Shown here: positions 1 through 64,000 of the stretch, piece by piece | How the letters are laid out: every line of letters begins with the position of its first letter | Numbering within the stretch: the first letter of the stretch is position 1 | Assembly (NCBI GenBank): GCA_022711405.1 | Contig: JAKLFC010000005.1 | Coordinates: 134,278 to 198,277, forward strand | DNA length: 64,000 nt | Source of the DNA: Bacteroidota bacterium | Lineage (GTDB): Bacteria; Bacteroidota; Bacteroidia; Bacteroidales; JAGONC01 | Direction: 5' to 3' | Notes under the pieces: model-generated | What the model was told of the DNA's origin: nothing | Database searches by the model: none | What the model saw: the letters and a program-made list of their open reading frames with translations, nothing else | Translations under genes and position numbers: made by a program

Positions 1-2463
1 GTCCAGATCTGGCAGGGTGTGAGCAATAACGGATGCACGAATAACTTCGTTTTCACCACCGATGCTTTCGACGGACAGCATACGCAGGGTCAATGGCAGA
101 TTTATTTCACCGACAGCTACGGCGATGGAGGAGGAACAGCATTTGGTCTTAAGATCACCGTGGGTTACACGTATACGATCAGCGGCACATGGATGAACAT
201 TCCCGGTGCAACCGCAGCGACCTATCAACCGCCTGTTCTGACCGATACCACCATGTACAGACTGCATGTCAATGATTTCTGTGGTGAGATCTTCACCGAT
301 GAAGTGACCATCGACGTTACTCCGTTACCAACGGCAAATGCCGGCGAAGACGATGGATTCTGCGAAAATGGCACTTATACGCTGAATGGTACAGCCACCA
401 ACTACGGTTCGGTTGTATGGACAACGGCAGGTGACGGCACCTTTAACGATGCAGCCATCCTAAACGCCACTTATACCCCCGGCGAGGAGGATATTGCAGC
501 GGGTGATGTGGTGCTGACACTGACGGCTCATGCACTCAATGAGTGCCCGGATATTGCCACAGACCAGGTAACCCTCGAAATCGGGTTGTTGCCCACTGTG
601 AATGCCGGCGATGACGGAGCTGCCTGCGAAGACGGATACTACGTGACCCTCGGATGGACCACCAATGCATGGACCACAATGTGGACCACGAGTGGTGATG
701 GCTATTTCGAAGATCCGACATCCACTTTCACCAAGTACTGGCCGGGCGATGGCGATCTGGCAACTGGTCAGGCCATCCTGACGCTGACCGCTACCGCCGT
801 TCCGCCATGTACCACACCGGTGAGCGACAACGTAGTGGTGACATTCATCCAGAAGCCCACTGCCAACGCCGGACCGGATGCAACCATCTGCGGCACGGGC
901 ACGCACACGCTCAATGGCGCAGCTGCCCACTACGCAACGATCACATGGACAACATCCGGGGATGGAACGTTCAGCAATGTCCATATCCTCAACCCGGTGT
1001 ATACACCAGGTGTGAATGACATCACTACGGGCAGCGCAGTTCTGACACTTACTGCCACTGCGATCGCGCCCTGTGAAGGCAATGCCACCGACGCGATGAC
1101 CCTGACCATCATTGGTTTACCACAGGCCCTTGCAGGACCTGACGGAGCCGTATGTGCAGGAAACTCATTCGTGCTCACAGGAGCCACTGCCTCTCACTAC
1201 GGATCCCTCGTCTGGACAACCAGCGGTTCTGGTACCTTTGTCAATCCGAACGTTGTCAATGCAACTTACAACCCGAGCCCGGGTGACATTGCTGACGGTA
1301 CGGTCGTTCTGACACTGACAGCCTACGCCACACCTCCGTGCGGCGGCCTGGCTACCGACGCCATGGTTCTGACGATCACCACTCCGCCAACCGCTTTTGC
1401 AGGCGATGATTTCTCGGTTTGCTCGAACCTGACAGTGGTTCTTGACGGTACCGCAGATAATTATGCCTCTGTGAAATGGACAACTGCTGGAGATGGTACG
1501 TTCAGCAATTCCAACATTCTGGATCCTGTCTATACGCCCGGTACACTTGATTACCTGGCTGGTAGCGTACATCTTACGTTAACTGCCTATGCAGAAGCAC
1601 CCTGCGGTGAGAATGCTGTGGATGAGGTCGTGGTTACGATCGTTCCCAGCGCTTTCGCCAATGCGGGCCCTGATGATAAGATCTGTGCCAATGAACTGTA
1701 TCAGCTCAGCGGCGCGGCAGGCGGTTACTTCTATACGGAATGGACTTCATCGGGCGATGGCAAGTTCAACGACAATACGTTGCTGAACGCGACGTACGAA
1801 CCCGGTGCCAACGACATCCTGCTGGGTTATGCAAACCTGACCCTGACGGCATGGCCGATCGCACCGTGTCTGACCCCTGCCAGCGACCTGATGGTGCTGC
1901 TCATCGATCCTATGCCAGCTATCCCTGGCATTCCGACGGGTTCAGACACCGTTTGCGTGCTCACATCCGATACAACCTGGTTCTCTACCATCGGAGCTGA
2001 AAATGCCCTGTCGTATGTTTGGGATATCTTCCCGGCAGAAGCAGGTACCATATCCGGAGAAGGTACCATAGGGATTGTCGACTGGAGCGGTGAATATTTC
2101 GGACCGGTCTTCATTAAGGTCAAGGGCGTGAATGATTGCGGCGAGGGTGACTTCAGCGAGCCATTCGTAATTCTGGCAGATCCTTGCCCGGGCGTCCCCG
2201 GACAGCCATCCGCCGAGCTTACGGTACTCGTATACCCCAACCCGTCTGACGCCAGGTATAACCTGAAGATCACCAATATCACAGGTAAAATGGATATGTC
2301 GATCATGGATATTACGGGCCAGATCCTGAGACAGGAAGCTGTCAACAGCGTGAGCGGCCTTTACAAGACCGAGATCGACCTGTCTACCTATCCAAAGGGA
2401 GTGTACTTCCTGAGACTGCAGGGGGACAACATTTCCAAAGTGGAACGTCTGATCCTGCGCTAA
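1..2463 (+). CDS. Secreted T9SS cargo protein, 5' end cut by the window edge. It has six tandem ~88-aa Cys-containing repeats, one PKD-like domain and a T9SS C-terminal sorting domain.
   Basis: Frame 1 is open from nt 1; the ORF-track start at 19 is only the first GTG. Six repeats span nt 319-1908 with consensus ANAG-x-D..C..L.G.A.NY..V.WTTSGDGTF..Y.PG..DI..G.V.LTLTA..PC. The PKD-like segment carries the VNDCGEG motif (1909-2190). The tail VYPNPS...GVYFLRL...RLILR is typical of a type-A T9SS CTD. Confidence 0.8.
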   Translation, partial: VQIWQGVSNNGCTNNFVFTTDAFDGQHTQGQWQIYFTDSYGDGGGTAFGLKITVGYTYTISGTWMNIPGATAATYQPPVLTDTTMYRLHVNDFCGEIFTDEVTIDVTPLPTANAGEDDGFCENGTYTLNGTATNYGSVVWTTAGDGTFNDAAILNATYTPGEEDIAAGDVVLTLTAHALNECPDIATDQVTLEIGLLPTVNAGDDGAACEDGYYVTLGWTTNAWTTMWTTSGDGYFEDPTSTFTKYWPGDGDLATGQAILTLTATAVPPCTTPVSDNVVVTFIQKPTANAGPDATICGTGTHTLNGAAAHYATITWTTSGDGTFSNVHILNPVYTPGVNDITTGSAVLTLTATAIAPCEGNATDAMTLTIIGLPQALAGPDGAVCAGNSFVLTGATASHYGSLVWTTSGSGTFVNPNVVNATYNPSPGDIADGTVVLTLTAYATPPCGGLATDAMVLTITTPPTAFAGDDFSVCSNLTVVLDGTADNYASVKWTTAGDGTFSNSNILDPVYTPGTLDYLAGSVHLTLTAYAEAPCGENAVDEVVVTIVPSAFANAGPDDKICANELYQLSGAAGGYFYTEWTSSGDGKFNDNTLLNATYEPGANDILLGYANLTLTAWPIAPCLTPASDLMVLLIDPMPAIPGIPTGSDTVCVLTSDTTWFSTIGAENALSYVWDIFPAEAGTISGEGTIGIVDWSGEYFGPVFIKVKGVNDCGEGDFSEPFVILADPCPGVPGQPSAELTVLVYPNPSDARYNLKITNITGKMDMSIMDITGQILRQEAVNSVSGLYKTEIDLSTYPKGVYFLRLQGDNISKVERLILR

Positions 2464-2485
2464 TGTGACGCAGCGATGAAAAAAA

Positions 2486-2518
2486 GAAGGCATCCGCGAG
2501 GATGCCTTCTTTTTTTTT
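2486..2518. terminator. Bidirectional rho-independent terminator between the repeat-protein gene and tRNA-Lys
   Basis: Perfect 10-bp stem GAAGGCATCC / GGATGCCTTC with a GCGA loop. It is flanked by an A-run (2479-2485) and a T-run (2510-2518), so it reads as hairpin plus U-tract on both strands. Confidence 0.7.
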
Positions 2519-2519
2519 G

Positions 2520-2592
2520 TGATCCAGCCGGGATTCGAACCCGGGACCCACGGCTTAAAAGGCCGTTGCTCTACCTGCTGAGCTACTGAATC
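2520..2592 (-). tRNA. tRNA-Lys (anticodon UUU), 73 nt
   Basis: The reverse complement folds by hand into a cloverleaf. Acceptor GATTCAG/CTGGATC has one G-U pair. D arm is GCTC-AGCAGGTA-GAGC. Anticodon stem is ACGGC/GCCGT with loop CTTTTAA. T arm is CCGGG-TTCGAAT-CCCGG, with discriminator A. No encoded CCA. Confidence 0.9.
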
Positions 2593-2611
2593 TCCTTTTC
2601 AAAAAGGACTG

Positions 2612-2619
2612 CAAAAGTA
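2612..2619 (-). promoter_or_regulatory. Bacteroidota -7 box (TACTTTTG) upstream of tRNA-Lys
   Basis: The minus strand reads TACTTTTG, matching TAnnTTTG, about 20 nt upstream of the mature tRNA 5' end. Confidence 0.4.
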
Positions 2620-2684
2620 TAATTTATTCCATTAATTAACAACTTTGAAAGGGGAACTAATTTGATTTATGGCTGACCGGCTGT

Positions 2685-2771
2685 AAGCTTCAGGCTTCAA
2701 GCTTCAAGAATTAACAATTGAGGAATTGAATTGACAATTAAAGAGTTTAACAATTTAACAATTTGACAATT
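2685..2771. repeat. Simple-sequence spacer of AACAATT/GACAATT-type words
   Basis: The sequence reads ...caagcttcaagaattaacaattgaggaattgaattgacaattaaagagtttaacaatttaacaatttgacaatta. The same word family occurs at 22141-22185, 38101-38135 and 58068-58133. Confidence 0.7.
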
Positions 2772-3378
2772 ATATTTCCCCTTTCCCTTCCCTGATCACA
2801 AAGATCTCTTCCCCGGTACAATCCAGGATGGTGGAGGGCTCATTATCGCCATAACCTCCATCAATCACGATATCGACCAGGTCCTTGAACTTTTCATGGA
2901 TCAGCTCAGGATCGGTCGAGTATTCAAGGATCTCATCCTCATCGTACACCGAGGTCGTCATGATCGGATGACCGAGTTCCTTCACGATCTCGATGGGGAT
3001 CTTGTTATCAGGCACTCGAATACCAACGGTCTTCTTCCTGCTCTGGAAGATCTTGGGCACGTTGCTGTTGGCATTCAGGATGAAGGTATACGGACCGGGG
3101 AGAGACGCTTTCATCAACTTGTAGACAGAATTGTTCAACGGACGCGTATAATCCGCCAGATGACTGAGGTCGTGACAGATGAATGAGAAATTTGCCTTTT
3201 CCTTTTTGATGCCCTTAATTCGTGCGATCCTTTCAATTGCCTTACCCTGGTAAATGTCACAGCCAAGTCCGTAAACAGTATCGGTGGGAAATATGATCAC
3301 ACCGCCATCGTTCAGGCATTCTACTACCGTTTTGATCTGCCGTTCTCCCGGAGTTTCAGGATGGATTCGAAGCAACAT
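2770..3378 (-). CDS. tsaC: L-threonylcarbamoyladenylate synthase (Sua5/YrdC/TsaC family)
   Basis: 202 aa. The N-terminal motif FPTDTVYGLGCD and the overall YrdC-domain length and pattern match the family. Confidence 0.8.
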   Translation of the reverse strand: MLLRIHPETPGERQIKTVVECLNDGGVIIFPTDTVYGLGCDIYQGKAIERIARIKGIKKEKANFSFICHDLSHLADYTRPLNNSVYKLMKASLPGPYTFILNANSNVPKIFQSRKKTVGIRVPDNKIPIEIVKELGHPIMTTSVYDEDEILEYSTDPELIHEKFKDLVDIVIDGGYGDNEPSTILDCTGEEIFVIREGKGEI

Positions 3379-3398
3379 GGATTGATAACGTTAAAAAA

Positions 3399-3494
3399 GG
3401 GTAAGCTCCTTATATCGCACCGCTCAACCACCTACCCTTGCTTCCTTCCGAACCTGGGGGAGTTCAGCGGGAGCTGGTCGTATAAGACTTACCC
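3399..3494 (-). ncRNA. ffs: Small (4.5S-type) signal recognition particle RNA
   Basis: The minus strand reads GGGTAAG...CCAGGTTCGGAAGGAAGCAAGGGTAGG...CTTACCC followed by TTTTTT. The central block matches the conserved SRP helix-8 sequence CAGGUCCGGAAGGAAGCAGCC. The terminal helix is GGGTAAG/CTTACCC. A TATCTTTG -7 box sits 4 nt upstream. Confidence 0.8.
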
Positions 3495-3498
3495 TGTG

Positions 3499-3506
3499 CA
3501 AAGATA
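3499..3506 (-). promoter_or_regulatory. -7 box (TATCTTTG) for the SRP RNA
   Basis: TAnnTTTG match on the minus strand, 4 nt before the predicted RNA 5' end. Confidence 0.5.
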
Positions 3507-3544
3507 CGATTCCCGGAGGTTATTTTATTATTGAAAAGGAAATT

Positions 3545-3574
3545 TTTGATATGCATGGAAGTTTTTTACCTTTG
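3545..3574 (+). promoter_or_regulatory. Bacteroidota promoter (-33 TTTG, -7 TACCTTTG) for the DUF4199/glycosyltransferase/heptose cluster
   Basis: TTTG at 3545-3548 and TACCTTTG at 3567-3574 are 18 nt apart. The first ATG of the cluster is at 3642. Confidence 0.5.
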
Positions 3575-3641
3575 TTCATAAATACATCGAACGATAAAGA
3601 TCCCTAAAATAGTGAACAGTATAAATCTAAATACAGGAAAT

Positions 3642-4181
3642 ATGGAAACAAAACCACGCTCCCTATTTATGCATTCTCTGATCTACGGCCTCATTCTGGG
3701 TGCGGCCCTGATCGTTGTCAGCCTGATCTATTATATTCTGGATGTGAATATGTTCAGTATCGGATTCAGCATCCTCTCACTCGTGATTTCCCTTACCATT
3801 GTTATCATTGTCCTTGCCTTAGGGATGAATTCCTACCGGGACCGCAGCCTTTCTGGGAAGATCGATTTTAAACGATGTTTCCTGATCGGATTGATCATTG
3901 GCCTGGTCGGCTTTATCATTTCATCTGCCTACAGTCTGATCTTCATGACCTATATTGAACCTGGCGCCATGGAGGAAGGGATCAACGAGTTCATCGAAAA
4001 ATGGGGTGACAGGATGACGGCGGAGCAATTGGATGATACCATCAGCAAGATGCAGAAAAGAATGACGCCGTCAGCGCAGGTACGAACCAGCCTGATCAGC
4101 GGCGCCATCATTTCCATCCTCCTTTCCCTGATCGTTTCTGCCTTCATCAAGAAAGATAAATCCGCATCGGAGGGTATTTAA
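3642..4181 (+). CDS. DUF4199-like multi-pass membrane protein
   Basis: Four predicted hydrophobic helices. The N-terminus METKPRSLFMHSLIYGLILGAALIV resembles DUF4199 proteins that commonly sit beside a GT2 gene in Bacteroidota. I prefer ATG 3642 over the in-frame GTG at 3612. Confidence 0.55.
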   Translation: METKPRSLFMHSLIYGLILGAALIVVSLIYYILDVNMFSIGFSILSLVISLTIVIIVLALGMNSYRDRSLSGKIDFKRCFLIGLIIGLVGFIISSAYSLIFMTYIEPGAMEEGINEFIEKWGDRMTAEQLDDTISKMQKRMTPSAQVRTSLISGAIISILLSLIVSAFIKKDKSASEGI

Positions 4182-4194
4182 CAGGATTCCGCTT

Positions 4195-5154
4195 ATGGAT
4201 CTTTCCATCATCATACCCCTCTTCAACGAAGAAGAGTCACTGAATGAGCTGGCATCATGGATCGCTCGGGTTGTTGATAAAGAGGGTCTTTCGTACGAAA
4301 TCATTTTTGTGGATGATGGCAGCACGGACCGGTCATGGGCTGCCATTGAGAGACTGTGTTCAGAAAACAAATGCATCAGGGGCGTCCGTTTCCGGCGGAA
4401 TTACGGAAAATCAGCGGCGCTTGGCCATGGCTTTCAGGTGTGCTCGGGAAATGTGGTGATCACGATGGATGCCGATCTGCAGGATTCTCCGGATGAGATC
4501 CCTGCCCTGTACCGGATGATTATCCACGAAGGGTATGACCTGGTGTCGGGCTGGAAGAAGAAACGATACGATCCATTCATCAAGAACAGCACATCCAAAC
4601 TCTATAACTGGACCACCCGGCGCATGTCGGGCCTGAAGCTGCATGATATGAACTGCGGCCTGAAGGCCTATCGCCAGGAAGTGGTAAAAAGCATCGAAGT
4701 ACGGGGTGAGATGCACCGCTATATTCCGGTCATCGCTTACTGGGCCGGATTCCGTAAGATCGGGGAGAAGGTGGTTGTCCACCGCAGGCGGAAATACGGT
4801 GTCACCAAGTTTGGTATGGACCGTTTCATGAAAGGCTACCTGGACCTGCTGTCCATCACCTTTGTGTCGCGGTTTGGCAGGCGCCCCATGCATTTATTCG
4901 GTTCGGCAGGAACGGTCATCTTCATGGTGGGCCTCGTTGCCGCCGTTTACCTGGGCGCACAGAAGATTTATGATCTCAACCATGGCATCAGGGCAAGGCT
5001 GATCGCCGACAGCCCCTATTTCTACATCGCCCTTGTGGCCATGATCATAGGAACCCAGCTCTTCCTCACAGGCTTCCTGGCTGAGATGATCTCCCGGGCA
5101 GTCAGTGACAAGCCCCCTTATCAGGTTGCCGGGGAGACGGGTTTCGGGGAATGA
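4195..5154 (+). CDS. Family 2 glycosyltransferase, polyprenyl-phosphate glycosyltransferase type (Dpm1/GtrB/ArnC-like), with C-terminal TM helices
   Basis: The sequence reads LSIIIPLFNEEESL...VDDGSTD...DADLQD (DxD). Two C-terminal hydrophobic helices give the GtrB-like architecture. Confidence 0.8.
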   Translation: MDLSIIIPLFNEEESLNELASWIARVVDKEGLSYEIIFVDDGSTDRSWAAIERLCSENKCIRGVRFRRNYGKSAALGHGFQVCSGNVVITMDADLQDSPDEIPALYRMIIHEGYDLVSGWKKKRYDPFIKNSTSKLYNWTTRRMSGLKLHDMNCGLKAYRQEVVKSIEVRGEMHRYIPVIAYWAGFRKIGEKVVVHRRRKYGVTKFGMDRFMKGYLDLLSITFVSRFGRRPMHLFGSAGTVIFMVGLVAAVYLGAQKIYDLNHGIRARLIADSPYFYIALVAMIIGTQLFLTGFLAEMISRAVSDKPPYQVAGETGFGE

Positions 5155-5186
5155 CAGGTATTGCTGCCTGTAAAACCAACTAACGG

Positions 5187-6344
5187 ATGACGGGTAAGAA
5201 AAAGATAGTCATTATAGGACCTGCTTATCCGCTTAGAGGTGGCCTGGCCACCTACGATGAACGCCTGGCCAGGGAGTTCACCGACCAGGGCCATGAGGCC
5301 ATTCTTTATACCTTTCGTCTTCAATATCCGGGATTCCTGTTCCCGGGTAAAACACAGTACTCGACCGATCCTGCTCCTGCAGGTCTTGATGTCCGCGTCA
5401 GGATCAATTCCATTCATCCACTGAACTGGATCAGGGTGGGCAGGGAGATCAGCCGCCTGCGACCCGGCATCGTCATCATCCGCTACTGGCTGCCCTTCAT
5501 GGGCCCCAGCCTGGGAACCATTGCTCGCATCATCAAAAGGAACGGCATCTCCAGGATCATCACCATCGCGGATAACATCATCCCCCATGAGCGGCGGTTC
5601 TATGACCGGTGGCTTACATGCTTCTACCTGAAAAGCTCCGACGGATTCCTGTTCATGTCACGTTCGGTCATGAAGGACCTTGACAGGTTCCCGGTCACAG
5701 GTCCCCGCAGGTATTGTCCGCACCCCCTTTACGACACCTATGGTGACATCATCGACAAGGTTACTGCCAGGCAACAGTTAGGTCTGGATCAAAAATGCCT
5801 TTATTTGCTATTTTTTGGCTTTATACGCGATTATAAAGGGCTGGACATACTTCTGATCACTCTGGCGCAAGACCGCCTTAAATCCCTTCCTATTCGCCTG
5901 ATCATCGCCGGCGAGTATTATACCGACAGCAGACCTTACCAGGAGCTGATCGAAAGGCTCAGGATCGGCGACAGGGTGATCGCCTTCAATGATTTCATTC
6001 CCAATTCGGCTGTTTTCCTGTTCTTCTGCGCGGCCGACCTGGTGGTCCAGCCTTACAGGGATGCCACCCAGAGCGGCGTGACCCAGATCGCTTATCATTT
6101 CAACAAGCCGATGATCATCACCAACGTGGGAGGGCTGGCCGAGATGGTGCCCGATGGTAAAGCCGGCTATGTGGTTGAACCTGATCCCATGGAGCTGGCG
6201 GATGCAGTGGCTGATTATTTTGAACAAGACCGGGAAGCTGCATTCGTTTCCTTTATCCGTGAAGAAAAGAAGAAATATTCATGGAATAATATGATTGTTA
6301 ATATTTTTGCCGTTGAAGAAGAAATAGGTAAACTGAAGTACTAG
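5187..6344 (+). CDS. Family 4 (GT-B, Glycos_transf_1) glycosyltransferase
   Basis: 385 aa. The N-terminus reads GPAYPLRGG. The C-terminal half contains FFGFIRDYKGLD...E(x7)E-like region typical of GT4. The stop lies 3 nt before hddA. Confidence 0.7.
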   Translation: MTGKKKIVIIGPAYPLRGGLATYDERLAREFTDQGHEAILYTFRLQYPGFLFPGKTQYSTDPAPAGLDVRVRINSIHPLNWIRVGREISRLRPGIVIIRYWLPFMGPSLGTIARIIKRNGISRIITIADNIIPHERRFYDRWLTCFYLKSSDGFLFMSRSVMKDLDRFPVTGPRRYCPHPLYDTYGDIIDKVTARQQLGLDQKCLYLLFFGFIRDYKGLDILLITLAQDRLKSLPIRLIIAGEYYTDSRPYQELIERLRIGDRVIAFNDFIPNSAVFLFFCAADLVVQPYRDATQSGVTQIAYHFNKPMIITNVGGLAEMVPDGKAGYVVEPDPMELADAVADYFEQDREAAFVSFIREEKKKYSWNNMIVNIFAVEEEIGKLKY

Positions 6345-6347
6345 ATC

Positions 6348-7370
6348 ATGATCATCCGGAGTAAGGCACCCTTAAGGATTGGACTGGCAGGCGGCGGCAC
6401 CGACCTCGAAACGTACTCGGACCGCTATGGCGGCGCCGTTCTCAATGCCACGATCAGCATGTATGCGTACGCCACTATTCAGCCGCGCGAAGACGGGCTC
6501 ATTGTGATCAACGCGGTCGACCGGGGCATCGGGCTACGAACGCCGGTGGCAGTGGATATTCCCATGAAAGAGGGCCTTTACCTGCATGCCGGCGTTTATC
6601 ACAGGATCGTGAAGGAATTCACAGGTAAACCACTTTCGTTCGAACTGACCACCCTTGTCGATGCACCGCCGGGTTCCGGGCTGGGATCTTCCTCCACACT
6701 GGTGGTTGCCATCCTGGGTGCCTTTACCGAGTGGCTGGGGCTGCCCCTGGGAGAATATGACATCGCCCGCCTGGCCTATGAGATCGAGCGGATCGATCTG
6801 AAAATGGCCGGGGGAAAACAGGATCAGTATGCTGCCACGTTCGGGGGAGTGAACTTTATGGAGTTCTATAATGACGACAAAGTGATCGTCAATCCCCTGC
6901 GCATCAATGCATCGTACCTGAACGAGCTGTCGTACAATCTTATCCTCTATCATACCGAGGTATCCCGTTTATCCACCCAGATCATCGAGATGCAGCAAAA
7001 GAGCGTGCTGCAGCAGCATGCATCCTCCATAGAGGCCATGCACGGGATCAAGGAACAGGCGGTGATGATGAAGGAAGCACTGCTCAGGGGTGAGTTTGAA
7101 AAGATAGGTGCCATCCTGGATTTCGGGTGGCAGCACAAGAAGAAAATGGCAGAAGGGATAACGAACTCTTACCTTGATGAGATCTATGCGACCGCCATGC
7201 AGAACGGCGCTACCGGAGGCAAGATCTCGGGTGCAGGGGGCGGGGGATTCATGGTACTTTACTGTCCAAACAACACCCGAGGGGATGTTATCCGGGCGCT
7301 CCACCGCTTTGGCGGACAGGTGAAACGCTATGAATTTACGACGACGGGACTGACGACATGGAGAATTTGA
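6348..7370 (+). CDS. hddA: D-glycero-alpha-D-manno-heptose 7-phosphate kinase (GHMP kinase)
   Basis: The N-terminus RSKAPLRIGLAGGGTD and the GHMP motif PPGSGLGSSS are present. Its context with gmhA, hddC and gmhB supports the call. Confidence 0.8.
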   Translation: MIIRSKAPLRIGLAGGGTDLETYSDRYGGAVLNATISMYAYATIQPREDGLIVINAVDRGIGLRTPVAVDIPMKEGLYLHAGVYHRIVKEFTGKPLSFELTTLVDAPPGSGLGSSSTLVVAILGAFTEWLGLPLGEYDIARLAYEIERIDLKMAGGKQDQYAATFGGVNFMEFYNDDKVIVNPLRINASYLNELSYNLILYHTEVSRLSTQIIEMQQKSVLQQHASSIEAMHGIKEQAVMMKEALLRGEFEKIGAILDFGWQHKKKMAEGITNSYLDEIYATAMQNGATGGKISGAGGGGFMVLYCPNNTRGDVIRALHRFGGQVKRYEFTTTGLTTWRI

Positions 7371-7373
7371 AAC

Positions 7374-7526
7374 GAGGAGTTGTATCATACGAACTTAACC
7401 ACTAAGGAACACGAATGTCTACACGAAGGAACACAAAGTGTTTTTATTGGTTATCAACAACTTAGTGTTCCTTTGTGAAGTACTTTGAGTACCTTTGTGT
7501 TTAAATTGAATTTTTAATACAGCTTC
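7374..7526 (-). mobile_element. MITE-like non-coding repeat, copy A (inverted relative to copy B at 21035-21186)
   Basis: The reverse complement aligns by eye along its length with 21035-21186. For example, ttaaacacaaaggtactcaaagtacttcacaaaggaacactaagtt aligns with ttaaacacaaaggtactcaaagtactttacaaaggaacactaagtt. The ends are GA(A/G)G(C/G)TGTAT(T/C)AAA ... TGATACAAC(T/C)C. There is no ORF. It fills the hddA-gmhA spacer. Confidence 0.75.
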
Positions 7527-7550
7527 ACAAAAACAATAAATCAAGACATT

Positions 7551-8123
7551 ATGCTGATCAGTGGCATCATAAAGGAATCGATACAGGTGAAGGAGCAGAT
7601 CCTGTTGGACACCCATCTGCTCAACACTATTGAGCAAGTGGCTGCCCTGTGCATCCGCTCGTACCGTCAGGGAAATAAAGTGCTCTTCTGCGGTAATGGT
7701 GGCAGCGCCGCTGATGCACAACACCTGGCAGCCGAACTCTCGGGAAGGTTCTATTACGACCGGCCGCCTCTCCCGGCGGAGGCCCTGCATGCGAATACTT
7801 CCTACCTGACCGCCGTTGCCAATGATTATTCGTTTGATGAAGTATTTTCCCGGATCGTGAAAGGATCAGGAAAAGAAGGCGATGTTCTTATCGCTCTTTC
7901 CACATCCGGCAACTCCGGGAATGTGATCCTTGCCCTGCAGGCAGCACGGGAAAAAGGCATCGCCACCGTGGGCCTGACCGGTGAATCAGGAGGCCTGATG
8001 AAACCGCTGTGTGATCATCTGATCAACATACCTTCCAGCGATACACCCCGCATCCAGGAAGCTCACATCCTCATCGGGCATATTATCTGCCAGCTGGTCG
8101 AATCCAGTCTTTTCCCGCGATGA
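7551..8123 (+). CDS. gmhA: Phosphoheptose (sedoheptulose-7-phosphate) isomerase, SIS domain
   Basis: 190 aa. The sequence contains FCGNGGSAADAQHLAAEL and LSTSGNS. Confidence 0.85.
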   Translation: MLISGIIKESIQVKEQILLDTHLLNTIEQVAALCIRSYRQGNKVLFCGNGGSAADAQHLAAELSGRFYYDRPPLPAEALHANTSYLTAVANDYSFDEVFSRIVKGSGKEGDVLIALSTSGNSGNVILALQAAREKGIATVGLTGESGGLMKPLCDHLINIPSSDTPRIQEAHILIGHIICQLVESSLFPR

Positions 8124-8830
8124 GAACAACCGAGGCCATCATACTGGCGGGTGGCATGGGGAAACGGCTTCAACCTGTCGTTGCAGGGATCCCGAAACCC
8201 ATGGCTCCGGTCAACGGAAAGCCCTTCCTGTCGTACCTGATCGCTTATGTCCGCCAGTGGGGCATTACCCGTATCATTCTTTCCGTTGGTCATAAATACC
8301 AGGAAATCCTGTCCTTTTTTGGAGAGAAGCATCAGGATGCAGATCTTTTTTATTCCATTGAGGAAGAGCCGCTGGGGACCGGTGGGGGAATTCTCAGGGC
8401 CATGGAACATGTACTTACCGATGAGGTGCTGGTCCTGAACGGCGACACCATGTACAGGATCGGACTGGATGCGTTTGAGGATTTTCACCGGTCAAGGGAT
8501 TCAATGCTAAGCATCGCCCTGCGGTTTCAGGAACGAACGGGCCGGTATGGGCTGGTGGAGACCGACCTGCAGCATCGGATCACAGGATTCACCGAAAAAC
8601 CAGACAGGAGTGGCGGCGGATGGATCAATGGTGGCATCTATCTGATCAACACTGCATTCTATCGGAAGAACAGCCACGCTGAGCGGTTCTCCTTCGAAAC
8701 GGACCTTCTGCCCGGCTGCCTTCCCACCGGACGTCTCTACGGATACCAGACGGGGGGATATTTCATTGATATTGGCACTCCTGAATCTTACCTGAGGGCA
8801 CAGCATGAGCTTAAAGGATCTGAATATTGA
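8120..8830 (+). CDS. hddC: D-glycero-alpha-D-manno-heptose 1-phosphate guanylyltransferase (nucleotidyltransferase)
   Basis: AIILAGGMGKRLQP is the sugar-nucleotidyltransferase signature. There is a 4-nt ATGA overlap with gmhA. The context is an hddA pathway. Confidence 0.75.
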   Translation: MRTTEAIILAGGMGKRLQPVVAGIPKPMAPVNGKPFLSYLIAYVRQWGITRIILSVGHKYQEILSFFGEKHQDADLFYSIEEEPLGTGGGILRAMEHVLTDEVLVLNGDTMYRIGLDAFEDFHRSRDSMLSIALRFQERTGRYGLVETDLQHRITGFTEKPDRSGGGWINGGIYLINTAFYRKNSHAERFSFETDLLPGCLPTGRLYGYQTGGYFIDIGTPESYLRAQHELKGSEY

Positions 8831-9374
8831 CAGCCGGTGGACCCTGTTCCTTGACAGGGACGGGATCATTAACCGTCTCAGGGTGAATGATTATGTGAAA
8901 AACTGGGATGAGTTTGAATTCCTGCCGGGTGTGCCGGAATCCTTTCCGGTCCTGAACCGGATCTTTGGAAGGCTGATCATTGTGACCAACCAGCAGGGGA
9001 TCGGTAAAGGGATCATGGAGCCGGGCTTGGTGGAAGAGGTTCATCGCCGGATGCTGGAAGCTATCCGGCAAAAGGGAGGGGATATTCAGGGGATCTATTA
9101 CTGTCCTGCCCTGGAAAAAGATCGCGATCCCTGCCGGAAACCCGGTACAGGAATGGCTCACCAGGCCCGCAGGGATTTCCCGCAGATCGAGTTTTCCAGA
9201 TCGGTGATGGCCGGCGACTCGGCAGGTGATATGGAGTTTGGCCGGCGCCTGGGGATGGTCAACGTACTGATCACCGCAGAGCCGCACAAAAAGAACCTGA
9301 AAGAAGTTCCATACGACTTCCAATTTTGCGATCTGCCTGCTTTTACTGCCGAGTTGAAAAAATGCTACCTTTGA
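8805..9374 (+). CDS. gmhB: D,D-heptose 1,7-bisphosphate phosphatase (HAD-IIIA)
   Basis: The HAD motif I LFLDRDGIIN, then VTNQQGIGKG, then CRKPGTGM are present. Confidence 0.8.
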   Translation: MSLKDLNIDSRWTLFLDRDGIINRLRVNDYVKNWDEFEFLPGVPESFPVLNRIFGRLIIVTNQQGIGKGIMEPGLVEEVHRRMLEAIRQKGGDIQGIYYCPALEKDRDPCRKPGTGMAHQARRDFPQIEFSRSVMAGDSAGDMEFGRRLGMVNVLITAEPHKKNLKEVPYDFQFCDLPAFTAELKKCYL

Positions 9375-9411
9375 CCCGGGATCCATTGAACTGTAATCTC
9401 CCCGCTGCGGC

Positions 9412-10878
9412 TTGAAACCTGTTGTCATACTGCTGATATTCCTGGCCTATACGGCCCTGTTGTTCTTTGTCACCTGGCTCACCGCAAGGCGTGCCACCAA
9501 CCGTGCCTTCTACATTGGGAACAAGGAATCACCCTGGATCGTAGTCGCCTACGGTATGATCGGAGCTTCCCTGTCGGGAGTGACATTCATGTCGATCCCC
9601 GGCTGGGTGGGGGATACGCAGTTATCTTACATGATGGTGGTGTTCGGATACCTCATCGGCTATTTTGTCATCGCCACGGTGCTGCTGCCCCTCTATTACA
9701 GGCTCAACCTGACCTCCATCTATGCATACCTTGAAAAACGTTTCGGTTTCTGGTCGTACAAGACCGGCGCTTTTTATTTCATGTTGTCGCGGACGATTGG
9801 CGCCTCTTTTCGTATGTTTCTGGTTGTTAATGTGTTGCAGATATTTGTATTTGATACCTGGGGCATTCCTTTCATCGTGACCACCTCCATCTTTATCCTG
9901 CTCATTCTTTTATATACGTTCAAGGGAGGTATAAAGACCATCATCTGGACGGATACGGTACAGACGACGTTCATGCTCCTGGCTTTGATCGTTTCCATTT
10001 ACCTGATCATGAAGAACATGAACCTGGATTTGGGAAGCATGATCAAGACAGTAGCCAACAGTGACTATAGCCGGATGATCTTCGGGGACTGGCACGACCG
10101 CCGCAATTTCATCAAGCAGTTCCTCAGCGGGATCTTCATAGCCATTGCCATGACGGGTCTCGACCAGGAAATGATGCAGAAGAACCTCAGCTGCCGTTCA
10201 CTGAAGGAGGCTCAGAAAAATATGTTCTCCTTCAGTTTTTCGGTAGTCTTCATCAACCTCATCTTCTTAACGCTGGGAGCTTCTCTTTACCTGTTTGCCA
10301 CCTACAAGGGGATATCACTGCCGGTGCGTTCCGATGATCTGTTCCCTGTCATTGCCATTCAACACCTTGGCCCGCTGGCTGGTCTGGTGTTTATCATCGG
10401 GCTGATCTCTGCCGCGTATCCCAGTGCCGACGGAGCGCTGACATCGCTGACTACTTCGTTCAGCATTGATATCCTGGGATTGCCAGGGAACCATCGGTTG
10501 TCAGAGAAACAAAAAGAGAACATACGGTACCGGGTCCATTTCTGTTTTGCCCTTCTGTTGCTGATGGTCATTGTGGTTTTCAGGGCGATCAACGACCGGG
10601 CCGTGATCGACAAGCTCTTCACCATTGCGGGATACACCTATGGGCCACTGCTGGGCCTTTTTGCCTTTGGACTGTTCACACGGTTTTCGGTCAGGGATCG
10701 CTGGGTTCCGTGGATCGCCCTGGCATCGCCGGTCATCTGTTATGTACTGAGCACTCATTCTGAGGAGTGGTTCAGTGGGTATAAATTTGGTTTTGAGCTA
10801 CTTATCCTCAACGGGCTGATCACTTTTGGTGGTTTATTTCTTGTTAATAAAGGCAAAAGACCGGCAGAACAATCCTGA
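9412..10878 (+). CDS. Sodium:solute symporter family (SSF) transporter
   Basis: 488 aa with about 13 hydrophobic segments. The N-terminal region RRATNRAFYIGNKESPWIVVAYGMIGASLSGVTF is typical of SSF. The apparent start is TTG, with no nearby in-frame ATG. Confidence 0.7.
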   Translation: MKPVVILLIFLAYTALLFFVTWLTARRATNRAFYIGNKESPWIVVAYGMIGASLSGVTFMSIPGWVGDTQLSYMMVVFGYLIGYFVIATVLLPLYYRLNLTSIYAYLEKRFGFWSYKTGAFYFMLSRTIGASFRMFLVVNVLQIFVFDTWGIPFIVTTSIFILLILLYTFKGGIKTIIWTDTVQTTFMLLALIVSIYLIMKNMNLDLGSMIKTVANSDYSRMIFGDWHDRRNFIKQFLSGIFIAIAMTGLDQEMMQKNLSCRSLKEAQKNMFSFSFSVVFINLIFLTLGASLYLFATYKGISLPVRSDDLFPVIAIQHLGPLAGLVFIIGLISAAYPSADGALTSLTTSFSIDILGLPGNHRLSEKQKENIRYRVHFCFALLLLMVIVVFRAINDRAVIDKLFTIAGYTYGPLLGLFAFGLFTRFSVRDRWVPWIALASPVICYVLSTHSEEWFSGYKFGFELLILNGLITFGGLFLVNKGKRPAEQS

Positions 10879-10907
10879 TCTTTTGGATATATCTTTACCG
10901 GGAAAAT

Positions 10908-10978
10908 GACCCCTCTCCTTGCCCCTCCCCTTGGTCCCCGCGTAAGCGGGGATTAGGGGAGGGATTGGGGAGAGGTAC
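10908..10978. repeat. GC-rich compound palindrome, copy 1
   Basis: The sequence reads gacccctctcc-ttgc-ccctcccc-ttgg-tccccgcgtaagcgggga-tt-aggggaggg-attg-gggagaggtac. Nested arms surround an inner GNRA-loop hairpin. It is related to 33887, 38757 and 21019/21187. Confidence 0.75.
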
Positions 10979-10991
10979 TAAAAACCATCCC

Positions 10992-13181
10992 ATGAGCAAT
11001 TCCCGTTTTACAGCGTTGGACTATATTCTGAAAAGGGAGCGTCAGACCTTTTCGTTCCCTGAAGGCAAGATATCCGATTTTTTTGCCGAGATGACCTTCA
11101 ATGATGCGGCCATGCGTGATTTCCTGACCCAGGAAGCGTATTCGGCGGTCAGGGAGGCCATGGAAAGCGGCAAGAAGATCGACCGCCGGATGGCGGATCA
11201 GATCGCTGCGGGCTTGAAGGCATGGGCGATGAGCAAGGGAGCCACGCATTACACGCACTGGTTCCATCCCCTGACAGGGGGAACAGCCGAAAAGCACGAT
11301 GCCTTTGTCATTCCGGTTGCAGATGGTAAGGCCCTTGAAAATTTCAGGGGAACGGAGCTGGTCCAGCAGGAGCCGGACGCATCGAGCTTTCCAAGCGGCG
11401 GCATCCGCAACACGTTTGAGGCGCGTGGTTACACTGCCTGGGATCCCTCTTCCCCGGCCTTTCTGATGGACAGAACCCTATGCCTTCCCACTATTTTTGT
11501 GTCCTACACCGGTGAGGCCCTGGATTACAAGACACCTCTGCTGAAAGCACTTGCGGCTCTGGACAAAGCCGCCACCCAGGTATGTCATTATTTCGACAGG
11601 GGAGTGACAAAGGTATCTGCCACCCTGGGTTGGGAACAGGAGTATTTCCTGGTGGATACCGCCCTTTACCAGGCGCGGCCCGACCTGATGCTGACCGGGA
11701 GGACCCTGTTCGGCCACGCTGCGGCAAAGGATCAGCAGCTGGAAGATCATTATTTCGGTACCATTCATGAGCGGGTGATGGATTTCATGAAGGATTTTGA
11801 GCACGAGGCCTACCGGCTGGGCATCCCCATCAAAACCCGCCACAATGAGGTTGCTCCGGGGCAGTTCGAATGTGCCCCTGTGTACCAGGAGGTCAATGTA
11901 GCGGTCGACTCCAACCAGCTGCTGATGCCTCTGATGGAAAGGATCGCCAAACGCCATCACCTTACGGTACTGCTTCATGAAAAACCCTATAAAGGCGTCA
12001 ATGGCTCAGGGAAGCATAACAACTGGTCGATGATGACCGACCGGGGAGAGAACCTGCTGACACCTGGCAGGACAGCCTCCACCAATCTTCGTTTTCTTGT
12101 CTTTCTTGTCAATATTCTCAAGGCGGTTGACGAACATGCCGGTCTTCTCAGGGCCTGTATCGCTTCGGCTTCCAACGACCTCCGGCTGGGGGCACACGAA
12201 GCTCCCCCGGCCATTATCTCGGTGTTCCTTGGCTCTCAGCTCACAAAAACCCTGGACGAAATTGAGCACAGGCACAAAAAAGGAGTGGTCAGGGCGGGCA
12301 ACGACTATGAACTGCCGCTCGACATTCCCAAGATCCCTGAGATACTGCCCGATAACACCGACCGGAACCGGACCTCCCCGTTCGCATTCACCGGTAACAA
12401 GTTCGAGTTCCGGGCCGTTGGATCATCGGCCAGCTGCGCCCATCCCATGATCATACTGAACACGATCGTGGCCGACCGGCTTACGAAATTCAGTGAGGAA
12501 GTGGATGAGCTGGTGCGTGGCCATGTGAAAAAGGGGGATGCCATTTTTCAGGTGCTCAAGCGCTACATCACGGAGTCAAAGCGAATCCGGTTTGAGGGAA
12601 ACAGTTACAGCGAGGCATGGGTGGAGGAGGCATCAAAACGGGGACTGCCTAACATCCTTTCGACACCCCGGGCGTTGGAAGCTATGATCACACCAGCGTC
12701 CATATCCCTGCTGGAGCGCAACCATGTGCTGACCGAACGTGAATCCAGGGCTCGGCATGAGATCTACCTGGAAAACTACACCAAAAAGATCCAGATCGAG
12801 GGCAGGGTTCTCGGCGATCTTGCACGGAACCACATCATTCCGGTTGCCATCAAGTACCAGAATATTCTGATCGAGAACGTGAAAGGACTCAAGGAAGTCC
12901 TTGACATGGAGTCGTACGAAGCAGCTTCTGCCTTCCAGGTGAAACTGATCCGGGAGATATCACACCATATCGAGCAAATCCAGGAACAGGTGGACATCAT
13001 GATCGGGCAACGCAAGGTCGCCAACAGGATCGAGGGTGCCGAAGAAAAGGCGCTGGCCTACCACCAGAACGTGTTACCCTGTTTCGATATTATCCGCAGG
13101 CACGTGGATAAGCTTGAATTAAAGGTAGATGATGAACTCTGGCCATTGCCCAAATACAGGGAGTTATTGTTCCTGCGCTAA
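10992..13181 (+). CDS. glnN: Type III glutamine synthetase (GSIII, ~730 aa)
   Basis: The length and the N-terminal region FAEMTFNDAAMRDFL...ATHYTHWFHPLTGGTAEKHDAF are characteristic of GSIII. I chose ATG 10992 because the ORF-track start at 10965 lies inside the palindromic repeat. Confidence 0.85.
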   Translation: MSNSRFTALDYILKRERQTFSFPEGKISDFFAEMTFNDAAMRDFLTQEAYSAVREAMESGKKIDRRMADQIAAGLKAWAMSKGATHYTHWFHPLTGGTAEKHDAFVIPVADGKALENFRGTELVQQEPDASSFPSGGIRNTFEARGYTAWDPSSPAFLMDRTLCLPTIFVSYTGEALDYKTPLLKALAALDKAATQVCHYFDRGVTKVSATLGWEQEYFLVDTALYQARPDLMLTGRTLFGHAAAKDQQLEDHYFGTIHERVMDFMKDFEHEAYRLGIPIKTRHNEVAPGQFECAPVYQEVNVAVDSNQLLMPLMERIAKRHHLTVLLHEKPYKGVNGSGKHNNWSMMTDRGENLLTPGRTASTNLRFLVFLVNILKAVDEHAGLLRACIASASNDLRLGAHEAPPAIISVFLGSQLTKTLDEIEHRHKKGVVRAGNDYELPLDIPKIPEILPDNTDRNRTSPFAFTGNKFEFRAVGSSASCAHPMIILNTIVADRLTKFSEEVDELVRGHVKKGDAIFQVLKRYITESKRIRFEGNSYSEAWVEEASKRGLPNILSTPRALEAMITPASISLLERNHVLTERESRARHEIYLENYTKKIQIEGRVLGDLARNHIIPVAIKYQNILIENVKGLKEVLDMESYEAASAFQVKLIREISHHIEQIQEQVDIMIGQRKVANRIEGAEEKALAYHQNVLPCFDIIRRHVDKLELKVDDELWPLPKYRELLFLR

Positions 13182-13195
13182 CAGGAAACGTCACA

Positions 13196-14479
13196 TTACA
13201 TTTTCAGCAGGGTAGGCTTGAGAGTGATCATCAGGTACGCCCAGTGCGAGAAATCCTTCGCGTGTCCGCCGATATCATTGATGACCGCCATTGTTTCGGT
13301 GGGCTTCATGAAGGAATATCCCAGGTCACAGCTCAGGAATTCGTTGACCGTCCACCGGTAAAGAAAATCCACTTCTGACCCCAGCGGCTTATCCGGATCG
13401 GCTTTGACGTTCTGTGCCAGTGAGAAATAATGATAATCCAGCTGGAGGTTGTGTTTCTCAGCGATTTTGAGCCTGGTATTCAGATAGATGTCCATCAATC
13501 CACCATTGTCGGTACTTTTGGGTATATTGGTGAAGATATCCATCAGGCCGTAATAGCTGTGCCTCATCCCATAGAACAAATCGAACAGATGGTCTTTATC
13601 CACGTAAGATCCTGTCTCATTCCAGCTGTCCTGTCCTGAAATATAATCAATACCGGGTCCCACGGTAAATTTATCGAACGTATAGGCCCCCACCACGGAG
13701 AAACAGTAAGCCTGAACCGGTTTTCCGGTTTTATTGGTGCCATTCTGATAATATACCGTGCCTCTAAGTTTCAGGTCATTCTTCTTATAATCGAGATTTA
13801 CTCCATACGTGCCTCTGGTATAGATAATACGGTAGTTATTGGCTTTGGTATAACCTATTGCCGCAGCCATCACGGATACGTTCAACGTCTTATCCAGCAA
13901 CGGTTTGTGAAAATGTAAAAAGCCGATCATCTTGATTTTGTCGGAAGTGTATTGTTCATTGAAATAACTCTTATCCAATGAATTGTTCCAGGATCCTCCC
14001 AGATCAAGATCCCATTTCTTTTCCCTGTCATATTTCAATACCACCGCATCATAGGTCAGGGCAGCCTGGCCCCAGTTGCGGGTGGAGAAGAGCCGCTCAT
14101 CGTCGTAAGCAAGGAACTGTCTCCCGGCCCTTACCGTAAGGGAAGGTGTGATGTACAGGTCCAGCCATCCTTCCGACAGGTTAAGGGAAGCAGTATTCCC
14201 TGCAGTTCCAGTGGAGGTGAACACATCATCGCTGCCCCACACACGTGCATCCTGGATGCACACACCAATTCCGAACACCTTGTGAGTATAAACCGCTTTG
14301 AGCCGTGTACGCTGAGAAATGATGTAGATGGGATCGGTGGTATCATTGGCCAGGTTCCCGTAACCATTCCGCATCTCAAACCGTGGACGCAGTTCTGCCG
14401 ACAGGGTGAGCTGCCCGAACACCTGGTTGCCGGATAAAAGCAGCAAACAAATACCCGTTAGCAAGTAGATTTTTCTCAT
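13196..14479 (-). CDS. Outer-membrane beta-barrel porin (alginate-export-like family), last gene of the pst operon
   Basis: It has a signal peptide, alternating beta-strand pattern and a C-terminal aromatic residue region. The N-terminus LSAELRPRFEMRNGYG resembles the Alginate_exp porin family. It lies 40 nt downstream of pstB on the same strand. Confidence 0.55.
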   Translation of the reverse strand: MRKIYLLTGICLLLLSGNQVFGQLTLSAELRPRFEMRNGYGNLANDTTDPIYIISQRTRLKAVYTHKVFGIGVCIQDARVWGSDDVFTSTGTAGNTASLNLSEGWLDLYITPSLTVRAGRQFLAYDDERLFSTRNWGQAALTYDAVVLKYDREKKWDLDLGGSWNNSLDKSYFNEQYTSDKIKMIGFLHFHKPLLDKTLNVSVMAAAIGYTKANNYRIIYTRGTYGVNLDYKKNDLKLRGTVYYQNGTNKTGKPVQAYCFSVVGAYTFDKFTVGPGIDYISGQDSWNETGSYVDKDHLFDLFYGMRHSYYGLMDIFTNIPKSTDNGGLMDIYLNTRLKIAEKHNLQLDYHYFSLAQNVKADPDKPLGSEVDFLYRWTVNEFLSCDLGYSFMKPTETMAVINDIGGHAKDFSHWAYLMITLKPTLLKM

Positions 14480-14480
14480 A

Positions 14481-14520
14481 ATCTTTGATTTTTAGTCTTT
14501 GATCTTTGATTTTTTAATTT
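14481..14520. repeat. Simple-sequence spacer (CAAAGAT words on the minus, coding strand) between pstB and the porin gene
   Basis: The minus strand reads aaattaaaaaatcaaagatcaaagactaaaaatcaaagatt immediately before the porin ATG. The same CAAAGAT word array occurs at 58032-58067. Confidence 0.6.
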
Positions 14521-15281
14521 TAGTACAGTCCTCCCTTCAGATAGGCTTTGGTCTTCTCTTCCTGTGGATTGTTCAGGACTTCATCGGCGGGTCCCTGTTC
14601 GATGACTTCTCCCAGGTACATGAAGACAATGTTGTCGGCGATGCGTTTGGCCTGTCTCAGGATATGGGTTACTACGACAATGGTATAATGTTCTTTCAGT
14701 TCGACGAATTTTTGTTCGATGATCTGTGAGGAAAGTGGATCGAGTGCGGAGGTTGGCTCGTCGGCCAGGATGATCTGCGGATCGACGGCCAGGCCCCTTG
14801 CCAGGCAGAGGCGCTGCTGCTGGCCGATGGACAGGGTGGATGCCGGGTCTTTGAGTCTGTCTTTGACCTCGTCCCAGAGGCCTACCATTTGCAGGTAACG
14901 TTCCACTCGCTTATCAATTCCTTTACGTCTTTTCCTGCCGCTGATCCGAAGTCCGTAGGCCACATTTTTCTGAATGTTCATGGGCAGGGGATAAGGACGC
15001 TGGGAGAGAAGTCCCATTTTTTGTCTTATCATAGTGATGTCTTCAATGGGGTGAAAGACATCCTCGCCGTCGATCAGGATCATCCCGGTGACTTTCATCT
15101 CCGGATACAGATCGGTCAGGCGGTTGAGGCTCTTCAGAAGCGTTGTTTTACCGCACCCGGAAGGTCCCATGATCACCGTGATCTTGTTGGAAGGGATGCT
15201 CACGTTGATATCTTTCAGGATATGCTGCTTCCCGATGTACAGGTTCAGGTTTTTCACTTCTATCTTGGTATCCTGCTGCAT
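14520..15281 (-). CDS. pstB: Phosphate ABC transporter ATP-binding protein
   Basis: Walker A GPSGCGKTT, the ABC signature LSIGQQQR and Walker B ILADEPTSALD are present. PstB-typical length of 253 aa. Confidence 0.9.
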   Translation of the reverse strand: MQQDTKIEVKNLNLYIGKQHILKDINVSIPSNKITVIMGPSGCGKTTLLKSLNRLTDLYPEMKVTGMILIDGEDVFHPIEDITMIRQKMGLLSQRPYPLPMNIQKNVAYGLRISGRKRRKGIDKRVERYLQMVGLWDEVKDRLKDPASTLSIGQQQRLCLARGLAVDPQIILADEPTSALDPLSSQIIEQKFVELKEHYTIVVVTHILRQAKRIADNIVFMYLGEVIEQGPADEVLNNPQEEKTKAYLKGGLY

Positions 15282-15282
15282 A

Positions 15283-16143
15283 TCATTTGATTTGATTTTT
15301 CTGAAATTTCCTGGCGAAAATCCGTGATAGAATACTGATGATCAATATGATAAAGACAAGGATCGCAGCGGAAGCATAGGCGCGGTTCTGTACCTCCCTG
15401 ATGGGTACGGAGAGCTGGAAAAAGATAGCAAGAGGAAGAGTAGCCGTGGGCTGCGTCAGGGAGGTGGGCATGTGATCAGTATATCCCGTTGTGAAAAGGA
15501 CTGATGCTGCGTCGCCGATAGCACGGCCGAAGGAGAGCAGGATGGCGGTGACGATACCGGGGATGGTTTGCCGGAAAAAGATCCGGTAGGCTGTTTCTGA
15601 TTTGGTGGAACCCAGGGAGTAAGAAGCTTCCAGCAGGCCGATGGGGATGGTTTTGATCACCTCGTCCATGGCACGGACCATGATGGGCAGTATGAACAGG
15701 GTGACGGTGATGATACCTGCCAGAAGGGAGGTTTTCAGTCCGAGGTAGATCATGAGGGTGAAGCCGAAGGCTCCGTAGACGATGGAGGGGATCCCCCAGA
15801 GCAGGTCAAGGAAAAAGCGGATGGCGTTGACCAGCCGTTTCTTTGACACGATGTTGATGTTAAGGAACAGTGCCAGGGGGAGGCCGATGGCAAGGGACAG
15901 GAGGGTGGAGCCCCCGGCCAGGTAGATCGAGCCGACGATTGCATTGAGAATACCCCCTTCCTTCCCGAAATAGAATCCTCCTTTGGGCGTCTGAGAGACC
16001 ATGTCCCATGACAGCGAAGGAAGTCCTTTGTAGAAGATGCTGAAGATGATCAGGAAAAGCGTGGCGGCAATGATCATGGATGAAAGGAACATGATCACCC
16101 GGAAGAAGACCTCCTCTGCTTTTATGAGTGTTTGTCGCTTCAT
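15283..16143 (-). CDS. pstA: Phosphate ABC transporter permease PstA
   Basis: Six-TM permease with an EAA-type loop (EASYSLGSTKSETAYRIFFRQ). Position is between pstC and pstB. Confidence 0.85.
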   Translation of the reverse strand: MKRQTLIKAEEVFFRVIMFLSSMIIAATLFLIIFSIFYKGLPSLSWDMVSQTPKGGFYFGKEGGILNAIVGSIYLAGGSTLLSLAIGLPLALFLNINIVSKKRLVNAIRFFLDLLWGIPSIVYGAFGFTLMIYLGLKTSLLAGIITVTLFILPIMVRAMDEVIKTIPIGLLEASYSLGSTKSETAYRIFFRQTIPGIVTAILLSFGRAIGDAASVLFTTGYTDHMPTSLTQPTATLPLAIFFQLSVPIREVQNRAYASAAILVFIILIISILSRIFARKFQKNQIK

Positions 16144-16144
16144 A

Positions 16145-17044
16145 TTATCGATATCGTTCGGTTCTGATGATCAGTATCCTGGATGCGAGGTTGAACAGCA
16201 ACACCACGATAAGCAGAACAAAAGCGGCCAGCATGAGCGCCGAGTCGTACAGAGGTATCGACAGCATCTCTCCGTAGTTGTTGGCAATCAGTGCGGGCAG
16301 GGGGTATCCGGGTTCAAACACTCCTCCCGGGATCTTGGATACATTGCCCACCACCATCAAAACGGCAATGGTTTCGCCAAAGGAACGGCTCAGGCCCAGA
16401 CCAAACGCTGAGATGATCCCAGGGAAAGCTTTCCGGATGTGCACGAGTTTTATGGTCTGCCACTTGCTTGCGCCCACCGATAAGGATGCTTCCGTCAGCT
16501 CGATCGGGATGGTTTTGAATACCTCAATGAGGATATTCAGGACGAAGGGGATGATCATGACCGCGAGCACCACACCGCCGGCCAGGATGCTGTAGCCTGA
16601 TGTATCGGTGTGGAAAAGGGGAGCAATATGGTTGGAGATCAGCGGTACGATGACGAGGGTTCCCCAGACGCCATAGATCACCGATGGAATTCCTGCCAGG
16701 ATGTCGATCACCGGATGCATGATCTTTAGTACCCAGTTGTCGGCATACTGTGTCAGGTGAATGGCTGTCAGCAGGCAGATGGGACCGGCAATGATCAGGG
16801 AAAGGACCGTTACCCAGAGGGAGCTGACAATGAACGGGAAAAAGCCGAATTTCCCTGAGAGCGGTCTCCATTCCGATGAAAACAGCAATTCCCATAGCGA
16901 AACATCCTGGAGGATAAGTCGGGATTTGAGGAACAGACCGATACCGATGACAAAGGGCAATATGATCACTAATACCAGAGCGACCCGCATCCAGGATTCG
17001 TGAAGCTGGTTTCTGAACTGGCGTGTTATGGATAGCCCTCTCAC
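16145..17044 (-). CDS. pstC: Phosphate ABC transporter permease PstC
   Basis: Six-TM permease with EAA loop (EASLSVGASKWQTIKLVHIRKAFPG). It is the first permease after pstS. Confidence 0.85.
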   Translation of the reverse strand: MRGLSITRQFRNQLHESWMRVALVLVIILPFVIGIGLFLKSRLILQDVSLWELLFSSEWRPLSGKFGFFPFIVSSLWVTVLSLIIAGPICLLTAIHLTQYADNWVLKIMHPVIDILAGIPSVIYGVWGTLVIVPLISNHIAPLFHTDTSGYSILAGGVVLAVMIIPFVLNILIEVFKTIPIELTEASLSVGASKWQTIKLVHIRKAFPGIISAFGLGLSRSFGETIAVLMVVGNVSKIPGGVFEPGYPLPALIANNYGEMLSIPLYDSALMLAAFVLLIVVLLFNLASRILIIRTERYR

Positions 17045-17056
17045 AGAATGTACCCG

Positions 17057-18043
17057 TTATAGTTTGGCGAGTTCCGACTGTATCTTTTCACCCGACAGTT
17101 CCACATAGCCTGATTCGTTCACAATCTTCTGTCCATCGGTGAGGATCCATTTTAAGAAGGCGACAGCGGCCTCATTGGCTGGTTTTCCTTTGGAAACAAA
17201 GTACAGGTCCCTGGCGGGAGGCGAAGGATAAAGATTGTTCTTAATGGCAGTGATGATGTCATCCTGGGTTTCATAGAAATTCTCCTCAGGATCAATGATC
17301 TCGTTGGCATTCAGATCGATGGGTACGACCTCCAATCCCTCATATTTTTTCCGGGTTGACATATCATATGCATAGTTAATATTGTTGAATCCGATGCCCA
17401 CGGGGTCATTTTTGATGGCTTCTGCCATTCCCGGATCGCCATAGACGCCCACACCGTTCAGGCTTTCCTGGTCTTTACCAAGGTACTCTCCCCACATCTG
17501 AGCTGCCCCGCAGGCGTCAGATCGTGTGTAAACGTTGATTTTCCTGCCTCCTGTCGGGAAATCCGGGTAGATATCCCAGCTCTGCAATTCTTGTGTGAGG
17601 TAGATCTTCATGAATTGTTCACGTGACAGTCCCCTGGTTTTAACGGCCTGGATCACAGGATTACCGGCGTTGATAGTAGGTACCACGGCGTCCTTCACCA
17701 CAGCGATGTACCAGGCGCCCTTATCGATCTCGGCCTGGGTGACACCGCGGGAGAACATCCCCAGGTCGACCATGCCCGAGAGGGCATCGGTCATACCCTT
17801 GCCGGCACCACCGGCGGATATGTCGATACGTACCTTAGGATTCAGGTTCATGAACATTTCAGCCCATTTCACCGTCATAGGATACAGGGCAAAAGCACCT
17901 GAAATTGAAATAGTGCCTTTCAGCTTGCTTTTGGCACCTTCTTCCTGTGTTTTTTCCTGACGCGGCTGGCAACCCGGGAAGAATAGCATGATGCACGCTA
18001 ATCCCAGGCAACAGGCAGGGGATAAGATCTTTTTTGTTTTCAT
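17057..18043 (-). CDS. pstS: Phosphate-binding lipoprotein PstS (PBP-like-2)
   Basis: Lipobox LFFPGC, then SISGAFALYP and ISAGGAGKGMTD...DLGMFSRG, which are typical of PstS-family binding proteins. Confidence 0.8.
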   Translation of the reverse strand: MKTKKILSPACCLGLACIMLFFPGCQPRQEKTQEEGAKSKLKGTISISGAFALYPMTVKWAEMFMNLNPKVRIDISAGGAGKGMTDALSGMVDLGMFSRGVTQAEIDKGAWYIAVVKDAVVPTINAGNPVIQAVKTRGLSREQFMKIYLTQELQSWDIYPDFPTGGRKINVYTRSDACGAAQMWGEYLGKDQESLNGVGVYGDPGMAEAIKNDPVGIGFNNINYAYDMSTRKKYEGLEVVPIDLNANEIIDPEENFYETQDDIITAIKNNLYPSPPARDLYFVSKGKPANEAAVAFLKWILTDGQKIVNESGYVELSGEKIQSELAKL

Positions 18044-19044
18044 GGCAGTTGATTAAAGTCGTTGATTCGTGTGATATTCTTATTTATAATATTTTCATCC
18101 GGAGCGACATATCCGGCATCCTCGATCGTTTGCCGGCCATTTTCAAAGATCCAGATGATGAATTCGTTGACCAGTTTGTTGACAGGCGGCCTGCCGAAGA
18201 TAATGAAGAGTGTCCGGGCTGGCGGTGATGGATAGGAGCCGCGTTTGATGGCGTATGACAGATCCTCCAGGTTGTTAAAGAAGTTCTCGTATATGTCGAT
18301 CTTTCCATTCTTATCCAGGTCGATAGGGATCACGGCCAGGTCTCCCATGGGCTCAAATGTTTTCCGGTCGTAAATATACCGCATGCTTGCATAGCCGATG
18401 CTGTATGTATTCTTCCGGACTGCCATGACCATCCCGGCTTCACCGTAAACGCCCGTGCCGGTGAGGTGGCTCTGATCCGTACCGAGGAAGCTTGACCAGA
18501 TTTCACCGGATTCACAAAGGTCGGTGCGCGTGAATGGATTGATCTGGTATGAGGAATCTGCTTTTGTAAGTTGTCCCCAGTGATCCAGTGTCGCATCAAG
18601 AAAGATGTACCTGAACTGATTCTGCGTGATACCGCTGGATTTCAGCTTCTCCAGGTAAGGATTGGTTTTGTTGCCAAAAGGCAGAATGGCATCGTATGCC
18701 AGTGGCATCGAAATCAGGCTGGTATCCCACGAACCTTCCTTGATGGTATTGGCAGGATTCTCTGAATCCATCATCCTGAAACAAATATCCGGCTGGTTGT
18801 GTATGGAACTACCGGGTGTAACATCAATCCTGACATCCGGATAGATCCTGTTGAATTCGAAGGCCAGCTGGGACAGCAAGGGGTAAAGTTCCAGCGAACC
18901 GGTAATCGTGATATACGGGATTATTTTACGCGGCCGGTGTTTCTCGTCCTGGCTGCCTCTGTTCGAACAGCTGCCGGTCACCAGATACAGACCGAGCAAT
19001 CCAATGCAGATGACTGAAAATAAACGGAGTAACCTTTTCTGCAT
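18040..19044 (-). CDS. Divergent PstS-like substrate-binding lipoprotein (paralog, ligand uncertain)
   Basis: Lipobox VTGSC. It has the same length and C-terminal half as pstS (YPSPPAR...KWI(L/F)..GQ). The GG-x-GKG...SR region is not conserved. It has a 4-nt overlap with pstS. Confidence 0.6.
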   Translation of the reverse strand: MQKRLLRLFSVICIGLLGLYLVTGSCSNRGSQDEKHRPRKIIPYITITGSLELYPLLSQLAFEFNRIYPDVRIDVTPGSSIHNQPDICFRMMDSENPANTIKEGSWDTSLISMPLAYDAILPFGNKTNPYLEKLKSSGITQNQFRYIFLDATLDHWGQLTKADSSYQINPFTRTDLCESGEIWSSFLGTDQSHLTGTGVYGEAGMVMAVRKNTYSIGYASMRYIYDRKTFEPMGDLAVIPIDLDKNGKIDIYENFFNNLEDLSYAIKRGSYPSPPARTLFIIFGRPPVNKLVNEFIIWIFENGRQTIEDAGYVAPDENIINKNITRINDFNQLP

Positions 19045-19070
19045 TAAAACAGGTATGAGATTTTAACGAG

Positions 19071-19078
19071 CAAAGTTA
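19071..19078 (-). promoter_or_regulatory. -7 box (TAACTTTG) upstream of the pst operon
   Basis: TAnnTTTG on the minus strand, about 27 nt upstream of the ATG at 19044. Confidence 0.35.
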
Positions 19079-19088
19079 AAAAAACCAT

Positions 19089-19119
19089 TTTGTTATTCCT
19101 TCAAAGTTTAATACTTTTG
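19089..19119 (+). promoter_or_regulatory. Promoter (-33 TTTG, -7 TACTTTTG) for the 19137 gene
   Basis: TTTG at 19089-19092 and TACTTTTG at 19112-19119 are 19 nt apart. The ATG is at 19137. Confidence 0.5.
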
Positions 19120-19136
19120 ATACATAATCGTATTTT

Positions 19137-20324
19137 ATGATGAAAGGAAAACACTTCATCCTGACGGCTGCACTGTCCATCGTACTGATCTTACAATCGG
19201 AAGCACAGGTAAACGTTTCAATGGTTACCGACCCTGCTGCTTTTGAGGGTAAGGAAGGCAGCTTCTATTACCTGCCCGGGACCTATCTTGAGCTGGAGGT
19301 TTGCTTTGATCTTGTTGAAAAGATCAGGGGACCGTATGCGGATTATGCCTATAAGTTCCTCGGGCTGGATTCTGTGATCACGATCAATGAGCGATTTTAC
19401 GAATTGAAGGGCATCCGCTGTGACACCCGTACAGGTCCGGATCCCGGACAGCTGTATTTTGTGGAGTTCTTGCAGAAGCAGAGCAAAGATCCCCTGGAGC
19501 TTCACATGGTGTTTTCAGAGGAGGGATTTCTCACGGAGGCTGCCATGGGGATGGACATGACTTCCGTGCCCGTTACGGTTCAGCCGGAGAACGGGCCCGG
19601 GGTGATGCCCTGCAATAAGGTGGATCGAGAGGGCTTGTTCCGGTACTATGCCACCAGCAACCAGGTACTGAAGATAGACACCATCATTAAAATGGTCACC
19701 ATCGATACCTCCACTTTCAAAGACATCAGTTACAAGAGATCCATGATCTACAAGACCATGGAAGAAAGGGCAGGAGAAGCTGCTGAGCTCATCTCTTCCA
19801 TTCGGGAAGACCGGCTGAAGCTGCTCACCGGCTATCAGGAGGTTGGTTACAGCCAGGGAACCATGGAGTATATGGATGCCAGGCTACTGGGAATGGAAGA
19901 TGCCTACCTGTCGCTTTTTAAAGGTTATGTCAGCCGTGAAGGATACAAGGTGCGTCTGGTCTATTTCCCCTCTTCGGAAAAAGTTGGACAGGCTGATGAG
20001 ATCTGCCGTTTTTCTTCAACCGCAGGGATATCAGGATCGCATGATCCGCAGGGTGAGCCGGTACTGATCAGAATTGAACCTGTGGGAGCCTCCGGAGCTG
20101 TCCCATCGCAGGTATCAGGCTCTCCATCCGCCGCGGGCCAGGGCTTCGTATTCAGGACGCCGGGATTATGCCGTGTGAGCATCCAATGGAAGGAAAACGA
20201 AATGCTGAACAAGGAAATTCCCATTCATCAGCTGGGAATCCTGAGTCATTATCCCGCCACATCCAGATTTCATGTACAGATGCATCCGGCAGGCGGTTCT
20301 GTAAGGCAGGTAAGCGTACGATAG
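19137..20324 (+). CDS. Hypothetical secreted protein (signal peptide); family not recognised with confidence
   Basis: 395 aa. The N-terminal signal is KHFILTAALSIVLILQSEAQ. No catalytic motif was recognised. Confidence 0.5.
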   Translation: MMKGKHFILTAALSIVLILQSEAQVNVSMVTDPAAFEGKEGSFYYLPGTYLELEVCFDLVEKIRGPYADYAYKFLGLDSVITINERFYELKGIRCDTRTGPDPGQLYFVEFLQKQSKDPLELHMVFSEEGFLTEAAMGMDMTSVPVTVQPENGPGVMPCNKVDREGLFRYYATSNQVLKIDTIIKMVTIDTSTFKDISYKRSMIYKTMEERAGEAAELISSIREDRLKLLTGYQEVGYSQGTMEYMDARLLGMEDAYLSLFKGYVSREGYKVRLVYFPSSEKVGQADEICRFSSTAGISGSHDPQGEPVLIRIEPVGASGAVPSQVSGSPSAAGQGFVFRTPGLCRVSIQWKENEMLNKEIPIHQLGILSHYPATSRFHVQMHPAGGSVRQVSVR

Positions 20325-20383
20325 GAGCTTCATTTTCATTTATAGAGCAGTTACCGTATTTCTAACCTTAAACACACAAAACC

Positions 20384-20989
20384 ATGAACCTAATTGAACG
20401 TGCAAAAAACATTCTGTTCAAACCGAAGGATGAATGGAAGGTGATCGCAGCAGAAGAGCCGAACACACAATCACTCATCTTTAGCTATGTATTGCCTCTT
20501 GCCCTGATACCTGCCGTGGCGCGGTTCATCGGGTTCGGGGTGTTCGGATTCCATGTAGGCCGCTTTGCAGGGATGACGGGAATAGGATGGGGTCTGTCAT
20601 CAGGTATCATCTCTCTGGTCACCACCATACTGGCCCTCTTTGTTGCGGCTTTCATCATTGATATCCTTGCTCCCTCCTTCAAATCAGAGAAAAACTTCGG
20701 CCGTTCGATGCAGCTTGTGGCGTATTCGTATACACCGGTATGGGTCGCCGGAATATTGTACCTGATCCCCATCCTTGGCATCGTGGCTTCGCTGGTGGGT
20801 CTGTATGGTATCTATATCATGTACCTCGGCATGGGCGACATCAAGAAGACGCCCGACGACAGCAAGGTGGGGTATATGGTGGTCAGCGCTATTGTCGCCA
20901 TTGTGATCATGTGGATCATTTCGGCCATTCTCATGGCGATCGCCACTTCGATGTTCTTTGCCGGAGCCGGAACGCTCAGGTTCTTCTAA
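20384..20989 (+). CDS. Yip1-domain membrane protein
   Basis: 201 aa. The N-terminus IERAKNILFKPKDEWKVI is followed by five hydrophobic helices, the typical Yip1/DUF1282 layout. Confidence 0.6.
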   Translation: MNLIERAKNILFKPKDEWKVIAAEEPNTQSLIFSYVLPLALIPAVARFIGFGVFGFHVGRFAGMTGIGWGLSSGIISLVTTILALFVAAFIIDILAPSFKSEKNFGRSMQLVAYSYTPVWVAGILYLIPILGIVASLVGLYGIYIMYLGMGDIKKTPDDSKVGYMVVSAIVAIVIMWIISAILMAIATSMFFAGAGTLRFF

Positions 20990-21018
20990 TTAGGTAGGAT
21001 AGAGGTAATATATTTAAT

Positions 21019-21240
21019 GTACCCTACCCCTGCAGAGGGTGTATCAAAATGCTTTTCTTAAACACAAAGGTACTCAAAGTACTTTACAAAGGAACACTAA
21101 GTTATTCATAATCAATGATAATGCTTTGGGCACCTTTGTGAAAACCTTCGTGTTCCTTTGTGGTTAAATACATTTGATACAACCTCGACGGGGGAGGGGT
21201 AAGATAGAAAAAATCCCCCTGCTTGCACCCGAATCAGGTT
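21019..21240. repeat. GC-rich compound palindrome, copy 4, whose outer arms enclose MITE copy B
   Basis: The left arm gtaccctacccctgca (21019-21034) and right arm gacgggggaggggtaa (21187-21202) match the outer arms of the intact copy at 38757-38812. The downstream module ...ccccctgcttgcacccgaat resembles ccggtgcttgcaccggaat. Confidence 0.65.
21035..21186 (+). mobile_element. MITE-like non-coding repeat, copy B
   Basis: 152 bp. The terminal inverted repeats are GAGGGTGTATCAAA / TTTGATACAACCTC (13 of 14 match). The interior aligns with the reverse complement of 7374-7526. Confidence 0.75.
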
Positions 21241-21295
21241 GTAGCACTGCTTTTCAGCGGGATTCCGCTCAATTGCGTTTTGGTCAACCTGTAGC

Positions 21296-22111
21296 CTAAA
21301 TAATCGCTTCCCGTATTCTCAGCAATTTGACCAGCAGCGCCTCCAGCTGGTTCAGCGCTAACATGTTGGCACCGTCGGACCGGGCTGAAGCGGGATCGGG
21401 ATGGGTTTCCAGGAATATTCCGTCCACACCGGCTGCAATACCTGCTTTGGCAAGCGTTCCGATCATTTCCGGCAGGCCTCCGGTGACACCAGTGGGCTGG
21501 TTGGGCTGCTGAAGAGAGTGGGTCACGTCGAGGACCACCGTGACCCCGAATCGCTTCATCTGCGGAATCCCCCTGAAATCCACCACCAGATCCTGGTAGC
21601 CGAATGTGGTTCCTCTTTCCGTGACCATGATGTGATCGTTGCCGGAATCCCGGACTTTTTCAATGGCGAACCGGATGGCATCCGGGGAGAGAAATTGCCC
21701 TTTCTTGATATTTATGCATTTTTCCGTTTTTGCAGCAGCTACCAGGATATCGGTTTGCCGGCACAGGAAAGCCGGAATTTGGAGTATGTCGACATAGCGT
21801 GCGACGAGTTTTGCCTCATCAGCCGAGTGAAAATCAGTGAGTGTCGGAATGTCGAATTCCCTGCCCACTGCCTGAATGGTCTCCAGTCCTTTTATATCAC
21901 CTATTCCGGTAAAGGAATCCAGCCGCGAGCGGTTCGCCTTCCGGTAGGATGCTTTGAAAATATAAGGTATACCGAGCTTGTCTGAGATTTCTTTTACCTG
22001 CTGTGCTATCGTGAAGGGCATAATGCCATCTTCAACAACACAGGGCCCGGCGATAAGGAAGAAGGAATTCTTCTCTGTATGTTTGATTTTAGGTACCAAT
22101 TGCAAATTCAT
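21296..22111 (-). CDS. kdsA: 3-deoxy-8-phosphooctulonate (KDO-8-P) synthase
   Basis: 271 aa. The sequence contains FFLIAGPCVVE...FKASYRKANRS...DVTHSLQ. Confidence 0.9.
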   Translation of the reverse strand: MNLQLVPKIKHTEKNSFFLIAGPCVVEDGIMPFTIAQQVKEISDKLGIPYIFKASYRKANRSRLDSFTGIGDIKGLETIQAVGREFDIPTLTDFHSADEAKLVARYVDILQIPAFLCRQTDILVAAAKTEKCINIKKGQFLSPDAIRFAIEKVRDSGNDHIMVTERGTTFGYQDLVVDFRGIPQMKRFGVTVVLDVTHSLQQPNQPTGVTGGLPEMIGTLAKAGIAAGVDGIFLETHPDPASARSDGANMLALNQLEALLVKLLRIREAII

Positions 22112-22140
22112 GGTAATTCTTAGAAATAATGGTTATTCAT

Positions 22141-22240
22141 TGTTCTGTTGTTCTATTGTCAAATTGTTAAATTGTTAAATTGTTATTTACCCTTTACCAA
22201 ATACCGTTTACTGTCAACCGTCAACCGTCAACCGTCAACC
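22141..22240. repeat. Simple-sequence spacer: AACAATT-type words (as TTGTTAA on the + strand) plus a 4x perfect GTCAACC heptamer array
   Basis: Positions 22141-22185 read tgttctgttgttctattgtcaaattgttaaattgttaaattgtta. Positions 22213-22240 read gtcaaccgtcaaccgtcaaccgtcaacc. It lies between the rarA stop and the kdsA start. Confidence 0.8.
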
Positions 22241-22243
22241 ACT

Positions 22244-23518
22244 TCAGTACCCATACTTCCCCTTCCACAGTGCTCTGAGCCATTTCCTCAGGTCATTTTC
22301 CCGTGGATTATCCTGTGGATCGTAGATCTTTGTTCCTTTGATCTTATCCGGCAGGAATTCCTGTTCCACGAAGTTACCTGAATAATCATGGGCGTATTTA
22401 TAGTTTTTTCCATAACCGATCTCCTTCATCAGGCTGGTGGGTGCGTTACGGATGTGCAGGGGAATGGCAAGGTCGCCTGCCTGATGGACCAGCCCGATGG
22501 CTTTCTCGATGGCCAGGTATGAAGCATTGCTTTTTGGAGAAGAAGCCAGGTAGATGGCGGTCTGGGATAGGATGATCCTGCATTCGGGATAGCCGGTCTT
22601 CCGGACAGCCTCGAAACAGGCATTGGCCAGTAAAAGTGCGTTGGGATTCGCGTTGCCGATGTCTTCCGATGCCAGGATGACCATCCGGCGGGCGATGAAT
22701 TCGGGATCCTCACCGGCCTCCACCATTCGGGCCAGCCAGTAAACGGCTCCGTTGGGATCGCTTCCCCGCATGGATTTGATGAACGCAGAGATGATATCGT
22801 AATGCATTTCCCCCTGCTTGTCGTACAGGGCAAGGTTCTGCTGGATCACTCCGATGGTCTTTTCATTAGTAATACCGACCTCTTTTTGCCCTGGCTTCTC
22901 TGCGTTGAGGATCAGTTCGACGGCATTGAGCAGTTTTCTTGCGTCTCCTCCAGAGATGCGCATCAGTGCCTCATCTTCCGTGATGGTCACCGTAATGCCG
23001 GACTGCTTTTTGATATAGGAGCAGGCTCTCTGCAGCAATACGCGGAGATCTGCCGCGTCGAAAGCTTTCAGGATGTATACCTGGCACCGGGAGAGGAGAG
23101 GGGAGATGACCTCGAAGGAGGGGTTTTCGGTTGTGGCTCCGATCAGGGTGATGATACCCTTTTCCACTGCACTGAGCAGGGAATCCTGCTGTGATTTGCT
23201 GAAACGGTGTATCTCGTCGATGAAAAGGATAGGACGCTGTTCACTCCCCGTCGCCTCATCGATCACCTGTCTGACCTCCCTGACACCGGAGTTCACTGCG
23301 CTCAGGGTATAGAACGGCCGGCTCAGCTGCCTGGATATAATGTAGGCCAGCGTAGTTTTGCCCACTCCCGGAGGACCCCACAGGATCATGGAGGGGATAT
23401 TGCCCGTCCGGATGGCTTTTCTCAGGATCGAATGCTCCCCTGTAAGATGCCCCTGTCCAAGGAAATCCTCCAGCGTCGAAGGCCTCAGTTGTTCTGCCAG
23501 CGGGGGTAAGGTGCCCAT
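22244..23518 (-). CDS. rarA: Replication-associated recombination protein A (AAA+ ATPase)
   Basis: LRPSTLEDFLGQGHL, Walker A GPPGVGKTT, Walker B LFIDEIHRF and the MgsA C-terminal region are present. Confidence 0.9.
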   Translation of the reverse strand: MGTLPPLAEQLRPSTLEDFLGQGHLTGEHSILRKAIRTGNIPSMILWGPPGVGKTTLAYIISRQLSRPFYTLSAVNSGVREVRQVIDEATGSEQRPILFIDEIHRFSKSQQDSLLSAVEKGIITLIGATTENPSFEVISPLLSRCQVYILKAFDAADLRVLLQRACSYIKKQSGITVTITEDEALMRISGGDARKLLNAVELILNAEKPGQKEVGITNEKTIGVIQQNLALYDKQGEMHYDIISAFIKSMRGSDPNGAVYWLARMVEAGEDPEFIARRMVILASEDIGNANPNALLLANACFEAVRKTGYPECRIILSQTAIYLASSPKSNASYLAIEKAIGLVHQAGDLAIPLHIRNAPTSLMKEIGYGKNYKYAHDYSGNFVEQEFLPDKIKGTKIYDPQDNPRENDLRKWLRALWKGKYGY

Positions 23519-23524
23519 GGATCA

Positions 23525-23848
23525 TTAAATTAAATCGAGCATCCAGCGGTCGATCTCTTTTGCCCAGGCATAAATGCCGTCCTCAAGGGTGTATATGTTC
23601 CGCATTCCATGGTCAATTTCCAGGGCGGTAGTGACTGGAGGGGTTTTGGTCCCGTATCTGCAATACATCACCACAGGGATTTCCCGGGCGACCTGATTCA
23701 GATGATCAAAGATCTCTTTTTTAGGAATACACACCGCTCCCGGGATGTGACAGACCCCGAAGTCAGACTGCTCCCTGATGTCGACGATCTGGATGTGTTC
23801 CCCTTCATCGATCTTTCTCTTAAGCTCAAAAACCGTTATCTTTTTCAT
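23525..23848 (-). CDS. Rhodanese-like domain protein
   Basis: 107 aa. The active-site loop is YCRYGTK, and IVDIRE...HIPGA is typical of single-domain rhodaneses. Confidence 0.75.
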   Translation of the reverse strand: MKKITVFELKRKIDEGEHIQIVDIREQSDFGVCHIPGAVCIPKKEIFDHLNQVAREIPVVMYCRYGTKTPPVTTALEIDHGMRNIYTLEDGIYAWAKEIDRWMLDLI

Positions 23849-23872
23849 AACCGCTTATTAACCTAATACAGG

Positions 23873-23880
23873 CAAAGATA
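23873..23880 (-). promoter_or_regulatory. -7 box (TATCTTTG) upstream of the rhodanese/rarA genes
   Basis: TAnnTTTG on the minus strand, about 25 nt upstream of the ATG at 23848. Confidence 0.4.
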
Positions 23881-23925
23881 CGCATATCGGCAGATCAAAT
23901 ATAGGGTGTAATTTTATTCGCTGGC

Positions 23926-24723
23926 ATGCTCCGTACATATAAAGCCCTATTTTTGCAGGGATTTCTCATCGAATCCATCGCTAAATCCGGTTGCATGCCT
24001 GTTATCCATGATTCGGTTGAACTCCTGCCGATATTTGCCGTTACTGCATTCACGGCAGGCTACCTGCTTTATTCATTTATCGCTGGATCCCGGATCTTAA
24101 AGAGTAAGATGGAGGTACGCCTTGGTACGGAGAAAACCAACGTGTACTGGATCCTTCTGCAAAAACTGGCCGGATTTCTGTTCCTGGGGCTCCTGCCAGC
24201 CCTCGCGATGCTCATGATGCCGGTGACCCTCAGGCAGGTTGGTGTTTCCTTTGTCAACATTCCCCAGAGCCTGTTATGGATTGGCGGAATGGGAGCAGTG
24301 ATCGTTCTGGTCAATTTGATGGCCGCGCGAAAGCCGGGAAATCTTGCCATGTATCCACAGATGAGGATCACCCGCTGGACTCCGAAAATACTGGCCATCA
24401 GTTCCATGGGCTGGATGCTGTATCTGCTGGGGTATGAATTCATCTTCAGGGGGGTGCTGTTATTCTTATGCATCCCCGTCATGGGGGTCTGGCCTTCCAT
24501 CGTACTGAATGTTTCCCTTTATGCCCTGGTGCATCTTCCCAAGGGCCCGCGGGAAACCATTGCAAGTATCCCCATGGGATTGATCCTGTGCCTTCTTACC
24601 CTGAAAACAGGTACGATCTGGGTGGCGTATTTTTCGCATGTGATCCTTGCCCTGTCCAATGAATACCTTTCCATCCATTTTCACCCGGAAATGAAGTTGG
24701 AGATCAAAAGCAAAGGATCATGA
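23926..24723 (+). CDS. CPBP-family intramembrane metalloprotease (CAAX protease/Abi)
   Basis: Multi-TM protein with motif 1 EFIFRGVLL and later ALVHLPKG and FSHVILALSNE, the CPBP His/Glu motifs. The start codon is uncertain. Confidence 0.65.
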   Translation: MLRTYKALFLQGFLIESIAKSGCMPVIHDSVELLPIFAVTAFTAGYLLYSFIAGSRILKSKMEVRLGTEKTNVYWILLQKLAGFLFLGLLPALAMLMMPVTLRQVGVSFVNIPQSLLWIGGMGAVIVLVNLMAARKPGNLAMYPQMRITRWTPKILAISSMGWMLYLLGYEFIFRGVLLFLCIPVMGVWPSIVLNVSLYALVHLPKGPRETIASIPMGLILCLLTLKTGTIWVAYFSHVILALSNEYLSIHFHPEMKLEIKSKGS

Positions 24724-25709
24724 ACGTATTTGTCACCGGAGCGACCGGATTCATTGGTGTATCGCTGTGTCATGCCCTGGCTCAGAGGGGTCATACGGTT
24801 CACGCCCTGGTTCGCGATCCGGCGAAGGCCGGTCAGATCCTGCATGACCGGATCCGCGTAGTCAGCGGGCATGTTCTTGATCCGGAATGCCTTGCACAGG
24901 GAATGGAATCGTGTGATGCCGTCATTCATATGGCGGCGTTGGCAAGGGTATGGTCCCGGGATCCGGATGAGTTTCATGCTGTCAATGTCCATGGTACGGT
25001 AAATGTCATGGATGCGGCCGTGCGGGCAGGCGTGAAGCGGGTCCTGGTCACTTCCACGGCGGGAGTGTATGGCCCTTCCACCGATGGCAAGCCTGTCAGC
25101 GAGAAAACGACGGCAGGAATGGATCATTTCACACCCTATGAGCATACCAAGGCCATCGCTGACCAGGAGGCCGGAAAATATTCCGCCATCGGGATGGATG
25201 TTGTCTTTCTTCATCCCACCAGGGTGTTCGGGCCAGGCCAGCTCAGTGAGAGCAATACCGTGACTGCCATGATCGATGGCTACCTGAAAGGCAAATGGCG
25301 TATTATTCCGGGAAATGGAAAAAGCATGGGGAATTATGTTTATGTGGATGATGTGGTGCAGGGTCATCTCCTGGCCCTGGAGAAAGGGACCGGAGGCGAA
25401 CACTATATCCTTGGAGGAGAAAATGTTACCTATCATGAGTTTTTTGATATCCTGAAAGAGCAATCAGGGATCTACCACAGGTTGTTTCACATACCTTACT
25501 GTGCCATGTTATCTGCCTCCACGCTCATGGGCATTTTTGCCCGTTTTGGATTCAAACCTCTGATAACCAATGGTTTTGTCAGGAAATATAATTACCACTG
25601 GATCAACGATAGCCGAAAAGCGATGAACGAACTGGGATACCGCCCCATTTCGCTGAGAGAGGGGATGGACAAAACCATCAGCTGGATCCGGGACATGAAT
25701 GCAATATAA
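24720..25709 (+). CDS. NAD-dependent epimerase/dehydratase family (extended SDR)
   Basis: The Rossmann motif GATGFIG and catalytic YEHTK (YxxxK) are present. 4-nt overlap with the CPBP gene. Confidence 0.75.
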   Translation: MNVFVTGATGFIGVSLCHALAQRGHTVHALVRDPAKAGQILHDRIRVVSGHVLDPECLAQGMESCDAVIHMAALARVWSRDPDEFHAVNVHGTVNVMDAAVRAGVKRVLVTSTAGVYGPSTDGKPVSEKTTAGMDHFTPYEHTKAIADQEAGKYSAIGMDVVFLHPTRVFGPGQLSESNTVTAMIDGYLKGKWRIIPGNGKSMGNYVYVDDVVQGHLLALEKGTGGEHYILGGENVTYHEFFDILKEQSGIYHRLFHIPYCAMLSASTLMGIFARFGFKPLITNGFVRKYNYHWINDSRKAMNELGYRPISLREGMDKTISWIRDMNAI

Positions 25710-25734
25710 ATGAATAATCATAAACTTCCAATAA

Positions 25735-27723
25735 ATGTTACAAAGAATCTGTCTTTCGATCGTTGTTTGTCTGGCAGTGATACCATTTCTCACTGCTCAG
25801 ACAAAGTACGGTAGCGGTGGGGAGTACTGCTCCCATGCCAAGTCATCCCGCCACCATGTGCTCCAGCCACGGGGTCCTAATTCTCCAAGTCATCCGTATG
25901 ATGTGCTGGAATATAAGCTGGATCTCGACCTGTATTCCAATTTTGTCAGCCCTTACCCGAAGTCCTTTTCCGGTTCGGCAACGATTCATATCCGGGTGGA
26001 TTCCATCCTGAACAGCATCGACTTCAATGCAGGTAATTATTCTTTACAGATCGATTCGGTCGGTATGTCAGGTTTGTATTTTGAACATGCTAACGATACG
26101 CTCAGGGTGGACCTTGACAATATCTATTATCCGGGTGATTCGCTTTATGTGCAGATTTTTTATCAGCATAGGAATGTGACCGATAATAACTTCAATGTCG
26201 GCGGCGGGATGGTTTTCACCGATAGTGAACCACAGGGGGCGAGAAACTGGTTCCCCTGCTGGGACCAGCCTTCGGATAAAGCCAGGCTGGATCTGACAGC
26301 CAAGGTCCCTGCGACGGCTAAGCTTGGTTCCAACGGCAGGCTGGCCGACTCGACCCATGTTGCAGATACGATATGGTACCATTGGATCTCAAAGGATCCC
26401 GTGGCTACGTACCTGATCGTCATGGCCGGCCGCAACAATTACAACCTGGATATCGTCTACTGGCCCCGCTTATCCAATCCGCAGGACACCCTGCCCATCC
26501 GTTTCTATTCTAACCCGGGAGAAAATCCCACCGCCATCAAGAACATGATCGGATCATTGGCCGATTTTTTCGCTCAGACCTATTGTGATCATCCTTTTGA
26601 AAAGGATGGATTTGCCACGCTGAACAACCTGTTTCAGTGGGGTGGCATGGAAAACCAGACACTGACCTGCCTGTGCCCGAACTGCTGGGATGAGATGCTG
26701 ATCGTCCATGAATTCAGCCATCAGTGGTTTGGCGACATGATCACCTGTGGCACCTGGGCCGACCTGTGGCTCAACGAAGGATTTGCCAATTTCAGTGAAG
26801 CGCTCTGGCTTGAGGAAAAAGAGGGGTATGGAGCCTACAAGGATGAAATTGAGTCCAATGCCTCCAGTTATCTCTATGGCAATCCCGGCTGGCCCATCTA
26901 TAACCCCTCATGGGCCGTCACCCCTCCAGGGGATAACATTCTTTTCAATTATGCCATCACATACGCCAAATCAGCATGTGTCCTGCATCTTTTTCGCTAT
27001 GTTGCCGGCGATTCCCTCTTTTTTGAATGCATCCATCAATATGCAGGCGACAGCGTCCGTTTCAGGTACCAATCGGTAGTTACGCAGGATTTTATTGATA
27101 AAATGAACGAAGTGACGGGTAAGGATTATGCATGGTTCTTCCATCAATGGCTTACGTACCCCGACCATCCTGTGTATGCCAACACCTACAATTTTACAAA
27201 GATCCATGATCAGCTATGGGATGTATGGTTCAGGGCCAGCCAGGTGCAGTCTGACGGGCAGTTCTTTGCCATGCCCCTGGAACTGCAAATTGGATTCAGC
27301 GACGGATCCGATACCCTGGTAAAGGTATTCCATTCAGCTAATAATCAGGAATTTATGTTCGCATTTGCGAAAGAGCCCGTATCACTGGTTTTTGACCCTG
27401 ACAACCAGATCGTACTGAAACAGGGCACCACTGTGGTAGGAACCGGTGAAGGCTCCTTACCGGGCCAGAGGCTTGAATACACGCTTCATCCCAATCCTTT
27501 GGATCAATCGGCACAGGTGATGATTAGAACCACTGAAGAAGCCCCGCTGATGGTAACATTGCTTGACGGAACCGGGATGACCGTTGCAGTTCTGATGAAT
27601 GAGAACAAGCCTGCCGGAGAATATTACCTGATGATCGAAAGGGATGGACTGCCCGGTGGTATCTATTTTCTGAGGATGGAATCGGGGATTGCCAGGGCTA
27701 CCGCAAAGCTGGTCATACGATGA
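25735..27723 (+). CDS. M1-family zinc aminopeptidase with T9SS C-terminal sorting domain
   Basis: It has a signal peptide, HEFSHQWFGD (HExxH), WLNEGFANF (the distal Glu) and the tail HPNPLD...GIYFLRM...KLVIR. Confidence 0.85.
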   Translation: MLQRICLSIVVCLAVIPFLTAQTKYGSGGEYCSHAKSSRHHVLQPRGPNSPSHPYDVLEYKLDLDLYSNFVSPYPKSFSGSATIHIRVDSILNSIDFNAGNYSLQIDSVGMSGLYFEHANDTLRVDLDNIYYPGDSLYVQIFYQHRNVTDNNFNVGGGMVFTDSEPQGARNWFPCWDQPSDKARLDLTAKVPATAKLGSNGRLADSTHVADTIWYHWISKDPVATYLIVMAGRNNYNLDIVYWPRLSNPQDTLPIRFYSNPGENPTAIKNMIGSLADFFAQTYCDHPFEKDGFATLNNLFQWGGMENQTLTCLCPNCWDEMLIVHEFSHQWFGDMITCGTWADLWLNEGFANFSEALWLEEKEGYGAYKDEIESNASSYLYGNPGWPIYNPSWAVTPPGDNILFNYAITYAKSACVLHLFRYVAGDSLFFECIHQYAGDSVRFRYQSVVTQDFIDKMNEVTGKDYAWFFHQWLTYPDHPVYANTYNFTKIHDQLWDVWFRASQVQSDGQFFAMPLELQIGFSDGSDTLVKVFHSANNQEFMFAFAKEPVSLVFDPDNQIVLKQGTTVVGTGEGSLPGQRLEYTLHPNPLDQSAQVMIRTTEEAPLMVTLLDGTGMTVAVLMNENKPAGEYYLMIERDGLPGGIYFLRMESGIARATAKLVIR

Positions 27724-28705
27724 ACAGTCGCACGAGGGCGTAAATTCCTGCCGCTACAGCCATGCTGCCGGGAATGGTAAGGATCCATGCGATCACGATA
27801 TTACCGGCAATTCCCCACCTGACCGATGACAAGCGTTTGGTCATCCCCACCCCTATGATAGAGCCTGTGATGGTATGTGTCGTGCTTACAGGGATCCCGC
27901 CGAGGGAACTGCCGATGATCGTTATGGCTCCTGCCGTTTCTGCACAGAAACCCTGGAAAGGCTTCAGGTTGGTGAGTGACAGACCCAGCGTTTTGATGAC
28001 CTTCCATCCACCGGCCAGGGTACCAAGAGATATGGACGAATAGGCTGCAATGATTACCCATGTGGGGATGTGAAATTCAGACCCAAGATGCCCTGTTGTG
28101 TATAACAGTACAGCAATAATTCCCATCGTTTTCTGCGCATCGTTGGTTCCATGGCCGAGGCTGAAGACTGCTGAGGAGAAAAGCTGCATTACCCTGAAAA
28201 GGGAATCCACCCGGCGTGGAGAAGACTTTCGGAATATGAACAGCGTAGCAATGGAGATAAGGTACGATAGAACCATCCCGATCAGGGGAGATAGCACAAT
28301 GAAGAGGGCTACCTTTAAAACCCCGGAGGAGATGATGGCATCGGAACCGCCAACGATGAGCGCCGGTCCGATCAGGCCTCCTATCAGGGCATGCGACACA
28401 CTGATCGGTAACCCGATGTGGGTACAGGTATAGGTCCAGATGATCGCACCCACCAGGGCGGAAAAGATGATGTACTTGTCGATCATATCCGGATCAACGA
28501 TTCCCTTGCCAATGGTTGTGGCAACGTGAACCCCAAAAATGAAGACGGCTGCAAAGTTGAAGAAGGCAGCCCATGCCACTCCCATAAGGGGTGTGAGGAC
28601 CTTGGTGGACACAACGGTGGCAATGGAATTGGCAGCGTCGTTCATGCCGTTCAGGAAATCGAACAGTAACGCCAGCGTAATGGTAATGATGACAAGGATA
28701 TCCAT
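27713..28705 (-). CDS. Inorganic phosphate transporter, PiT family
   Basis: 330 aa. The sequence contains GMNDAANSIATVVST and a repeated GTNDAQKTMG-type signature. About 10 TM segments. Confidence 0.85.
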   Translation of the reverse strand: MDILVIITITLALLFDFLNGMNDAANSIATVVSTKVLTPLMGVAWAAFFNFAAVFIFGVHVATTIGKGIVDPDMIDKYIIFSALVGAIIWTYTCTHIGLPISVSHALIGGLIGPALIVGGSDAIISSGVLKVALFIVLSPLIGMVLSYLISIATLFIFRKSSPRRVDSLFRVMQLFSSAVFSLGHGTNDAQKTMGIIAVLLYTTGHLGSEFHIPTWVIIAAYSSISLGTLAGGWKVIKTLGLSLTNLKPFQGFCAETAGAITIIGSSLGGIPVSTTHTITGSIIGVGMTKRLSSVRWGIAGNIVIAWILTIPGSMAVAAGIYALVRLFIV

Positions 28706-28720
28706 CGGAAGAATTTATGG

Positions 28721-29368
28721 TCAGGCAACCTTGATGATAATGGTCTTCAGCACGTCAGAAACGTCCTCAAGCCTGTCTGCAGCCCGTTCCATAGTCATGA
28801 TGATCTCTCTTTTCTTGATCAGCTCAATCGCGTCTTTCTCATTGTCGAAAAGATCTGAAAGAAAGATATGATACAGATCGTCGGACGCATTTTCGATCTC
28901 GTTGATCCGGATGCAGGCCTTGGATATTTTTTCAGGTCTTTTCAGGTTCTTCAGCTCCTTGACTGCATTATTGAGTTCAGTGATGCCTTCAATGAGCAGA
29001 TCTGTAAATTTCACGAATTCGGGAGGAAATTTTTTAGGCTTGAACAACCGGATCCGCTGGCTCGAGCCGTTGATGAAATCCAGCACGTCGTCGGAAGTGG
29101 AAGCCAGTTTGTGGACATCCTCCCTGTCGAACGGAGTGATAAAGGTCTTGTCCAGCTCATCGAAGATCCGGTGCGCGATCTCATCCCCCTGGGTCTCCAG
29201 GTCTTTGATATGGGTGAAAAGGATTTCTCTTTCTTCCTGTAATTCTGTAAGGAACACTTTACGCAGTGCTACTGCGGCTTCAAGGGTCAGGGCAGCCGAT
29301 TCTTCAAATAAAGGAAAGAATTTTTTTTCCCTGGGAACCAGTTTTCTGAAAAACGTTTGAAAACCCAT
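28721..29368 (-). CDS. DUF47/TIGR00153 PhoU-like protein associated with PiT
   Basis: 215 aa helical protein immediately upstream of PiT. The N-terminus LVPREKKFFPLFEE is typical of the family. Confidence 0.75.
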   Translation of the reverse strand: MGFQTFFRKLVPREKKFFPLFEESAALTLEAAVALRKVFLTELQEEREILFTHIKDLETQGDEIAHRIFDELDKTFITPFDREDVHKLASTSDDVLDFINGSSQRIRLFKPKKFPPEFVKFTDLLIEGITELNNAVKELKNLKRPEKISKACIRINEIENASDDLYHIFLSDLFDNEKDAIELIKKREIIMTMERAADRLEDVSDVLKTIIIKVA

Positions 29369-29426
29369 GGTCAGATCGAAATTAGAAAATGAATACTCCG
29401 GAAAGTGATCTATTGATTGCGGGCTT

Positions 29427-29434
29427 CAAATATA
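29427..29434 (-). promoter_or_regulatory. -7 box (TATATTTG) upstream of the DUF47-PiT pair
   Basis: TAnnTTTG on the minus strand, about 58 nt upstream of the ATG at 29368. Confidence 0.35.
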
Positions 29435-29502
29435 AAGAGAGGAGTTCATTCCATCCCTGAATTCGCAAATAACTTATTCACAAATTAGGAACAGTTTTCC
29501 TT

Positions 29503-32500
29503 TTACCGTACCATGATCTTCCTGACCAGCGTGGTGCTGCTGTTTTCCAGGTAAAGAACATAAGTGCCGGAAGAAACATCTTTCAATCCGATCTCCATCT
29601 CCTGTGTCCCTGTCCAGGTAACGTTCTTTTTCTCATAAACAACACTATTCAGGGCATTGAGGACTTTCAGGTCAAAGATGTCTTCGCGTGTCGTTGTCAT
29701 CCGCAGCGTGAAGGTACCGTTGCTGGGATTCGGAAACAGGGTGATCTGGTCGATCGTGGTCTTTTCTTCCAGTCCGCCGCAGATATCCAGGATTACCTGG
29801 ATGGATTCCGACCACGCGCCTTCGCCACAGTCATTCACTCCCCTGACAGTGACATGGGCAATACCTGTCCATTGTTGATTCCAGGCTATTATGCCTGTGG
29901 TGTCACTGCCGGTGATGACTCCTGCCTCCGGCGGGTTGATGGACCATTCATACAATGAAGCAAATTCAGTTACGGACGTGACATAATATGATGTATCGAC
30001 AAAATTGATGCAGACATAGGTTTCTCCCACGGGTGCCGCTGGTTGCAGGGGCAACGGTTCAAGGGTTACCTGCAGGGGCTCAGAGACGGGACCTTCACCG
30101 CAGTCGTTGACTCCGAGTACCGAAAGTTCCGCCGTTCCCCAGAATTCAGGGGTCCACACCACGGAAAGGGATGTGCCATCGGCAGTGAGGACACCTGCTT
30201 CCTCCGGATTCAGGTTCCACAGGTACGATGACGCACCAGCGATGGAGGTAACAGAGTAGGTTGTTGTTCCGGCATTCTGGCAGAGCATTTCCGGGCCAGC
30301 GGGCGTCGAGGCCGGAGCAGGGAGCGGTGTGACCGTGACAGTCATGGAACCGGAGACGTCCCCGCAGGGATAAAGCCCTGTGAGAACCAGTGTGAGCCCG
30401 AAGGAGCCGTTCGCGATATCACCGGGCCCTGGCGTGTATGCAGCCGACAGGAGGGTGTTATCATCAAAGGTTCCATCGCCTGATGTTGTCCATGTCAGGG
30501 AGGCATAATTCTCCGCAATGGTCCCCTCTGTGGAGAAAATCTCACCGGCACAAATCGTAAAGTTTTCTTCCATTTCAAGGAATGGCGTTCCCTGGATGGA
30601 AAGCTGCATGTCGTCGCTCACCTGGTCGGTTTCATCAAAGGCGGTAAGCGTCAGGGTGACGTCGCCGTTCTGGATATCGCCTGGTCCGGGCGTGTAATCC
30701 GGTTTGAGGATGGCCGGATTGCTGAAGGTGCCATCTCCGGAGGTGGTCCACAAAACCGATGTCTGGTTGTTGGCAGTGCCCGAAAGCGTAAAGGGGCTTC
30801 CCTCGCAGATCGTTGCATTGGGGCCGGCATTTGCCAGGAGCTGCTCCAGCAGCGGGAAGGTAACATAATCTATCCAGACCCGGTCTTCGCCGCCCGTACT
30901 GCCTCCATCCTTGGTGTATCTCCACTCAAACGTATGGATGCCTCCTGTGGTGATAATGAAGGATTCTTCAGACCAGTCCGTTTCCCCCGACCATTCGCCC
31001 AGAACAGTCCCATCCATGAGGAATTGGAGGATATCCGCACCCGGCTGGGTGCTGGTCTTTTTCCAGAAACTCATGGATGTGGCAAAAGGAGAAAATTTGA
31101 CCTCCAGGTCTATCATGAGGGAGGAAGACTGGCTATGTCCAATCTGTCCTGATGCTGCAGAATAGGTGCCGTTTCTTTTTTCCTCTGTATTGATCACCCA
31201 GTTGGCGTTACCGCTGAAGGACCATTCGTTTTTGGAAAAATTTCCTGTTTCAAAATCTTCATCAGGCCGTGCCTCCGTTGAAAATGACCATATTGGGCTT
31301 AGCGCTGATCCGAATGAATTGATTGATTTCACTCTCCAGAAGTACTGTTCCTGAAAGTTGAAATCGGCCTGGGGGATATAGAACGTATCCTGCACAGTGG
31401 CGCCATTGACAATATTTGTCGGCGGATTGTCGGTTCCCAGGTACAGCCTGAAGGAGGAAGAGCGGTTATTGAAATCCTTCCAGTGCAGGGCAGCAAACGG
31501 TTCGACGTTGTTGGCCCCGTTGGATGGTATTGGATCTGAGGCGGGGTTGGGTGTGGTGGGTGTGGTGAAGGGAGACACATAAGTCATGGCGGCTCCGGTA
31601 CGGTTGTCCGTCCAGCATGGAACGACCACACCACCCCTGGCAGAGATGCCCAGGTAATCGCCGAAATAACCGCTGGCTGTTCCGGGGATCGGGGTGGGTG
31701 AGAAGGCTACATCGCTTACCCTGAAGTCATCCCAGGTCTGCCCGCCATCCATTGAGTTGGCAACCCAGGTCTCCACCTGATTGCTTGACACATTGCGGTC
31801 ATCATAAAAAATGACACTCAGTGTCCCGGTCACCGGATCACAGGCGATCCAGGGGAAATAATGTTTCTTACCGGTACTCATGGGATCCTGGTTTACTTTG
31901 ATGGGTGTTGACCATGTAGTGCCGCCATCGGTGGATCTGATCATGTACACATAAATGTCAGGACCCTGGTTGGTGCCGGGGACGCCCACATTGGGCCATA
32001 CGACATAGATGTTTCCTGAGTAGGAGCTGTTGCTGATGTCAACCGCCATGGAGGGAAAGGAGTTCACACGGTGGTTCTTACCGGCAGTTGTATTCCGTAT
32101 CCCCTTGATGTTTTGAATAATCCGCTGTGCGGGCTGGAAGGTGGCACCCCCGTCCAGAGAAGCGGCAAATCCCAGTGCATTTTCATCGCCAGGCCAGTTG
32201 TCATAGATGGCCCATACCGCATAGACCTCACCCGCCGGGCCGGTCTGCAGGTTCACTCCCTGGTTGTGGCTTCCGGCATTGATTGCTTCGCTGATCATGA
32301 TCTTTTGCTGCCAGCTCAGTCCCCCATCGGTGGACCTTGCCACTTCGATCTCATTGTCGCTGGAACCGCCAAAGGATGTCCAACCGGAATACAGATTGCC
32401 CTCGTACGGGCTGCTGGTACTGTTATCAATCGTCAGATGGTTCTTGTCGAGCAGGCTGCTGAAACCGGAGGGTTTGGGAGCAATGGTCACCGAAATCCAC

Positions 32501-33069
32501 GTCTGTCCCTGGTCGGAAGAGTAGGAGCAGCTCTGCCCGCTTCCACTGTTAATGAATCCGTTATAGAACCATCCGTTGGTGCCAATGGCTACGGACGGGT
32601 CCCCTGAATTGGTTCCGCCTGTGCCATAGATCGTTCCTTCCCAGGATTCACCCGTGTCGAACGAGTAAAGTCCGTCGGCGCCATACAGCGTGCCTCCGGA
32701 TGAGGAGAGTGAATTATTGGAGTTCAGGATCGTTTCCACTTCTCCCGGATCAATGAACACAGAATTTTCGCTCTGCGTCGAGCCTGCATCCGTCACAGCT
32801 ACATCAGGCGAGTCCTCAATGGTCACGCTTCTGGACTTAATGGATGAACCCTTATACTGTGCCGGTTCAGAGATCACATTGGGATTCAGCCTGGTGAGCC
32901 CAAGACGGGCCATCCGCAGCCAGTACCCCTGGTTGTCAATGTAGGTCTGAACCTGGTAGCCCTCTGGCACGTTCTCGTCATCAGCGGATGAACCGGCATT
33001 TTGTGCGGAAAGGGTGAAAGGGATGATGAAAAACAAACAGAAGGAACCAATAAGGAATGATGTACGCAT
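29503..33069 (-). CDS. Large secreted T9SS cargo protein. It has a BNR/sialidase-like beta-propeller, FN3-like and jelly-roll-like domains, two copies of the 88-aa ANAG/WTTSGDGTF repeat, two PKD-like domains and a CTD.
   Basis: Six S-x-D-x-G-x-(T/S)-(W/F) motifs are present: SFDTGESW, SSDQGQTW, STDGGLSW, SLDGGATF, STDGGTTW, SMDGGQTW. The repeats span nt ~30335-30845, the VNDCGEG PKD-like units ~29790-30335, and the tail LFPNPSNGTF...GTYVLYL...KIMVR closes the protein. Confidence 0.8.
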   Translation of the reverse strand: MRTSFLIGSFCLFFIIPFTLSAQNAGSSADDENVPEGYQVQTYIDNQGYWLRMARLGLTRLNPNVISEPAQYKGSSIKSRSVTIEDSPDVAVTDAGSTQSENSVFIDPGEVETILNSNNSLSSSGGTLYGADGLYSFDTGESWEGTIYGTGGTNSGDPSVAIGTNGWFYNGFINSGSGQSCSYSSDQGQTWISVTIAPKPSGFSSLLDKNHLTIDNSTSSPYEGNLYSGWTSFGGSSDNEIEVARSTDGGLSWQQKIMISEAINAGSHNQGVNLQTGPAGEVYAVWAIYDNWPGDENALGFAASLDGGATFQPAQRIIQNIKGIRNTTAGKNHRVNSFPSMAVDISNSSYSGNIYVVWPNVGVPGTNQGPDIYVYMIRSTDGGTTWSTPIKVNQDPMSTGKKHYFPWIACDPVTGTLSVIFYDDRNVSSNQVETWVANSMDGGQTWDDFRVSDVAFSPTPIPGTASGYFGDYLGISARGGVVVPCWTDNRTGAAMTYVSPFTTPTTPNPASDPIPSNGANNVEPFAALHWKDFNNRSSSFRLYLGTDNPPTNIVNGATVQDTFYIPQADFNFQEQYFWRVKSINSFGSALSPIWSFSTEARPDEDFETGNFSKNEWSFSGNANWVINTEEKRNGTYSAASGQIGHSQSSSLMIDLEVKFSPFATSMSFWKKTSTQPGADILQFLMDGTVLGEWSGETDWSEESFIITTGGIHTFEWRYTKDGGSTGGEDRVWIDYVTFPLLEQLLANAGPNATICEGSPFTLSGTANNQTSVLWTTSGDGTFSNPAILKPDYTPGPGDIQNGDVTLTLTAFDETDQVSDDMQLSIQGTPFLEMEENFTICAGEIFSTEGTIAENYASLTWTTSGDGTFDDNTLLSAAYTPGPGDIANGSFGLTLVLTGLYPCGDVSGSMTVTVTPLPAPASTPAGPEMLCQNAGTTTYSVTSIAGASSYLWNLNPEEAGVLTADGTSLSVVWTPEFWGTAELSVLGVNDCGEGPVSEPLQVTLEPLPLQPAAPVGETYVCINFVDTSYYVTSVTEFASLYEWSINPPEAGVITGSDTTGIIAWNQQWTGIAHVTVRGVNDCGEGAWSESIQVILDICGGLEEKTTIDQITLFPNPSNGTFTLRMTTTREDIFDLKVLNALNSVVYEKKNVTWTGTQEMEIGLKDVSSGTYVLYLENSSTTLVRKIMVR

Positions 33070-33116
33070 AATTTGTGAATTTAATGACTCTCTGAAGCAC
33101 TCATTGAAATTGGGTG

Positions 33117-33124
33117 CAAAGATA
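33117..33124 (-). promoter_or_regulatory. -7 box (TATCTTTG) upstream of the BNR-propeller gene
   Basis: TAnnTTTG on the minus strand, about 48 nt upstream of the ATG at 33069. Confidence 0.4.
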
Positions 33125-33163
33125 ATCTTTTAATAATTATGTCCGTGAAAAGTAGAGTGGATC

Positions 33164-33853
33164 CTATGAGGGTTTGCCTAAGAAAAGGATATTGTTCTGA
33201 AGGTTCTTCCCTGCGCCGGACAGGCAGAATGCGATGCTCTCTGCAATGTGGACAGGCGAGACCCACCTTGCGAAATCGGCCTGTGGCATGGCTTTTCTGT
33301 TGGCCGGAGTGTCAATGGTCGTGGGTACGATGACCGATGCGGTGATGTTCTTATCCGCCCCTTCCGCATTGATGTATCCAGCCAGCCCGACCACCATGGC
33401 TTTGCTGAGGGAATAGCCAAAAAAAGCGGTTCCCTCATGAGGGATAAGCGCAGGTCGTGAACCAGTGAGAATGAATTGCCCTCCTGCGTTGCTTTTCTCA
33501 AACCAGGAAAACAAGGGCCTGACCATGTGAAACGCCGTAAAGAAATTCAACCGGATCATATGCTCCAGCATCTCATCGCTGGTTTGCTGAAGTCTCCCCA
33601 TGGCAAATCCCCCGACAAGCAATACCGCGGCCTTTATGTCAGGATACTGGTCAGCCAGTGATGTGACCAGTTCATCCGTTTTATGTTCATTGCCAAGATC
33701 CGCTTCCTTAGTGATCAGGCTGGAATGTCGTGGCAGCTGACCGGCCCCTCCGGGCCCTGTTATCGCAATGATCCGATAGCCGACTGACAGGAGATGCTCC
33801 GTGACAACCAGCCCCAGGTTTCCGTTGGCACCTGTGATAATGACCGTTGACAT
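33164..33853 (-). CDS. Short-chain dehydrogenase/reductase (classical SDR)
   Basis: ITGANGNLG (TGxxxGxG) and YSLSK (YxxxK) are present. 229 aa. Confidence 0.75.
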   Translation of the reverse strand: MSTVIITGANGNLGLVVTEHLLSVGYRIIAITGPGGAGQLPRHSSLITKEADLGNEHKTDELVTSLADQYPDIKAAVLLVGGFAMGRLQQTSDEMLEHMIRLNFFTAFHMVRPLFSWFEKSNAGGQFILTGSRPALIPHEGTAFFGYSLSKAMVVGLAGYINAEGADKNITASVIVPTTIDTPANRKAMPQADFARWVSPVHIAESIAFCLSGAGKNLQNNILFLGKPS

Positions 33854-33886
33854 ATCATGATGAATTTATGTTTATTTAATAGTAAT

Positions 33887-34000
33887 GACCCCGCCCCCTT
33901 CACCCCCTCCCCTTCAGGGGAGGGGGACAGGGGGAGAGGTCATCAAGGGTAAATTCCCCGGTGCTTGCACCGGAATTAGAGACCAGGGCTTGCCCTGGGG
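33887..34000. repeat. GC-rich compound palindrome, copy 2, with two downstream hairpin modules
   Basis: The sequence reads gaccccgccccc-ttca-ccccctcccc-ttca-ggggaggggg-acag-ggggagaggtc, then aagggtaaattccccggtgcttgcaccggaatt, then ccagggcttgccctgg. Confidence 0.75.
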
Positions 34001-34013
34001 TTCGTACGTGCGA

Positions 34014-34901
34014 TCATATTCCTCCCGGAAATGCCCATAGCTTCAATCCGTATTTTCCGGTCTTTGTATTGAACACGATCTCATTGGTACCGGTTTCCTC
34101 AATGTAGGCAAGGGTTTTCAGATACTGATCCGTACCCTTTCGCAACCATTCCGGGAGATCCGTATCCTGTTCGATCTGCATCAGCGCTTTCATTTCTTCC
34201 ACCAGTTCGTCCAGTTTTTCCACAGGGGTCTTGATCCCCAGCAGGTCCTTTGTCCGCATGGATGCCACAACGGAGAACGTGAGCTCTTTCACGGATCGGG
34301 TGATCGCCTGTCCGATCAGGTCCATTTTCGCAAGATGCTCGATCCTGTGCTTTCGCAGGATGATCTCTTCCTCCGAAAAGATGAAACTCAGCAAGTCCCC
34401 GTAGTAGGCCAGGCTGATGATGACCATATCCCGGAGTTCGGGAAGTTCGTTGCCCAGCACCAGGTCCCTGACCCTGGATTTAATTTCCCTGATCTCCCGG
34501 TCGTCGGCTACAGGATATTTTTTTGATGCATATCCGAGGAAGATGTGCTGTTTACTTACTTTAAGTATTTTTTTGTGCAGGAGGCCCTCGAGGACAGACT
34601 TTCTGATATGTTCGGCCCGTTCGGTTATTCTTCTGATCCAGTACGTGATCGTTTCCTGCCTCGGAGCGTGAAAGATCCAATCCAGCACCTCATCCAGCAG
34701 TTCATCACCGGTGGGAGTTTCCTGTTCAGGGATGATATGCTCCATGTCGGTGTCGATGCGATGCCGGAGTGCCAGATCCATCAGGATGGAGGCAGCCAGT
34801 GTGATCTCGAATTTTTTATGCTTGAAGTCGATCTTCTGGCCCCCTCTTTTATGGATTGGCAACAGGTAGATTTCTTCAGGGATCGAAAGAAGGAGTTCCA
34901 T
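34014..34901 (-). CDS. GPP34/GOLPH3-like family protein (tentative)
   Basis: The N-terminal pattern LSIPEEIYLLPIHKRGG...ITLAASILMDLALRHRI resembles bacterial GPP34 proteins (LAEELLLLA...LAGALLAELAL). The C-terminal ~100 aa are unassigned. Confidence 0.4.
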   Translation of the reverse strand: MELLLSIPEEIYLLPIHKRGGQKIDFKHKKFEITLAASILMDLALRHRIDTDMEHIIPEQETPTGDELLDEVLDWIFHAPRQETITYWIRRITERAEHIRKSVLEGLLHKKILKVSKQHIFLGYASKKYPVADDREIREIKSRVRDLVLGNELPELRDMVIISLAYYGDLLSFIFSEEEIILRKHRIEHLAKMDLIGQAITRSVKELTFSVVASMRTKDLLGIKTPVEKLDELVEEMKALMQIEQDTDLPEWLRKGTDQYLKTLAYIEETGTNEIVFNTKTGKYGLKLWAFPGGI

Positions 34902-34956
34902 ATCTTGATGGTTTTATGATCGTAATGACAGGGATGACTTCATTTGTATCTCGTTG

Positions 34957-36789
34957 TTAATCAGGATATTTCTTTGGTGTCAGCCGCTGTTCTCTTGCGG
35001 CACGTATCCAGATGGGCAATGAATCCCACACGATCACCACCAGACAGCCCATAATGATGGTTGTGAGCAGCAGGTTGATCAGGCCCTGGACAAACTGGTC
35101 GGGCTGTGAGAGCATGGGTATATAGATTCCAGTCACGTTCTTGATCCCGGCCACACAGGTGGTGATTCCGACAAAAACCATGGGGATCAGGGTCACCCAT
35201 GCATAGCGTATCTTTCCCCGGTTGGCGATGTAGGTGGTGCCAACTGCCAGTGCGATGGTTGCCAGCAGCTGGTTGGCGCTGCCAAACATAGGCCAGATGG
35301 TGGCTACACTTCCGGTATAGATGAAATACCCCCAGCAAAAGACCACCGCGCCGCTGGCGATCAGGTTACCGGGCAGCCAGTCGGTGCGGCTGAAGGGTTT
35401 ATAGAACTTGCCAAGGGTTTCCTGAAGAATGAAGCGTGCGATACGGGTTCCTGCATCAATGGTCGTCAGGATGAATAGTGCCTCGAACATGATGGCAAAG
35501 TGATACCAGTACGACATGAGCCCCCGCAGCCCGGGGATGGAGGAGAATATCTGGGCCATGCCGACCGCCAGTGAGACCGCTCCACCGGTGCGGCCTGCCA
35601 CATTCTCGCCCACCTCAGCAGACAGCGTCGCCAGATCCGATTCAACAAATCCCATGGCCTGGAGTTGCGGCAGGATCTGCTGAAATTTTTCGGGAGTGAC
35701 ATTGATCTGGAAATAGTCGAGCGGATAAAGGCTCGCGGCAGCAATCAGCGCAAGGATACTGACCACCCCCTCCGAGAGCATGGCTCCCACAGCGATGGGC
35801 CGGATATGCGACTCCTTCATGATCATCTTGGGAGTGGTACCTGAACTGACCAGGGCATGAAAGCCTGAAATGGCACCGCAGGCAATGGTAATGAACAGAT
35901 ACGGGAACAGTGTTCCGGGGATGACGGGTCCGTTTCCTTTGATGAACTCCGTGAATGCAGGCATTTTCATGTCCGGCATCACTACAATGATACCGACGGC
36001 CAGCATGGCCACCACCCCCAGCTTCATGATCGAGCTCAGGTAATCCCTGGGTGACAGCAGGAGCCATACAGGAAGTACGGAGGCAATGAATCCGTATGCA
36101 GCAATGAGAATGGTCAGCGTTTTATGGTCGAAAGAGAACCAGTGGGCAATGGAAGACTCAGGGATATGTTTGCCGAAAATGACGGCCAGCGAAAGCAGGA
36201 TGACCCCGATCACCGTGGCTTCGACTGTTTTTCCTTTCCTGAACCGGAACATCCAGAGACCCATAAAAATGGCAATGGGGATGGTGGATGCGATCGTAAA
36301 GGTGCCCCAGGAACTTTCCGACAACGCATTGACCACGACCAGTCCCAGGCCGGCCAACGCAACAATGATGATCAGCAGGGTGGCGATCGAGGCCGTAATC
36401 CCGCTGGACGCTTTTTTGATCTCATCCCTGGCGATCTCAGCAAGTGAACGGCCGTCATGCCTGATGGAAGCTGTCAGGATCACGATATCATGGACAGAGC
36501 CTGCCATGACTGCCCCGATGAGCATCCATAAAAAGCCGGGGAAATAACCAAACTGGCAGGCCAGCACCGGCCCAACCAGGGGCCCTGCACCGGCAATGGC
36601 TGCAAAATGATGCCCGAATAGGATCCACTTGCTCATCGGGTAGTAGTTCTGCCCGTCATAGAGCCTTCCGGAAGGTGTGATCCGTTTGTCGTCAAGCGAC
36701 AGGACTTTTGCGGTGATGAACCCGAAGTAAAAGCGGTAGGCGAGTGCAAACAGGGCCAGCGCAGCAATTACCAACGGCATCGCATTCAT
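34957..36789 (-). CDS. cstA: Carbon starvation protein A (CstA peptide/pyruvate transporter family)
   Basis: 610 aa. The N-terminus [13 protein letters not shown]...[23 protein letters not shown] is diagnostic of CstA. Confidence 0.9.
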
Positions 36790-36866
36790 GGGCAGACATT
36801 TTAAGCCATCAAATGTATGGTTTTTTGGAAAAATTTCGATACTCCGACCAACTATCCGCCGAATAA

Positions 36867-36899
36867 TTTGAATATGACAGGTCGAGTTTCATACATTTG
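36867..36899 (+). promoter_or_regulatory. Promoter (-33 TTTG, -7 TACATTTG) for the acetyltransferase/rubrerythrin genes
   Basis: TTTG at 36867-36870 and TACATTTG at 36892-36899 are 21 nt apart. The ATG is at 36970. Confidence 0.45.
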
Positions 36900-36969
36900 T
36901 GCGGTATAAGGCACAATGCCGGAAGATAACACGATCCTGATCTTTCTTCATCCCTAACAAAATACCACC

Positions 36970-38106
36970 ATGAGCATTGAAATTCTGCCAGTCACTACCC
37001 GGAAGGAACTACGTACATTCATTCACCTGCCTTTTATACTTCATAAAAACGATCTTCTCTGGGTTCCGCCGCTTTTTACGGATGAGTGGCAGTTTTTCAG
37101 TGCCGGTAAGAATCCAGCATTTCAAAAGAACGATACGATCCTCCTGTTAGCCATAAAAGATAAAAAGGTCGCCGGAAGGATCATGGGGATTGTGAACAGG
37201 GAGCGGAACCGGATGTTTCATGAGCAGAATGCCCGGTTCGGTTTTCTGGAAAGCATCGAAGATGAAGAGGTGGTGAATGCCCTTCTCAGCGGAGTTGAGC
37301 AATGGGCGCGCGATCTTGGAATGGTCAAGCTGGTGGGACCCATGGGATTCAGTGACCAGGATCCGGAAGCTTTCCTGATCGAAGGATTTGAATATGAACC
37401 AACCCTTTCAACGATCTATAATTTTCCCTATATACCCCGGCTGGTGGAAGCATGCGGTTATTCAAAGGAGATTGATTATGTATGTTATGTAATGGATATC
37501 TCTCATCCCATCCCTGAATTCTATCAGAAGGTAATTGATAAAATTATTGCCAGGGGTGAGTTCACCTTTAAGAACATGAAGAAACGAAAGGAGCTGGAAC
37601 CTTACGTGAAACCGGTGCTGGAGCTGCTGAGCGAGACGTATATCGACCTGTATGGCTTTGTCCCTTTGACGAACGAAGAAATTGAGGCGCTGGGTAAGAA
37701 ATATGTCCCCATCCTGGATCCAAGGCTGGTCAAGATCGGTTTGAAGGGTGACCAGCTGATCGGCTTCCTGATCGGAATGCCTAACATGAACAGGGGATTC
37801 CGCAAGGCAAAAGGCAGGTTGTTTCCCTTTGGTATCTTCTATCTGCTGCGGGAATCGAAACGCTCCAAACAGCTGGATCTGTTGCTGGGAGGAATCAAGA
37901 AGGAATACAGGAACATCGGGCTGGATGCCCTGGGGATGAAATGGATGATCCAGACTGCCAGGGAGATGGGATTCACTACTATCGACAGCCACAATGAGCT
38001 GGAAAATAATCTGGCTGTCCGGTCGGAAATGGAGCGGCTGGGCGGAAAACTGTGCAAACGGCGGAGGATTTATCAGAAGGGGCTCCAGGAGAACTTTAAA
38101 CAATAG
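36970..38106 (+). CDS. GNAT-like N-acetyltransferase family protein (tentative)
   Basis: 378 aa. The N-terminus ELRTFIHLPFILHKNDLLWVPPL and the motif-A-like YRNIGLDALG resemble a widespread uncharacterised GNAT-fold family. Confidence 0.5.
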   Translation: MSIEILPVTTRKELRTFIHLPFILHKNDLLWVPPLFTDEWQFFSAGKNPAFQKNDTILLLAIKDKKVAGRIMGIVNRERNRMFHEQNARFGFLESIEDEEVVNALLSGVEQWARDLGMVKLVGPMGFSDQDPEAFLIEGFEYEPTLSTIYNFPYIPRLVEACGYSKEIDYVCYVMDISHPIPEFYQKVIDKIIARGEFTFKNMKKRKELEPYVKPVLELLSETYIDLYGFVPLTNEEIEALGKKYVPILDPRLVKIGLKGDQLIGFLIGMPNMNRGFRKAKGRLFPFGIFYLLRESKRSKQLDLLLGGIKKEYRNIGLDALGMKWMIQTAREMGFTTIDSHNELENNLAVRSEMERLGGKLCKRRRIYQKGLQENFKQ

Positions 38107-38135
38107 AACAATAGAACAGTAGAACAATTGAATAC
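38101..38135. repeat. Simple-sequence spacer (AATAGAAC/AACAATT words)
   Basis: The sequence caatagaacaatagaacagtagaacaattgaatac overlaps the acetyltransferase stop and precedes rbr. Confidence 0.6.
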
Positions 38136-38161
38136 CAACGGTTAACCAAGAATATCGAATT

Positions 38162-38740
38162 ATGGAGAAAAGCATCAAAGGGACCCGGACTGAACAAAAC
38201 CTGCTGAAAGCATTTGCAGGCGAATCCCAGGCACGCAACCGGTATGAATTCTTTGCCAAAGTGGCCATTGAAGAGGGCTATCAACAGATCAGCGCCATTT
38301 TCCTGCTGACTGCCTCTCAGGAAAAAGCCCATGCCAAGCGGTTTTTCAGATTCCTCGAAGGAGGGGAGGTTGAGATCACGGCCATGTACCCGGCCGGCAG
38401 GATCGGGACAACTTCGGAGAACCTCAGGGCATCCGCCATGGGTGAGCATGAGGAATGGACCACACTGTACCCTGAATTTGCTGAAGTGGCTAAACAGGAG
38501 GGATTTGTTCAGGTTGCTTCTGCATTCAAGGTGATCGCCAGAGCAGAAGCCGAACATGAAAAACGGTACCTTCAGTTACTGAAGAACATTGAGGAAGGCA
38601 CCGTCTTCGAAAAGAAGGAGAAGGTCCGCTGGGTGTGCCGTCACTGCGGGTATGTCCATGAGGGTCAGAAACCACCCGAAAACTGCCCGGCATGCCTGCA
38701 CCCAAAGGCGTACTTTGAAGTCTTTGACGAAAACTATTGA
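38162..38740 (+). CDS. rbr: Rubrerythrin
   Basis: The N-terminal ferritin-like domain reads GTRTEQNLLKAFAGESQARNRY...EKAHA. The C-terminal rubredoxin-like motif is CRHCG...CPAC. Confidence 0.9.
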   Translation: MEKSIKGTRTEQNLLKAFAGESQARNRYEFFAKVAIEEGYQQISAIFLLTASQEKAHAKRFFRFLEGGEVEITAMYPAGRIGTTSENLRASAMGEHEEWTTLYPEFAEVAKQEGFVQVASAFKVIARAEAEHEKRYLQLLKNIEEGTVFEKKEKVRWVCRHCGYVHEGQKPPENCPACLHPKAYFEVFDENY

Positions 38741-38756
38741 GCTTCAATGCTTTAAT

Positions 38757-38847
38757 GTACCCCACCCCTGCACCCCTCCCCTGCTAGCAGGGGAGGGGAC
38801 GGGGGAGGGGTAAAAGGGTAAATTTTCCGGTACTTGCACCGGAATTT
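38757..38847. repeat. GC-rich compound palindrome, copy 3, with downstream hairpin module
   Basis: The sequence reads gtaccccacccc-tgca-cccctcccc-tgctagca-ggggagggg-acg-ggggaggggta, then aaagggtaaattttccggtacttgcaccggaattt. It starts 17 nt after the rbr stop. Confidence 0.75.
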
Positions 38848-39113
38848 GGGTCCAGTCCCGATAGCCATCCTGATACCACGAAACTCGTACCGGTATTTTT
38901 TTGCTGATTATGCAAACGGAGGAATATATGATTGCATTTTTTGCAGGAAATATGTACTTGCCGTGGCTGGTTTGTCAAATAATTCACAAAAAAGTCCTGA
39001 TGATTCACATTATTTCGCATCTATTCCTTTAACCGTAATCACCCATTCGCTTTTCCGTTTTTTAGCTGGATCGCCCCTGCTTACTTTTAACCGGGAAATC
39101 AAAAAGCAGGAAA

Positions 39114-40538
39114 ATGCGAATCCTATTGATCTATCCTCCGAATAATCCGCACGTTCTGGCTCCTTCCAATTTTGAACCGCTTGCCCTGGAGATCCTGGCA
39201 GCACTTGTTCCGGATCACGATGTCCTGATCCTCGACATGCGCTATGAATCCTATCCTTCGCTGAAACATACGCTGGACCATTTCCGGCCTGATATAACTG
39301 GACTGAGTTGCAACAATACCGTACAGGTCTCCAGGTCGGTCGAGGTCATGAACTTTATCCGTTCCCATGATCAGGCCTGCGTCAACATCGTAGGGGGGCA
39401 CCATGTCACGCTGATCCCCCGGGATTTTTACCTGCCCTCGGTCGATTTTATTTTTACCGGCTGGGCTGAACGTTCATTCCCTGAATTCATTGACGCGGTG
39501 GTCAGGGGAGATTCTACTGACACGATCCAGGGGATCATCACCCTGCAGAATGGTCGGCCTGTCAGGGAAATGGAAAACCTTTTTGATCTTCAGGCTGGTG
39601 AAATTCCTTTTCCTGACAGGAATGTCACCCAAAAGTACTGGAACCAGTACCGGAATGAGATCAGGTATCCTACGGCACTGGTCAACACTTCCCGCGGATG
39701 CCCGTTTCGCTGTACCTTCTGCTCCAACTGGAAAGCCACCCATGGCCATTACCTCACCAGGCCTGCTGAAGATGTTTTTTACGAAATATGCGGACTGCCT
39801 CGCAAGGTCAGCCGTATCTTTTTTGCAGACGACAATTCTTTTATGGATACAGTCAATGCGGAGAAGTTATGTGACTTGATCCGGATGAGTGGTATAAGAT
39901 ACAAATATTCAGGTTATTGCAGGTCAGATACCATTGTAAGACATCCGGCGCTTCTAAAAAAATGGAAAGAGATCGGACTTGAAAATCTATGTGTGGGTTT
40001 TGAAGGGATTGATGAAGAAGGGCTGAAGAAGGTGAACAAGGCTACCAGGGAATCGACCAATGCCGGTGCAATAAAGGTACTTCACGAGGTGGGCGTCCCT
40101 TTCAGGTCATATTTTCTGATCGATCCTGATTTTGAACCTCAGCAATTCAACCGGATCCTTGCCTATGTGAAAAAACACCACCTGGTCAACCCGATGTTCA
40201 CCATCATGACTCCCCTTCCGGGTACCGATTATTACAATCAGGTCAGTGACAGGATCCATAGGAGCTTTGATTATTTCGACAACATGCATGCAGTCGTACC
40301 CACCCGCATGAATCCAAGGGAGTTTTACCTGAGTACGGTAAAATTGTTTCTGACATCCTATTCTTTCCCGAGACATCTCAGCATGAGGCTGTTAAAATTA
40401 ATGAACTGGATTACCGGGCAGAAGGAGAAGAACCGTTACCTGCAGCTGATGCCTCTGATGCGTCTGGTGTTGCTCAGACTCTATGCCATCTTTCTCATTC
40501 GCAGGCTGCGGAGTTTCGCCCGTAAAAATGAGGATTAA
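39114..40538 (+). CDS. Class B (B12-binding domain) radical SAM enzyme, substrate unknown
   Basis: The N-terminal Rossmann-like B12-binding region is MRILLIYPP...GLSC. The radical SAM cluster motif is CPFRCTFC. The C-terminal tail LMPLMRLVLLRLYAIFLIRRL is hydrophobic/amphipathic. Confidence 0.75.
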   Translation: MRILLIYPPNNPHVLAPSNFEPLALEILAALVPDHDVLILDMRYESYPSLKHTLDHFRPDITGLSCNNTVQVSRSVEVMNFIRSHDQACVNIVGGHHVTLIPRDFYLPSVDFIFTGWAERSFPEFIDAVVRGDSTDTIQGIITLQNGRPVREMENLFDLQAGEIPFPDRNVTQKYWNQYRNEIRYPTALVNTSRGCPFRCTFCSNWKATHGHYLTRPAEDVFYEICGLPRKVSRIFFADDNSFMDTVNAEKLCDLIRMSGIRYKYSGYCRSDTIVRHPALLKKWKEIGLENLCVGFEGIDEEGLKKVNKATRESTNAGAIKVLHEVGVPFRSYFLIDPDFEPQQFNRILAYVKKHHLVNPMFTIMTPLPGTDYYNQVSDRIHRSFDYFDNMHAVVPTRMNPREFYLSTVKLFLTSYSFPRHLSMRLLKLMNWITGQKEKNRYLQLMPLMRLVLLRLYAIFLIRRLRSFARKNED

Positions 40539-40621
40539 AAATTCTGAATGATCGAAGCATCTATATATAAAAACTTATCCTTATTTTCGCCGTGTTGTTC
40601 CATCCATAAATAATTATTCCA

Positions 40622-41971
40622 TTGCCAAAAATTACCGATGTTTCCGAATTCCGCAAGGGCGACAAAAAAGTGATCAGGGGCTGGGTGATGTACGACTGGG
40701 CCAATTCCGTGTACCAGCTGACCATCTCTTCCGCCATTTTTCCGATCTATTATAATACCGTTACCCGGTCGGGGAATGATTTTACGGTTTCCTTTTTTGG
40801 AGCCAGGGTCATCAACACCGTACTTTTCTCGTGGGCCATTGCCGCTGCATATCTCCTTGTCGCCGTCTTCTCCCCGCTTTTTTCCTCCATAGCGGATTAT
40901 ACGGGCCGCAGGAAGGCTTTCATGCAGGTGTTTACATGGATCGGCGCCCTTTCCTGCGGGACGCTGTTCTTCTTTAACTCATCCAATGTGGAGCTGGGGA
41001 TCATTGCCTTTGCGCTGGGAACCCTTGGCTATGGCGGCAGCATTGTCTTTTACAACTCTTTTCTGCCTGTCATTGCCGAGCCAAAGGACCAGGACCGCAT
41101 CAGTGCCAGGGGCTATTCGTTCGGATACCTGGGAGGAGTGGTGCTTCTGCTCTTTAACCTTCTGATGATCATGAAGCCTGGCCTGTTTGGCATTGAGGGC
41201 GATTCCAGCCTCCCGGCCCGGATATCCTTTGTGACAGTCTTTTTATGGTGGATCGGTTTTTCAATGATCACTTTCTACCATTTACCCAAATATACATACC
41301 GGAAACGGACGGGGCAGGCCAATGTGTGGACCAACGGCTACAAAGAACTGCGCGCGGTGTTTCATTATGTCAGGAAATCCTACAAGCTGAGCATGTACCT
41401 CATCGGCTTCTTTTTTATGATGATGGGACTGCTGACGGTCATGTTCATGGCAGCCACCTATGGTGAAAAGGAATTGGGACTCAAGGAGGATGTCCTGATA
41501 CCCACTATTTTACTGATCCAGCTGGTCGGAATGTTCGGCGCCTGGCTGTTTGCACGGCTGTCGGGCAGGTTTGGGAACCTGAATGCCCTGATCCTGTCTG
41601 TGGGTTCATGGATCATCATCTGTATTGGCGCTTATTTCATTACTGATTCGATCGGATTTATGATGGTGGCCTTCTTTATTGGTATTGTGATGGGCGGTTC
41701 ACAGGCGCTGGCCAGATCCACCTATTCAAAGATGCTTCCTGAAACAACAGACCACACTTCCTTTTTCAGTTTTTATGATGTGATGGAGAAACTGGCTACC
41801 GTGCTGGGTACCTTCAGCTTCGGGGTCATTGAGGCACTGACGGGCTCAATGCGGAATTCGGTGATGGCCATCACGATCTTTTTTATCATCGGCATGATCT
41901 TCATGTCGCTTCTTCTGATCCGGACCTACCGGGAAAAGAGATCAATGATGTCTCCGCTTTTGCGGGGATGA
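40622..41971 (+). CDS. MFS transporter, UMF1/Atg22-like family
   Basis: GWVMYDWANSVYQLTISSAIFPIYY is typical of UMF1. 12 TM segments. The apparent start is TTG. Confidence 0.7.
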   Translation: MPKITDVSEFRKGDKKVIRGWVMYDWANSVYQLTISSAIFPIYYNTVTRSGNDFTVSFFGARVINTVLFSWAIAAAYLLVAVFSPLFSSIADYTGRRKAFMQVFTWIGALSCGTLFFFNSSNVELGIIAFALGTLGYGGSIVFYNSFLPVIAEPKDQDRISARGYSFGYLGGVVLLLFNLLMIMKPGLFGIEGDSSLPARISFVTVFLWWIGFSMITFYHLPKYTYRKRTGQANVWTNGYKELRAVFHYVRKSYKLSMYLIGFFFMMMGLLTVMFMAATYGEKELGLKEDVLIPTILLIQLVGMFGAWLFARLSGRFGNLNALILSVGSWIIICIGAYFITDSIGFMMVAFFIGIVMGGSQALARSTYSKMLPETTDHTSFFSFYDVMEKLATVLGTFSFGVIEALTGSMRNSVMAITIFFIIGMIFMSLLLIRTYREKRSMMSPLLRG

Positions 41972-42102
41972 CGATGACAATTTATTCCTCTCCCGGCTAA
42001 GCGTTATTCCTGAGCATTTATTGTCAATTAGCGTAATTCCGGAAAAATTGTTTTTTTAAATCATCATAATTTTATAATATTGCAGGTTGAAATCTACAAT
42101 AT

Positions 42103-43293
42103 ATGGAAAAATTGCAGGTTAAATCAACAAGAATAATTCAATCCGTCAGCCAGTATTTCTACCGTTATCTTTTTAATGAAATTGATTGGAACAGCCGGTT
42201 AATACTTATTAAAGGAGCCAGAGGAGTCGGCAAAACGACCCTGTTACTTCAATACATCCGGAAGAAACTTAAAATATCCCCTGAAACGCTTTATATTTCT
42301 CTTGATGATCTTTATTTTTCGCAAATTACTTTATCCGACCTAGCTGAGCTTTTTGTGATCAGAGGTGGGAAGCATCTTTTTATCGATGAAGTTCATAAAT
42401 ATCCGGGCTGGTCACGGGAGTTGAAGAATATATATGATTTCTACCCTGAATTACAAATGGTGGTGACCGGTTCTTCAATGCTGGAAATTTTCAAGGGGGA
42501 AGCAGATCTTAGCCGGAGAGCATCTGTCTATATAATGAATGAACTCTCATTCCGTGAATACCTTCATTTGATGCATAAAATCAAAGTGCCGGTTGTAGCA
42601 TTGAAGGATATTCTTCAGAATCATATCCATTATGAGATAGAGATCAATCAGAAGATCAAACCGTTGAAGTATTTTGGAGAATACCTTAAGCAGGGGGTAT
42701 ATCCGTTTATTGTTACCGATAAGGCGTTGTTTTATGAAAAACTTGAGAATATTATCCATTTGATTGTGGAAAATGATCTGCCTGCTTCGACGAGCATATC
42801 CTATGAAACCGTGACCAAGATTAAAAAGCTGCTTTATCTGATCTCCACATCCGTACCTTTCAAGCCCAATATTACGGAGTTGAGCAGAAAATTGCAGACG
42901 AGCAGGGATCAATTATTGAAGTATCTATTTCTTCTCGAAAATGCTGGTTTGATCCATGCCCTTCATCGCCCTGGCATTGCAACTTCCATGTTAACCAAAC
43001 CTGATAAAATTTATCTTAACAACACAGCGTTAATGTATGCACTGGATGAAAGAGTTAATCCTGGTACGCTCAGAGAAACTTTTTTTTTGAACCAGGTATC
43101 AGCTAAGCATAACGTCGCTTATTCTGTCCAAGGTGATTTTTTGGTTGATAATATCCACACCATTGAAGTCGGAGGGCAAAACAAAACATTCCGTCAGATA
43201 GCAGGTATGAAGGATTCTTATATTGCAGCCGATGATATGGAGTACGGGTATCAGAATAAGATACCTCTATGGCTTTTTGGATGTACGTATTAA
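42103..43293 (+). CDS. AAA-family ATPase with DUF4143-type C-terminal domain
   Basis: Walker A GARGVGKTT and Walker B LFIDEVHKY are present. The ~390 aa length is typical of the AAA_14/DUF4143 family. The gene and its flanks look visibly AT-richer than their neighbours. Confidence 0.7.
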   Translation: MEKLQVKSTRIIQSVSQYFYRYLFNEIDWNSRLILIKGARGVGKTTLLLQYIRKKLKISPETLYISLDDLYFSQITLSDLAELFVIRGGKHLFIDEVHKYPGWSRELKNIYDFYPELQMVVTGSSMLEIFKGEADLSRRASVYIMNELSFREYLHLMHKIKVPVVALKDILQNHIHYEIEINQKIKPLKYFGEYLKQGVYPFIVTDKALFYEKLENIIHLIVENDLPASTSISYETVTKIKKLLYLISTSVPFKPNITELSRKLQTSRDQLLKYLFLLENAGLIHALHRPGIATSMLTKPDKIYLNNTALMYALDERVNPGTLRETFFLNQVSAKHNVAYSVQGDFLVDNIHTIEVGGQNKTFRQIAGMKDSYIAADDMEYGYQNKIPLWLFGCTY

Positions 43294-43381
43294 GATTGCG
43301 CGATTGCCGGTAGCATGAATTTCGACGTTGGATATCGGATATAGACATTTGTTCAACCGACAATCGTTTAATCTTAATTTG

Positions 43382-43389
43382 TAGGTTTG
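43382..43389 (+). promoter_or_regulatory. -7 box (TAGGTTTG) upstream of the GH53 gene
   Basis: TAnnTTTG, 24 nt upstream of the ATG at 43413. Confidence 0.35.
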
Positions 43390-43412
43390 TAAAAAGAATA
43401 GAATGATTTTAC

Positions 43413-44852
43413 ATGCTTAACAATATCATAAAACGTTACGCTCAATATGTATTGCTTCTGACTATCTTGAGCTTCAGCAACAGGGTCCAGTCCCAGCAGT
43501 TCTACTTCGGCGCCGATCTGTCTTATGTGAATGAAATGGAAGACTGCGGGGTGGTGTACACCGAAAATTCATCCGCCAAGGATCCATTCCGGCTCTTTGC
43601 CGATCATAACTGCAACCTCGTACGGCTGAGACTATGGCACACGCCTTCTTGGTATGACGGTCTGAATGCGGGCATGCGCTATTCTGACCTGCAGGATGTG
43701 AAGAAGGGCATACAGCGGGCCAGGGAGAAGAATATGAAGGTGCTGCTGGATTATCACCTTTCAGATGACTGGGCGGATGCCAGCCATCAGCTTGTCCCTG
43801 ATGCATGGCTCAGCGTTGTGGATAATCTGCCGCTCCTGAAGGATTCCCTTTACAACTATATTTTCGGTACACTTCTGCAACTCGATGAGGAAGGACTTCT
43901 CCCTGAAATGGTCCAGATCGGCAACGAGACCAACAAAGGCATCCTGCTTTCGCCGCAGGATGACCAGTCGGGCTGGGTACTGGACTGGAACCGCAACAGC
44001 CAGCTGTTCAACACGGCCATACAGGCAGTCAGGGATGTGGAGTCGCAGACAGGAAAACAGGTCCTGGTTGCCGTGCATTTTGCGGATCCTGCCGATGTGG
44101 CCTGGTACGTTTCACAGTTCGTCGCCAACGGCGTGACCGGTTTTGATGTCATTGGCATTTCCTACTACTGGCAGTATCACCAGCCTTATACCATTGACCT
44201 CACAGGCAATGTCATCGCAGCGCTGATCTCGGCCTACCCGCCCTACAAGGTGATGATCTTCGAAACCGGAGCCATCTGGACCACTCAGAGCCACGATAAT
44301 GCGAACAATGTCCTGAACACGGTTGATCCTTCCTATTCACCGGCCAGTACCGAAAACCAGCAGAAGTGGATGATAGATCTCACGCAGAAGGTAATCAATA
44401 GTGGCGGCAGCGGGGTGATCTACTGGGAACCGGCATGGATGTCGTCCGACTGTTATACACAGTGGGGGAAGGGATCGCATTACGAGAATGCCACTTTTTT
44501 TGATTTTGACAACAACCTGATCACTGCCGGCGGCATTGGTTTCATGCAGCATGATTACGAGAATCTTTCCGCGGAAACTGTGGCCATTCCGGATTACGGC
44601 ATACGGGTCATCCCCGACAGCAGCCGGCGGAGAATTATTTTGCAGTTTGGCGACGGCGCCCCGCAGGGAATCTACGGGCTGATGCTCGTGGATCAGGGTG
44701 GGAGAGAGGTGTTTTCCGGCGAAATTAAAAAGCAGGACGTGGCATCCTTACAAAGTTCCATTGACATGCCTCTGCTGCCGGCCGGGATATATGTGTTGGC
44801 GGTGTGGCATGGGAATACCGTTATTGCGAGAGAAAAGATCTTCCTTCATTAG
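43413..44852 (+). CDS. GH53 arabinogalactan endo-beta-1,4-galactanase with a probable T9SS-type C-terminal domain
   Basis: GADLSYVNEME, VRLRLW, QIGNETN (acid/base Glu) and MIFETG (nucleophile Glu) are present. The C-terminal ~80 aa beta-sandwich-like tail reads GIYVLAVWHG...KIFLH. Confidence 0.8.
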   Translation: MLNNIIKRYAQYVLLLTILSFSNRVQSQQFYFGADLSYVNEMEDCGVVYTENSSAKDPFRLFADHNCNLVRLRLWHTPSWYDGLNAGMRYSDLQDVKKGIQRAREKNMKVLLDYHLSDDWADASHQLVPDAWLSVVDNLPLLKDSLYNYIFGTLLQLDEEGLLPEMVQIGNETNKGILLSPQDDQSGWVLDWNRNSQLFNTAIQAVRDVESQTGKQVLVAVHFADPADVAWYVSQFVANGVTGFDVIGISYYWQYHQPYTIDLTGNVIAALISAYPPYKVMIFETGAIWTTQSHDNANNVLNTVDPSYSPASTENQQKWMIDLTQKVINSGGSGVIYWEPAWMSSDCYTQWGKGSHYENATFFDFDNNLITAGGIGFMQHDYENLSAETVAIPDYGIRVIPDSSRRRIILQFGDGAPQGIYGLMLVDQGGREVFSGEIKKQDVASLQSSIDMPLLPAGIYVLAVWHGNTVIAREKIFLH

Positions 44853-44886
44853 AATCCTTTCTTATTCCCTGATGACCCAACCGGCA

Positions 44887-47800
44887 TCACTCCACTTCCC
44901 CGCTGCCTGCCGCAATCTCCTGGCTCCCCTCCTTACTGAACCAGACTGGCACTACGATCACCACCCGCGTTCCCGGATTGAAGGTCCCTGGCAAAGCTTC
45001 AGCGATGGATACGGAAGTCTCTATCCGGTACTTCCTTCCGATGATCTCCAGCCGCTTGAGCGTCATGGCCATACCCATGCGCAGGTGTGCCTCGCTGTTG
45101 GAAGTGTAGGTGGCCGCCCGTTTCATGCCGATGCCGTTATCCTCAACGGTGATCTGCAGCACATTTGGCTTTAGAAGCCGGAACAGGATACTGATCCTTC
45201 CCATTTCCTTCAGAGAGGAAAGGCCATGCCATACTGCATTTTCAGCGTACGGCTGAATGATCATGGACGGAATCCTCATCCGGAGCTCCCCAACGGTCTC
45301 ATCCTTTTCAATCACGTAGTCGAATTTGTTGCCCATGCGCAACCGCTCCAGGTCGAGGTAATTTCTGAGCCTTTCGATCTCGTCTTCCAGGCTGACCACC
45401 GGGGCGTTGATCGTGGTAATGTTCTGACGGATCAGCCTGGCAAATTTTAAAAGAAAGGTTCCTGCTTCGGCTGACCTGTTCTGCAGCAGGAAATTCTGGA
45501 TCGATCCCAGCACATTGAAGATGAAGTGGGGATTCATGATGGATTGCAGCGCTTTCTGTTCCAGAATGACCATCTGATGATCCAGTTCCCTGCGTCGTAT
45601 CTGGGCATTTTTTCTGAGAATGACACCAAGGGACAGCAGCCCCCCCCAGCAGGATCACTACGGCCAAAAGGAACAATGGATGACGCCAGAAGGTCGGCCT
45701 GACATGAAATGCAAATTCCACAGGCTCACTCCAGTCAGAAGAAGTCTTACGCACCCTCATCCTGAACGTATAATCCCCCACGGGAAGATTCTGATATAAC
45801 AGATCCGTTTCCTGTCCGGATGACCATTGTTTGTCGGCTCCTTCAAGCATATATGAATAGATCGCCGGGCTGTAGGAATAATTGATGCTACCCGGCTGGA
45901 TCTGGATCCTGCTACGGCCCCGCAGAACGATCCGCGAGTAGTCATGGGTTAGATCCCTGTCATTGATCTGGATCGAACGAAAGTATGGAAGTGGAGGTTG
46001 CGTGATGATGTCCTGTATCCCTGAGCAGGGGATGGCTGTCAGCCCGTCATCGCTGGCCACCCACAACCTGTCGTCATCAATGAGGATATCATGGATGTTC
46101 CGGAATTTAAGATCCAAGGGTTGTATATGAACCGTGTCTCCTGTCAGGATATTGAGTGGATTTTCGCAGGTAAAGATTTGCTGATTGGTTGTCAGAAATA
46201 GGTTCGGATGATGGTATGCCATGTTTCTGATCTGCAGTTCAGCCGTATGACCGAATCCCTTGGTCAGATTGAACAATTTCTTTTGATAAAACAGAAACAG
46301 GCTGTCACCTTCAATATTGAGCAATTCGACTGTATCGTTTAAAATGAGATGATCCGTAATGATCTTATTTTCGAAGCAGGATAATTCATCATAAACAATA
46401 AGACTGTCGTTCCTGTACAAATAATTTCTTTTTGCATTGACAAGTAACTCATCATTCGTGTTATACATGGTATTGTAGATCCTTTCACCCAGATATACCT
46501 GTTGTACTTGATGAAAGGGATCCAAAGGATCAAGAAAAATGATTGAATAGGTAGTATAGGCACTGACTTTATCCTTTGAATGATTTGCAATGATCTCCTT
46601 CATCGGTGAAGGATAGAGGTCAGATTCAAGGTAATTGATTTTTCGTGAAGCAGGATCCAGGCTGATTCCCCTGAGCGCATATTGATAGGCATTTTTCTCA
46701 CCCACGATCAGGGTGTTCATTTTGGTATGCAACAACTGATTGAAGGAGCTTCTGATATTTTGAAAATCAGTTGTATATAATTCATTGTCCTGCAGCAGAA
46801 AGACCGTTCGTCCGTTTGTACACCATATTCCATTCTCCGGATGATCGTCCAGCGTCAGGATCCCCATATCCTGGAACAGGCTGTTTTCGTGATGAGTATG
46901 CTGGTTGACATAGGGACTGATCTTATAAACTCCGTCTTTCAGTGAAGTGACCCAGATATTATTCTCATGGTCCTGTATCCCGGCCTGTCCCTCCCTGATG
47001 TCAATATGGCGGATGAAATTGCCGTTCCTGAAACAAAGAATTCCCTTATCGTAGGTCGAGATCCATAAAATACCATCGGAGGTTTCCCAGATACACATGA
47101 TCAGGAATGATCTTGATATTAAAGGTGTTGTTGCAGGATCGGGAATGAATCCATCCAGAAATTTTCTAATGACCCATGGATTTTGCTCGGTTTCTGTATG
47201 TAACTCACCGGTAATGACCCATGTATTTTGCTGAGAGCCCTGATAGATATTCTTGTAATTGAATGTATCGGTAACAAGAATGGGTTGATCGGCAAGGTTT
47301 TTCAGTGTATAAAGCCCGGCAATGGTCCAGAGATAAAATTCACCTGTGTTGGATTTTTTCATGTACCGGATCACCATTCCTTCACGGGGTATATTTCCTG
47401 GTTTAATATAAACGGTAACGCCCGGGTAGGTATATTTTGTTATTATATTTTGGGAATCAAGGGAATAGATCTCCGGTTGAAAATTGTAATAGAAGTAGAT
47501 CGTTTTATTTTCATCCTCGTAGAAGTCACGAAAAAAATCCTTGCTTCTTAATGAATCCAGAAAGGGCGTATTCTTCTCGTTATAAAGCGAGTCGTTATAT
47601 AAATAGTTCAGGGATGCATTCAGATTAAAGAACCAGATCCGGCCCCGGGAATCTTCTTTGATTTTTATCACATCGTTGCTGCTGAGACCATCCTTTTTGG
47701 TGAAATAATCGAACCTGGATCCATCGAACCGGGCCACGCCGGCATCCGTGGCAAACCAGATGAATTTCCGGCTGTCCTGATACACATGGTAAACAACATT

Positions 47801-47941
47801 TGAAGGCAATCCTTCTGTTGTTGTATAATGCTGAATATAAGGACTTTGCGCAGTGCCTCCAATGCTAAATAGAACCAGCAATACAAATAGTATGGTGAAC
47901 TCCTGTTTGCTGATTTTAAGGAAAGCACTCAATGTTTTCAT
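44887..47941 (-). pseudogene. Sensor histidine kinase (Reg_prop beta-propeller + Y_Y_Y domain + TM + LytS/YehU-type His_kinase + HATPase), reading frame broken at a G8 homopolymer
   Basis: ORF 45308-47941 encodes the propeller, Y_Y_Y (YSYMLEGADKQWS...YTFRMRV) and the TM start. ORF 44887-45573 in another frame encodes QKALQSIMNPHFIFNVL...QPYAENAVWHG. The frames join cleanly if the C8 run at 45640-45647 (G8 on the coding strand) is read as 7, giving LLGGLLSLGVILRKNAQIRRRELDHQMVILEQ. Confidence 0.8.
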
Positions 47942-48049
47942 GAAAGGAATTTACAGGGGTAAAGATAGCATTATTAACCAGCTTTTGATTCCCTTCTGAC
48001 AGGAATCTGTCTATCCTGCCATATGCCATCCCTGAAGGATTGAGATAAA

Positions 48050-48105
48050 TTTTGAATTTTGTAATTTGTAATTTGTTTGGAATTTGGTAATTGTATATTG
48101 GGATT
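48050..48105. repeat. Simple-sequence spacer (reverse complement of CCAAATT/ACAAATT words)
   Basis: The sequence is ttgaattttgtaatttgtaatttgtttggaatttggtaattgtatattgggattt. It is related to the AATTCCAAA spacer that hosts the IS at 55826-57420. Confidence 0.6.
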
Positions 48106-48249
48106 TATCACATTATATTATATCTCAGTGCATTTAAAGATTCCGTGATATTCCGGCATGATTTTTATGTGAAAAATCTCCCCGTTTGATTTTATTTTAC
48201 CTTTACGGGAAGTTACATCGCTTATCCTTTTATTAGATTTAAAATTGTT

Positions 48250-49557
48250 ATGATAATGAAAATGATTGTAAGACTGACTGTTGTATTATGCTTGCTGTTG
48301 GCCGCTCCCGGTATCCATGCCCAGATCAACATCGGGAAAAAGATCACGGATAAGGTCAAGGACCGTACCGTTCAGAAAACGGACCAGGCCATTGATAAAG
48401 GACTTGATGAAGTGGAAAAGGGTATCGAGAATCCCCAGGGTGAAGACCAGCAAAATCAACCCGCCACTACCACCGAAAAGAAGGAACAGCAAAAACCTGC
48501 CGAACAGCAGGCTCAGCCAAAAACAGAACCTGCCCCACAGGAGCAGCCCGCCCTGCAGACCTATTCCAAATACGATTTTATTCCAGGCGAAAAGGTGATC
48601 TTTTATGAAGATTTTAGCCAGGATGCCGTGGGGGATTTCCCTGCACTGTGGAACACCAATGGATCTGCCGAAGTGGTCACCACGAATTTGTTTCCCGGCA
48701 ACTGGATGAAATTCGATGGATGGGAGGCCATTTGGACGGATGCCCTACTTGACCTGCCCGATAATTTCACACTGGAGTTCGATGTGATCCCTGTGAAAGA
48801 TAATGAAGGTCATGTGCATGGATTTATGATGCGGTTGATGCAGGCTAAAAATGTAAAAGCATGGGATGGGGGTACAGCCCCGGGAAAAGGAGGATTTCAG
48901 TTCCATACTGATTATGGCAGGCCTTTTTACAGCACCTGGCTGTATGGTACAGAATGTGAGCAGTTGAAAATAGATGGTTACAAGGATGATGAAATGTACA
49001 AACAAAAAGTTGACCAGAAATATCACATGGCCATCTGGGTGCAGAAGTCCAGGCTTCGCTTATACCAGAATGAGTATAAAGTGTTTGATCTGCCAAAAGC
49101 TTTTCCGACTGGATGTGTAAAGCCCGACAGGATCAGGTTTGAAAATGGTGCCGCCATGGTGACCAACATCCGCGTGGCTGTCGGCGCCCCGGACACCAGG
49201 AACAAGCTTCTTACCGAAGGAAAATTAGTTACCTACGGCATCTATTTCGATGTCAACAAGGACATTGTGAAACCGGAATCCAATGGAACCCTGAAAGAAA
49301 TTGCCACTGTACTGACCGAAAATCCGGATGTAAGGATCAAGATCATCGGCCATACGGATTCCGACGGCGCGGATGCCTCGAATCTCGACCTCTCCAAACA
49401 CCGCGCTGCTTCGGTTAAAAATGAGCTCAGCAAGAACTTCGGCATTGATGCATCGCGTATGGAAACCGATGGCAAGGGAGAGACTGAGCCGGTCGCTCCG
49501 AATGATACTCCTGCTAATAAGGCGCTCAATCGCAGGGTTGAATTTATTAAGCTATAA
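48250..49557 (+). CDS. OmpA-family protein (C-terminal OmpA/peptidoglycan-binding domain)
   Basis: It has a signal peptide and a low-complexity Q/P/E/K linker. The C-terminus reads IIGHTDSDG...NLDLSKHRA..V...L......R....G.GE..P...N......N...NRRVEF. Confidence 0.8.
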   Translation: MIMKMIVRLTVVLCLLLAAPGIHAQINIGKKITDKVKDRTVQKTDQAIDKGLDEVEKGIENPQGEDQQNQPATTTEKKEQQKPAEQQAQPKTEPAPQEQPALQTYSKYDFIPGEKVIFYEDFSQDAVGDFPALWNTNGSAEVVTTNLFPGNWMKFDGWEAIWTDALLDLPDNFTLEFDVIPVKDNEGHVHGFMMRLMQAKNVKAWDGGTAPGKGGFQFHTDYGRPFYSTWLYGTECEQLKIDGYKDDEMYKQKVDQKYHMAIWVQKSRLRLYQNEYKVFDLPKAFPTGCVKPDRIRFENGAAMVTNIRVAVGAPDTRNKLLTEGKLVTYGIYFDVNKDIVKPESNGTLKEIATVLTENPDVRIKIIGHTDSDGADASNLDLSKHRAASVKNELSKNFGIDASRMETDGKGETEPVAPNDTPANKALNRRVEFIKL

Positions 49558-49572
49558 GGAACGTCATCTCTG

Positions 49573-49618
49573 CGCAAGCAGGAATGTCATCCCTGCGTAA
49601 GCAGGGACCTACCACCAC
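49573..49618. repeat. Tandem pair of ~23-nt units, each a short hairpin with a GNRA loop; likely a bidirectional terminator between convergent genes
   Basis: The units are gtcatctctgcGCAAgcaggaat and gtcatccctgcGTAAgcagggac. The stems are ctgc/gcag and cctgc/gcagg. Confidence 0.4.
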
Positions 49619-49637
49619 GATTAATGCATCAATATAC

Positions 49638-52415
49638 TTATTTCACGCACCGCACGCTGAATCCGTTTGTCTTATCGCTTGCAAAACGGCTGACACGTGC
49701 ATCATCGTAGTTCAGGTACCTGCTCCAGGCGGTTTGAGCATCATTCTGCGTGGATGACCAGAAGGTACCCAGTTCACCCATATCAAAGAAGCCCCCGTCA
49801 TAGATGTTCCGGTATCCGCCGGGAAGTCCCGTAAACCCGCTGCTGTTCGTGGCCCCCGTGTTGGGTTCTTCCCAGTGGTCCAGCCCGGCCTCCTTCATAT
49901 GGCCCCCCGCATCCAGGCCACACTTGCCCACTTTGTCCCATTCCGGATGACCTGCCGGATACTGGCTGTCGATGGTGCCTGTGAGCGTTTTCAGCTCACT
50001 GTCGGTGGGGATGTGCCAGTTGGGCGGGCAGATGCCACGGGTACCCTGCTGGGTGACATACTGCATGGCTTCAGGCCATTCGTACAGGGCTCCATAGGTC
50101 TCACACTGCACAGGATCGTTGTTGTAACAGTATTTCTCGATGAGATCGTTGTCCGTCTGCTGGTACCCCTCTTCATCGCTGTTGATCCTGGCTCCGATAT
50201 TGAGGTTCTCCGACATCCAGCACTGAGTTCCGACCTGCACGGTGGAATAGACCTGGCCGTCGCGGAAATCGGTGAGAGGATCCCCGCAGTTGAATACGAA
50301 ACTGATCATCACTGCATCCGTTGAGCTGCTGCAATCTGTGGTGATGGTCCATGTAAGGTGATAGGTGCTGTCGACAAGGCCCTGGAAGGTGCTTGCCGGA
50401 TTCGTGGTGTCCTGGATCGTTCCCCCGGTGCCGTTCACGATATGCCACACTCCGGTACCGTTGATGGGGGTGTTGGCAGCCAGCGTGGTCATGTTTCCCG
50501 GAACGTTAATCTGATCCGGACCGGCGCTGGCAGGAGTGGGCTGTGGTACACAGCCGCGTATGCATCGGATCGAATATCCCGAAGGAGGGTTGGCATAGCT
50601 GTAGCGTAAGATGCTTTTATGCTCAAAGTCGAGCAAACGCAGCACGATATAATTCGTGTCCACCCGCGAGGAAGTCCAGAAAAAGGCCGAACTGTCCTTT
50701 TCGATGAAAGAAGCCGTGGATTTATCCCTTCGTCCGCCGGGCAGGCCGGTAAAACCGTATATGTTGGTTGCGCCTGTATTGGGTGCAGCCCACATCACCG
50801 TGGTGGTATCCTTCAGGTTCCCCCCGGCATCCAGTCCCCGCCACCAGTCGTTATCCCAGACCGGATCGCCGGCAGCATACTGGCTGTCGGTAAATCCTTC
50901 GAGCACTTTCCATTCGAAGTCGGACGGGATGTGCCATCCCAGTGGGCAAATTCCCTGGCTGCTGGGAAGGGTGGCATACTGCATGGCTTCGCCCCACTGG
51001 TAAAGACCTCCGAAAAGGGTACAATTGGCGGTATCATTGTCATAACAAAACTTTTCGATGGTTCCATTGTTCGATTGTTCAATGGTTCCTGCGATCATGG
51101 CGCCCACGTTCAGGTTTTCCTTGAGCCAGCATTGATTGCCGATCTGGACCGTGTTATAGGTACGGCCTTCGAAAACGACTTCCTCGATGTCCTCACAGGG
51201 CAAGCCGAAGAGTTCCGCAAAGCTGATTTGGACAGTGTCGGCTGAGTTGCCGCATACGGTGCTGATGATCCAGGCCAGGGCATACTCGTTGCCCTGGATG
51301 CCCTGAAAGCCGCTAAGCGGATTCAGTGTGTCGGCGATGAATCCTCCGGTACCGGTAATGATACGCCAGACACCTGTGCCGCAATCGGGCGTATTTCCTG
51401 TCAGGAACGTATAGGTGTTCTGTACATCTATCTGGTCGGAGCCTGCGCTGGCCTGGGAAGGCTGCGGCACGCAGTTCTTCAGGCACCTTACCGAGAAGCC
51501 GTTTCCCTTCGGGGAGCTGCTTCGCGTCGCATCGTCGGTGGTATAGTACATATAACGGTCCCAGCCACTGGCAGCGTCGGCAGGGGAGGAGGACCAGAAA
51601 ATGCCATATTGCCCCAGGCCCGTAAACGAACCATCGGTGCTGATGCGGTATCCTCCTGCAAGGGCAGTGAATCCGCTGGAGTTCGTGGCTCCGGTGTTAG
51701 GAGCCTGCCAGTGGGTGAGGCCAGCTTCTTTCATCCTGCCTCCGGCCTCTCCCGCGCCACCGAGGAAGGTTGTCAGTACCGTGTAATCCATGTCGGTGGG
51801 CAGGTGCCATCCGGTGGGGCAGATGCCCTGCGCGCCGGCGGTTCCCTGGTATTTCATGGCTTCAGGCCACTGGTAAAGGCCACCGTAGCTGTTGCAATTA
51901 GCCAGAATATTACCATAGCAGTACTTCTCGATGGTTCCATTGTTCGATTGTTCAATGGTTCCTGCAATCATGTTACCCACGTTCAGGTTCTCCCTGAACC
52001 AGCACTGATCCCCGATCAGCACCGTGCTGTATGTTTTTCCGCCGTAGGAAACTGCAGGCGTGCCCGGGCATTGCATTCCCGGTGTTTGCAGGATGAGACT
52101 GGTGACAGAAATGACATCAAGGATGTTGATGATCCCATCTGCGTTCATATCGGTTGCTTCCAGGTCGAACGGATCGGGGCTGCCACCCATGATATAGCTT
52201 ACCATGGCAATGACATCCAGCACATTGACCTGGCCGTCTTCGTTGGCATCTCCAAAAATGGTGTATTCACATTCAGGAGGGGAGGGTGAGGGTTCAAAGA
52301 GGCTGGCCGCCTCTGAGCCCGGCACATCCAGGCACGACAGTGATCCATATATCCGGGTGGTGTATAGGGATAACACTACTGTCATAAATGCAATGAAAAG
52401 TAGCGAATTTTTCAT
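49638..52415 (-). CDS. Secreted protein with an N-terminal type-I-like dockerin and three Fibrobacter succinogenes major paralogous (FISUMP, TIGR02145-like) domains separated by Ig-like linkers
   Basis: It has a signal peptide. The dockerin duplicated segments are GDANEDGQVNVLDVIAMVSYIMGG and DMNADGIINILDVISVTSLIL (nt 52089-52256). Three units carry Y.TV.IG.QCW..ENLN...CY.N....C..YG.LY.W.EA....CP.GWH.P(T/S)D.E...L. Confidence 0.75.
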   Translation of the reverse strand: MKNSLLFIAFMTVVLSLYTTRIYGSLSCLDVPGSEAASLFEPSPSPPECEYTIFGDANEDGQVNVLDVIAMVSYIMGGSPDPFDLEATDMNADGIINILDVISVTSLILQTPGMQCPGTPAVSYGGKTYSTVLIGDQCWFRENLNVGNMIAGTIEQSNNGTIEKYCYGNILANCNSYGGLYQWPEAMKYQGTAGAQGICPTGWHLPTDMDYTVLTTFLGGAGEAGGRMKEAGLTHWQAPNTGATNSSGFTALAGGYRISTDGSFTGLGQYGIFWSSSPADAASGWDRYMYYTTDDATRSSSPKGNGFSVRCLKNCVPQPSQASAGSDQIDVQNTYTFLTGNTPDCGTGVWRIITGTGGFIADTLNPLSGFQGIQGNEYALAWIISTVCGNSADTVQISFAELFGLPCEDIEEVVFEGRTYNTVQIGNQCWLKENLNVGAMIAGTIEQSNNGTIEKFCYDNDTANCTLFGGLYQWGEAMQYATLPSSQGICPLGWHIPSDFEWKVLEGFTDSQYAAGDPVWDNDWWRGLDAGGNLKDTTTVMWAAPNTGATNIYGFTGLPGGRRDKSTASFIEKDSSAFFWTSSRVDTNYIVLRLLDFEHKSILRYSYANPPSGYSIRCIRGCVPQPTPASAGPDQINVPGNMTTLAANTPINGTGVWHIVNGTGGTIQDTTNPASTFQGLVDSTYHLTWTITTDCSSSTDAVMISFVFNCGDPLTDFRDGQVYSTVQVGTQCWMSENLNIGARINSDEEGYQQTDNDLIEKYCYNNDPVQCETYGALYEWPEAMQYVTQQGTRGICPPNWHIPTDSELKTLTGTIDSQYPAGHPEWDKVGKCGLDAGGHMKEAGLDHWEEPNTGATNSSGFTGLPGGYRNIYDGGFFDMGELGTFWSSTQNDAQTAWSRYLNYDDARVSRFASDKTNGFSVRCVK

Positions 52416-52631
52416 GATGATGATCTTTTTATAAATCGAACCATAAAGATACCGTTTTTTTATACGGAATTCAATTTTTTTGGTTTTTAAGAAATCGGCA
52501 CGCTATTGACCTGCCCTATTATTAATGAGCTTCGTTAAATAACTCCGGAGGTTCATTGATCTTTTGGCGGCCTTCATAAAATAAGTTAAACATCAGCAGG
52601 TTAAACGGTGCATACAGCCATTCGGGCTGGT

Positions 52632-52659
52632 TTTGCTAAATGATAATTACATATATTTG
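52632..52659 (+). promoter_or_regulatory. Promoter (-33 TTTG, -7 TATATTTG) for the kinase/activator pair
   Basis: TTTG at 52632-52635 and TATATTTG at 52652-52659 are 16 nt apart. The ATG is at 52678. Confidence 0.4.
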
Positions 52660-52677
52660 CTGTCATGTGTAGTGGCA

Positions 52678-54444
52678 ATGGAGAAGCACCCAACGGTCAG
52701 CAAATTACAGAAACGGGTAACCCATCTTGAAGAAACCCTGGAGCGGAGAACACAGGAACTGGTAGATGAAATGATCTACTCGGTGAGGTTTATTGAAGAT
52801 ATGGTTGTAAATTCACCCTACCTGGTGGCCATCACGGATGCGGATGGCAGAATCCAATTCGTGAATGAAGTGTTCATCCAAACCATGGGGTATTCGCTGG
52901 AAGAATTGCGGGGAAAGGTCAGGATCTTTCACAAGGGATACCCCGAAGATACGAAGGGCCTTCAGGAGATCAGCGAAGCACTGAGCAGGAACGAAGCCTG
53001 GAAGGGCGCTACGGAGGTGAAGACACGTGACGGAAGGATACTCACCCTCCGGGGGATCATTTTCACTGTGATGTCAGAAACGGGAATGCCCCTCAGGATC
53101 GCCATGTTCTATGATATCACCGGTGAACGGCAACGTGAAAACCTGTTCCGGATCCTTCATGAGATCGATTCCCTCAGCAATGTTTCTGTCACCCTGGATG
53201 CATCGCTCGAACTGGCGGGCAACTACCTGCATCAGATCGAATGGATCGATCTGTTCTCGATCCATTTGATGAACGAGGCGTCAGGTTATCTGGAAATGGT
53301 CTATTCCAGGGGGACATCAAAACAGTTCGAAAACACTGTCATGCAATACCCTGCATCCAGCAGGACCGTGGCTGATGTGATCGGACATAGGGCCACCTAT
53401 ATCGATCACACCCTGTTTGATCAGTTGGTGGATGAGAACTTAAAGGATGGTTTCAGGAAAGAAGGATTGCAATATATTGCCAGCATTCCGTTGATATACC
53501 AGGATAAAGTGATCGGAGCCCTTAATCTCGGATCCAAAAAAGATCACCCTCCTGATGAGCTCACACGCACCGCCCTGGAGGCGATCGCCTCCAAGCTGGC
53601 CACCCTGATCGCCCTGGTCAGGACCCGTCAACAGCTGGAGGAGACTACCATGGAGCTGAAAAAACACATCTATGAGCTGAACACCAAACAGCAGATGCTG
53701 ATCCAGAAATCCCGCCTGGAATCGCTCGGGGAATTGTCGGCCGGCTTCAGCCATGAGATCAACCAGCCGCTGGCCGTCATCTCGCTGGTGATGGAAAATA
53801 TACTCCACAGGGTCAGCGATGGCAAAGCAGGCAAAGTGTATCTGACCCGGAAGCTGAACACCATCAGCCAGAACCTTACTAAAATACAGCAGCTTATTGA
53901 TCATATCCGTATCTTCTCCCGCGACCAGGCCGTGTTGTCGCTCGATCGTCTCGACGTCAACGAACGGATCCACAGTGCCCTTTCGATGATGGGAGCCCAG
54001 CTGCGGAAGCACCAGATCCGCGTGATCACAGACCTGTGGAACGGTGAAGGCTATACGGTCGGCAATCCCTCCCGTTTCGAACAGGTGATCCTCAACCTGC
54101 TCACCAATGCCCGTGATGCCCTGGAAGAGAAAGGAAAGCTTCATTTTGGCAACATTCAGCCCAAAGAGATCCGGATCACCACTCAACCCAACGCGAAAAA
54201 GATCGAACTAAAAGTGTGGGATAATGGAATTGGCATTCAGCATGAAAACATTGACAGGCTCTTTGACCCGTTCTATACGACAAAATCCGGGGGGACAGGC
54301 CTGGGATTGCCCATTATTTATGGCATTGTCACTGAGATGCACGGTGAGATCACTGCCCGGTCAATCCCTGGCGAGTTCACGGAAATGACCGTCTTATTGC
54401 CATTTCATCATTCCAGGATCGAAGAAGGGAGCGCTGTGCCATGA
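52678..54444 (+). CDS. PAS/GAF sensor histidine kinase (HisKA + HATPase_c), cytoplasmic
   Basis: The PAS region is ITDADGRIQFVNEVFIQTMGYSLEEL, followed by a GAF-like middle region. The H-box is FSHEINQPL. The N, G1 and G2 boxes are NLLTNARDA, DNGIGI and GTGLGL. No TM segment. ATG 52678 is preferred over the in-frame TTG at 52633 because of the promoter position. Confidence 0.85.
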   Translation: MEKHPTVSKLQKRVTHLEETLERRTQELVDEMIYSVRFIEDMVVNSPYLVAITDADGRIQFVNEVFIQTMGYSLEELRGKVRIFHKGYPEDTKGLQEISEALSRNEAWKGATEVKTRDGRILTLRGIIFTVMSETGMPLRIAMFYDITGERQRENLFRILHEIDSLSNVSVTLDASLELAGNYLHQIEWIDLFSIHLMNEASGYLEMVYSRGTSKQFENTVMQYPASSRTVADVIGHRATYIDHTLFDQLVDENLKDGFRKEGLQYIASIPLIYQDKVIGALNLGSKKDHPPDELTRTALEAIASKLATLIALVRTRQQLEETTMELKKHIYELNTKQQMLIQKSRLESLGELSAGFSHEINQPLAVISLVMENILHRVSDGKAGKVYLTRKLNTISQNLTKIQQLIDHIRIFSRDQAVLSLDRLDVNERIHSALSMMGAQLRKHQIRVITDLWNGEGYTVGNPSRFEQVILNLLTNARDALEEKGKLHFGNIQPKEIRITTQPNAKKIELKVWDNGIGIQHENIDRLFDPFYTTKSGGTGLGLPIIYGIVTEMHGEITARSIPGEFTEMTVLLPFHHSRIEEGSAVP

Positions 54445-55826
54445 AATCAGTGAAGATCCCTGTGCTGATCCTTGACGATGAGCCTGAAATAGGCCGTGAG
54501 ATAAGGGAGTTCCTCACCGGCAGCAGCTACCGGGTCAACGTGGTACTCACACCATCGGAGGCATTTCGATTCCTGGAGAAGAATCCTGTGGAGATCGCGC
54601 TTCTTGACATCTGCCTGCCGGAGATGAGCGGCCTGGAGGTGCTCAGAAAGATCCGCCAGAAATATCCTTCCACCGAAGTGATCATGATGAGCGGCCATGG
54701 CGATATGGATTCGGTGATCATGTCGCTGCGGCTGGGTGCCGTCGACTTTTTCAAGAAACCGTTCCACATGCCGGAGATGCTGGAAACACTGGATAAGACC
54801 AAAAAACTGATCCACACCGTACGGCAGTCCAATGGCGATCATTTCCGCCATGTCCTGGATGAGGATTTCGGAAAGGAACCTGCCTCGCCGCTGATCGCTG
54901 TCAGCCAGGCCATGCAGGCCGTGGTGGACCAGATGCGGCTTGTCGCCCATTCCTCCGACACCACTGTCCTGATCACCGGCGAAAGCGGCACCGGCAAGGA
55001 GCTCATCGCCCGCGGCATCCATTACCTGAGCAGCCGAAGCGACAAGCCCTTTCATGCCGTCAACTGCTCCTCTGTGCCCGACGAGCTATTCGAAAGCGAA
55101 TTTTTCGGCTACCGGAAGGGTGCGTTCACGGGAGCCCTCACCGACAAGGCCGGGTGGTTCGAGGTCGCACACCAGGGATCTCTTTTCCTGGACGAGATTG
55201 CCGATATGAAACCCGGCCTGCAGGCCAAGCTGCTGCGCATCATGGATGACCGGAAGATCAGCCGGCTGGGTTCCACCACGCTGCAAGCCGTTGATATCCG
55301 TGTGATCGCCGCCACCAACCAGGACATCGAGCGGCTGGCGCGGGAGGGACAGTTCCGCTCCGACCTGTACCACCGGCTGAACGCTTTCTGCATCCACGTC
55401 CCTCCCCTTCGCGAGCGCCGCGAGGGTATCCCGCACCTGCTCCGGCATTTTGTCGAATGGTACTCCAGGAAGCTGAACCACGATGTTCCCCGGCTGGATC
55501 CTTCGATACAGGACGCCATGCTCCGGTACGATTTCCCCGGCAATGTCAGGGAGCTGAAACACATGGTGGAGCGGGCGCTGATCCTTTGCCAGGGCGAGAC
55601 GCTCACCTTCGATCATTTCGACCAGTTGAAGATCAAGCTGCAGGCCACCGGTGCTTTTCCGGCCCATGGCAGCGCCTCCCGGCGCCTGTGCACGACCGAG
55701 AAAGAATCCATCGAGGCCGCGCTGGCCGCCTCCGGCGGCAACAAGTCGAAGGCCGCACGGATGCTGGGGATATCGCGCCAGGCATTGGATAGAAAGATAG
55801 TTAAGCTGAAGATTCAGCTTCCTTAA
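54441..55826 (+). CDS. Sigma-54-dependent response regulator (REC + AAA+ with GAFTGA + Fis-type HTH; NtrC family)
   Basis: REC is LILDDEPEI...LLDICLPEMSG. Walker A is GESGTGKE. The sigma-54 contact loop is GAFTGA. The HTH is KSKAARMLGISRQALDRKI. 4-nt overlap with the kinase gene. Confidence 0.9.
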   Translation: MKSVKIPVLILDDEPEIGREIREFLTGSSYRVNVVLTPSEAFRFLEKNPVEIALLDICLPEMSGLEVLRKIRQKYPSTEVIMMSGHGDMDSVIMSLRLGAVDFFKKPFHMPEMLETLDKTKKLIHTVRQSNGDHFRHVLDEDFGKEPASPLIAVSQAMQAVVDQMRLVAHSSDTTVLITGESGTGKELIARGIHYLSSRSDKPFHAVNCSSVPDELFESEFFGYRKGAFTGALTDKAGWFEVAHQGSLFLDEIADMKPGLQAKLLRIMDDRKISRLGSTTLQAVDIRVIAATNQDIERLAREGQFRSDLYHRLNAFCIHVPPLRERREGIPHLLRHFVEWYSRKLNHDVPRLDPSIQDAMLRYDFPGNVRELKHMVERALILCQGETLTFDHFDQLKIKLQATGAFPAHGSASRRLCTTEKESIEAALAASGGNKSKAARMLGISRQALDRKIVKLKIQLP

Positions 55827-55875
55827 ATTCCAAATCACAAGCACCAAAATCCAAGCAAATTCCAAATTCCAGGAT

Positions 55876-57371
55876 ACGAGTGTTCAAAACATTAAAAACA
55901 AATATTTAAAGCATCCATTATCAATAAATGTTCTTTGACATTTTGAGAATTAAGGTTTAGCGTTGATAGCTATCGAAAAAACGTGTTTGGGTCTCCACCA
56001 CTCTGTTCAATCATGACATCATCGATGATATCGCCTAATTCGATGGCAAATCGTCTTTTAGCTGTTTTATAGCCAAACTCGTTAATTTTTTTGTAAATCA
56101 GGATTAACATCGCAAGAATCAGGGTCATGTAAAGGAGTATTTTAATTCCATTCTCATTGACGCTGATAAGGTGAGAAAAATTTAACTCCTGTTTGATAAA
56201 CCGGAAAAAGACTTCAATATCCCATCGGTGTTTGTATATCAGGATGATCTCCTGGCAGGTCAAATCAAACCGATTGGTCAGAAACCAGTATTGTATTCCT
56301 TTTGCGTTTTGTGTCTGGATTAATCGAAACGGATGTTCCAGCACATGATTTCCGGATCGATACAGGTATACGCACTGATCTTTCAAAACAGTAAGATTCC
56401 TGACAACAAGGCCTGGTGGAAAGGCAATATCATTCAAAACAACATGACGGGCATCTACCTGCAATCGGGTAACAAAGGAACAGTCATGTGTGTCCAGTTC
56501 GTAGAAGACATCACGGCTTGAAACACCCCTGTCAAAGACAAAAACATTGTCTTTGCTTTTATCCATGACCTTGAGGATGACTTTGGGGATGGTCAGGCTC
56601 TCGCAGATATACTTTTGTTGAGTAAAGATCTCTACGCTGCTGGGAAACATGTCTGTTAAACTGATGGTGTACTTGACCTGCTTTTTACCATCTTTTTTCA
56701 CCCCGACACGGATTCCCTGCTCAAGTTTGGCAGCGGTTTGACAAACCATGGTTGAATCAACCCGTGTAATCCTATAGTGTAGAGATAAAGTCGGTTCATC
56801 GTATAAAAGGCTGCATTGCTCATGGATGGCCTCATAAGCCTTCTCGAAATAACTGACATTCATGGTTGCCAACCGGGCAGAAAGAGAATTGTACCTGGCA
56901 TTCGGCGGGGTGCCAGGTAATTTGAACATAGCCTTAAATTTCCGGGAGTTGTAGAAGTCCTCCAGCGACCTTAGTCCCACTCGCTCCCCGGTAAGAAGTC
57001 CATATAACAATAAATTAAACACATTACGGCCATAGAGCTTTTTGACCTGATAATCCACCTTGGTTTCCTTAGCTAAATCAAGCAATAGATCATCCGGGAT
57101 GAGTTTTAACAGATCGCTGACTCCGATGCCATCTTCCTTGAACTTCATTATGGTAAAGAATAGCATCAAAGGTAATGACGAATAGTGTGGTAATCGACTC
57201 AAAATCAACAGATTTTATCAACACAGCATGAAACAAATTGTTGATAACCAGTGATTTAGATAAATATACACAGATAGATAGTTAATATCATCCTATATAT
57301 TGTTAACAACGCCTATTTTCTCAAAATGTCAAAGAACGTTAAGTATGATCTAGAATGTTTTGAACACTCGT
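55876..57371 (-). mobile_element. Complete IS4-family-like insertion sequence, 1496 bp
   Basis: The 18-bp terminal inverted repeats are perfect: ACGAGTGTTCAAAACATT (55876-55893) and AATGTTTTGAACACTCGT (57354-57371). An 11-bp direct repeat AATTCCAGGAT flanks it (55865-55875 and 57372-57382). There is a single transposase ORF. A second internal 20-bp inverted repeat GTTCTTTGACATTTTGAGAA lies at 55930-55949 / 57318-57337. Confidence 0.85.
55970..57208 (-). CDS. IS4-family DDE transposase
   Basis: 412-aa maximal ORF. The likely start is MKFKEDG at 57148. The N-terminal region DLLKLIPDDLLLDLAKETKVDYQVKKL and the C-terminal YKHRWDIEVFFRFIKQ (Y-x2-R-x3-E-x6-K-type signature) are typical of IS4 transposases. 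Confidence 0.8.
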   Translation of the reverse strand: MILSRLPHYSSLPLMLFFTIMKFKEDGIGVSDLLKLIPDDLLLDLAKETKVDYQVKKLYGRNVFNLLLYGLLTGERVGLRSLEDFYNSRKFKAMFKLPGTPPNARYNSLSARLATMNVSYFEKAYEAIHEQCSLLYDEPTLSLHYRITRVDSTMVCQTAAKLEQGIRVGVKKDGKKQVKYTISLTDMFPSSVEIFTQQKYICESLTIPKVILKVMDKSKDNVFVFDRGVSSRDVFYELDTHDCSFVTRLQVDARHVVLNDIAFPPGLVVRNLTVLKDQCVYLYRSGNHVLEHPFRLIQTQNAKGIQYWFLTNRFDLTCQEIILIYKHRWDIEVFFRFIKQELNFSHLISVNENGIKILLYMTLILAMLILIYKKINEFGYKTAKRRFAIELGDIIDDVMIEQSGGDPNTFFR

Positions 57372-57645
57372 AATTCCAGGATCCAAAAGCCAAATAAATT
57401 CCAGGATCCAAATTCCAAACGAAAGTCGCACTCCCATTACTTATCGTGGGAGTGGGATCATTTCATATTTTTTCCCTCCTCTGGTCAATCTCCTTCTCCT
57501 TTCACCTCAACTTCTATCTGGGTAATCAGTAATGGTTATTCCTCCTGCCCGTTTGCCCATTTCCGGGCATAAAAAATCGCCCGCTTCTTTCTCCTCTCTC
57601 CTCTCTCCTCTTTCCTTTCTCCTCTCATTCAACGCTTTACAAGCT

Positions 57646-57662
57646 TCGGCACAGTAATTGAC
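57646..57662 (+). promoter_or_regulatory. Candidate sigma-54 (-24/-12) promoter upstream of the pseudo-receiver/giant-protein genes
   Basis: tcGGCACagtaaTTGAc compares with the consensus TGGCAC-N5-TTGC(A/T). The -24 GG and the spacing are correct, but the -12 reads GA instead of GC. It lies 35 nt upstream of ATG 57696 and downstream of a sigma-54 activator gene. Confidence 0.3.
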
Positions 57663-57695
57663 TTTCCTGACCCCCAATTTTTATCCTTCACCCAT

Positions 57696-58031
57696 ATGAA
57701 AAGATCCCTTCTTTTCATAGGATACGATGCTCAGGTGGAGCAGGAGATCCGAGAGTCGTTATGCGATAAAGTATCCGAGTGTTTCTTTGTCCAGACACCT
57801 GTGGAGGCTATCCGCACGGTGGATGATCACGCGGTGGACTGCGTGGTGCTAAATTTTTCGGCTTTCAGCGACGCGTCGCTGATACGGTACTTCAGCCAGT
57901 ATCATCCGGGCATCCGGTTGGTGTTATCGGCCAGCAGGGAGTTCGACGAGGTGATCTCCATCTTCAGCGAGAGCACCTACTCGCGGTTGCCTCGTCCCTT
58001 CCGGCTGGAACAGCTGCGGGAGATGATTTAA
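57696..58031 (+). CDS. Stand-alone receiver-like protein with degenerate phosphorylation site (pseudo-receiver)
   Basis: 111 aa with a REC-like beta-alpha pattern. The beta-3 position reads CVVLNFS (Asn where the acceptor Asp is expected). The beta-1 end has a single acidic residue (GYD). The beta-5 region reads RPF instead of KPF. Confidence 0.55.
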   Translation: MKRSLLFIGYDAQVEQEIRESLCDKVSECFFVQTPVEAIRTVDDHAVDCVVLNFSAFSDASLIRYFSQYHPGIRLVLSASREFDEVISIFSESTYSRLPRPFRLEQLREMI

Positions 58032-58133
58032 AAATCAAAGATCAAAGAGCAAAGATCAAAGATCAAATAACAATGGAACAATCGAACAATGGATAACAAT
58101 TTAACAATTTAATATTTAACAATTTATAACAAG
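58032..58133. repeat. Simple-sequence spacer: CAAAGAT heptamer array followed by AACAAT(G/T)G/AACAATTT words
   Basis: The sequence is aaatcaaagatcaaagagcaaagatcaaagatcaaataacaatggaacaatcgaacaatggataacaatttaacaatttaatatttaacaatttataacaag. It lies between the pseudo-receiver stop and the giant ORF. Confidence 0.8.
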
Positions 58134-58174
58134 ATATAATCCAATCATTTAGAATCAACCCAAATCTTAGAATT

Positions 58175-61100
58175 ATGAAAAAGAATTTTACTCTTGTTAT
58201 GCTGACAGGTATGTTGATGTTCAGCATATTCAGTATTGCTCAAACTACGTACACATTTCCTGGCGGGACTTTAAGCGGATCCTTCGGAGTTTGGGGGGGT
58301 ACAGGTTATTTTTACCCACCCTCCTTCAATGTGAATGCACCCGGGGGGATTGATATTACATATTTTGATATTGATGTATCCCAATTTACGGAGGCAAATG
58401 TTTGGTCTACAAAAGGTGTCGCAGAACCTGGAATAAGTGGCTCAAATTTCATGAATAGTATTGATCCAGAGAATAATAGCGTATGGTGCAATATTTTAAA
58501 CATGGAAATTGCTTCTGGTGTCGATTGGGACGGTCACTCTTTATCAACTTTGGGTCCTGATGGAATCGTTGGGACATCTGACGATTCAAGACATCAGGGT
58601 ACTCAGGATTGGTACAGGAAAGCCACTGACGGTAAGATTGACGGTCCGGCTGCTGGTCCGTATTATAATAACGAAAGTTATGTAACGCCTAATCCACGCC
58701 ACCCTTCTGCAACGGCATACAGTGCTTCTCAATTGAACAGTTACGATTTTCGTTTACGGGTTTTGCCAACAGGAGGAAACACCTATACGTATGAGATGTG
58801 GTTCAGGATGCATAATTCTGCTGCTGAGGTTGAAGGAGCCTATTGGGCCTACAATACCGCACTTAATAACACAGCAAAACATGGGACCGATGCCTGGAGA
58901 AAATTTGCTCAAGGGCCGACGGATGTATTTCCTATAACAGATATTGATCTATCCTCAGTCTATGTTTTTATGGGTCTGGGGAATTTCGCAGATCCTGCCT
59001 CTCACTCACTAGCCTGGGGTCAGATACAGGTCACGGGCACTTATGCCGCACCTGCGGAGGTTTGGGTAGATGATGGCTATACTTCCAGCGGACCGAATGA
59101 CGGGCACTGGTGGGGATATGACGCATTTGCAACCATACAGGACGGTGTCAACGCGGTGGCCACGGGAGGTACGGTGAATGTGGCAGCGGGGACGTATACT
59201 GAGCAAATAAATGTAATAAAAGCAGTCATTATTAAAGGGAACAATGCCGGAGTAGCCGGTTGCGGAACAACAAGAAATACAGAATCAATCGTTAACGGAG
59301 GATTTTACCTTACCGCTGCAGCCACCATCGACGGATTTCATATTCAGAATGGATACCATTTCGGATCTTTTTATGACGGTCTAGCTGTAAATACCGACGA
59401 TGTAACCCTTCAAAACAACATCATCGAATTATGTGATGATGCTGCACAAGGCAATGGTATAGAGATGGTCAGCGGATCTGACAATCTGGATATCGTCGCG
59501 AATGATATCAGGAACAATTGGAGAGGGATTTATCTCAATCCTGCAACTGGCATTACTATTACTGCTAACTGCATTCACGACAATAACGGTTGCGGGGTTG
59601 GCATCGGTTCCGACGGACAAAACAACCTGACCGTTACCCACAATTTCTTTTACAATCAGACTGTGGAAGGATGGGGTGCCAGTGCAGTTGGAGCCAATGT
59701 GGTTGCGCATAACAACTCTTTCATCCAAAGCGGCACAGCCAAGATGGTTGCCCACTACGGTGGTTCTGCCATAGACGCCTCCTGCAACTGGTGGGGGTCA
59801 GCAAGTCCTGATTTTACAAGCCTGATCACTGGTTTAGTAAATGCTGACCCATGGTTGGTGGATGGGACGGACAACAGTGCTGAAATCGGATTTCAACCTT
59901 TGTATGACGCCTGTTCCGGTACAAATAATCCTGTGACCTATGCCGCCAAGGAAGTCAAGCCTACCGGCAGCATCAGCCTGCCCGTCATGGTGGATAATTT
60001 CAACAATGTGGCTGCTATCTCTTTGTACATGAACTTTGATCCCGCCATACTTACCTTTACAGGATTTACCCCGCATGGTTCCCTGCCGTCACTTACCGCC
60101 ACAAATCCTTCTTCAGGCCTGATCATTATCGGTTGGAACAATGGCGCCGCTGGGGTGACCATACCGGGCAGCAAAGTGGAAATTGTCATGCTCCATTTTA
60201 CTTTCGCCGGAGGCACTTCCCTGCTTGCGTGGGATGACACCGACGATTGGCCTTGCGAGTATGCCTATCCGGTCAGTTCCTGGGAAACAGCAGTGTATCC
60301 CGATGATCCTGCCTCCACTTATTACATTCCGGGCTGGGTGACCAACCTGGGGGTGACTTTCACCCGGACTTACACTCCGGCACCCGGGACCATCACGGCG
60401 GTACCCCAGGGAGGTACAAGTCCGTTTACTTATTCCTGGACAGGACCGGGTGGATTCACTGCCGGAAATACGGCAACCATAACCCCCACCAACGAGTATG
60501 GCGACTACGTGGTAACGGTGACCGACGCCCTCGGAGCAACAACAACGGGCACTTATTACTACGGCCCGGTGCATAATATCGATACATATATTGATTATGC
60601 GTTGCTGAATGATGCCATTGATGCTGCTGCCACTCTTGACGGGCACACCATCACCATGGATCCGGGCACTTATGTCGAAATCGGGCAAATTGTCGTGGAC
60701 AAGAATCTGACCATCATCGGTGACAGTAAGACGACAACCATCATCAAACCAAATGCAGATTATACATCATCTACCGACGGATGGATCAAGGTGGTTGGAG
60801 GAAAAACGCTGGATCTTTCCAATGTCCAGCTTGACGGTACAGGCTATAATATTTTTAATGCCATGTATTTCCTTGGAGATGGTAATGTCGATAACTGTAC
60901 CATCACAGACATACAATATCAACCTTCAGGGCCGGCTTACCGCGGGACAGGAATTCTGGTGGAAAATGGCTGCGATGTGGATATTACCGGTTGTGATTTT
61001 ACGTATATCGGACGTGACGGTATTCGCCACAGGGGTACAGGAGCCGTACAGAATAACACTTACACCGGCAAAGGTGCAGGCGATTGGATGGATTATTTTA

Positions 61101-64000
61101 TCCTGGCCGAATACGGCTGCAACATTTTGATCGAAGGCAACACGGTGACTAACTGTGTTGGTGTAGCCACGGTAGATGGATCAGGTTCTGCAGCCATAGC
61201 TGTCTGGGATGAGGAAAATACCACTGCAGTCATCACAAACAATATTCTGACCGGTAATTCAACAGGGATTGGAATAGCAGGAATAAACAGCGCTACACTT
61301 CCCTGGCCATGGCCTGTTGTTACCATTGGCAACGGAAACGTAATTACGGGAGGTGAATTCGGGATCACCATGGACGTCTATTCCGGCTATACCTGCAATC
61401 CCCCTGTCACGTTCGGCACAACAACCATAACAGGACAAACGGTTGCTGCAATCAGCATCGGCGATGCTGTCAGCCCCGGAACCAATTATGATATCAGCAG
61501 CATTACTCTGAGTACGACGGATAACTGCAGCAGGGAAGACCTGGTAATCCATGCCATTGATGCGGGGAACAGGGCCCTCCTGGTTTGGAATCCCAACAAT
61601 GTGTATGTGACTGTTAACAGCTTTGTGGCGCCAGAAACCGTACCAAGCATCCAGCGTGGTATTGATGCCGTGGGAGCCACAGGATGGACAGTGAATGTCT
61701 GCCCGGGTACCTATGGCATTACCACGCAGATACTGGTCAATAAAAGCGTTGACATTGTGGGGGATGTAACCAGCAGGCCTGTCGTGCAGGCTCTGAATGA
61801 TCTGAACGGAGGCACAGCCGGATCCTATATTTTCAGGGTAGACAATGCGGTAAATGCCAACGTGGACATAAGCAATCTGGTTCTGGATGGAAACGGATAT
61901 AATGTGTATGGCGGAATGAAGTATAATTCGAACCATACCGGTGTAGTTAATAATTGCAGGTTCCAGAATATTGTTGCTCCCGGCTATTCAGGATTTGGGA
62001 TCGTCGATTATGGTACCATGACCATCACAAATAACGTGTTTACGAACATCGGCAGGGTCGGTATGTGGATCGGAGGCCCGGGAAATAACGTATCGTACAA
62101 TACCTACACCGGGAAAGGCGCCATTGATTGCCTTGATTACGGTATTGAAGTCGGCTTCGGGGGAGATGCTGACATAACCTTCAATACCATAACGAATTGC
62201 AAAGGGACAGCTTCAGATTTTTCAACTTCAGCTGGGATCATGGCTACCACTTATTTCGGACCCGGAACTGCAGCCATCATTGAAAACAACGTGATAACCG
62301 GAAATACGGAGGGTATTGTGGTTGGTTATGATGAAACTGACGGCAGTACAGTGACCGTTCACAACAATGACATTTCGGGTAATACAAATTATGGGATCAT
62401 CAGCACTGCACCCACCGTTAATGCCACGTGCAACTGGTGGGGAACTGCGGACGGCGACCTTGTGCTGGATGAGACTTCAGGAAATGTCACCTATTGGCCA
62501 TGGCTGGTGAGTGGAACAAATGAAGTTCTGGCCGGGCCCGGTTTTTACCAGGCCAGCCCGATCTGCACCGGCACCCCGGTGGTCGCCTCTGCCGTACCGA
62601 CTCCTGTGTATTGCGGCCCGACACCCGGATCCATCCTGGTCATATGGACAGGAGGAACACCCAATTACACCGTAAGCTGGACCGGAACATCCAGCGGCTC
62701 GGCACCGGGCCTTGCTTCATCACCCTATACGATTGCAGGGCTGACAGCGGGTTCCTTCACGGTTACCGTAACCGACGCCAACGGATCTTCATCCACCGTG
62801 GATCCGGTTGTGGTTCAGTACCTGCCGGTGCACAATGTGACGCAGAATACCTATTATGCTACGATACAGGCGGCCATTGACGCTTTATCTACGGTCGATG
62901 GTGATGTGATCCAGGTATGTGCAGGAACATATAATGAGGCTCTGAACATAAACAAGGCTCTGACAGTACAAGGAGCAGGGTTATCCACAACTACAATTGA
63001 TGCGACAGGTAAGCTTGCCTCAGCTGTGACAATAACAGCCACAGGCAGTGTTAAACTTGATGGATTTAAAATCTTCAATGCAACTACTTCTGATGGAAAC
63101 CATTTTGAAATTACCCTCAGTGGTGGTAGCCTAGGTAGTACAATAGAAATCTCGAATAATAATATTATCGGTGCAGGAGATGCAGATAATGACGACTATG
63201 GATTTTATTCTGGATTATGTTCTTCCAATCTGATCTTCAGAAATAATACGATCAGCAACTGTGCCTCTCATTCCCTTTTCCTTGAAAGACTTCTAGGAAC
63301 CTCTGATATCAAGGACAACACGATCAATTCACGCTCTGATGCAGGTCCGGCAATTGGATTAATGACATATAAGACCTCAGGAGATCCGGTTAGCAATTAC
63401 GAGATAACAGCCAAACAATGGATCCATAATAACACTATTGACGCGAATGGCTCTAGTGGTATTTTATTAATGGCACCTTACGGATCGAGCTATGATCAGT
63501 ATCCTGGAGGTAAATACACCAATATTGAAATATCAGGTAATATAATATCTAATGTCGGTGGTAATGGTAAGGGGATACAACTTGAATCAGACGGTGACGG
63601 TGGCAGTATTGAGAATGCAATAATAACTCAAAACAGTATCAGCGCACAAATTCCTGGATCAGGCACATCACGCGGAATCAGAATGCTTGGGAATGTCATT
63701 AATACGAACATTACTGAAAATACTTTGAATGGTTTTTACAGGGGGGTTTATCAGAGCTATTCCTATGGTCAGCCTGGAATTCCTGGTCCAAGTAATAATC
63801 TGGTCAATAACAACTCAATAACCGGCTGTACCTATGCAGTCGAGAATCAATACACTGACATATTGAATGCCACCTGCAACTGGTACGGCACGGCCGATGG
63901 TGACCTGATTGCCCCGATGATTGCCGGGCCGGTTGATTACGATTCCTGGCTGTCCGATGGTACCGATAACGACGGTGCAACCCCGGGTTTCCAGTCGGTC
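58175..64000 (+). CDS. Giant secreted surface protein, 3' end cut by the window edge (>1942 aa). It has an unknown N-terminal domain, at least four right-handed parallel beta-helix modules, one cohesin-like module and two SprB/HYR-like repeats.
   Basis: It is absent from the ORF track because no stop occurs. I translated the frame from ATG 58175 by hand and it stays open to nt 64000 (exactly 1942 codons). The signal peptide is MKKNFTLVMLTGMLMFSIFSIAQ. The module starts are of the type Y.TIQ.AI.A...GD.I.V..GTY.E (nt ~59040, 60550, 61600, 62830). PbH1-like N-x-I-x-G/N repeats are present. The caps are CNWWG, CNWWG and CNWYG (59782, 62428, 63871). Confidence 0.85.
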   Translation, partial: MKKNFTLVMLTGMLMFSIFSIAQTTYTFPGGTLSGSFGVWGGTGYFYPPSFNVNAPGGIDITYFDIDVSQFTEANVWSTKGVAEPGISGSNFMNSIDPENNSVWCNILNMEIASGVDWDGHSLSTLGPDGIVGTSDDSRHQGTQDWYRKATDGKIDGPAAGPYYNNESYVTPNPRHPSATAYSASQLNSYDFRLRVLPTGGNTYTYEMWFRMHNSAAEVEGAYWAYNTALNNTAKHGTDAWRKFAQGPTDVFPITDIDLSSVYVFMGLGNFADPASHSLAWGQIQVTGTYAAPAEVWVDDGYTSSGPNDGHWWGYDAFATIQDGVNAVATGGTVNVAAGTYTEQINVIKAVIIKGNNAGVAGCGTTRNTESIVNGGFYLTAAATIDGFHIQNGYHFGSFYDGLAVNTDDVTLQNNIIELCDDAAQGNGIEMVSGSDNLDIVANDIRNNWRGIYLNPATGITITANCIHDNNGCGVGIGSDGQNNLTVTHNFFYNQTVEGWGASAVGANVVAHNNSFIQSGTAKMVAHYGGSAIDASCNWWGSASPDFTSLITGLVNADPWLVDGTDNSAEIGFQPLYDACSGTNNPVTYAAKEVKPTGSISLPVMVDNFNNVAAISLYMNFDPAILTFTGFTPHGSLPSLTATNPSSGLIIIGWNNGAAGVTIPGSKVEIVMLHFTFAGGTSLLAWDDTDDWPCEYAYPVSSWETAVYPDDPASTYYIPGWVTNLGVTFTRTYTPAPGTITAVPQGGTSPFTYSWTGPGGFTAGNTATITPTNEYGDYVVTVTDALGATTTGTYYYGPVHNIDTYIDYALLNDAIDAAATLDGHTITMDPGTYVEIGQIVVDKNLTIIGDSKTTTIIKPNADYTSSTDGWIKVVGGKTLDLSNVQLDGTGYNIFNAMYFLGDGNVDNCTITDIQYQPSGPAYRGTGILVENGCDVDITGCDFTYIGRDGIRHRGTGAVQNNTYTGKGAGDWMDYFILAEYGCNILIEGNTVTNCVGVATVDGSGSAAIAVWDEENTTAVITNNILTGNSTGIGIAGINSATLPWPWPVVTIGNGNVITGGEFGITMDVYSGYTCNPPVTFGTTTITGQTVAAISIGDAVSPGTNYDISSITLSTTDNCSREDLVIHAIDAGNRALLVWNPNNVYVTVNSFVAPETVPSIQRGIDAVGATGWTVNVCPGTYGITTQILVNKSVDIVGDVTSRPVVQALNDLNGGTAGSYIFRVDNAVNANVDISNLVLDGNGYNVYGGMKYNSNHTGVVNNCRFQNIVAPGYSGFGIVDYGTMTITNNVFTNIGRVGMWIGGPGNNVSYNTYTGKGAIDCLDYGIEVGFGGDADITFNTITNCKGTASDFSTSAGIMATTYFGPGTAAIIENNVITGNTEGIVVGYDETDGSTVTVHNNDISGNTNYGIISTAPTVNATCNWWGTADGDLVLDETSGNVTYWPWLVSGTNEVLAGPGFYQASPICTGTPVVASAVPTPVYCGPTPGSILVIWTGGTPNYTVSWTGTSSGSAPGLASSPYTIAGLTAGSFTVTVTDANGSSSTVDPVVVQYLPVHNVTQNTYYATIQAAIDALSTVDGDVIQVCAGTYNEALNINKALTVQGAGLSTTTIDATGKLASAVTITATGSVKLDGFKIFNATTSDGNHFEITLSGGSLGSTIEISNNNIIGAGDADNDDYGFYSGLCSSNLIFRNNTISNCASHSLFLERLLGTSDIKDNTINSRSDAGPAIGLMTYKTSGDPVSNYEITAKQWIHNNTIDANGSSGILLMAPYGSSYDQYPGGKYTNIEISGNIISNVGGNGKGIQLESDGDGGSIENAIITQNSISAQIPGSGTSRGIRMLGNVINTNITENTLNGFYRGVYQSYSYGQPGIPGPSNNLVNNNSITGCTYAVENQYTDILNATCNWYGTADGDLIAPMIAGPVDYDSWLSDGTDNDGATPGFQSV

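Follow-up and report, generated by a model that had tools for sequence, protein, structure and literature searches.

A widespread PKD/Ig-like repeat in T9SS surface proteins of Bacteroidota, with conserved cysteines that most likely pair between neighbouring domains

The repeat of about 88 residues encoded in the window (the whole stretch of 64,000 nucleotides that was analysed) is a very widespread PKD/Ig-like stalk domain, so far uncatalogued, that occurs in surface proteins of Bacteroidota, the taxon names in our survey being drawn from a few source labels. The arrays that it forms are not a new kind of system, but an Ig/PKD-like spacer in secreted proteins. We give a probability of about 0.7 to the reading in which these Ig-like repeats would be stapled to one another by disulfides between the cysteine at column 14 of one repeat and that at column 75 of the next, C14(i)-C75(i+1), and would so form a stiff spacer rod.

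Two repeat arrays and their neighbouring domains

The first-pass annotation of the window had reported six tandem copies of some 88 residues in the first ORF and two further copies on the minus strand, in a BNR-propeller protein. We recovered both arrays (Table 1), at nt 322-1908 and nt 30846-30325, respectively; the start given earlier for the first one, nt 319, is one codon early, which is immaterial. The consensus proposed for the repeat agrees with our alignment of the eight copies, in which C14, G23, W33, T34, G37, G39, F41, Y51, P53, D57, G61 and L65-T66-L67 are invariant (8/8). Using an HMM built from the family without any window sequence, the eight copies scored 86-114 bits, compared with 7.2 bits for the best of 400 shuffles. 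The copies are 35-55% identical as protein and only 52-60% identical as DNA, and TRF detected no 264-nt period, which points to old, selected repeats and not to a recent amplification. Repeat 2 of protein 1 contains a WTT micro-duplication (WTTNAWTTMWTT).

Protein 1 is cut at the window edge, so its N-terminus lies outside the window. It has a syntenic ortholog, 82% identical, in a Lentimicrobiaceae MAG (L003). The array of protein 1 is preceded by an Ig_7-like domain; an insert resembling a P-domain (window residues 1-60) interrupts it, and on the ortholog both Pfam matches were sub-threshold, with 24.5 bits for Ig_7 (cut-off 27.3) and 17.6 bits for P_proprotein (cut-off 21). Regarding protein 2, its domain order is putative signal peptide, BNR_2 propeller, two repeats, two PKD_6 domains and sorting domain. 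The N-terminus (MRTSFLIGSFCLFFIIPFTLSAQ) is that of a typical signal peptide, as judged by eye, and the first repeat, which starts the array, is preceded by a Cys-free domain. In both proteins the array is followed by PKD-like units and then by a T9SS sorting domain, as had been described, with matches to PKD_6 and Por_Secre_tail.

Table 1. Features of the two T9SS cargo proteins in the window
Feature	Residues	Position (nt)	Strand	Cysteines	Remarks
Protein 1, ORF		1..2463	+		frame +1 open from nt 1; stop 2461-2463
Protein 1, Ig_7-like domain, C-terminal half	61-107	181..321	+	Cys94 (FG-type)	comparison with the ortholog
Protein 1, repeat 1	108-195	322..585	+	Cys121 (C14), Cys182 (C75)	
Protein 1, repeat 2	196-283	586..849	+	Cys209, Cys270	
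Protein 1, repeat 3	284-372	850..1116	+	Cys297, Cys358	
Protein 1, repeat 4	373-460	1117..1380	+	Cys385, Cys447	
Protein 1, repeat 5	461-548	1381..1644	+	Cys474, Cys535	
Protein 1, repeat 6	549-636	1645..1908	+	Cys562, Cys623	
Protein 1, PKD_6 with VNDCGEG	639-719	1915..2157	+		PF19408, E 3.5e-5, 24.5 bits (cut-off 25)
Protein 1, cap cysteine		2185..2187	+	Cys729	just past the last Ig-like domain
Protein 1, T9SS type-A C-terminal sorting domain (Por_Secre_tail)	744-818	2230..2454	+		PF18962, E 4.7e-12; TIGR04183, E 7.6e-12
Protein 2, ORF	1188 aa	29503..33069	-		
Protein 2, repeat 1	742-827	30589..30846	-	Cys754 (C14)	without C75
Protein 2, repeat 2	828-915	30325..30588	-	Cys839, Cys901	
Protein 2, first PKD_6	918-1000	30070..30318	-	Cys929, Cys989	PF19408, E 1.9e-16, two stretches
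Protein 2, second PKD_6	~1006-1092 (limits approximate)	29794..30054	-	Cys1019, Cys1080	
Protein 2, cap cysteine		29782..29784	-	Cys1096	past the last PKD_6
Protein 2, T9SS type-A sorting domain	1111-1187	29509..29739	-		PF18962, E 2.8e-9

A large family related to PKD domains and to GhpA

Sharing by two T9SS cargo proteins, as first thought, turned out to be far too low an estimate. With a profile of the eight window copies we retrieved 6,830 cluster representatives at E<=1e-3 and 1,880 at E<=1e-30, and the largest family proteins reach 7,183 aa and 67 matched stretches. In a sample of 3,498 full-length copies taken from 176 proteins, the modal repeat length was 88 aa. W33 was present in 100% of them, C14 in 97%, C75 in 96%, G37, G39 and Y51 in 96-98%, and D10, D57 and D81 in 73-86%, while loop positions 15-20, 26-32, 42-49 and 70-74 were variable. 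A sorting domain of type A or type B terminates about 119 of the 152 family proteins of at least 1,000 aa and the other 33 are C-terminally truncated fragments; hence, nearly all complete family proteins are T9SS-tailed. Thousands of giant ‘hypothetical’ surface proteins of Bacteroidota, made mostly of this repeat, are now unannotated, and a curated model would label them.

Pfam and NCBIfam scans at E<=1 returned nothing on the repeat region of the window proteins, including no PKD or PKD_4. Among 85 diverse repeats none reached a Pfam threshold; PKD_4 was the commonest weak match (7/85, best E 1e-3, all below 27 bits), and it came out above threshold on one whole family member (P0156, 123.9 bits, with one stretch spanning positions 3-85 of the 85 in the model). 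According to these scans, the repeat is indeed not assignable to a named family at the Pfam/NCBIfam threshold. Its description as ‘undescribed’ is right as far as catalogues go, and full-text literature searches with repeat motif strings and PF27223 did not turn up any account of it, but it does have relatives: PKD domains are related to it by hhalign, and the repeats of GhpA by structure and profile. Some other candidates were discarded. PF27223, taken from a precomputed annotation on a homolog (P0011), gave only a ‘faint’ YdeJ match and no assignment; an intimin match of the 8-sequence profile against PDB sequences was at chance level; and 9ncf, an I-set-type ‘Immunoglobulin-like domain protein’ returned by phmmer with the consensus, was a biased match and is unrelated.

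By aligning 600 repeats with 236 true PKD domains of the same proteins, hhalign gave 86.8% and E 4.3e-6 over 62 columns, with C14, W33, G-D-G and C75 all in register. An earlier alignment against 14 PKD domains of one protein had been weak (11%, E 0.0027), in the same register. The Bacteroidota form of PKD (PF18911 PKD_4 / PF00801; clan E-set) shares its length of ~85-90 aa and its fold with the repeat, and its W-D-F-G-D-G aligns to W-x-x-x-G-D-G. In contrast to PKD, the repeat has its own signature, ANAGxD-x3-C ... WTTSGxGTF ... Y-x-P-x3-D-x3-G-x-V-x-LTLTA, and a short helix at positions 55-60, and in proteins that carry both types these occupy separate blocks. The repeat is a distinct, strongly conserved subfamily, divergent within the PKD-like/Ig-like group, of the PKD-like domains that make up the extracellular portions of T9SS cargo in Bacteroidota. 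PKD_6 (PF19408) and Ig_7 (‘CHU_C-associated Ig-like domain’, PF19081), which adjoin the repeat, have their two cysteines placed likewise, one in the A' strand and one in the F-G loop, but they are separate sequence families and neither model reaches threshold on it. As for the SprB-type gliding adhesins, they too are giant repetitive T9SS type-B cargo, and some family members (P0164) have SprB repeats N-terminal to their array; the SprB repeat (PF13573), however, is a 37-aa unit of other sequence with no match on either window protein.

The proposed beta-sandwich in T9SS cargo is well in line with the AlphaFold2 predictions and with the sorting domains of both proteins. A single repeat (repeat 3 of protein 1) was modelled as an Ig-like sandwich of seven to eight strands with a pLDDT of 97.7, and a two-repeat model had a pLDDT of 96.7 and a pTM of 0.79. 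The human PKD domain 2yrl gave a TM of 0.64 to the repeat model. The best structural match was the base region of GhpA (9fly_A; TM 0.76, 2.3 Å, 89 ungapped columns, 22% identity), followed by generic Ig and cadherin domains at TM ~0.6, and with the two-repeat model Foldseek matched GhpA at E 1e-8. A profile of 85 diverse repeats matched the GhpA sequence (9flp_A) at E 2.5e-5 in 44 stretches, the best single one with 24 bits and an i-E of 3.4e-4, and one GhpA cysteine aligns to column 14. We consider the relationship distant, since the narrower 8-sequence profile missed GhpA; the protein would also fail the E-value cut-off of the large-library search.

GhpA is the grappling-hook protein of Aureispira sp. 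CCB-QB1, known from cryo-EM (PDB 9fly, 9flp and related). According to its report, Ig-like repeats form the stem, a distal hook region touches the prey, inter-domain disulfides in the stem are proposed to aid straightness and rigidity, and the disulfide residues 2988 and 3140 are 152 aa apart (10.1101/2024.01.29.577165). Like the repeat family, GhpA consists of tandem arrays in a giant T9SS substrate. The likeness in cysteines comprises their spacing, 152 aa against 151 aa in the repeat, and the one cysteine at column 14. The GhpA repeats do not have the WTTSGDGTF core and are shorter by a few residues. The protein itself, of 5,898 aa, makes a heptameric fibre, a type in which the chains assemble in parallel into a hollow stem, and it has a hook module as well as anchor genes of the PorP/PorE type, whereas the window proteins are cargo of the 1.2 kb class with 2-6 repeats and type-A sorting domains. 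Neither window protein has the O-glycosylation motif of Bacteroidota, D-(S/T)-(A/I/L/V/M/T), in its repeat region, so that a glycosylated stem like that of GhpA is not supported for them.

Probable cysteine pairing between neighbouring domains

The first-pass annotation had taken the two conserved cysteines for a disulfide within each repeat, and this was not supported. Joint loss of C14(i) and C75(i+1) was counted 13 times, over 9 proteins, compared with 10+1 losses of one of them (OR 3740, p 1e-28), 4 of the 13 events being from one protein (P0032) and possibly of one origin. At offsets -2, -1, 0, +2 and +3, the number of joint losses was 0-1, and not one of 109 repeats that miss a cysteine lacks both. 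Repeats that open an array are enriched for loss of C75 (OR 7.2), those that close one for loss of C14 (OR 4.2). Among last-of-array repeats, a cysteine was found at the predicted partner site in 154 of the 163 with C14, but in only 3 of the 12 without it (p 3e-8). The median spacing from C14(i) to C75(i+1) is 151 aa. With the same covariation test, true PKD arrays had too few losses at offset +1 to be informative.

In protein 2, each of the eight stalk cysteines has a partner under the inter-domain rule (754-901, 839-989, 929-1080 and 1019-1096), while intradomain pairing leaves 754 and 1096 single, four domains apart and one at either end of the stalk. Judging from the ortholog, the Ig_7-like domain upstream provides the partner of Cys182 in protein 1, and Cys713, in the F-G loop of PKD_6, is 151 aa downstream of the C14 of repeat 6. 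By the pairing rule, Cys729 is predicted to bond Cys652, the A'-strand cysteine of the same PKD_6; both PKD_6 and Ig_7 appear to carry on the inter-domain pairing of the repeat. Because joint loss occurs at +1 only and the spacing is 151/152 aa, we interpret the array as a rigid stalk held by disulfide staples. A C14(i)-C75(i+1) disulfide between neighbouring repeats is the most likely arrangement, judging from covariation, cysteine bookkeeping and the analogy with GhpA.

Intradomain disulfides are frequent among Ig-like domains. One could argue that the repeats are self-contained sandwiches, each closed by its own C14-C75 bond, in a flexible string of independent beads. Both cysteines are conserved at ~97% and lie 61 aa apart in every repeat, and the bookkeeping of protein 1 fits both models equally. 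The covariation, however, speaks against such closed beads, both by its restriction to offset +1 and by the 0/109 repeats without either cysteine, and so do the two orphans of protein 2. Moreover, the cap cysteine past the last PKD_6, which the ortholog shares with the two window proteins, would have no role, and the topology, as reasoned from the predicted strand order, would place C14 near the C-terminal pole and C75 near the N-terminal one. We therefore regard intradomain bonding as unlikely. Pairing between domains, in turn, gives a testable rule as to which cysteine bonds which, would explain stiff T9SS stalks and fibres, and broadens a feature for which the cryo-EM structure of GhpA has been the only example until now. 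The rule also predicts where a stalk starts and ends, through orphan-free bookkeeping and the cap cysteine, which helps construct design and the domain reading of gliding adhesins and surface enzymes.

A proposed stapled stalk and its alternatives

In the model that we favour, Ig-like sandwiches of 88 residues would be joined head to tail, with two and six copies in the window proteins and up to about 67 elsewhere. In each domain, the cysteine that ends the A' strand (column 14) would bond the F-G-loop cysteine (column 75) of the next domain, ~151 residues on. The same rule would run on into the flanking Ig_7-like and PKD_6 domains, and the ladder would stop at the cap cysteine, immediately ahead of the linker that leads to the sorting domain. 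As in the GhpA stem seen by cryo-EM, staples between domains may give a stiff rod. This rod would act as a spacer that keeps the N-terminal working modules, a BNR/sialidase-like propeller in protein 2 and the Ig_7/P-domain region in protein 1, off the cell surface; bringing the protein to that surface would be the task of the C-terminal sorting domain. We infer its rigidity and its spacer role from GhpA, which is a distant relative and heptameric.

The repeat had been proposed to serve as ‘a surface stalk or a binding module’. The stalk stands as the best functional reading; the binding module is less likely. It would imply that the repeats are mainly ligand-binding or adhesive (to glycan, protein or cell) and not a spacer, with the number of copies raising avidity. 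Variable loops would suit this idea, giant members with up to 67 copies have few other recognised domains, and Foldseek also returns domains from adhesins (SraP, intimin, cadherins). Still, conservation falls on glycines, buried aromatics and alternating hydrophobics, as expected for core and turns, and no surface motif is conserved except the cysteines. The repeats of the window proteins have a module of catalytic type on one side and the anchor on the other, where a spacer would be, and in GhpA the homologous repeats make the stem, with the distal hook region contacting prey. A mainly adhesive role thus seems improbable, although the variable loops may take some part in binding. Cadherin-like rods, with Ca2+ bound at the junctions by D10, D57 and D81, are very improbable. 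The conservation of these aspartates would fit them, and tandem cadherins dominate the two-repeat Foldseek list below GhpA, but identity to cadherins is 8-16% at a TM of ~0.5-0.6, weak Cadherin_5 matches appear in only 2 of 85 repeats, and the cysteine covariation already supplies a way to stiffen the junctions.

Taking the stapled spacer rod beyond these two proteins, the ladder and its cap might be how T9SS surface proteins of Bacteroidota are built in general, valid across the repeat, PKD_4-type PKD, PKD_6 and Ig_7 domains, with stapled rods of up to ~0.25 µm (67 domains of ~4 nm each). The family with the WTTSGDGTF core, which is common among anaerobic, uncultured Bacteroidales such as the Lentimicrobiaceae, could then build rigid, possibly multimeric GhpA-like appendages not yet seen. 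We put this wider view forward tentatively, as rather doubtful. Assuming the same ~4 nm per Ig-like domain, stalks of two or six repeats would be short, roughly 8-25 nm.

Repeat arrays and their family status

Protein 1, a T9SS cargo whose ORF (frame +1 from nt 1) is open at the left edge of the window and stops at 2461-2463, presents the motif W-[TS]-[TS]-[SA]-G-[DS]-G at aa 140, 228, 316, 405, 493 and 581, with a period of 88. Its repeat units, together with those of protein 2, are listed in the table. The alignment of these eight units showed 14 invariant columns, with single-residue gaps except where the first copy of protein 2 has lost 3 residues. Identity among copies was 35-55% in protein and 52-60% in DNA, and TRF found no 264-nt period. 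Hence, the repeats are old and kept by selection at the protein level. We excluded a chance or compositional artefact, since an HMM built from non-window members only scored the eight copies at 86-114 bits and 400 shuffles at no more than 7.2 bits, in addition to the invariant columns. Within repeat 2 there is a 12-15-nt micro-tandem (653-689, + strand; GATGGACCACCAAT, 2.7 copies, encoding WTTNAWTTMWTT), which locally triplicates the WTT motif directly upstream of the SGDG turn.

Features of the window and their coordinates
Feature	Position (nt)	Strand	Remarks
Six repeat units, protein 1	322-1908 (aa 108-636)	+	Motif scan/translation
tRNA-Lys(TTT)	2519-2592	-	Immediately downstream of the protein 1 gene
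Sua5/YciO/YrdC-family gene	2770-3378	-	Next after tRNA-Lys(TTT)
M1-family aminopeptidase	25735-27723	+	T9SS-type sorting domain at end (Por_Secre_tail 26.7 bits, cut-off 27)
Two repeat units, protein 2 (1188 aa, ORF 29503-33069)	30846-30325 (aa 742-915)	-	Motif scan/translation
925-aa protein	49638-52415	-	Type I dockerin, three Fib_succ_major, Lcl_C
DDE_Tnp_1 transposase ORF	55970-57208	-	Probably an insertion sequence

The first-pass annotation had described both arrays as followed by PKD-like units carrying VNDCGEG and then by a T9SS sorting domain, and domain searches proved this correct, the units being PKD_6. It had also left the repeat without a named family. The repeat region gave zero matches in Pfam-A (local copy) and NCBIfam release 20, even at E<=1, precomputed matches of protein 2 from a newer Pfam were limited to BNR_2, PKD_6 and Por_Secre_tail, and full-text searches found no description of the motif. 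As no family matched above threshold, the window copies still have no confident match to a characterised family. A PF27223 label on one homolog was dismissed as a 'faint' YdeJ match. When 85 diverse repeats were scanned singly, all matches were sub-threshold, PKD_4 being the commonest (7/85, best E 1e-3). Outside the window, PKD_4 is above threshold on the member P0156, where one stretch spans the whole model, and some members are labelled 'PKD repeat protein' by JGI. Judging by these matches, the family is at the fringe of PKD.

Predicted fold and extent of the family

AlphaFold2 modelled one repeat with a pLDDT of 97.7 and two repeats with 96.7 (pTM 0.79), predicting strands at 4-6, 11-14, 24-26, 28-35, 50-52, 62-71 and 78-88 and a short helix at 55-60. 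Searching the PDB with these models, the top Foldseek match was the base region of GhpA, the Aureispira grappling-hook protein (9fly_A; TM 0.76, 2.3 Å, 89 ungapped columns, 22% identity), while the others were generic Ig, cadherin or PKD domains with TM of about 0.5-0.67. The profile of 85 diverse repeats also matched the GhpA sequence (E 2.5e-5, 44 stretches), with a GhpA cysteine on repeat column 14 in one profile alignment examined. Besides, 600 repeats were compared by hhalign with 236 bona fide PKD domains located in C-terminal regions of the same giant repeat proteins; the match (86.8%, E 4.3e-6) aligned C14, W33, G-D-G and C75 of the repeat with the PKD residues C, W, G-D-G and C. According to these three comparisons, the repeat is a divergent PKD-like Ig domain, and its nearest solved relative is a T9SS fibre repeat.

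From 1.84 billion cluster representatives, a profile of the eight copies retrieved 6,830 proteins with E<=1e-3, of which 1,880 had E<=1e-30; the best-scoring were giants of 1,200-7,200 aa, in which up to 67 stretches matched. In 3,498 full-length copies taken from 176 fetched proteins the modal length was 88 aa, and conservation reached 100% for W33, 98% for Y51 and G39, 97% for C14, 96% for C75, G8 and G37, and 92% for A7. Among the 152 proteins with 1,000 aa or more, approximately 119 carry a C-terminal T9SS sorting domain (type A or CHU_C-like type B), as classified with our own HMMs, type A being seeded partly from Por_Secre_tail matches and others, such as type B, by eye. The remaining 33 stop within a repeat and are thus fragments. 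The source labels refer to Lentimicrobiaceae, Bacteroidales, Flavobacteriales and Cytophagaceae, and the proteins are described as 'hypothetical' or 'gliding motility-associated C-terminal domain-containing protein'. On one ENA metagenome contig (L002, 3589-6709), a repeat-bearing gene is directly followed by a PorP_SprF gene, as is usual for type-B cargo and anchor; the cargo gene, which encodes a CHU_C (type-B) sorting domain, is broken there into two ORFs.

Tandem arrays of Ig/PKD-like domains are already known from T9SS surface proteins, and GhpA has documented inter-domain disulfides. The new elements are a subfamily that is very large, sharply conserved and not covered by a curated model, and evidence at the sequence level for a specific cysteine pairing rule spanning neighbouring domain families. 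To a T9SS or Pfam specialist this should be helpful, not startling.

Cysteine covariation and a putative braced rod

The earlier suggestion that the two cysteines brace each domain internally was not borne out, as co-loss occurs between neighbours and not within the repeat. Scoring a cysteine as present within ±2 residues of its column, 0 of the 109 repeats without one cysteine lacked both. Between adjacent repeats i and i+1, losses of C75(i) and C14(i+1) showed no association. For C14(i) and C75(i+1), 2,901 adjacent pairs gave 13 double losses spread over 9 proteins, 10 losses of C75(i+1) only and 1 of C14(i) only (odds ratio 3740, p 1e-28), and control offsets of -2, -1, 0, +2 and +3 gave 0-1 double losses. 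The position in the array also had an effect: C75 was absent from 5.2% of first repeats versus 0.75% of internal ones, and C14 from 6.9% of last repeats versus 1.7%. Where the last repeat retained C14, a cysteine occupied the predicted partner position in 154 of 163 cases, versus 3 of 12 where C14 was missing (p 3e-8); this position lies either in the following Ig-like domain, 140-165 aa downstream, or just behind the repeat, as a cap cysteine.

In protein 2, the first repeat lacks C75 and its preceding domain is Cys-free. The inter-domain rule pairs all eight stalk cysteines (754, 839, 901, 929, 989, 1019, 1080 and 1096) as 754-901, 839-989, 929-1080 (147-151 aa) and 1019-1096, the latter to the cap; the intradomain model orphans 754 and 1096, at opposite ends of the stalk. 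Together with the co-loss and the position effects, this bookkeeping contradicts an intradomain disulfide, which we regard as quite unlikely. For protein 1 the pairs predicted by the rule are 121-270, 209-358, 297-447, 385-535, 474-623, 562-713 and 652-729; for C182, the predicted partner in the ortholog is the A'-strand cysteine of the upstream Ig_7-like domain, just outside the window. The C14(i)-C75(i+1) separation has a median of 151 aa (5th-95th percentile 148-156), close to the 152 aa of the GhpA disulfide Cys2988-Cys3140; such disulfides have been proposed to help make the GhpA stem straight and rigid (10.1101/2024.01.29.577165).

The Sec pathway takes T9SS substrates across the inner membrane, and they can pass SprA/Sov in folded form, their C-terminal domain being recognised (10.1101/2024.01.29.577165). 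Folding and oxidation of the domains would take place in the periplasm or during exit, and each junction would be stapled by a disulfide from the C-terminal pole of one sandwich to the next F-G loop, making the array a covalently braced rod. The architecture, homology, fold prediction and cysteine covariation are demonstrated here; we infer the C14(i)-C75(i+1) disulfide and the rigidity of the rod. In protein 2 the rod would comprise two repeats and two PKD_6 units between the BNR propeller and the sorting domain, a spacer position. The Ig_7/P-domain region and the sorting domain of protein 1 are separated by six repeats and a single PKD_6 unit. One could argue that the repeat is instead a binding or adhesive module, as its loops are variable and adhesin domains appear among the fold matches, but conservation falls on glycines, buried aromatics and alternating hydrophobics, as expected of core and turn residues, which makes this unlikely. 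A Ca2+-stiffened cadherin-like rod, to which only the fold resemblance and three conserved acidic residues point, is very improbable.

The same inter-domain rule seems to apply across domain types, repeat and PKD. In true PKD arrays of the same giants (e.g. aa 5115-6600 of P0027, a member outside the window), the A'-strand cysteine is absent in 31 of 249 domains, and in 0 of the 202 directly preceding another PKD domain. Where the two domain types meet in P0027, C14 is missing from the last WTTSGDG-type repeat and the F-G cysteine from the first PKD domain behind it. In P0032, P0102 and other non-window members, some repeats carry an extra cysteine pair at columns 66/82 ('LCLTA ... DC'), on the adjacent F and G strands. 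The counts of extra cysteines per repeat favour even numbers (0: 3061, 1: 197, 2: 184, 3: 12, 4: 41), a hint of an additional disulfide within the domain.

Neighbouring genes

The window is syntenic with one locus of a Lentimicrobiaceae MAG (82% identity over a two-repeat query, repeats 3-4), where the order of cargo gene and Sua5/YrdC-like gene is kept. Comparison with the protein 1 ortholog at this locus (L003) led us to reject the stretch before repeat 1 as a short odd domain. There, an Ig_7-like domain is apparently split by a ~140-aa P-domain-like insert (window 1-321, + strand; L003 144-1400), matching the proprotein-convertase P-domain sub-threshold (Pfam E 0.0042); of the insert only the end lies in the window, and of the host domain only the C-terminal half. 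The M1-family aminopeptidase, free of repeats, would bring the T9SS cargoes of the window to three. Finally, the mix of dockerin, Fib_succ_major and Lcl_C in the 925-aa protein is unusual for a Bacteroidota-like genome.

Follow-up and report, generated by a model that had tools for sequence, protein, structure and literature searches.

A secreted triple-FISUMP protein with an N-terminal dockerin in a Bacteroidota genome: a candidate binding subunit for a T9SS-anchored surface cohesin

The gene at 49638..52415 on the minus strand of the 64-kb window (the whole stretch of Bacteroidota DNA analysed here, 64,000 nucleotides) encodes a secreted, non-enzymatic protein that combines three putative lectin-like domains with a genuine dockerin, and its product is most likely a binding subunit. 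[quoted passage not shown] A ligand-binding subunit docking in a scaffold, which a sequence-only reading of this DNA had suggested, appears to be the best-supported interpretation. It rests on which modules are present (dockerin, cohesin, FISUMP and T9SS tail), on their occurring together in the genome, on an architecture that recurs, and on contact residues that different dockerin proteins share.

The ORF (925 aa plus stop) is laid out as signal peptide, linker, dockerin, FISUMP1, an Ig-like spacer, FISUMP2, a second Ig-like spacer and FISUMP3, all on the minus strand. As read from the sequence, the Sec-type signal peptide (approximately aa 1-24, 52344..52415) is of the non-lipoprotein type, with MKN followed by a 15-residue hydrophobic core and TTRIYG/S. 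A Pro/Ser-rich linker (aa 25-50, 52266..52343), with pLDDT below 50 where the AF2 model begins, leads into the type-I-like dockerin (aa 51-112, 52080..52265). FISUMP domains 1, 2 and 3 occupy aa 119-315 (51471..52061), aa 410-622 (50550..51188) and aa 715-925 (49641..50273), and all three match both PF09603 and TIGR02145. The two Ig/PKD-like spacers between them are 56% identical to each other; spacer 1 (aa 316-409, 51189..51470) carries a "faint" DUF8237/PF26707 match in the precomputed annotation and spacer 2 (aa 623-714, 50274..50549) a weak K319L-like PKD match (E 0.015). The third FISUMP domain reaches the final residue of the protein, so a T9SS C-terminal domain has no room.

The dockerin had been called from two duplicated segments, and we found both of them, GDANEDGQVNVLDVIAMVSYIMGG at aa 55-78 (nt 52182-52253) and DMNADGIINILDVISVTSLIL at aa 89-109 (nt 52089-52151). 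Each contains a 12-residue calcium loop of the form D-x-N-x-D-G-x-(I/V)-N-x-x-D (aa 56-67, nt 52215-52250, and aa 89-100, nt 52116-52151) followed by a helix. The loops are about 33 residues apart and have D or N at positions 1, 3, 5, 9 and 12 (D56, N58, D60, N64 and D67 in the first; D89, N91, D93, N97 and D100 in the second), and 11 of 24 residues are identical between the two halves. When all six frames of the window were scanned for the loop pattern and with a dockerin HMM specific to the family, the focal ORF alone matched, so the motif did not arise by chance. The Pfam Dockerin_1 model (PF00404) matches significantly, with 39.3 bits for the whole protein and 43.4 bits for the N-terminal 115 aa (cutoff 22.9), and PDB sequence matches include 6kg9 (E 2e-6) and 1daq. 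The AF2 model (pLDDT 77-90 over the module) shows the paired loop-helix fold of a dockerin, its helices spanning aa 65-75, 85-88 and 98-109. When this model was compared with the PDB by Foldseek, the best 26 matches were all dockerins (26/26); TM(target) was 0.35-0.91, and at least 0.68 except for three double-dockerin entries, with rmsd of 1.2-2.2 Å over 56-61 residues for most single-dockerin entries and up to 5.3 Å for others. By HMM, likeness to solved dockerins and predicted fold, the focal dockerin is genuine. A disulfide "clasp" around it (C49/C116) was also considered and dropped, because the cysteines are not kept in the 82% orthologue (P0002).

About 6 kb from the focal gene, a cohesin-like module had been noticed at ~59930-60340, and it proves to be a real cohesin. 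We place it at 59900..60370 on the plus strand (Pfam, relatives' profile, AF2, Foldseek), as module 1 of a giant secreted beta-helix/NosD/SprB-repeat protein whose 5' part (1942 aa) lies at 58172..64000 on the plus strand and whose full length is 3220-3329 aa. The full-length form has a second cohesin near its C-terminus (aa 2978-3111 of P0121) and then a T9SS Por_Secre_tail domain (28.5 bits against 27, aa 3139-3208 of P0121). Scanned alone, module 1 scores 25.2 bits with the Pfam Cohesin model (PF00963) against 24.1. The modules of the 942 relatives that an exhaustive HMMER search found score strongly as cohesins in Pfam, and a profile of these relatives matches solved cohesins at E 2e-10; a word-indexed protein search with the single cohesin sequence returned none, and its profile version returned only 16 short unnamed proteins. 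AF2 models the module with pLDDT 92.6 and pTM 0.86, and the best 50 Foldseek matches in the PDB are all cohesins (50/50). Both halves of the solved type-I complexes 6kgc A/B and 2vn5 A/B are among the best matches of the focal dockerin and of this cohesin. The cohesin relatives are mostly multi-cohesin, scaffoldin-like proteins (147/150 have at least two modules, with a maximum of 13); they have signal peptides of the Bacteroidota style, and their neighbours bear Por_Secre_tail domains. The multi-cohesin representatives come from metagenomes, and those that we looked up are on unbinned contigs. What we saw of the source genome contained a single dockerin protein together with one carrier of two cohesins. 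The giant protein is a candidate surface anchor for the focal dockerin, and other cohesin carriers in the genome could equally well play this role. Further duplicated-loop modules were rejected, in the giant protein at aa ~2860-2930 (P0024 type) with Pfam support absent, and at the C-terminus of P0131 with only 19.8 bits.

The dockerin plus FISUMP architecture is found in 43 of the 120 best homologues, so the focal protein is no isolated case but belongs to a family that recurs. That an N-terminal dockerin is unusual holds for dockerins generally, as 108 of the 124 dockerins of related loci lie at or just before the C-terminus, but not within the focal family, where the N-terminal position is the rule. 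A genome scan confirmed 270 loci with the same dockerin subtype, many per MAG, and related Lentimicrobiaceae and other Bacteroidales MAGs have at least 8-16 dockerin loci each. The same subtype also occurs on C25, C10 and M14 peptidases and on GH18, several of them with T9SS tails. Since these passengers are extracellular enzymes, and several have the dockerin and a Por_Secre_tail in one chain, the dockerin module works outside the cell.

The adjacency of the cohesin gene is another matter. It is kept only in the strain of the window and in a 95% relative, while in the orthologues at 82%, 80% (dockerin segment), 77% and 67% the cohesin gene does not adjoin. Around 126 dockerin genes in related genomes, 1.08 Mb of flanks contained 1 cohesin ORF. 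We rejected operon-like cohesin-dockerin pairing as a general rule, as it is true only at about the species level. Cohesin genes that are almost never near dockerin genes, and an adjacency that is not conserved, speak for an orphan dockerin, that is, a calcium-stabilised structural or otherwise-binding element that has no cohesin partner and sits on a free secreted or periplasmic lectin. Non-cellulosomal dockerins with no known partners are also described as widespread (Peer 2009, in the form in which PMC6487960 and PMC8542988 cite it). We nevertheless consider an orphan dockerin somewhat unlikely. Cohesins are present in the source genome, and their relatives are multi-copy scaffoldin-like arrays. 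Moreover, the canonical contact positions are near-invariant across many paralogues, genomes and passenger classes, as expected for a surface that meets a conserved protein partner; V-L at loop positions 10/11 of both repeats (V65/L66 and I98/L99 in the focal protein) is conserved to 94-100% in the FISUMP class and, for the most part, in the enzyme class (69-88%). Contact residues common to the passenger classes suggest one common cohesin specificity.

The three FISUMP copies that had been read from the sequence are well supported by TIGR02145 (365 bits against 41.65) and PF09603 (347 bits against 33.9), each in three stretches. The FISUMP region also matches Lcl_C/DUF1566 (49.7 bits against 34.9), a solved C-type-lectin-like domain of a glycan-binding adhesin (PMC11162425), and DUF1566-type domains are a class of diversified ligand-binding domains (PMC5758913). 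Confidence in the FISUMP part of the AF2 model is low. The ligand is probably polymeric and a glycan, and a weak hint at its nature comes from a GH53 endo-beta-1,4-galactanase gene (43413..44852, plus strand) that is kept near the orthologue in four other genomes. Alternatively, the FISUMP domains might be protein-docking modules, so that the focal protein would plug into a cohesin and itself recruit other proteins as an adaptor scaffold. Its three FISUMP copies would suit such a multivalent role, and it was once proposed that TIGR02145 might be an analogue of cohesin (Warnecke 2007, cited in PMC4704652). However, the organism has real cohesins, FISUMP is akin to lectin-like ligand-binding domains and not to cohesins (PMC11162425), and we know of no partner motif for it, so we regard an adaptor scaffold as very improbable and keep to the ligand-binding subunit.

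Two other features of the locus were followed up. An OmpA-C-domain protein gene (48250..49557, plus strand), convergent with the focal gene, is conserved in orthologous loci. Divergent from the focal gene are a PAS-GAF histidine kinase and a sigma-54-dependent response regulator (52633..55826, plus strand), a pair that adjoins it only in the strain of the window and the 95% relative. Because this divergent neighbour is a sigma-54 activator, we considered a sigma-54 promoter upstream of the focal gene and rejected it, as the consensus occurs at chance frequency (272 observed vs 281 expected in the window) and the kinase and regulator pair is not conserved as a neighbour. FISUMP and DUF1566 domains are frequent targets of diversity-generating retroelements (DGRs). 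A role of the focal gene as a DGR target (CLec2 class) was rejected too, as the 64-kb window lacks a pair of template and variable repeats; the sole repeat touching the gene is the internal paralogy of FISUMP1 and FISUMP2, with no template copy elsewhere in the 64 kb.

The sequence-only reading had also stated that the protein lacks a T9SS tail and a lipobox, and we agree on both. No Por_Secre_tail match was detected in the focal protein even at E<=1. The sole lipobox candidate is Cys28, in place of which the 82% and 77% orthologues (P0002, P0003) have Tyr and which other orthologues lack as well; a lipoprotein reading, considered since Cys28 resembled a relaxed lipobox, was rejected because the residue is not conserved. 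The window has at least three clear T9SS-tailed proteins, which makes the absence of such a tag from the focal protein conspicuous. In the search for T9SS tails and lipoboxes, nothing recognisable turned up that would take the focal protein through the outer membrane; it has only the Sec signal. The dockerin is able to retain the protein at the surface but not to bring it there.

A protein with neither a T9SS C-terminal domain nor a lipobox, terminated by its third FISUMP domain, might stay in the periplasm after Sec export, and any cohesin-dockerin contact would then be made in that compartment, perhaps as a transient one with T9SS cargo that awaits export. We find this unlikely, because FISUMP/DUF1566-type domains are surface-exposed or extracellular where they have been studied (PMC5758913, PMC11162425, PMC4619616), and the homologues include FISUMP arrays with T9SS tails. 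Gingipain-like C25 and GH18 proteins also end in the same dockerin with no tail, and since these need external substrates, tail-less dockerin proteins probably do get out. Among the FISUMP arrays in the best 120 homologues, 43 have a dockerin, 5 have a T9SS tail and 0 have both, a split that by itself is not statistically significant (estimated p about 0.08) and that suggests dockerin and T9SS tail as alternative anchoring devices. One speculative route out, which we rate as quite unlikely, is that tail-less dockerin proteins (the focal FISUMP protein, C25, GH18) bind the cohesins of T9SS-tailed carriers in the periplasm and are taken through the T9SS translocon along with them. To our knowledge, no such hitch-hiking is known for type IX secretion. 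If it were true, the dockerin would be an export ticket as well as a surface anchor. In any case, how tail-less dockerin proteins leave the cell is a well-defined T9SS problem that experiments can address.

From these modules we infer, for the ligand-binding subunit, that it binds a cohesin, which partner it has, where it is located and what it binds, as follows. After Sec export and removal of the signal peptide, the N-terminal type-I-like dockerin would fold round two calcium ions and insert in the cohesin of a cell-surface protein that is exported and anchored by the T9SS. The three FISUMP domains, putatively C-type-lectin-related and with Ig-like spacers between them, would point outward and bind a polymeric, probably glycan, ligand, making the protein the subunit by which a cellulosome-like surface assembly binds its substrate or particles. 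The same assembly may, in this lineage, recruit dockerin-tagged C25, C10 and M14 peptidases and a GH18 chitinase by way of the same dockerin specificity.

FISUMP is among the largest uncharacterised surface-protein domain families of fibre- and polymer-degrading anaerobes. That its fusion with a dockerin is conserved marks it as a binding subunit which is recruited, and not as a scaffold element, and this fusion offers a pull-down handle for finding the FISUMP anchor and ligand. Our data suggest that Lentimicrobiaceae and related Bacteroidales, groups abundant in anaerobic digesters and in sediments, have a cohesin-dockerin system. Tied to the T9SS, and with peptidases, chitinase and lectin-like proteins as its main load, such a system would be a diderm, protein- and glycan-degrading counterpart of the cellulosome.

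Other FISUMP/DUF1566 superfamily proteins, the paralogous family of Fibrobacter succinogenes and LdtA and Lcl of Legionella, are likewise cysteine-rich and extracytoplasmic (PMC5758913, PMC11162425), with an N-terminal anchor and a lectin-like domain at the distal C-terminus. The anchors differ, being an N-terminal lipid in Fibrobacter and LdtA, an N-terminal helix in Lcl and a dockerin in the focal protein. Unlike the diversified FISUMP/DUF1566 relatives used for comparison, the focal locus has no diversity-generating retroelement in the 64-kb window. Among the components of clostridial and ruminococcal cellulosomes and of the Ruminococcus bromii amylosome are binding proteins that have a dockerin but no catalytic activity, for example Sas20 (PMC9112005, PMC4611034). 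With these the focal system shares the type-I-like dockerin with two calcium loops and near-symmetric halves, the type-I cohesin fold, and the concept of a dockerin-recruited, non-enzymatic substrate-binding subunit. Those organisms, however, are Gram-positive, Sec export alone reaches their surface, and their scaffolds are held by SLH domains or sortase, whereas the focal system is diderm, with T9SS-tailed scaffold candidates, FISUMP instead of CBM, an N-terminal dockerin, and co-recruited enzymes that are mostly peptidases. Dockerin and cohesin modules do occur beyond cellulosome producers, Bacteroidetes included (Peer et al. 2009; Bensoussan et al. 2017, PMC6487960, on rumen metagenomes); these surveys report neither a FISUMP fusion nor T9SS-tailed cohesin carriers nor a multi-copy dockerin repertoire in Lentimicrobiaceae.

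The closest parallel is the cellulosome-like complex of the Cloacimonadota "Ca. Stygibacter" MAGs, which was deduced from sequence only (Williams et al. 2021, PMC8542988). It too belongs to an FCB-group diderm and has a large scaffoldin that combines tandem cohesins with a C-terminal domain of the T9SS type (PMC8542988), and its signal-peptide-bearing GH18 and gingipain-like C25 proteins with dockerins are the passenger types that the focal subtype has in Bacteroidales MAGs. It differs in its phylum and in its dockerins, which are C-terminal and on enzymes; FISUMP passengers and N-terminal dockerins were not reported there. Since a comparable T9SS-anchored complex was thus already inferred for Cloacimonadota in 2021, what we describe here is a new variant and not a new system.

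Scanned in all six frames, the whole window matches the dockerin loop pattern in one ORF only, the 925-aa ORF at 49638-52415 (minus strand), and a family-specific dockerin HMM likewise matches no other; a sequence-only reading had proposed an N-terminal dockerin on a triple-FISUMP protein at exactly this position. Both dockerin segments quoted in that reading were recovered, at aa 55-78 and aa 89-109. They contain the 12-residue loops D-x-N-x-D-G-x-(I/V)-N-x-x-D (aa 56-67 and aa 89-100), each with D or N at calcium-ligand positions 1, 3, 5, 9 and 12. Pfam Dockerin_1, which had been suggested as a check, scores the whole protein at 39.3 bits and its N-terminal 115 residues at 43.4 bits, against a curated cutoff of 22.9, and the module matches the solved cellulosomal dockerins 6kg9 (E 2e-6) and 1daq in sequence. 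AlphaFold2, run on aa 40-320 with 27 homologous segments as input, models the dockerin at a pLDDT of 77-90 in the expected paired fold, in which a short helix connects two loop-helix units. When this model was compared with the PDB using Foldseek, the best 26 matches were all dockerins (26/26). Their target-normalised TM is 0.35-0.91, at least 0.68 except for three double-dockerin entries; most single-dockerin entries superpose on 56-61 residues with an rmsd of 1.2-2.2 Å, and the others reach up to 5.3 Å. Neither of the two outcomes named beforehand as refuting the earlier reading, a non-significant Dockerin_1 score or a model lacking the paired loops, was therefore seen.

The rest of the protein is also as first described. 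Three FISUMP copies (TIGR02145, 365 bits; PF09603, 347 bits) occupy aa 119-315, 410-622 and 715-925, with an Ig/PKD-like spacer of ~90 residues in each of the two gaps. The T9SS C-terminal domain is absent, as there is no Por_Secre_tail match at E<=1 in the protein and the last FISUMP domain is the end of the chain. No conserved lipobox is present either: Cys28, the sole candidate cysteine, is replaced by tyrosine in the 82% and 77% orthologues. The FISUMP stretch of the AlphaFold2 model has low confidence. The FISUMP region scores 49.7 bits with Lcl_C/DUF1566, a C-type-lectin-like domain of solved structure and a binder of sulphated glycans (PMC11162425), and this family relationship supports a possible role of the FISUMP domains as carbohydrate binders. 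We consider the identity of every module solid and the earlier functional interpretation a reasonable hypothesis, subject to the caveat on outer-membrane passage set out below.

A very large secreted ORF starts at ~58172 (+) and continues past the window end. In GCA_035390505.1 and sister assemblies, the full-length protein is 3220-3329 aa and contains beta-helix/NosD repeats, SprB repeats and a Por_Secre_tail T9SS sorting domain above the Pfam cutoff (28.5 vs 27), the predicted tag for surface display of this giant protein. The module at 59930-60340 that had been flagged as cohesin-like is a cohesin. Scanned alone, 59900-60370 is barely above the Pfam Cohesin cutoff (25.2 vs 24.1), but three independent lines back this marginal score. 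An exhaustive HMMER search found 942 related cluster representatives, 58 of them at E<=1e-30, and Pfam scores the matching parts as strong cohesins (in P0122, for instance, six cohesins at 228 bits). A profile of 31 of these modules matches solved cohesins with E down to 2e-10. The AlphaFold2 model (pLDDT 92.6, pTM 0.86) has cohesins, mostly type I, as all of its best 50 PDB matches (50/50). A second cohesin lies beyond the window, directly before the T9SS tail (aa 2978-3111 of the full-length form P0121). With cohesin in the giant protein and dockerin in the FISUMP protein, the genome encodes both halves of a possible cohesin-dockerin pairing. Most of the cohesin relatives are multi-cohesin proteins (147/150 with at least two modules, mode four, maximum 13). 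Their signal peptides are Bacteroidota-style with a glutamine right after, and Por_Secre_tail proteins adjoin them. A loosely dockerin-resembling stretch in P0121 (aa ~2860-2930) had no Pfam match. The 3' neighbour of the giant gene, past the window end, is a 1154-aa Big_2-repeat protein (L082:19756-23217), which reaches the contig end.

The proximity of this cohesin to the dockerin gene is real in the window's strain. On the lower-coordinate side, convergent with or past the 3' end of the dockerin-FISUMP gene, are an OmpA-like protein, a Y_Y_Y/His_kinase sensor, a GH53 galactanase and an MFS transporter. Orthologous loci of 95%, 80% (dockerin segment), 77% and 67% identity keep this side, and the 82% orthologue (L088) has only the OmpA-like gene of it. 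The GH53 neighbour is a weak hint of a plant galactan ligand. Beyond the gene start, the PAS-GAF kinase, the sigma-54 regulator and the giant cohesin protein recur only in the 95% relative; the 82% and 77% orthologues have an entirely different gene content there. A single cohesin ORF appears in the 1.08 Mb of sequence flanking dockerin genes, and given this and the limited synteny, nearness cannot count as evidence of a dedicated pair. The one cohesin within 10 kb of any of 126 dockerin genes belongs to a 483-aa protein (L042:8729-10177, +) with cohesin, Ig, HYR and a C-terminal dockerin of the same subtype, i.e., a putative adaptor-type component. We judge it more likely than not that the dockerin binds a cohesin in general, and less likely than not that the giant protein is its specific partner.

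Other features of the window were noted. The IS4-family DDE transposase at 55970-57208 (-), which separates the sigma-54 regulator from the giant gene, has no counterpart at this site in the 95% relative (L087) and is thus a strain-specific insertion. The Y_Y_Y/Reg_prop and His_kinase sensor at 44887-47941 (-) is broken into two overlapping ORFs: 45308-47941, whose tail seems out of frame, and 44887-45573. The 95% relative (L086) and L007 have it as one intact ORF of ~1017 aa. The break is a frameshift or assembly error in this strain. A 48-nt repeat occurs three times (21187-21234, 33929-33976 and 38798-38845; 60-77% identity to the reference copy), its copies ending in ...CTTGCACC(C/G)GAAT.

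Dockerin_1 and FISUMP occur together in 43 of the best 120 homologues, mostly from Lentimicrobiaceae and Bacteroidales MAGs, and nearly all of the 43 have the dockerin directly after the signal peptide. A T9SS tail takes the dockerin's place in five of the 120, and no homologue combines the two, which suggests that they are alternative anchoring devices, although the counts alone are not significant. With the dockerin alignment as query, 270 loci were confirmed in species-representative genomes. Of these, the best 80 are concentrated in a few MAGs with many copies each (Lentimicrobiaceae Go_SlDig_bin_446, 8; Bacteroidales STD1_41, 9; CAYQRU01, 16), with a few in Neomarinimicrobiota (L021, L049, L060, L064) and Zixibacteria (L055). 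The subtype thus extends to other FCB-group and neighbouring phyla; the Zixibacteria locus has six dockerin ORFs within 15 kb.

The 126 dockerin-bearing ORFs in the flanks fall into two classes. In the first, an N-terminal dockerin precedes one to four FISUMP domains. In the second, which is much larger, the dockerin is C-terminal or ~200-270 residues ahead of the C-terminus, and the passengers include gingipain-like C25 peptidases, C10 peptidases with CUB domains, an M14 carboxypeptidase and a GH18 chitinase. These genes are often in tandem arrays of four or five (L024, L027, L044-L046, L061 and L076, all Bacteroidales MAGs). The scanned array ORFs of L024, L027 and L046 are gingipain-like C25, C10+CUB and M14 peptidases, several with both dockerin and T9SS tail on one chain; this looks like a peptidase-rich dockerin repertoire, a description of which for Bacteroidota was not found in searchable papers. 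Across 124 modules of both classes (L006-L081), the common core is GD.N.DG.VNVLD(I/V)I..VNYI.G.NP.PF...AD.N.DG.INVLD(I/V)I..VNII. Both repeats have V-L at the canonical cohesin-contact positions 10/11 (class 1, 94-100%; class 2, 69-88%), as would be expected of a single cohesin specificity for all passengers. In enzyme-type dockerins a cysteine pair is conserved within the module (DANCDG...PFCF; 59% and 66%), while in FISUMP-type dockerins cysteines flank it instead (75% and 100%); the two may be alternative disulfide arrangements of one fold. Another FISUMP subgroup (P0024/P0026/P0027/P0035 etc.) has a different duplicated loop module (GDGDANGQVNNADK...GDFSMNGQVDNVDK) at ~aa 190, and a similar one at the C-terminus of the four-cohesin P0131 scores 19.8 bits with Dockerin_1, below the cutoff.

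In the mechanism that we consider best supported, the FISUMP protein would be exported by Sec and its signal peptide cleaved, the dockerin would fold with two calcium ions and plug into a cohesin of a T9SS-anchored surface protein, and the three lectin-related domains on their Ig-like spacers would form a multivalent binder of a polymeric ligand, with dockerin-tagged peptidases and chitinase occupying the same class of cohesin sockets beside it. The organism relies on T9SS: the window encodes an 814-aa cargo with ~88-aa internal repeats (repeat family D2; 19-2463, +; Por_Secre_tail 46.5 bits), a 1188-aa BNR/PKD_6 cargo (29503-33069, -; 37.6 bits) and an M1 peptidase with a borderline tail (25735-27723, +; 26.7 vs 27). 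The dockerin explains retention, not export, and in a diderm cell a Sec signal alone takes a protein to the periplasm only. The tail-less dockerin proteins may act there. C25 and GH18 proteins ending in this dockerin subtype likewise have neither T9SS tail nor lipobox; these enzymes need external substrates, so such proteins probably reach the exterior. In the C10 and M14 proteins, dockerin and Por_Secre_tail share one chain, which indicates that the subtype functions outside the cell. Vesicles or lysis might release the tail-less proteins. An attractive but higher-risk possibility, T9SS hitch-hiking, is periplasmic pre-assembly with cohesin-bearing T9SS cargo followed by co-export, for which we know of no precedent.

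Non-cellulosomal dockerins and cohesins have long been known (Peer 2009, as cited in PMC6487960 and PMC8542988), and Bacteroidetes dockerins have been reported from rumen metagenomes (PMC6487960). Our literature search found no papers joining FISUMP with dockerins or Lentimicrobium with cohesin-dockerin systems. An old suggestion, as relayed in PMC4704652, is that TIGR02145 might be a cohesin analogue; the dockerin-FISUMP fusion argues against it. The N-terminal dockerin makes sense within the FISUMP superfamily, where an N-terminal lipid in Fibrobacter members and Legionella LdtA and an N-terminal helix in Lcl serve as anchors with the lectin-like domain distal (PMC5758913, PMC11162425); here a dockerin would fill that role. 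Williams et al. 2021 inferred a cellulosome-like complex from Cloacimonadota MAGs, with a 3755-aa scaffoldin of tandem cohesins and a T9SS-type C-terminal domain, and GH18, GH57, S8 and C25 enzymes with C-terminal dockerins (PMC8542988). That complex is essentially the same type of system as the one proposed here, and both are inferred from sequence. What is new here is the FISUMP passenger, the N-terminal placement of the dockerin and the lineage, together with an indication that lectin-like binders and peptidases may share one dockerin specificity.

Follow-up and report, generated by a model that had tools for sequence, protein, structure and literature searches.

A probable self-contained two-component sigma-54 circuit in an uncultured Bacteroidales bacterium

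We describe a locus which very likely encodes a self-contained two-component sigma-54 circuit in an uncultured Bacteroidales bacterium. The genes lie in the last part of the window, the 64,000-nt stretch of DNA that was analysed as a whole and to which all positions refer. As predicted from the sequence, a soluble sensor kinase and an NtrC-family activator would switch on an operon encoding a small receiver-like protein lacking the acceptor Asp (pseudo-receiver) and a very large surface protein. Taken as a whole, the best explanation for the locus, namely this circuit together with a pseudo-receiver acting as its feedback partner, appears probable. In this description, we infer the sigma-54 dependence, the protein that binds the enhancer, the co-transcription of the operon, and both the role and the sign of the feedback.

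The kinase and the activator are encoded by a coupled gene pair

The histidine kinase (HK) gene (52678-54444, + strand) encodes a soluble protein of 588 aa in which PAS_9, GAF_2, HisKA, and HATPase_c domains were found by a Pfam scan. No hydrophobic N-terminal segment was visible in the HK translation. An alternative TTG start is present at 52633, and the length given by gene callers is 588 or 595 aa. At 18 nt upstream of the HK ATG, a sigma-A type -7 box, TATATTTG (52652-52659, + strand), was detected. It fits the Bacteroidetes TAnnTTTG consensus (PMC9723704) and is the sole exact match to it among the four intergenic regions examined, and it is likely the promoter of the kinase-activator operon.

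The gene of the activator, an enhancer-binding protein (EBP) of the NtrC family, follows at 54441-55826 (+ strand), its start overlapping the HK stop via ATGA. The domain search identified a receiver domain (Response_reg, 90.6 bits), an AAA+ domain (Sigma54_activat, PF00158, 217 bits), and an HTH_8 domain (52 bits), and AAA_lid_14 was also matched. The GAFTGA loop is intact in the AAA+ sigma-54 interaction domain, and the receiver residues read from the translation are D12, D13, D56, and K106, the acceptor Asp being present. An earlier reading of the DNA, made from the sequence only, had proposed a cytoplasmic PAS/GAF kinase translationally coupled to an NtrC-type activator, and the Pfam domains, the ATGA overlap, and the GAFTGA loop all bear this out. 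The EBP is present in NCBI as HOW25959.1, 'sigma-54 dependent transcriptional regulator [Bacteroidales bacterium]'. Its best NCBIfam matches were AtoC and NtrC, all with scores far below the equivalog cutoffs, so that none of the named EBPs is its ortholog. Between lineages, the subfamily EBPs share 53-62% identity and the HTH segment ISRQALDRK. No rpoN gene was found within the 64-kb window.

An IS4-family element separates the activator gene from its predicted target

An IS4-family insertion sequence (IS) of 1,498 bp (55875-57372, - strand), recognized by its terminal repeats, its transposase, and a target duplication, starts 48 nt past the EBP stop. The sequence-only reading had already reported a complete IS4-like element here, at a distance of 50 nt. 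The terminal inverted repeats are 19 bp long and perfect (TACGAGTGTTCAAAACATT), and the element is bordered by a 9-bp target-site duplication, ATTCCAGGA, at 55866-55874 on the left and 57373-57381 on the right. The transposase gene (55970-57166, up to 57208, - strand) encodes a DDE_Tnp_1 protein that scored 129.6 bits against the NCBIfam IS4 model (transpos_IS4_1, cutoff 115). In a 97% identical relative (locus L010), the site is empty and a single copy of ATTCCAGGA remains. The identical transposase was found at a different site in locus L085, and L091 is a 1,498-nt contig made of the IS alone. These sequence comparisons indicate that the insertion is recent and precise and that both the EBP gene and its predicted target were left whole. 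The earlier view that the IS separates the activator from its target and destroys neither thus agrees with the whole reading frames and with the empty site.

A conserved predicted enhancer and a -24/-12 element precede the pseudo-receiver gene

The predicted sigma-54 promoter, GGCAC-agtaa-TTGA, lies at 57648-57661 (+ strand), 34 nt upstream of the pseudo-receiver ATG, with GG as the -24 and GA as the -12 element. Transcription is predicted to start at about 57671-57674. The motif had been pointed out before and is indeed present, although GGCAC-N5-TTGA gives one match in the window for 1.21 expected, which is chance level when the window is taken alone. Compared to TGGCAC-N5-TTGCW, it has three mismatches; the GG and the 10-bp spacing are kept, and the -12 element is GA and not GC. 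Its significance comes from conservation in relatives only. A -24/-12 element stands upstream of the pseudo-receiver ATG, at a distance of 22-48 nt, in each of the 16 loci examined, which represent about 13 lineages. Within the subfamily, GGCA[CT]-N5-TTG[ACT] was present 28-48 nt before the ATG in 11 of the 11 loci, and GGCA and TTG were invariant in the 10 aligned sequences (10/10). The -12 element is TTGC in L011, L019, L020, L049, and L097, and TTGA, TTGT, ATGC, or GTGC in the other loci. Variants of the GG-N10-GC type occur in L092, L094, L096, and L097, the last being a perfect TGGCAC-N5-TTGCT, while L092 and L094 have TTGGCAC-N5-ATGCT. In 346 kb of non-redundant loci, searched on both strands, the strict promoter motif occurred 23 times, 13 of them at the pre-ATG position. 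No TAnnTTTG box was found upstream of the pseudo-receiver gene or of the giant gene in any lineage.

Further upstream, the predicted enhancer (UAS, + strand) is composed of a TGCCCG half-site (57546-57551), a palindrome (57554-57569), and a GCCCG half-site (57579-57583). The palindrome reads TGCCCA-TTTC-CGGGCA in the window and TGCCCG-N4-CGGGCA in the relatives, where it was conserved in all 10 subfamily loci with enough upstream DNA. The distances from the palindrome centre to the GG are 84, 86, 86, 86, 94, 95, 95, 96, 96, and 96 bp; the spacings of the predicted enhancer thus form two groups that differ by one helical turn. Invariant columns of alignment A2 are essentially limited to CCC, CGGGCA, GGCA, and TTG, and the spacers have otherwise diverged. 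When 596 Gb of sequence were searched with the DNA pattern of enhancer plus promoter, 64 matches were obtained, 63 of them chance matches in GC-rich genomes and one a true member (L049, a named Bacteroidales MAG). Peptide patterns taken from the family alignment gave no match in the GTDB species genomes because they were too narrow.

Could another factor read the operon? The -24/-12-like element and the palindrome might be the operator of some other regulator or part of a 5' leader, with a sigma-70 family factor transcribing the genes, and the off-consensus -12 and chance-level frequency of the window element would fit with this. A weak sigma-70-like match also exists at 57658-57687, but such matches are no commoner than in shuffled sequence. 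We consider this reading highly improbable: GG and TTG are invariant at a fixed position in about 13 lineages, distant members have the perfect TGGCAC-N5-TTGCT (L097) or TTGGCAC-N5-ATGCT (L092, L094), a sigma-54 activator gene adjoins the element (except in L096 and L020), and neither a Bacteroidetes -7 box nor, across 55800-58300, a match to a known RNA family in Rfam was found.

Two other features of this region had been noticed from the sequence alone. The first is an 8-bp perfect inverted repeat (57429-57454) just beyond the IS, proposed as the site bound by the activator. The repeat does exist, as part of a stable hairpin followed by a U-rich run (57427-57456, + strand), which folds as RNA with -21.4 kcal/mol (z = -4.5). 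It is missing from L010 and L015, whose proteins are 97% and 95% identical, and the palindrome that is truly conserved lies elsewhere. Because it is not conserved and its fold is terminator-like, we rejected it as an activator site. The hairpin looks like a lineage-specific terminator, and the conserved enhancer is predicted to be 57546-57583 and not 57429-57454. The second feature, a pure pyrimidine tract, was confirmed exactly: it is 43 nt long (57584-57626, + strand), fills the spacer between enhancer and promoter, and is the sole homopurine/homopyrimidine run of at least 20 nt in the window. At its position, L015 carries unrelated TGACTGC-type repeats of the same length, with 78 nt from the palindrome end to the GG in both loci. 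Judging from this comparison, the length of the spacer is conserved and the sequence of the tract is not, and the tract was not retained as a functional element. CT-rich read-through insulators have been described at E. coli sigma-54 promoters (bioRxiv 10.1101/086108), but such a role is unlikely here since 70-112 nt separate the tract from the ATG, which is more than the 25 nt within which such insulators lie.

These data also bear on whether the circuit is decaying in the IS-bearing strain, its operon being uncoupled from the activator and either not expressed or transcribed from a promoter within the IS. No other strain has an altered enhancer; here, one arm has a G-to-A change (TGCCCA) and the original half-site is displaced by a duplication of 8 bp, and both changes could weaken activator binding. 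Moreover, the 10 contigs with an identical protein, which come from at least six samples or assemblies, all carry the IS as a fixed element, and the terminator-like hairpin stands between it and the enhancer. Against decay, the four reading frames are whole, the pseudo-receiver is 97% identical to that of the IS-free relative, the giant ORF reaches 3,329 aa, the palindrome keeps 11 of its 12 arm bases and the correct spacing, and transcription of the transposase gene points away from the operon. EBPs are trans-acting, and moved enhancers are tolerated in known systems such as NtrC. Decay therefore seems improbable to us, and the circuit should still work despite the IS because the activator acts in trans and the enhancer, the promoter, and the reading frames are intact.

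The 111-aa protein is a stand-alone pseudo-receiver

The first gene after the predicted promoter (57696-58031, + strand) encodes a 111-aa protein labelled 'hypothetical protein PK711_09860' in NCBI and without any Pfam match. Its AlphaFold model (pLDDT 90) has the (beta-alpha)5 fold of a receiver (REC) domain, and all of the top 50 matches listed by Foldseek are receiver domains, with a TM of about 0.8. The best match of the family profile is the NtrC receiver 1dc7 (E = 5e-5). At the end of beta-3, N53 occupies the acceptor position, and R100 replaces the conserved Lys of the K-P-F motif. Close homologs have N, Y, H, or M as the acceptor residue, and among the 124 stand-alone representatives found in the best 150 matches, only eight have an Asp at the acceptor position and 15 a Lys at the Lys position. 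Since both residues are replaced, the protein is, as judged from its sequence and model, a pseudo-receiver that cannot be phosphorylated, and the receiver-like ORF without acceptor Asp seen in the sequence-only reading is thereby substantiated.

The best-conserved block of the family covers beta4-alpha4-beta5-alpha5 (SANKEFDEVISIF...LPRPFRLEEL), which is the usual dimerisation face of receiver domains. A recent duplication of the neighbouring EBP receiver is not supported, the BLASTP comparison of the two sequences not being significant (E = 1.8). At 50% identity, the family falls into at least about 120 clusters. The named members that were examined carry the label 'hypothetical' or, wrongly, 'DNA-binding NtrC family response regulator'.

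The pseudo-receiver gene follows the activator and the promoter

We compared the gene order across relatives. In L010, the IS-free relative, as well as in L015, L016, L017, L008, L049, L092, L093, and L094, the pseudo-receiver gene is immediately preceded by the EBP gene. Among the loci with enough upstream DNA, the exceptions are L020 and L096, the latter having no EBP gene within 615 nt upstream of the pseudo-receiver. The upstream neighbour is either an HK-EBP pair or an EBP alone, and the kinase of L017 is not an immediate neighbour. In the close subfamily (window, L010, L008, L011, L017, and L049), a gene for a large secreted beta-helix protein always comes after the pseudo-receiver. Distant members have genes for small membrane proteins (DUF898, DUF6567, DUF4282) or unrelated secreted proteins downstream, yet they retain the HK, the EBP, and the sigma-54 promoter. 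As these are kept while the downstream genes differ, the gene order indicates that the pseudo-receiver is a partner of the activator and the promoter, and not of the adhesin. The conserved synteny, together with the promoter and enhancer motifs, speaks for the proposal that kinase, EBP, promoter, pseudo-receiver, and adhesin form one regulatory unit. The further suggestion that control is exerted through the pseudo-receiver does not hold, because this protein is encoded by the first gene of the target operon and stays with the HK, the EBP, and the promoter.

The same comparison weighs on two other functions that the pseudo-receiver might have. A cytoplasmic chaperone or targeting factor for the giant protein, its link to sigma-54 being incidental, would account for the beta-helix gene that always follows in the close subfamily. 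It would not account for the distant members with their different downstream genes, and we know of no receiver fold acting as a secretion chaperone, which makes this function quite doubtful. Less improbable, though still unlikely, is an output or connector role, in which the pseudo-receiver, once induced, would bind another kinase, a T9SS or gliding component in the manner of the PorX receiver, or a second messenger and couple induction of the operon to another pathway. Stand-alone receiver-fold proteins often work by protein-protein contact, the family is large and diverse as seen from its 124 small representatives, and PorX receiver domains appear among the structural matches at ranks 30-31. 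However, the HK and the EBP are the only consistently co-occurring partners, NtrC-type receivers are the best sequence match, and the structural matches are generic receivers with no specific similarity to PorX.

The predicted operon encodes a giant SprB-repeat surface protein

Between the pseudo-receiver and the giant gene lies an A-rich low-complexity spacer (58032-58174, + strand) in which no terminator, -7 box, or stable structure was found (folding z = +0.44). The corresponding spacers of relatives measure 43-97 nt. From the sequence, the two genes are probably co-transcribed.

The giant secreted protein gene (58175-64000, + strand) is open to the window end; the window includes its 5' part, 1,942 of 3,329 codons. 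The ORF is complete and the full product has 3,329 aa. Its N-terminus is signal-peptide-like. Several beta-helix modules were detected (Beta_helix 122.7 bits, NosD also matched). The SprB match is weak within the window; past the window end, the C-terminal part of the protein (L001) scores 54.8 bits (cutoff 28), and the homolog in L017 has an SprB match of 81 bits. A cohesin match was marginal (24.8 bits for a cutoff of 24.1) and appeared only when the segment was scanned alone. Thus, from the earlier description of a beta-helix/cohesin/SprB protein of more than 1942 codons, the beta-helix part stands, the SprB part stands mainly through the region beyond the window, and the cohesin part is only marginal. 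The full product has only a faint precomputed match to Por_Secre_tail, and the C-terminal sequence in L001 ends 44 codons before the stop. Clear Por_Secre_tail domains are present in three other ORFs of the window and in neighbour genes of the relatives. By its sequence, the product is a very large SprB-repeat surface protein with putative adhesin activity.

Comparison with known systems

The sequence-only reading knew of no described case of sigma-54 control of a giant T9SS-type adhesin through a pseudo-receiver. Among the sigma-54 promoters reported for Bacteroidota there is a precedent in Flavobacterium psychrophilum: reporter mutagenesis confirmed such a promoter for the remFG-sprCDBF operon, which includes the gene of SprB, a giant T9SS adhesin (PMC9723704), so sigma-54 control of such an adhesin operon is not novel in itself. 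Both are Bacteroidota operons with a giant SprB-repeat adhesin and a -24/-12 promoter. They differ in that remFG-sprCDBF has a second promoter (SM5) and no adjacent kinase-EBP pair or enhancer described (PMC9723704). Furthermore, it starts with remF and remG, whereas the window operon starts with the pseudo-receiver, and the giant proteins were not shown to be orthologous. RemF and RemG were dismissed as counterparts of the pseudo-receiver, RemF being an exported precursor.

The locus resembles NtrB/NtrC-glnAp2 and the related AtoS/AtoC and ZraS/ZraR systems in two respects: the gene of a kinase is coupled to that of an activator with REC, AAA+ (GAFTGA), and HTH_8 domains, and a predicted palindromic enhancer, with helical phasing, is located about 85-95 bp ahead of the -24/-12 element. 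Unlike in NtrB/NtrC-type systems, the sensor here is a soluble PAS-GAF protein, the predicted target is a giant surface protein rather than a metabolic operon and begins with a pseudo-receiver gene, and the -12 is TTGA in many members. PspF/PspA and HrpS/HrpV are systems in which the operon switched on by a sigma-54 activator encodes an anti-activator of that same protein. As inferred from gene order, they are similar in that the first gene driven by the EBP encodes a small cytoplasmic protein without enzymatic motif, in a position to act back on the activator. This is a similarity of circuit logic only and not of membership: the window protein has a receiver fold while PspA is a coiled coil, and PspF has no receiver domain, which the window EBP has.

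A CheY-like fold with replaced acceptor or active-site residues is shared with the receiver of FrzS (Foldseek rank 12 for the 111-aa protein), the N-terminal domain of KaiA, HP1043, and ChxR. However, each of these is a domain within a larger protein or a DNA-binding regulator, whereas the window protein stands alone with 111 aa, its family is tied to sigma-54 promoters beside EBP genes, and it has no specific sequence relationship to them. Finally, PorX/PorY is also a two-component control tied to T9SS-type cargo in Bacteroidota, and the fold match has a TM of 0.75-0.80. PorX is a phosphorylated receiver-PglZ protein that acts with an ECF sigma factor; by comparison, regulation at the window locus would be by a sigma-54 EBP, and its small receiver-like protein has no acceptor Asp.

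A proposed circuit with feedback

In the circuit that we propose, the soluble PAS-GAF kinase and the NtrC-type activator would be made from their own sigma-A type promoter. On a cytoplasmic signal, the kinase would phosphorylate D56 of the activator, which would then bind the TGCCC(G/A)-N4-CGGGCA palindrome and the adjacent half-sites (57546-57583) and, by DNA looping, contact the sigma-54 RNA polymerase at 57648-57661, about 86 bp downstream. The opened promoter would give a single transcript for the 111-aa pseudo-receiver and the 3,329-aa beta-helix/SprB-repeat protein. The pseudo-receiver may then feed back, by binding the receiver domain of the activator or by occupying the docking site on the kinase.

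That the pseudo-receiver is a feedback partner of its own two-component system is a possibility to which we give slightly less than even weight, from gene order, fold, and analogy. We lean toward a negative sign, by analogy with the action of PspA on PspF. Somewhat more tentatively, the 111-aa protein may represent an undescribed and widespread Bacteroidales family of stand-alone pseudo-receivers, whose genes come first in sigma-54 operons beside a kinase-EBP pair and which would act as anti- or co-activators through mixed dimers with the EBP receiver or by blocking the kinase.

The control of very large exported surface proteins of Bacteroidota is poorly understood, and sigma-54 circuits beyond Proteobacteria are mostly known from motif predictions only. 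The locus offers a compact and testable circuit in which sensor, activator, enhancer, promoter, and targets are all specified, and natural IS-bearing and IS-free strains allow comparison. It also draws attention to a conserved small pseudo-receiver whose gene regularly comes right after promoters of this type. If the proposal is true, two-component sigma-54 systems would contain a built-in feedback loop of a hitherto undescribed type. If the feedback is real, the pseudo-receiver would be a new class of partner-switching element for two-component and sigma-54 signalling, and this would explain a 'hypothetical' protein family of many anaerobic-digester and sediment Bacteroidales.

A predicted sigma-54 promoter and enhancer precede the pseudo-receiver gene

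We gathered homologs of the 111-aa pseudo-receiver (57696-58031) by sequence search, in a metagenome scan and by scanning GTDB genomes with a DNA pattern, and compared their upstream regions. The promoter comparison set consisted of the window and the loci of relatives L010, L015, L008, L011, L016, L017, L018, L019, L020 and L049, with pseudo-receivers from 97% down to 29% identical to that of the window. GGCA[CT]-N5-TTG[ACT] was found 28-48 nt 5' of the ATG in all 11 loci. The GGCAC-N5-TTGA element that the sequence-only reading had placed upstream of the 111-aa ORF is present, with its GG at 57648-57649 and GA as the -12 dinucleotide, and it is kept in relatives at the same position. Across 346 kb of non-redundant loci, the strict promoter motif matched 23 times (both strands), with 13 of the 23 at the pre-ATG position. 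Phylogenetic footprinting picks out this conserved element as a predicted sigma-54 promoter. A TA dinucleotide (cttTAca, window 57638-57639) located about 9-10 nt upstream of the GG was also invariant in the ten upstream regions aligned (alignment A2, columns 114-115) and may serve as a further contact for sigma-54 or as a place where the DNA bends.

A palindrome, TGCCCG-N4-CGGGCA, was present in all ten comparison loci with enough upstream DNA, followed in each, after 7-9 nt, by a third half-site, (T)GCCC[GA]; in the window, this predicted enhancer spans 57546-57583. The palindrome centre lies either 84-86 or 94-96 bp upstream of the GG. These two distance classes differ by one helical turn, which is what would be expected of an activator that has to face the polymerase. 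The invariant columns of A2 are essentially the CCC, CGGGCA, GGCA and TTG bases, and the spacer around the motifs has wholly diverged among relatives. Where the window has the 43-nt pyrimidine tract described earlier, L015 (95% identical protein) has TGACTGC-type repeats, and in both the palindrome end is 78 nt from the GG. Across the L015-L020 spacers, repeats differ from strain to strain while length is kept. Short tandem repeats of low complexity (AAATTCCA, CAAAGAT, ACAATTTA, TCATCAC, (C)TGACTG) make up a large part of the intergenic DNA in this lineage, as seen at window 55827-55874, 57373-57425 and 58032-58150, at L011 1-30 and in the same L015-L020 spacers.

The 8-bp inverted repeat at 57429-57454 had been proposed as the activator site. 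The repeat exists, but it is missing from L010 and L015 and was rejected in this role. It folds as a stable hairpin with a U-run after it, which fits better with a terminator-like element specific to this lineage.

The kinase, the activator and their neighbours

The kinase gene (52678-54444, plus strand) encodes a soluble protein that domain search resolved as PAS-GAF-HisKA-HATPase_c, and its stop codon overlaps the start of the activator gene (54441-55826, plus strand) in an ATGA. In the translated activator, the receiver domain is canonical (D12, D13, D56, K106), the sigma-54 interaction domain contains GAFTGA, and an HTH_8 is also present. A coupled kinase and activator with an intact GAFTGA loop are present as claimed from the sequence. 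A -7 box of the Bacteroidetes type, TATATTTG, was found 18 nt 5' of the kinase ATG. No rpoN was found within the 64-kb window. Gene content elsewhere in the window fits Bacteroidota, with a type III glutamine synthetase, DUF4199, DUF4831 and three more ORFs carrying a T9SS sorting domain.

The divergent neighbour of the kinase gene (49638-52415, minus strand) encodes a protein of 925 aa that contains a type I dockerin together with three domains of the FISUMP (Fibrobacter succinogenes major paralogous) type; L010 has the same neighbour gene. Further away (45308-47941, minus strand) is an 877-aa protein that combines a Y_Y_Y domain with beta-propeller repeats of the Reg_prop type, as do the sensor portions of hybrid two-component systems. 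Domain search gave no kinase or receiver match in this protein; in the NCBI MAG version of the region (L007), gene calling places a His_kinase ORF of its own, 216 aa long, nearby.

The IS4 insertion is recent and precise

The complete IS4-like element noticed beyond the activator stop was borne out: it spans 55875-57372, its terminal repeats of 19 bp are perfect, the 9-bp target ATTCCAGGA is duplicated, and the transposase matches IS4. The identical pseudo-receiver occurs on ten contigs, which come from six or more samples or assemblies, and the IS is at the same site in the five places shown. In L010 (pseudo-receiver 97% and activator 95% identical to the window), the gene order is unchanged without the IS, and the empty site holds a single ATTCCAGGA copy exactly at the junction. 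The insertion is recent and precise, and it separates the activator gene from its predicted target while destroying neither, as had been suggested. The transposase reads toward the activator gene and away from the downstream operon; the insertion should leave the circuit unharmed. An identical transposase was found at an unrelated site in L010's sample (L085, sample ERZ25038436), and a 1,498-nt contig, L091, contains nothing but the IS, indicating that the element is mobile and multicopy. It appears active at present. The L085 copy is flanked by a CarbopepD_reg_2 gene and ATP synthase genes, and the regulator locus of that strain is IS-free.

On at least two independent occasions, foreign DNA has entered the gap between the activator stop and the enhancer (window 55827-57545; L008 9053-9850): as the IS4 element in the window, and in L008 as a nucleotidyltransferase (NTP_transf_2) gene on the minus strand. 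In L020 (1-800), a minus-strand 23S-rRNA-IVP/bAvd-like gene lies just upstream of the enhancer, with no activator gene visible on the contig. Sequence upstream of the enhancer is unrelated between the window and L010, although their proteins are 95-97% identical. The enhancer of the IS-bearing strain reads TGCCCGTT-TGCCCATT-TCCGGGCA (window 57546-57569), and that of IS-free relatives TGCCCGTTTCCGGGCA (L010 7494-7509). From its sequence, the former appears to have arisen by tandem duplication of 8 bp and a G-to-A change, which left a palindrome with one mismatch and, displaced, an extra half-site. This variant was present in six of six IS-bearing loci checked (L001-L006).

The pseudo-receiver and giant protein genes probably form one operon

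A TAnnTTTG-type box, the competing promoter type named in the sequence-only reading, was absent upstream of both the pseudo-receiver and the giant gene (from 58175), in the window and in six relatives. The 143-nt spacer between the two genes contains no terminator-like site and no stable fold, and the same spacer measures only 43-97 nt in relatives. Since -7 box and terminator are lacking and spacers are short, co-transcription is most economical, and we infer that the two genes form one operon. The giant protein (3,329 aa in full length) has Beta_helix and NosD modules, SprB repeats and a marginal cohesin; it may also carry a T9SS sorting domain. The cohesin module (window 59852-60334, aa 592-676) scored 24.8 bits against a cutoff of 24.1, and may form a cell-surface pairing with the neighbour's type I dockerin.

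A large pseudo-receiver family goes with the activator and the predicted promoter

AlphaFold models the pseudo-receiver with confidence as a (beta-alpha)5 fold (pLDDT 90). The top 50 Foldseek matches listed for it are all receiver domains (TM about 0.8), and a search with the family profile hit 1dc7, the NtrC receiver (E = 5e-5). At the acceptor position, where beta-3 ends, the window protein has N53 and close homologs have N, Y, H or M, and the conserved Lys position is occupied by R, Q, L or H. The ORF is thus receiver-like and without the acceptor Asp, as first read. When 1.84 billion representative proteins were scanned exhaustively with HMMER, 251 matched at E <= 1e-3 (76 at E <= 1e-10). 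Among the best 150 of the 251, 124 are stand-alone proteins of 67-160 aa, with the acceptor Asp in only 8 of these and the Lys in 15. The members examined are annotated 'hypothetical protein' by NCBI and 'DNA-binding NtrC family response regulator' by JGI; despite the latter label, these members have no DNA-binding domain. The 111-aa protein belongs to a large, apparently undescribed pseudo-receiver family. Its most conserved surface is beta4-alpha4-beta5-alpha5, the usual dimerisation face of receivers.

We read the context of five distant members, at most 25% identical to the window protein (L092, L093, L094, L096, L097). L092 and L094 have a TPR-kinase, an activator, a gap of about 270 nt and the pseudo-receiver, with a TTGGCAC-N5-ATGCT promoter and a different palindrome, a repeated TTTCTCG...GAGAA; their downstream genes encode small membrane proteins (DUF898, DUF6567, DUF4282). 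Three TTTCTCG-N4/5-GAGAA(T)A copies lie upstream of this promoter (L092 7734-8000, L094 4171-4438), and this distant branch of the family has a different predicted enhancer; L092 also has a second, divergent TPR-kinase/activator pair beside the first. L093 has a PAS-kinase, an activator and the pseudo-receiver with GGCAT-N5-TTGA and TGCCCG-ATTC-AGGGCA; downstream lie an ORF of 82 aa and one for a protein of 1,011 aa or more. L097 has a perfect TTTGGCAC-N5-TTGCT and CCCGATTTCGG repeats. L096 has TTGGTAC-N5-GTGCT, with no activator gene in the 615 nt upstream. The sigma-54 promoter and usually the kinase-activator pair are constant and the downstream genes vary, which disfavours an adhesin-specific role and favours one in the signalling circuit. 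The idea of adhesin control through the pseudo-receiver needs correcting accordingly: in the loci compared, the protein goes with the activator and promoter rather than with the adhesin.

Proposed circuit and its precedents

The circuit proposed here is of a known type, for which NtrBC, a two-component sigma-54 system with phased upstream enhancers, is the classical example. The activator, phosphorylated by the kinase, would bind the predicted enhancer and remodel the sigma-54 holoenzyme at the promoter, and the resulting transcript would encode the giant surface protein as well as the pseudo-receiver. The latter cannot take phosphate, and its most conserved surface is the usual dimerisation face; for these reasons we propose that it binds the activator's receiver domain or the kinase, which would complete a loop of feedback. 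We lean towards a negative sign, on the model of PspA/PspF and HrpV/HrpS. The features first read from the sequence are confirmed, and the single regulatory unit suggested from them is partly supported: the circuit and the harmless IS stand, but the enhancer assignment and the role of the pseudo-receiver have to be corrected.

Sigma-54 promoters have been mapped in Bacteroidota in Flavobacterium psychrophilum, where the remFG-sprCDBF operon, encoding the giant T9SS adhesin SprB, has a sigma-54 promoter confirmed by mutagenesis (PMC9723704). Sigma-54 control of a giant T9SS adhesin is therefore not new, contrary to the initial impression. Our literature search found no paper with 'pseudo-receiver' together with 'sigma-54', and only incidental co-mentions with 'enhancer-binding protein'. 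What appears to be new is a dedicated kinase-activator-enhancer-promoter cassette placed beside its target, and a stand-alone pseudo-receiver family embedded as the first target gene.
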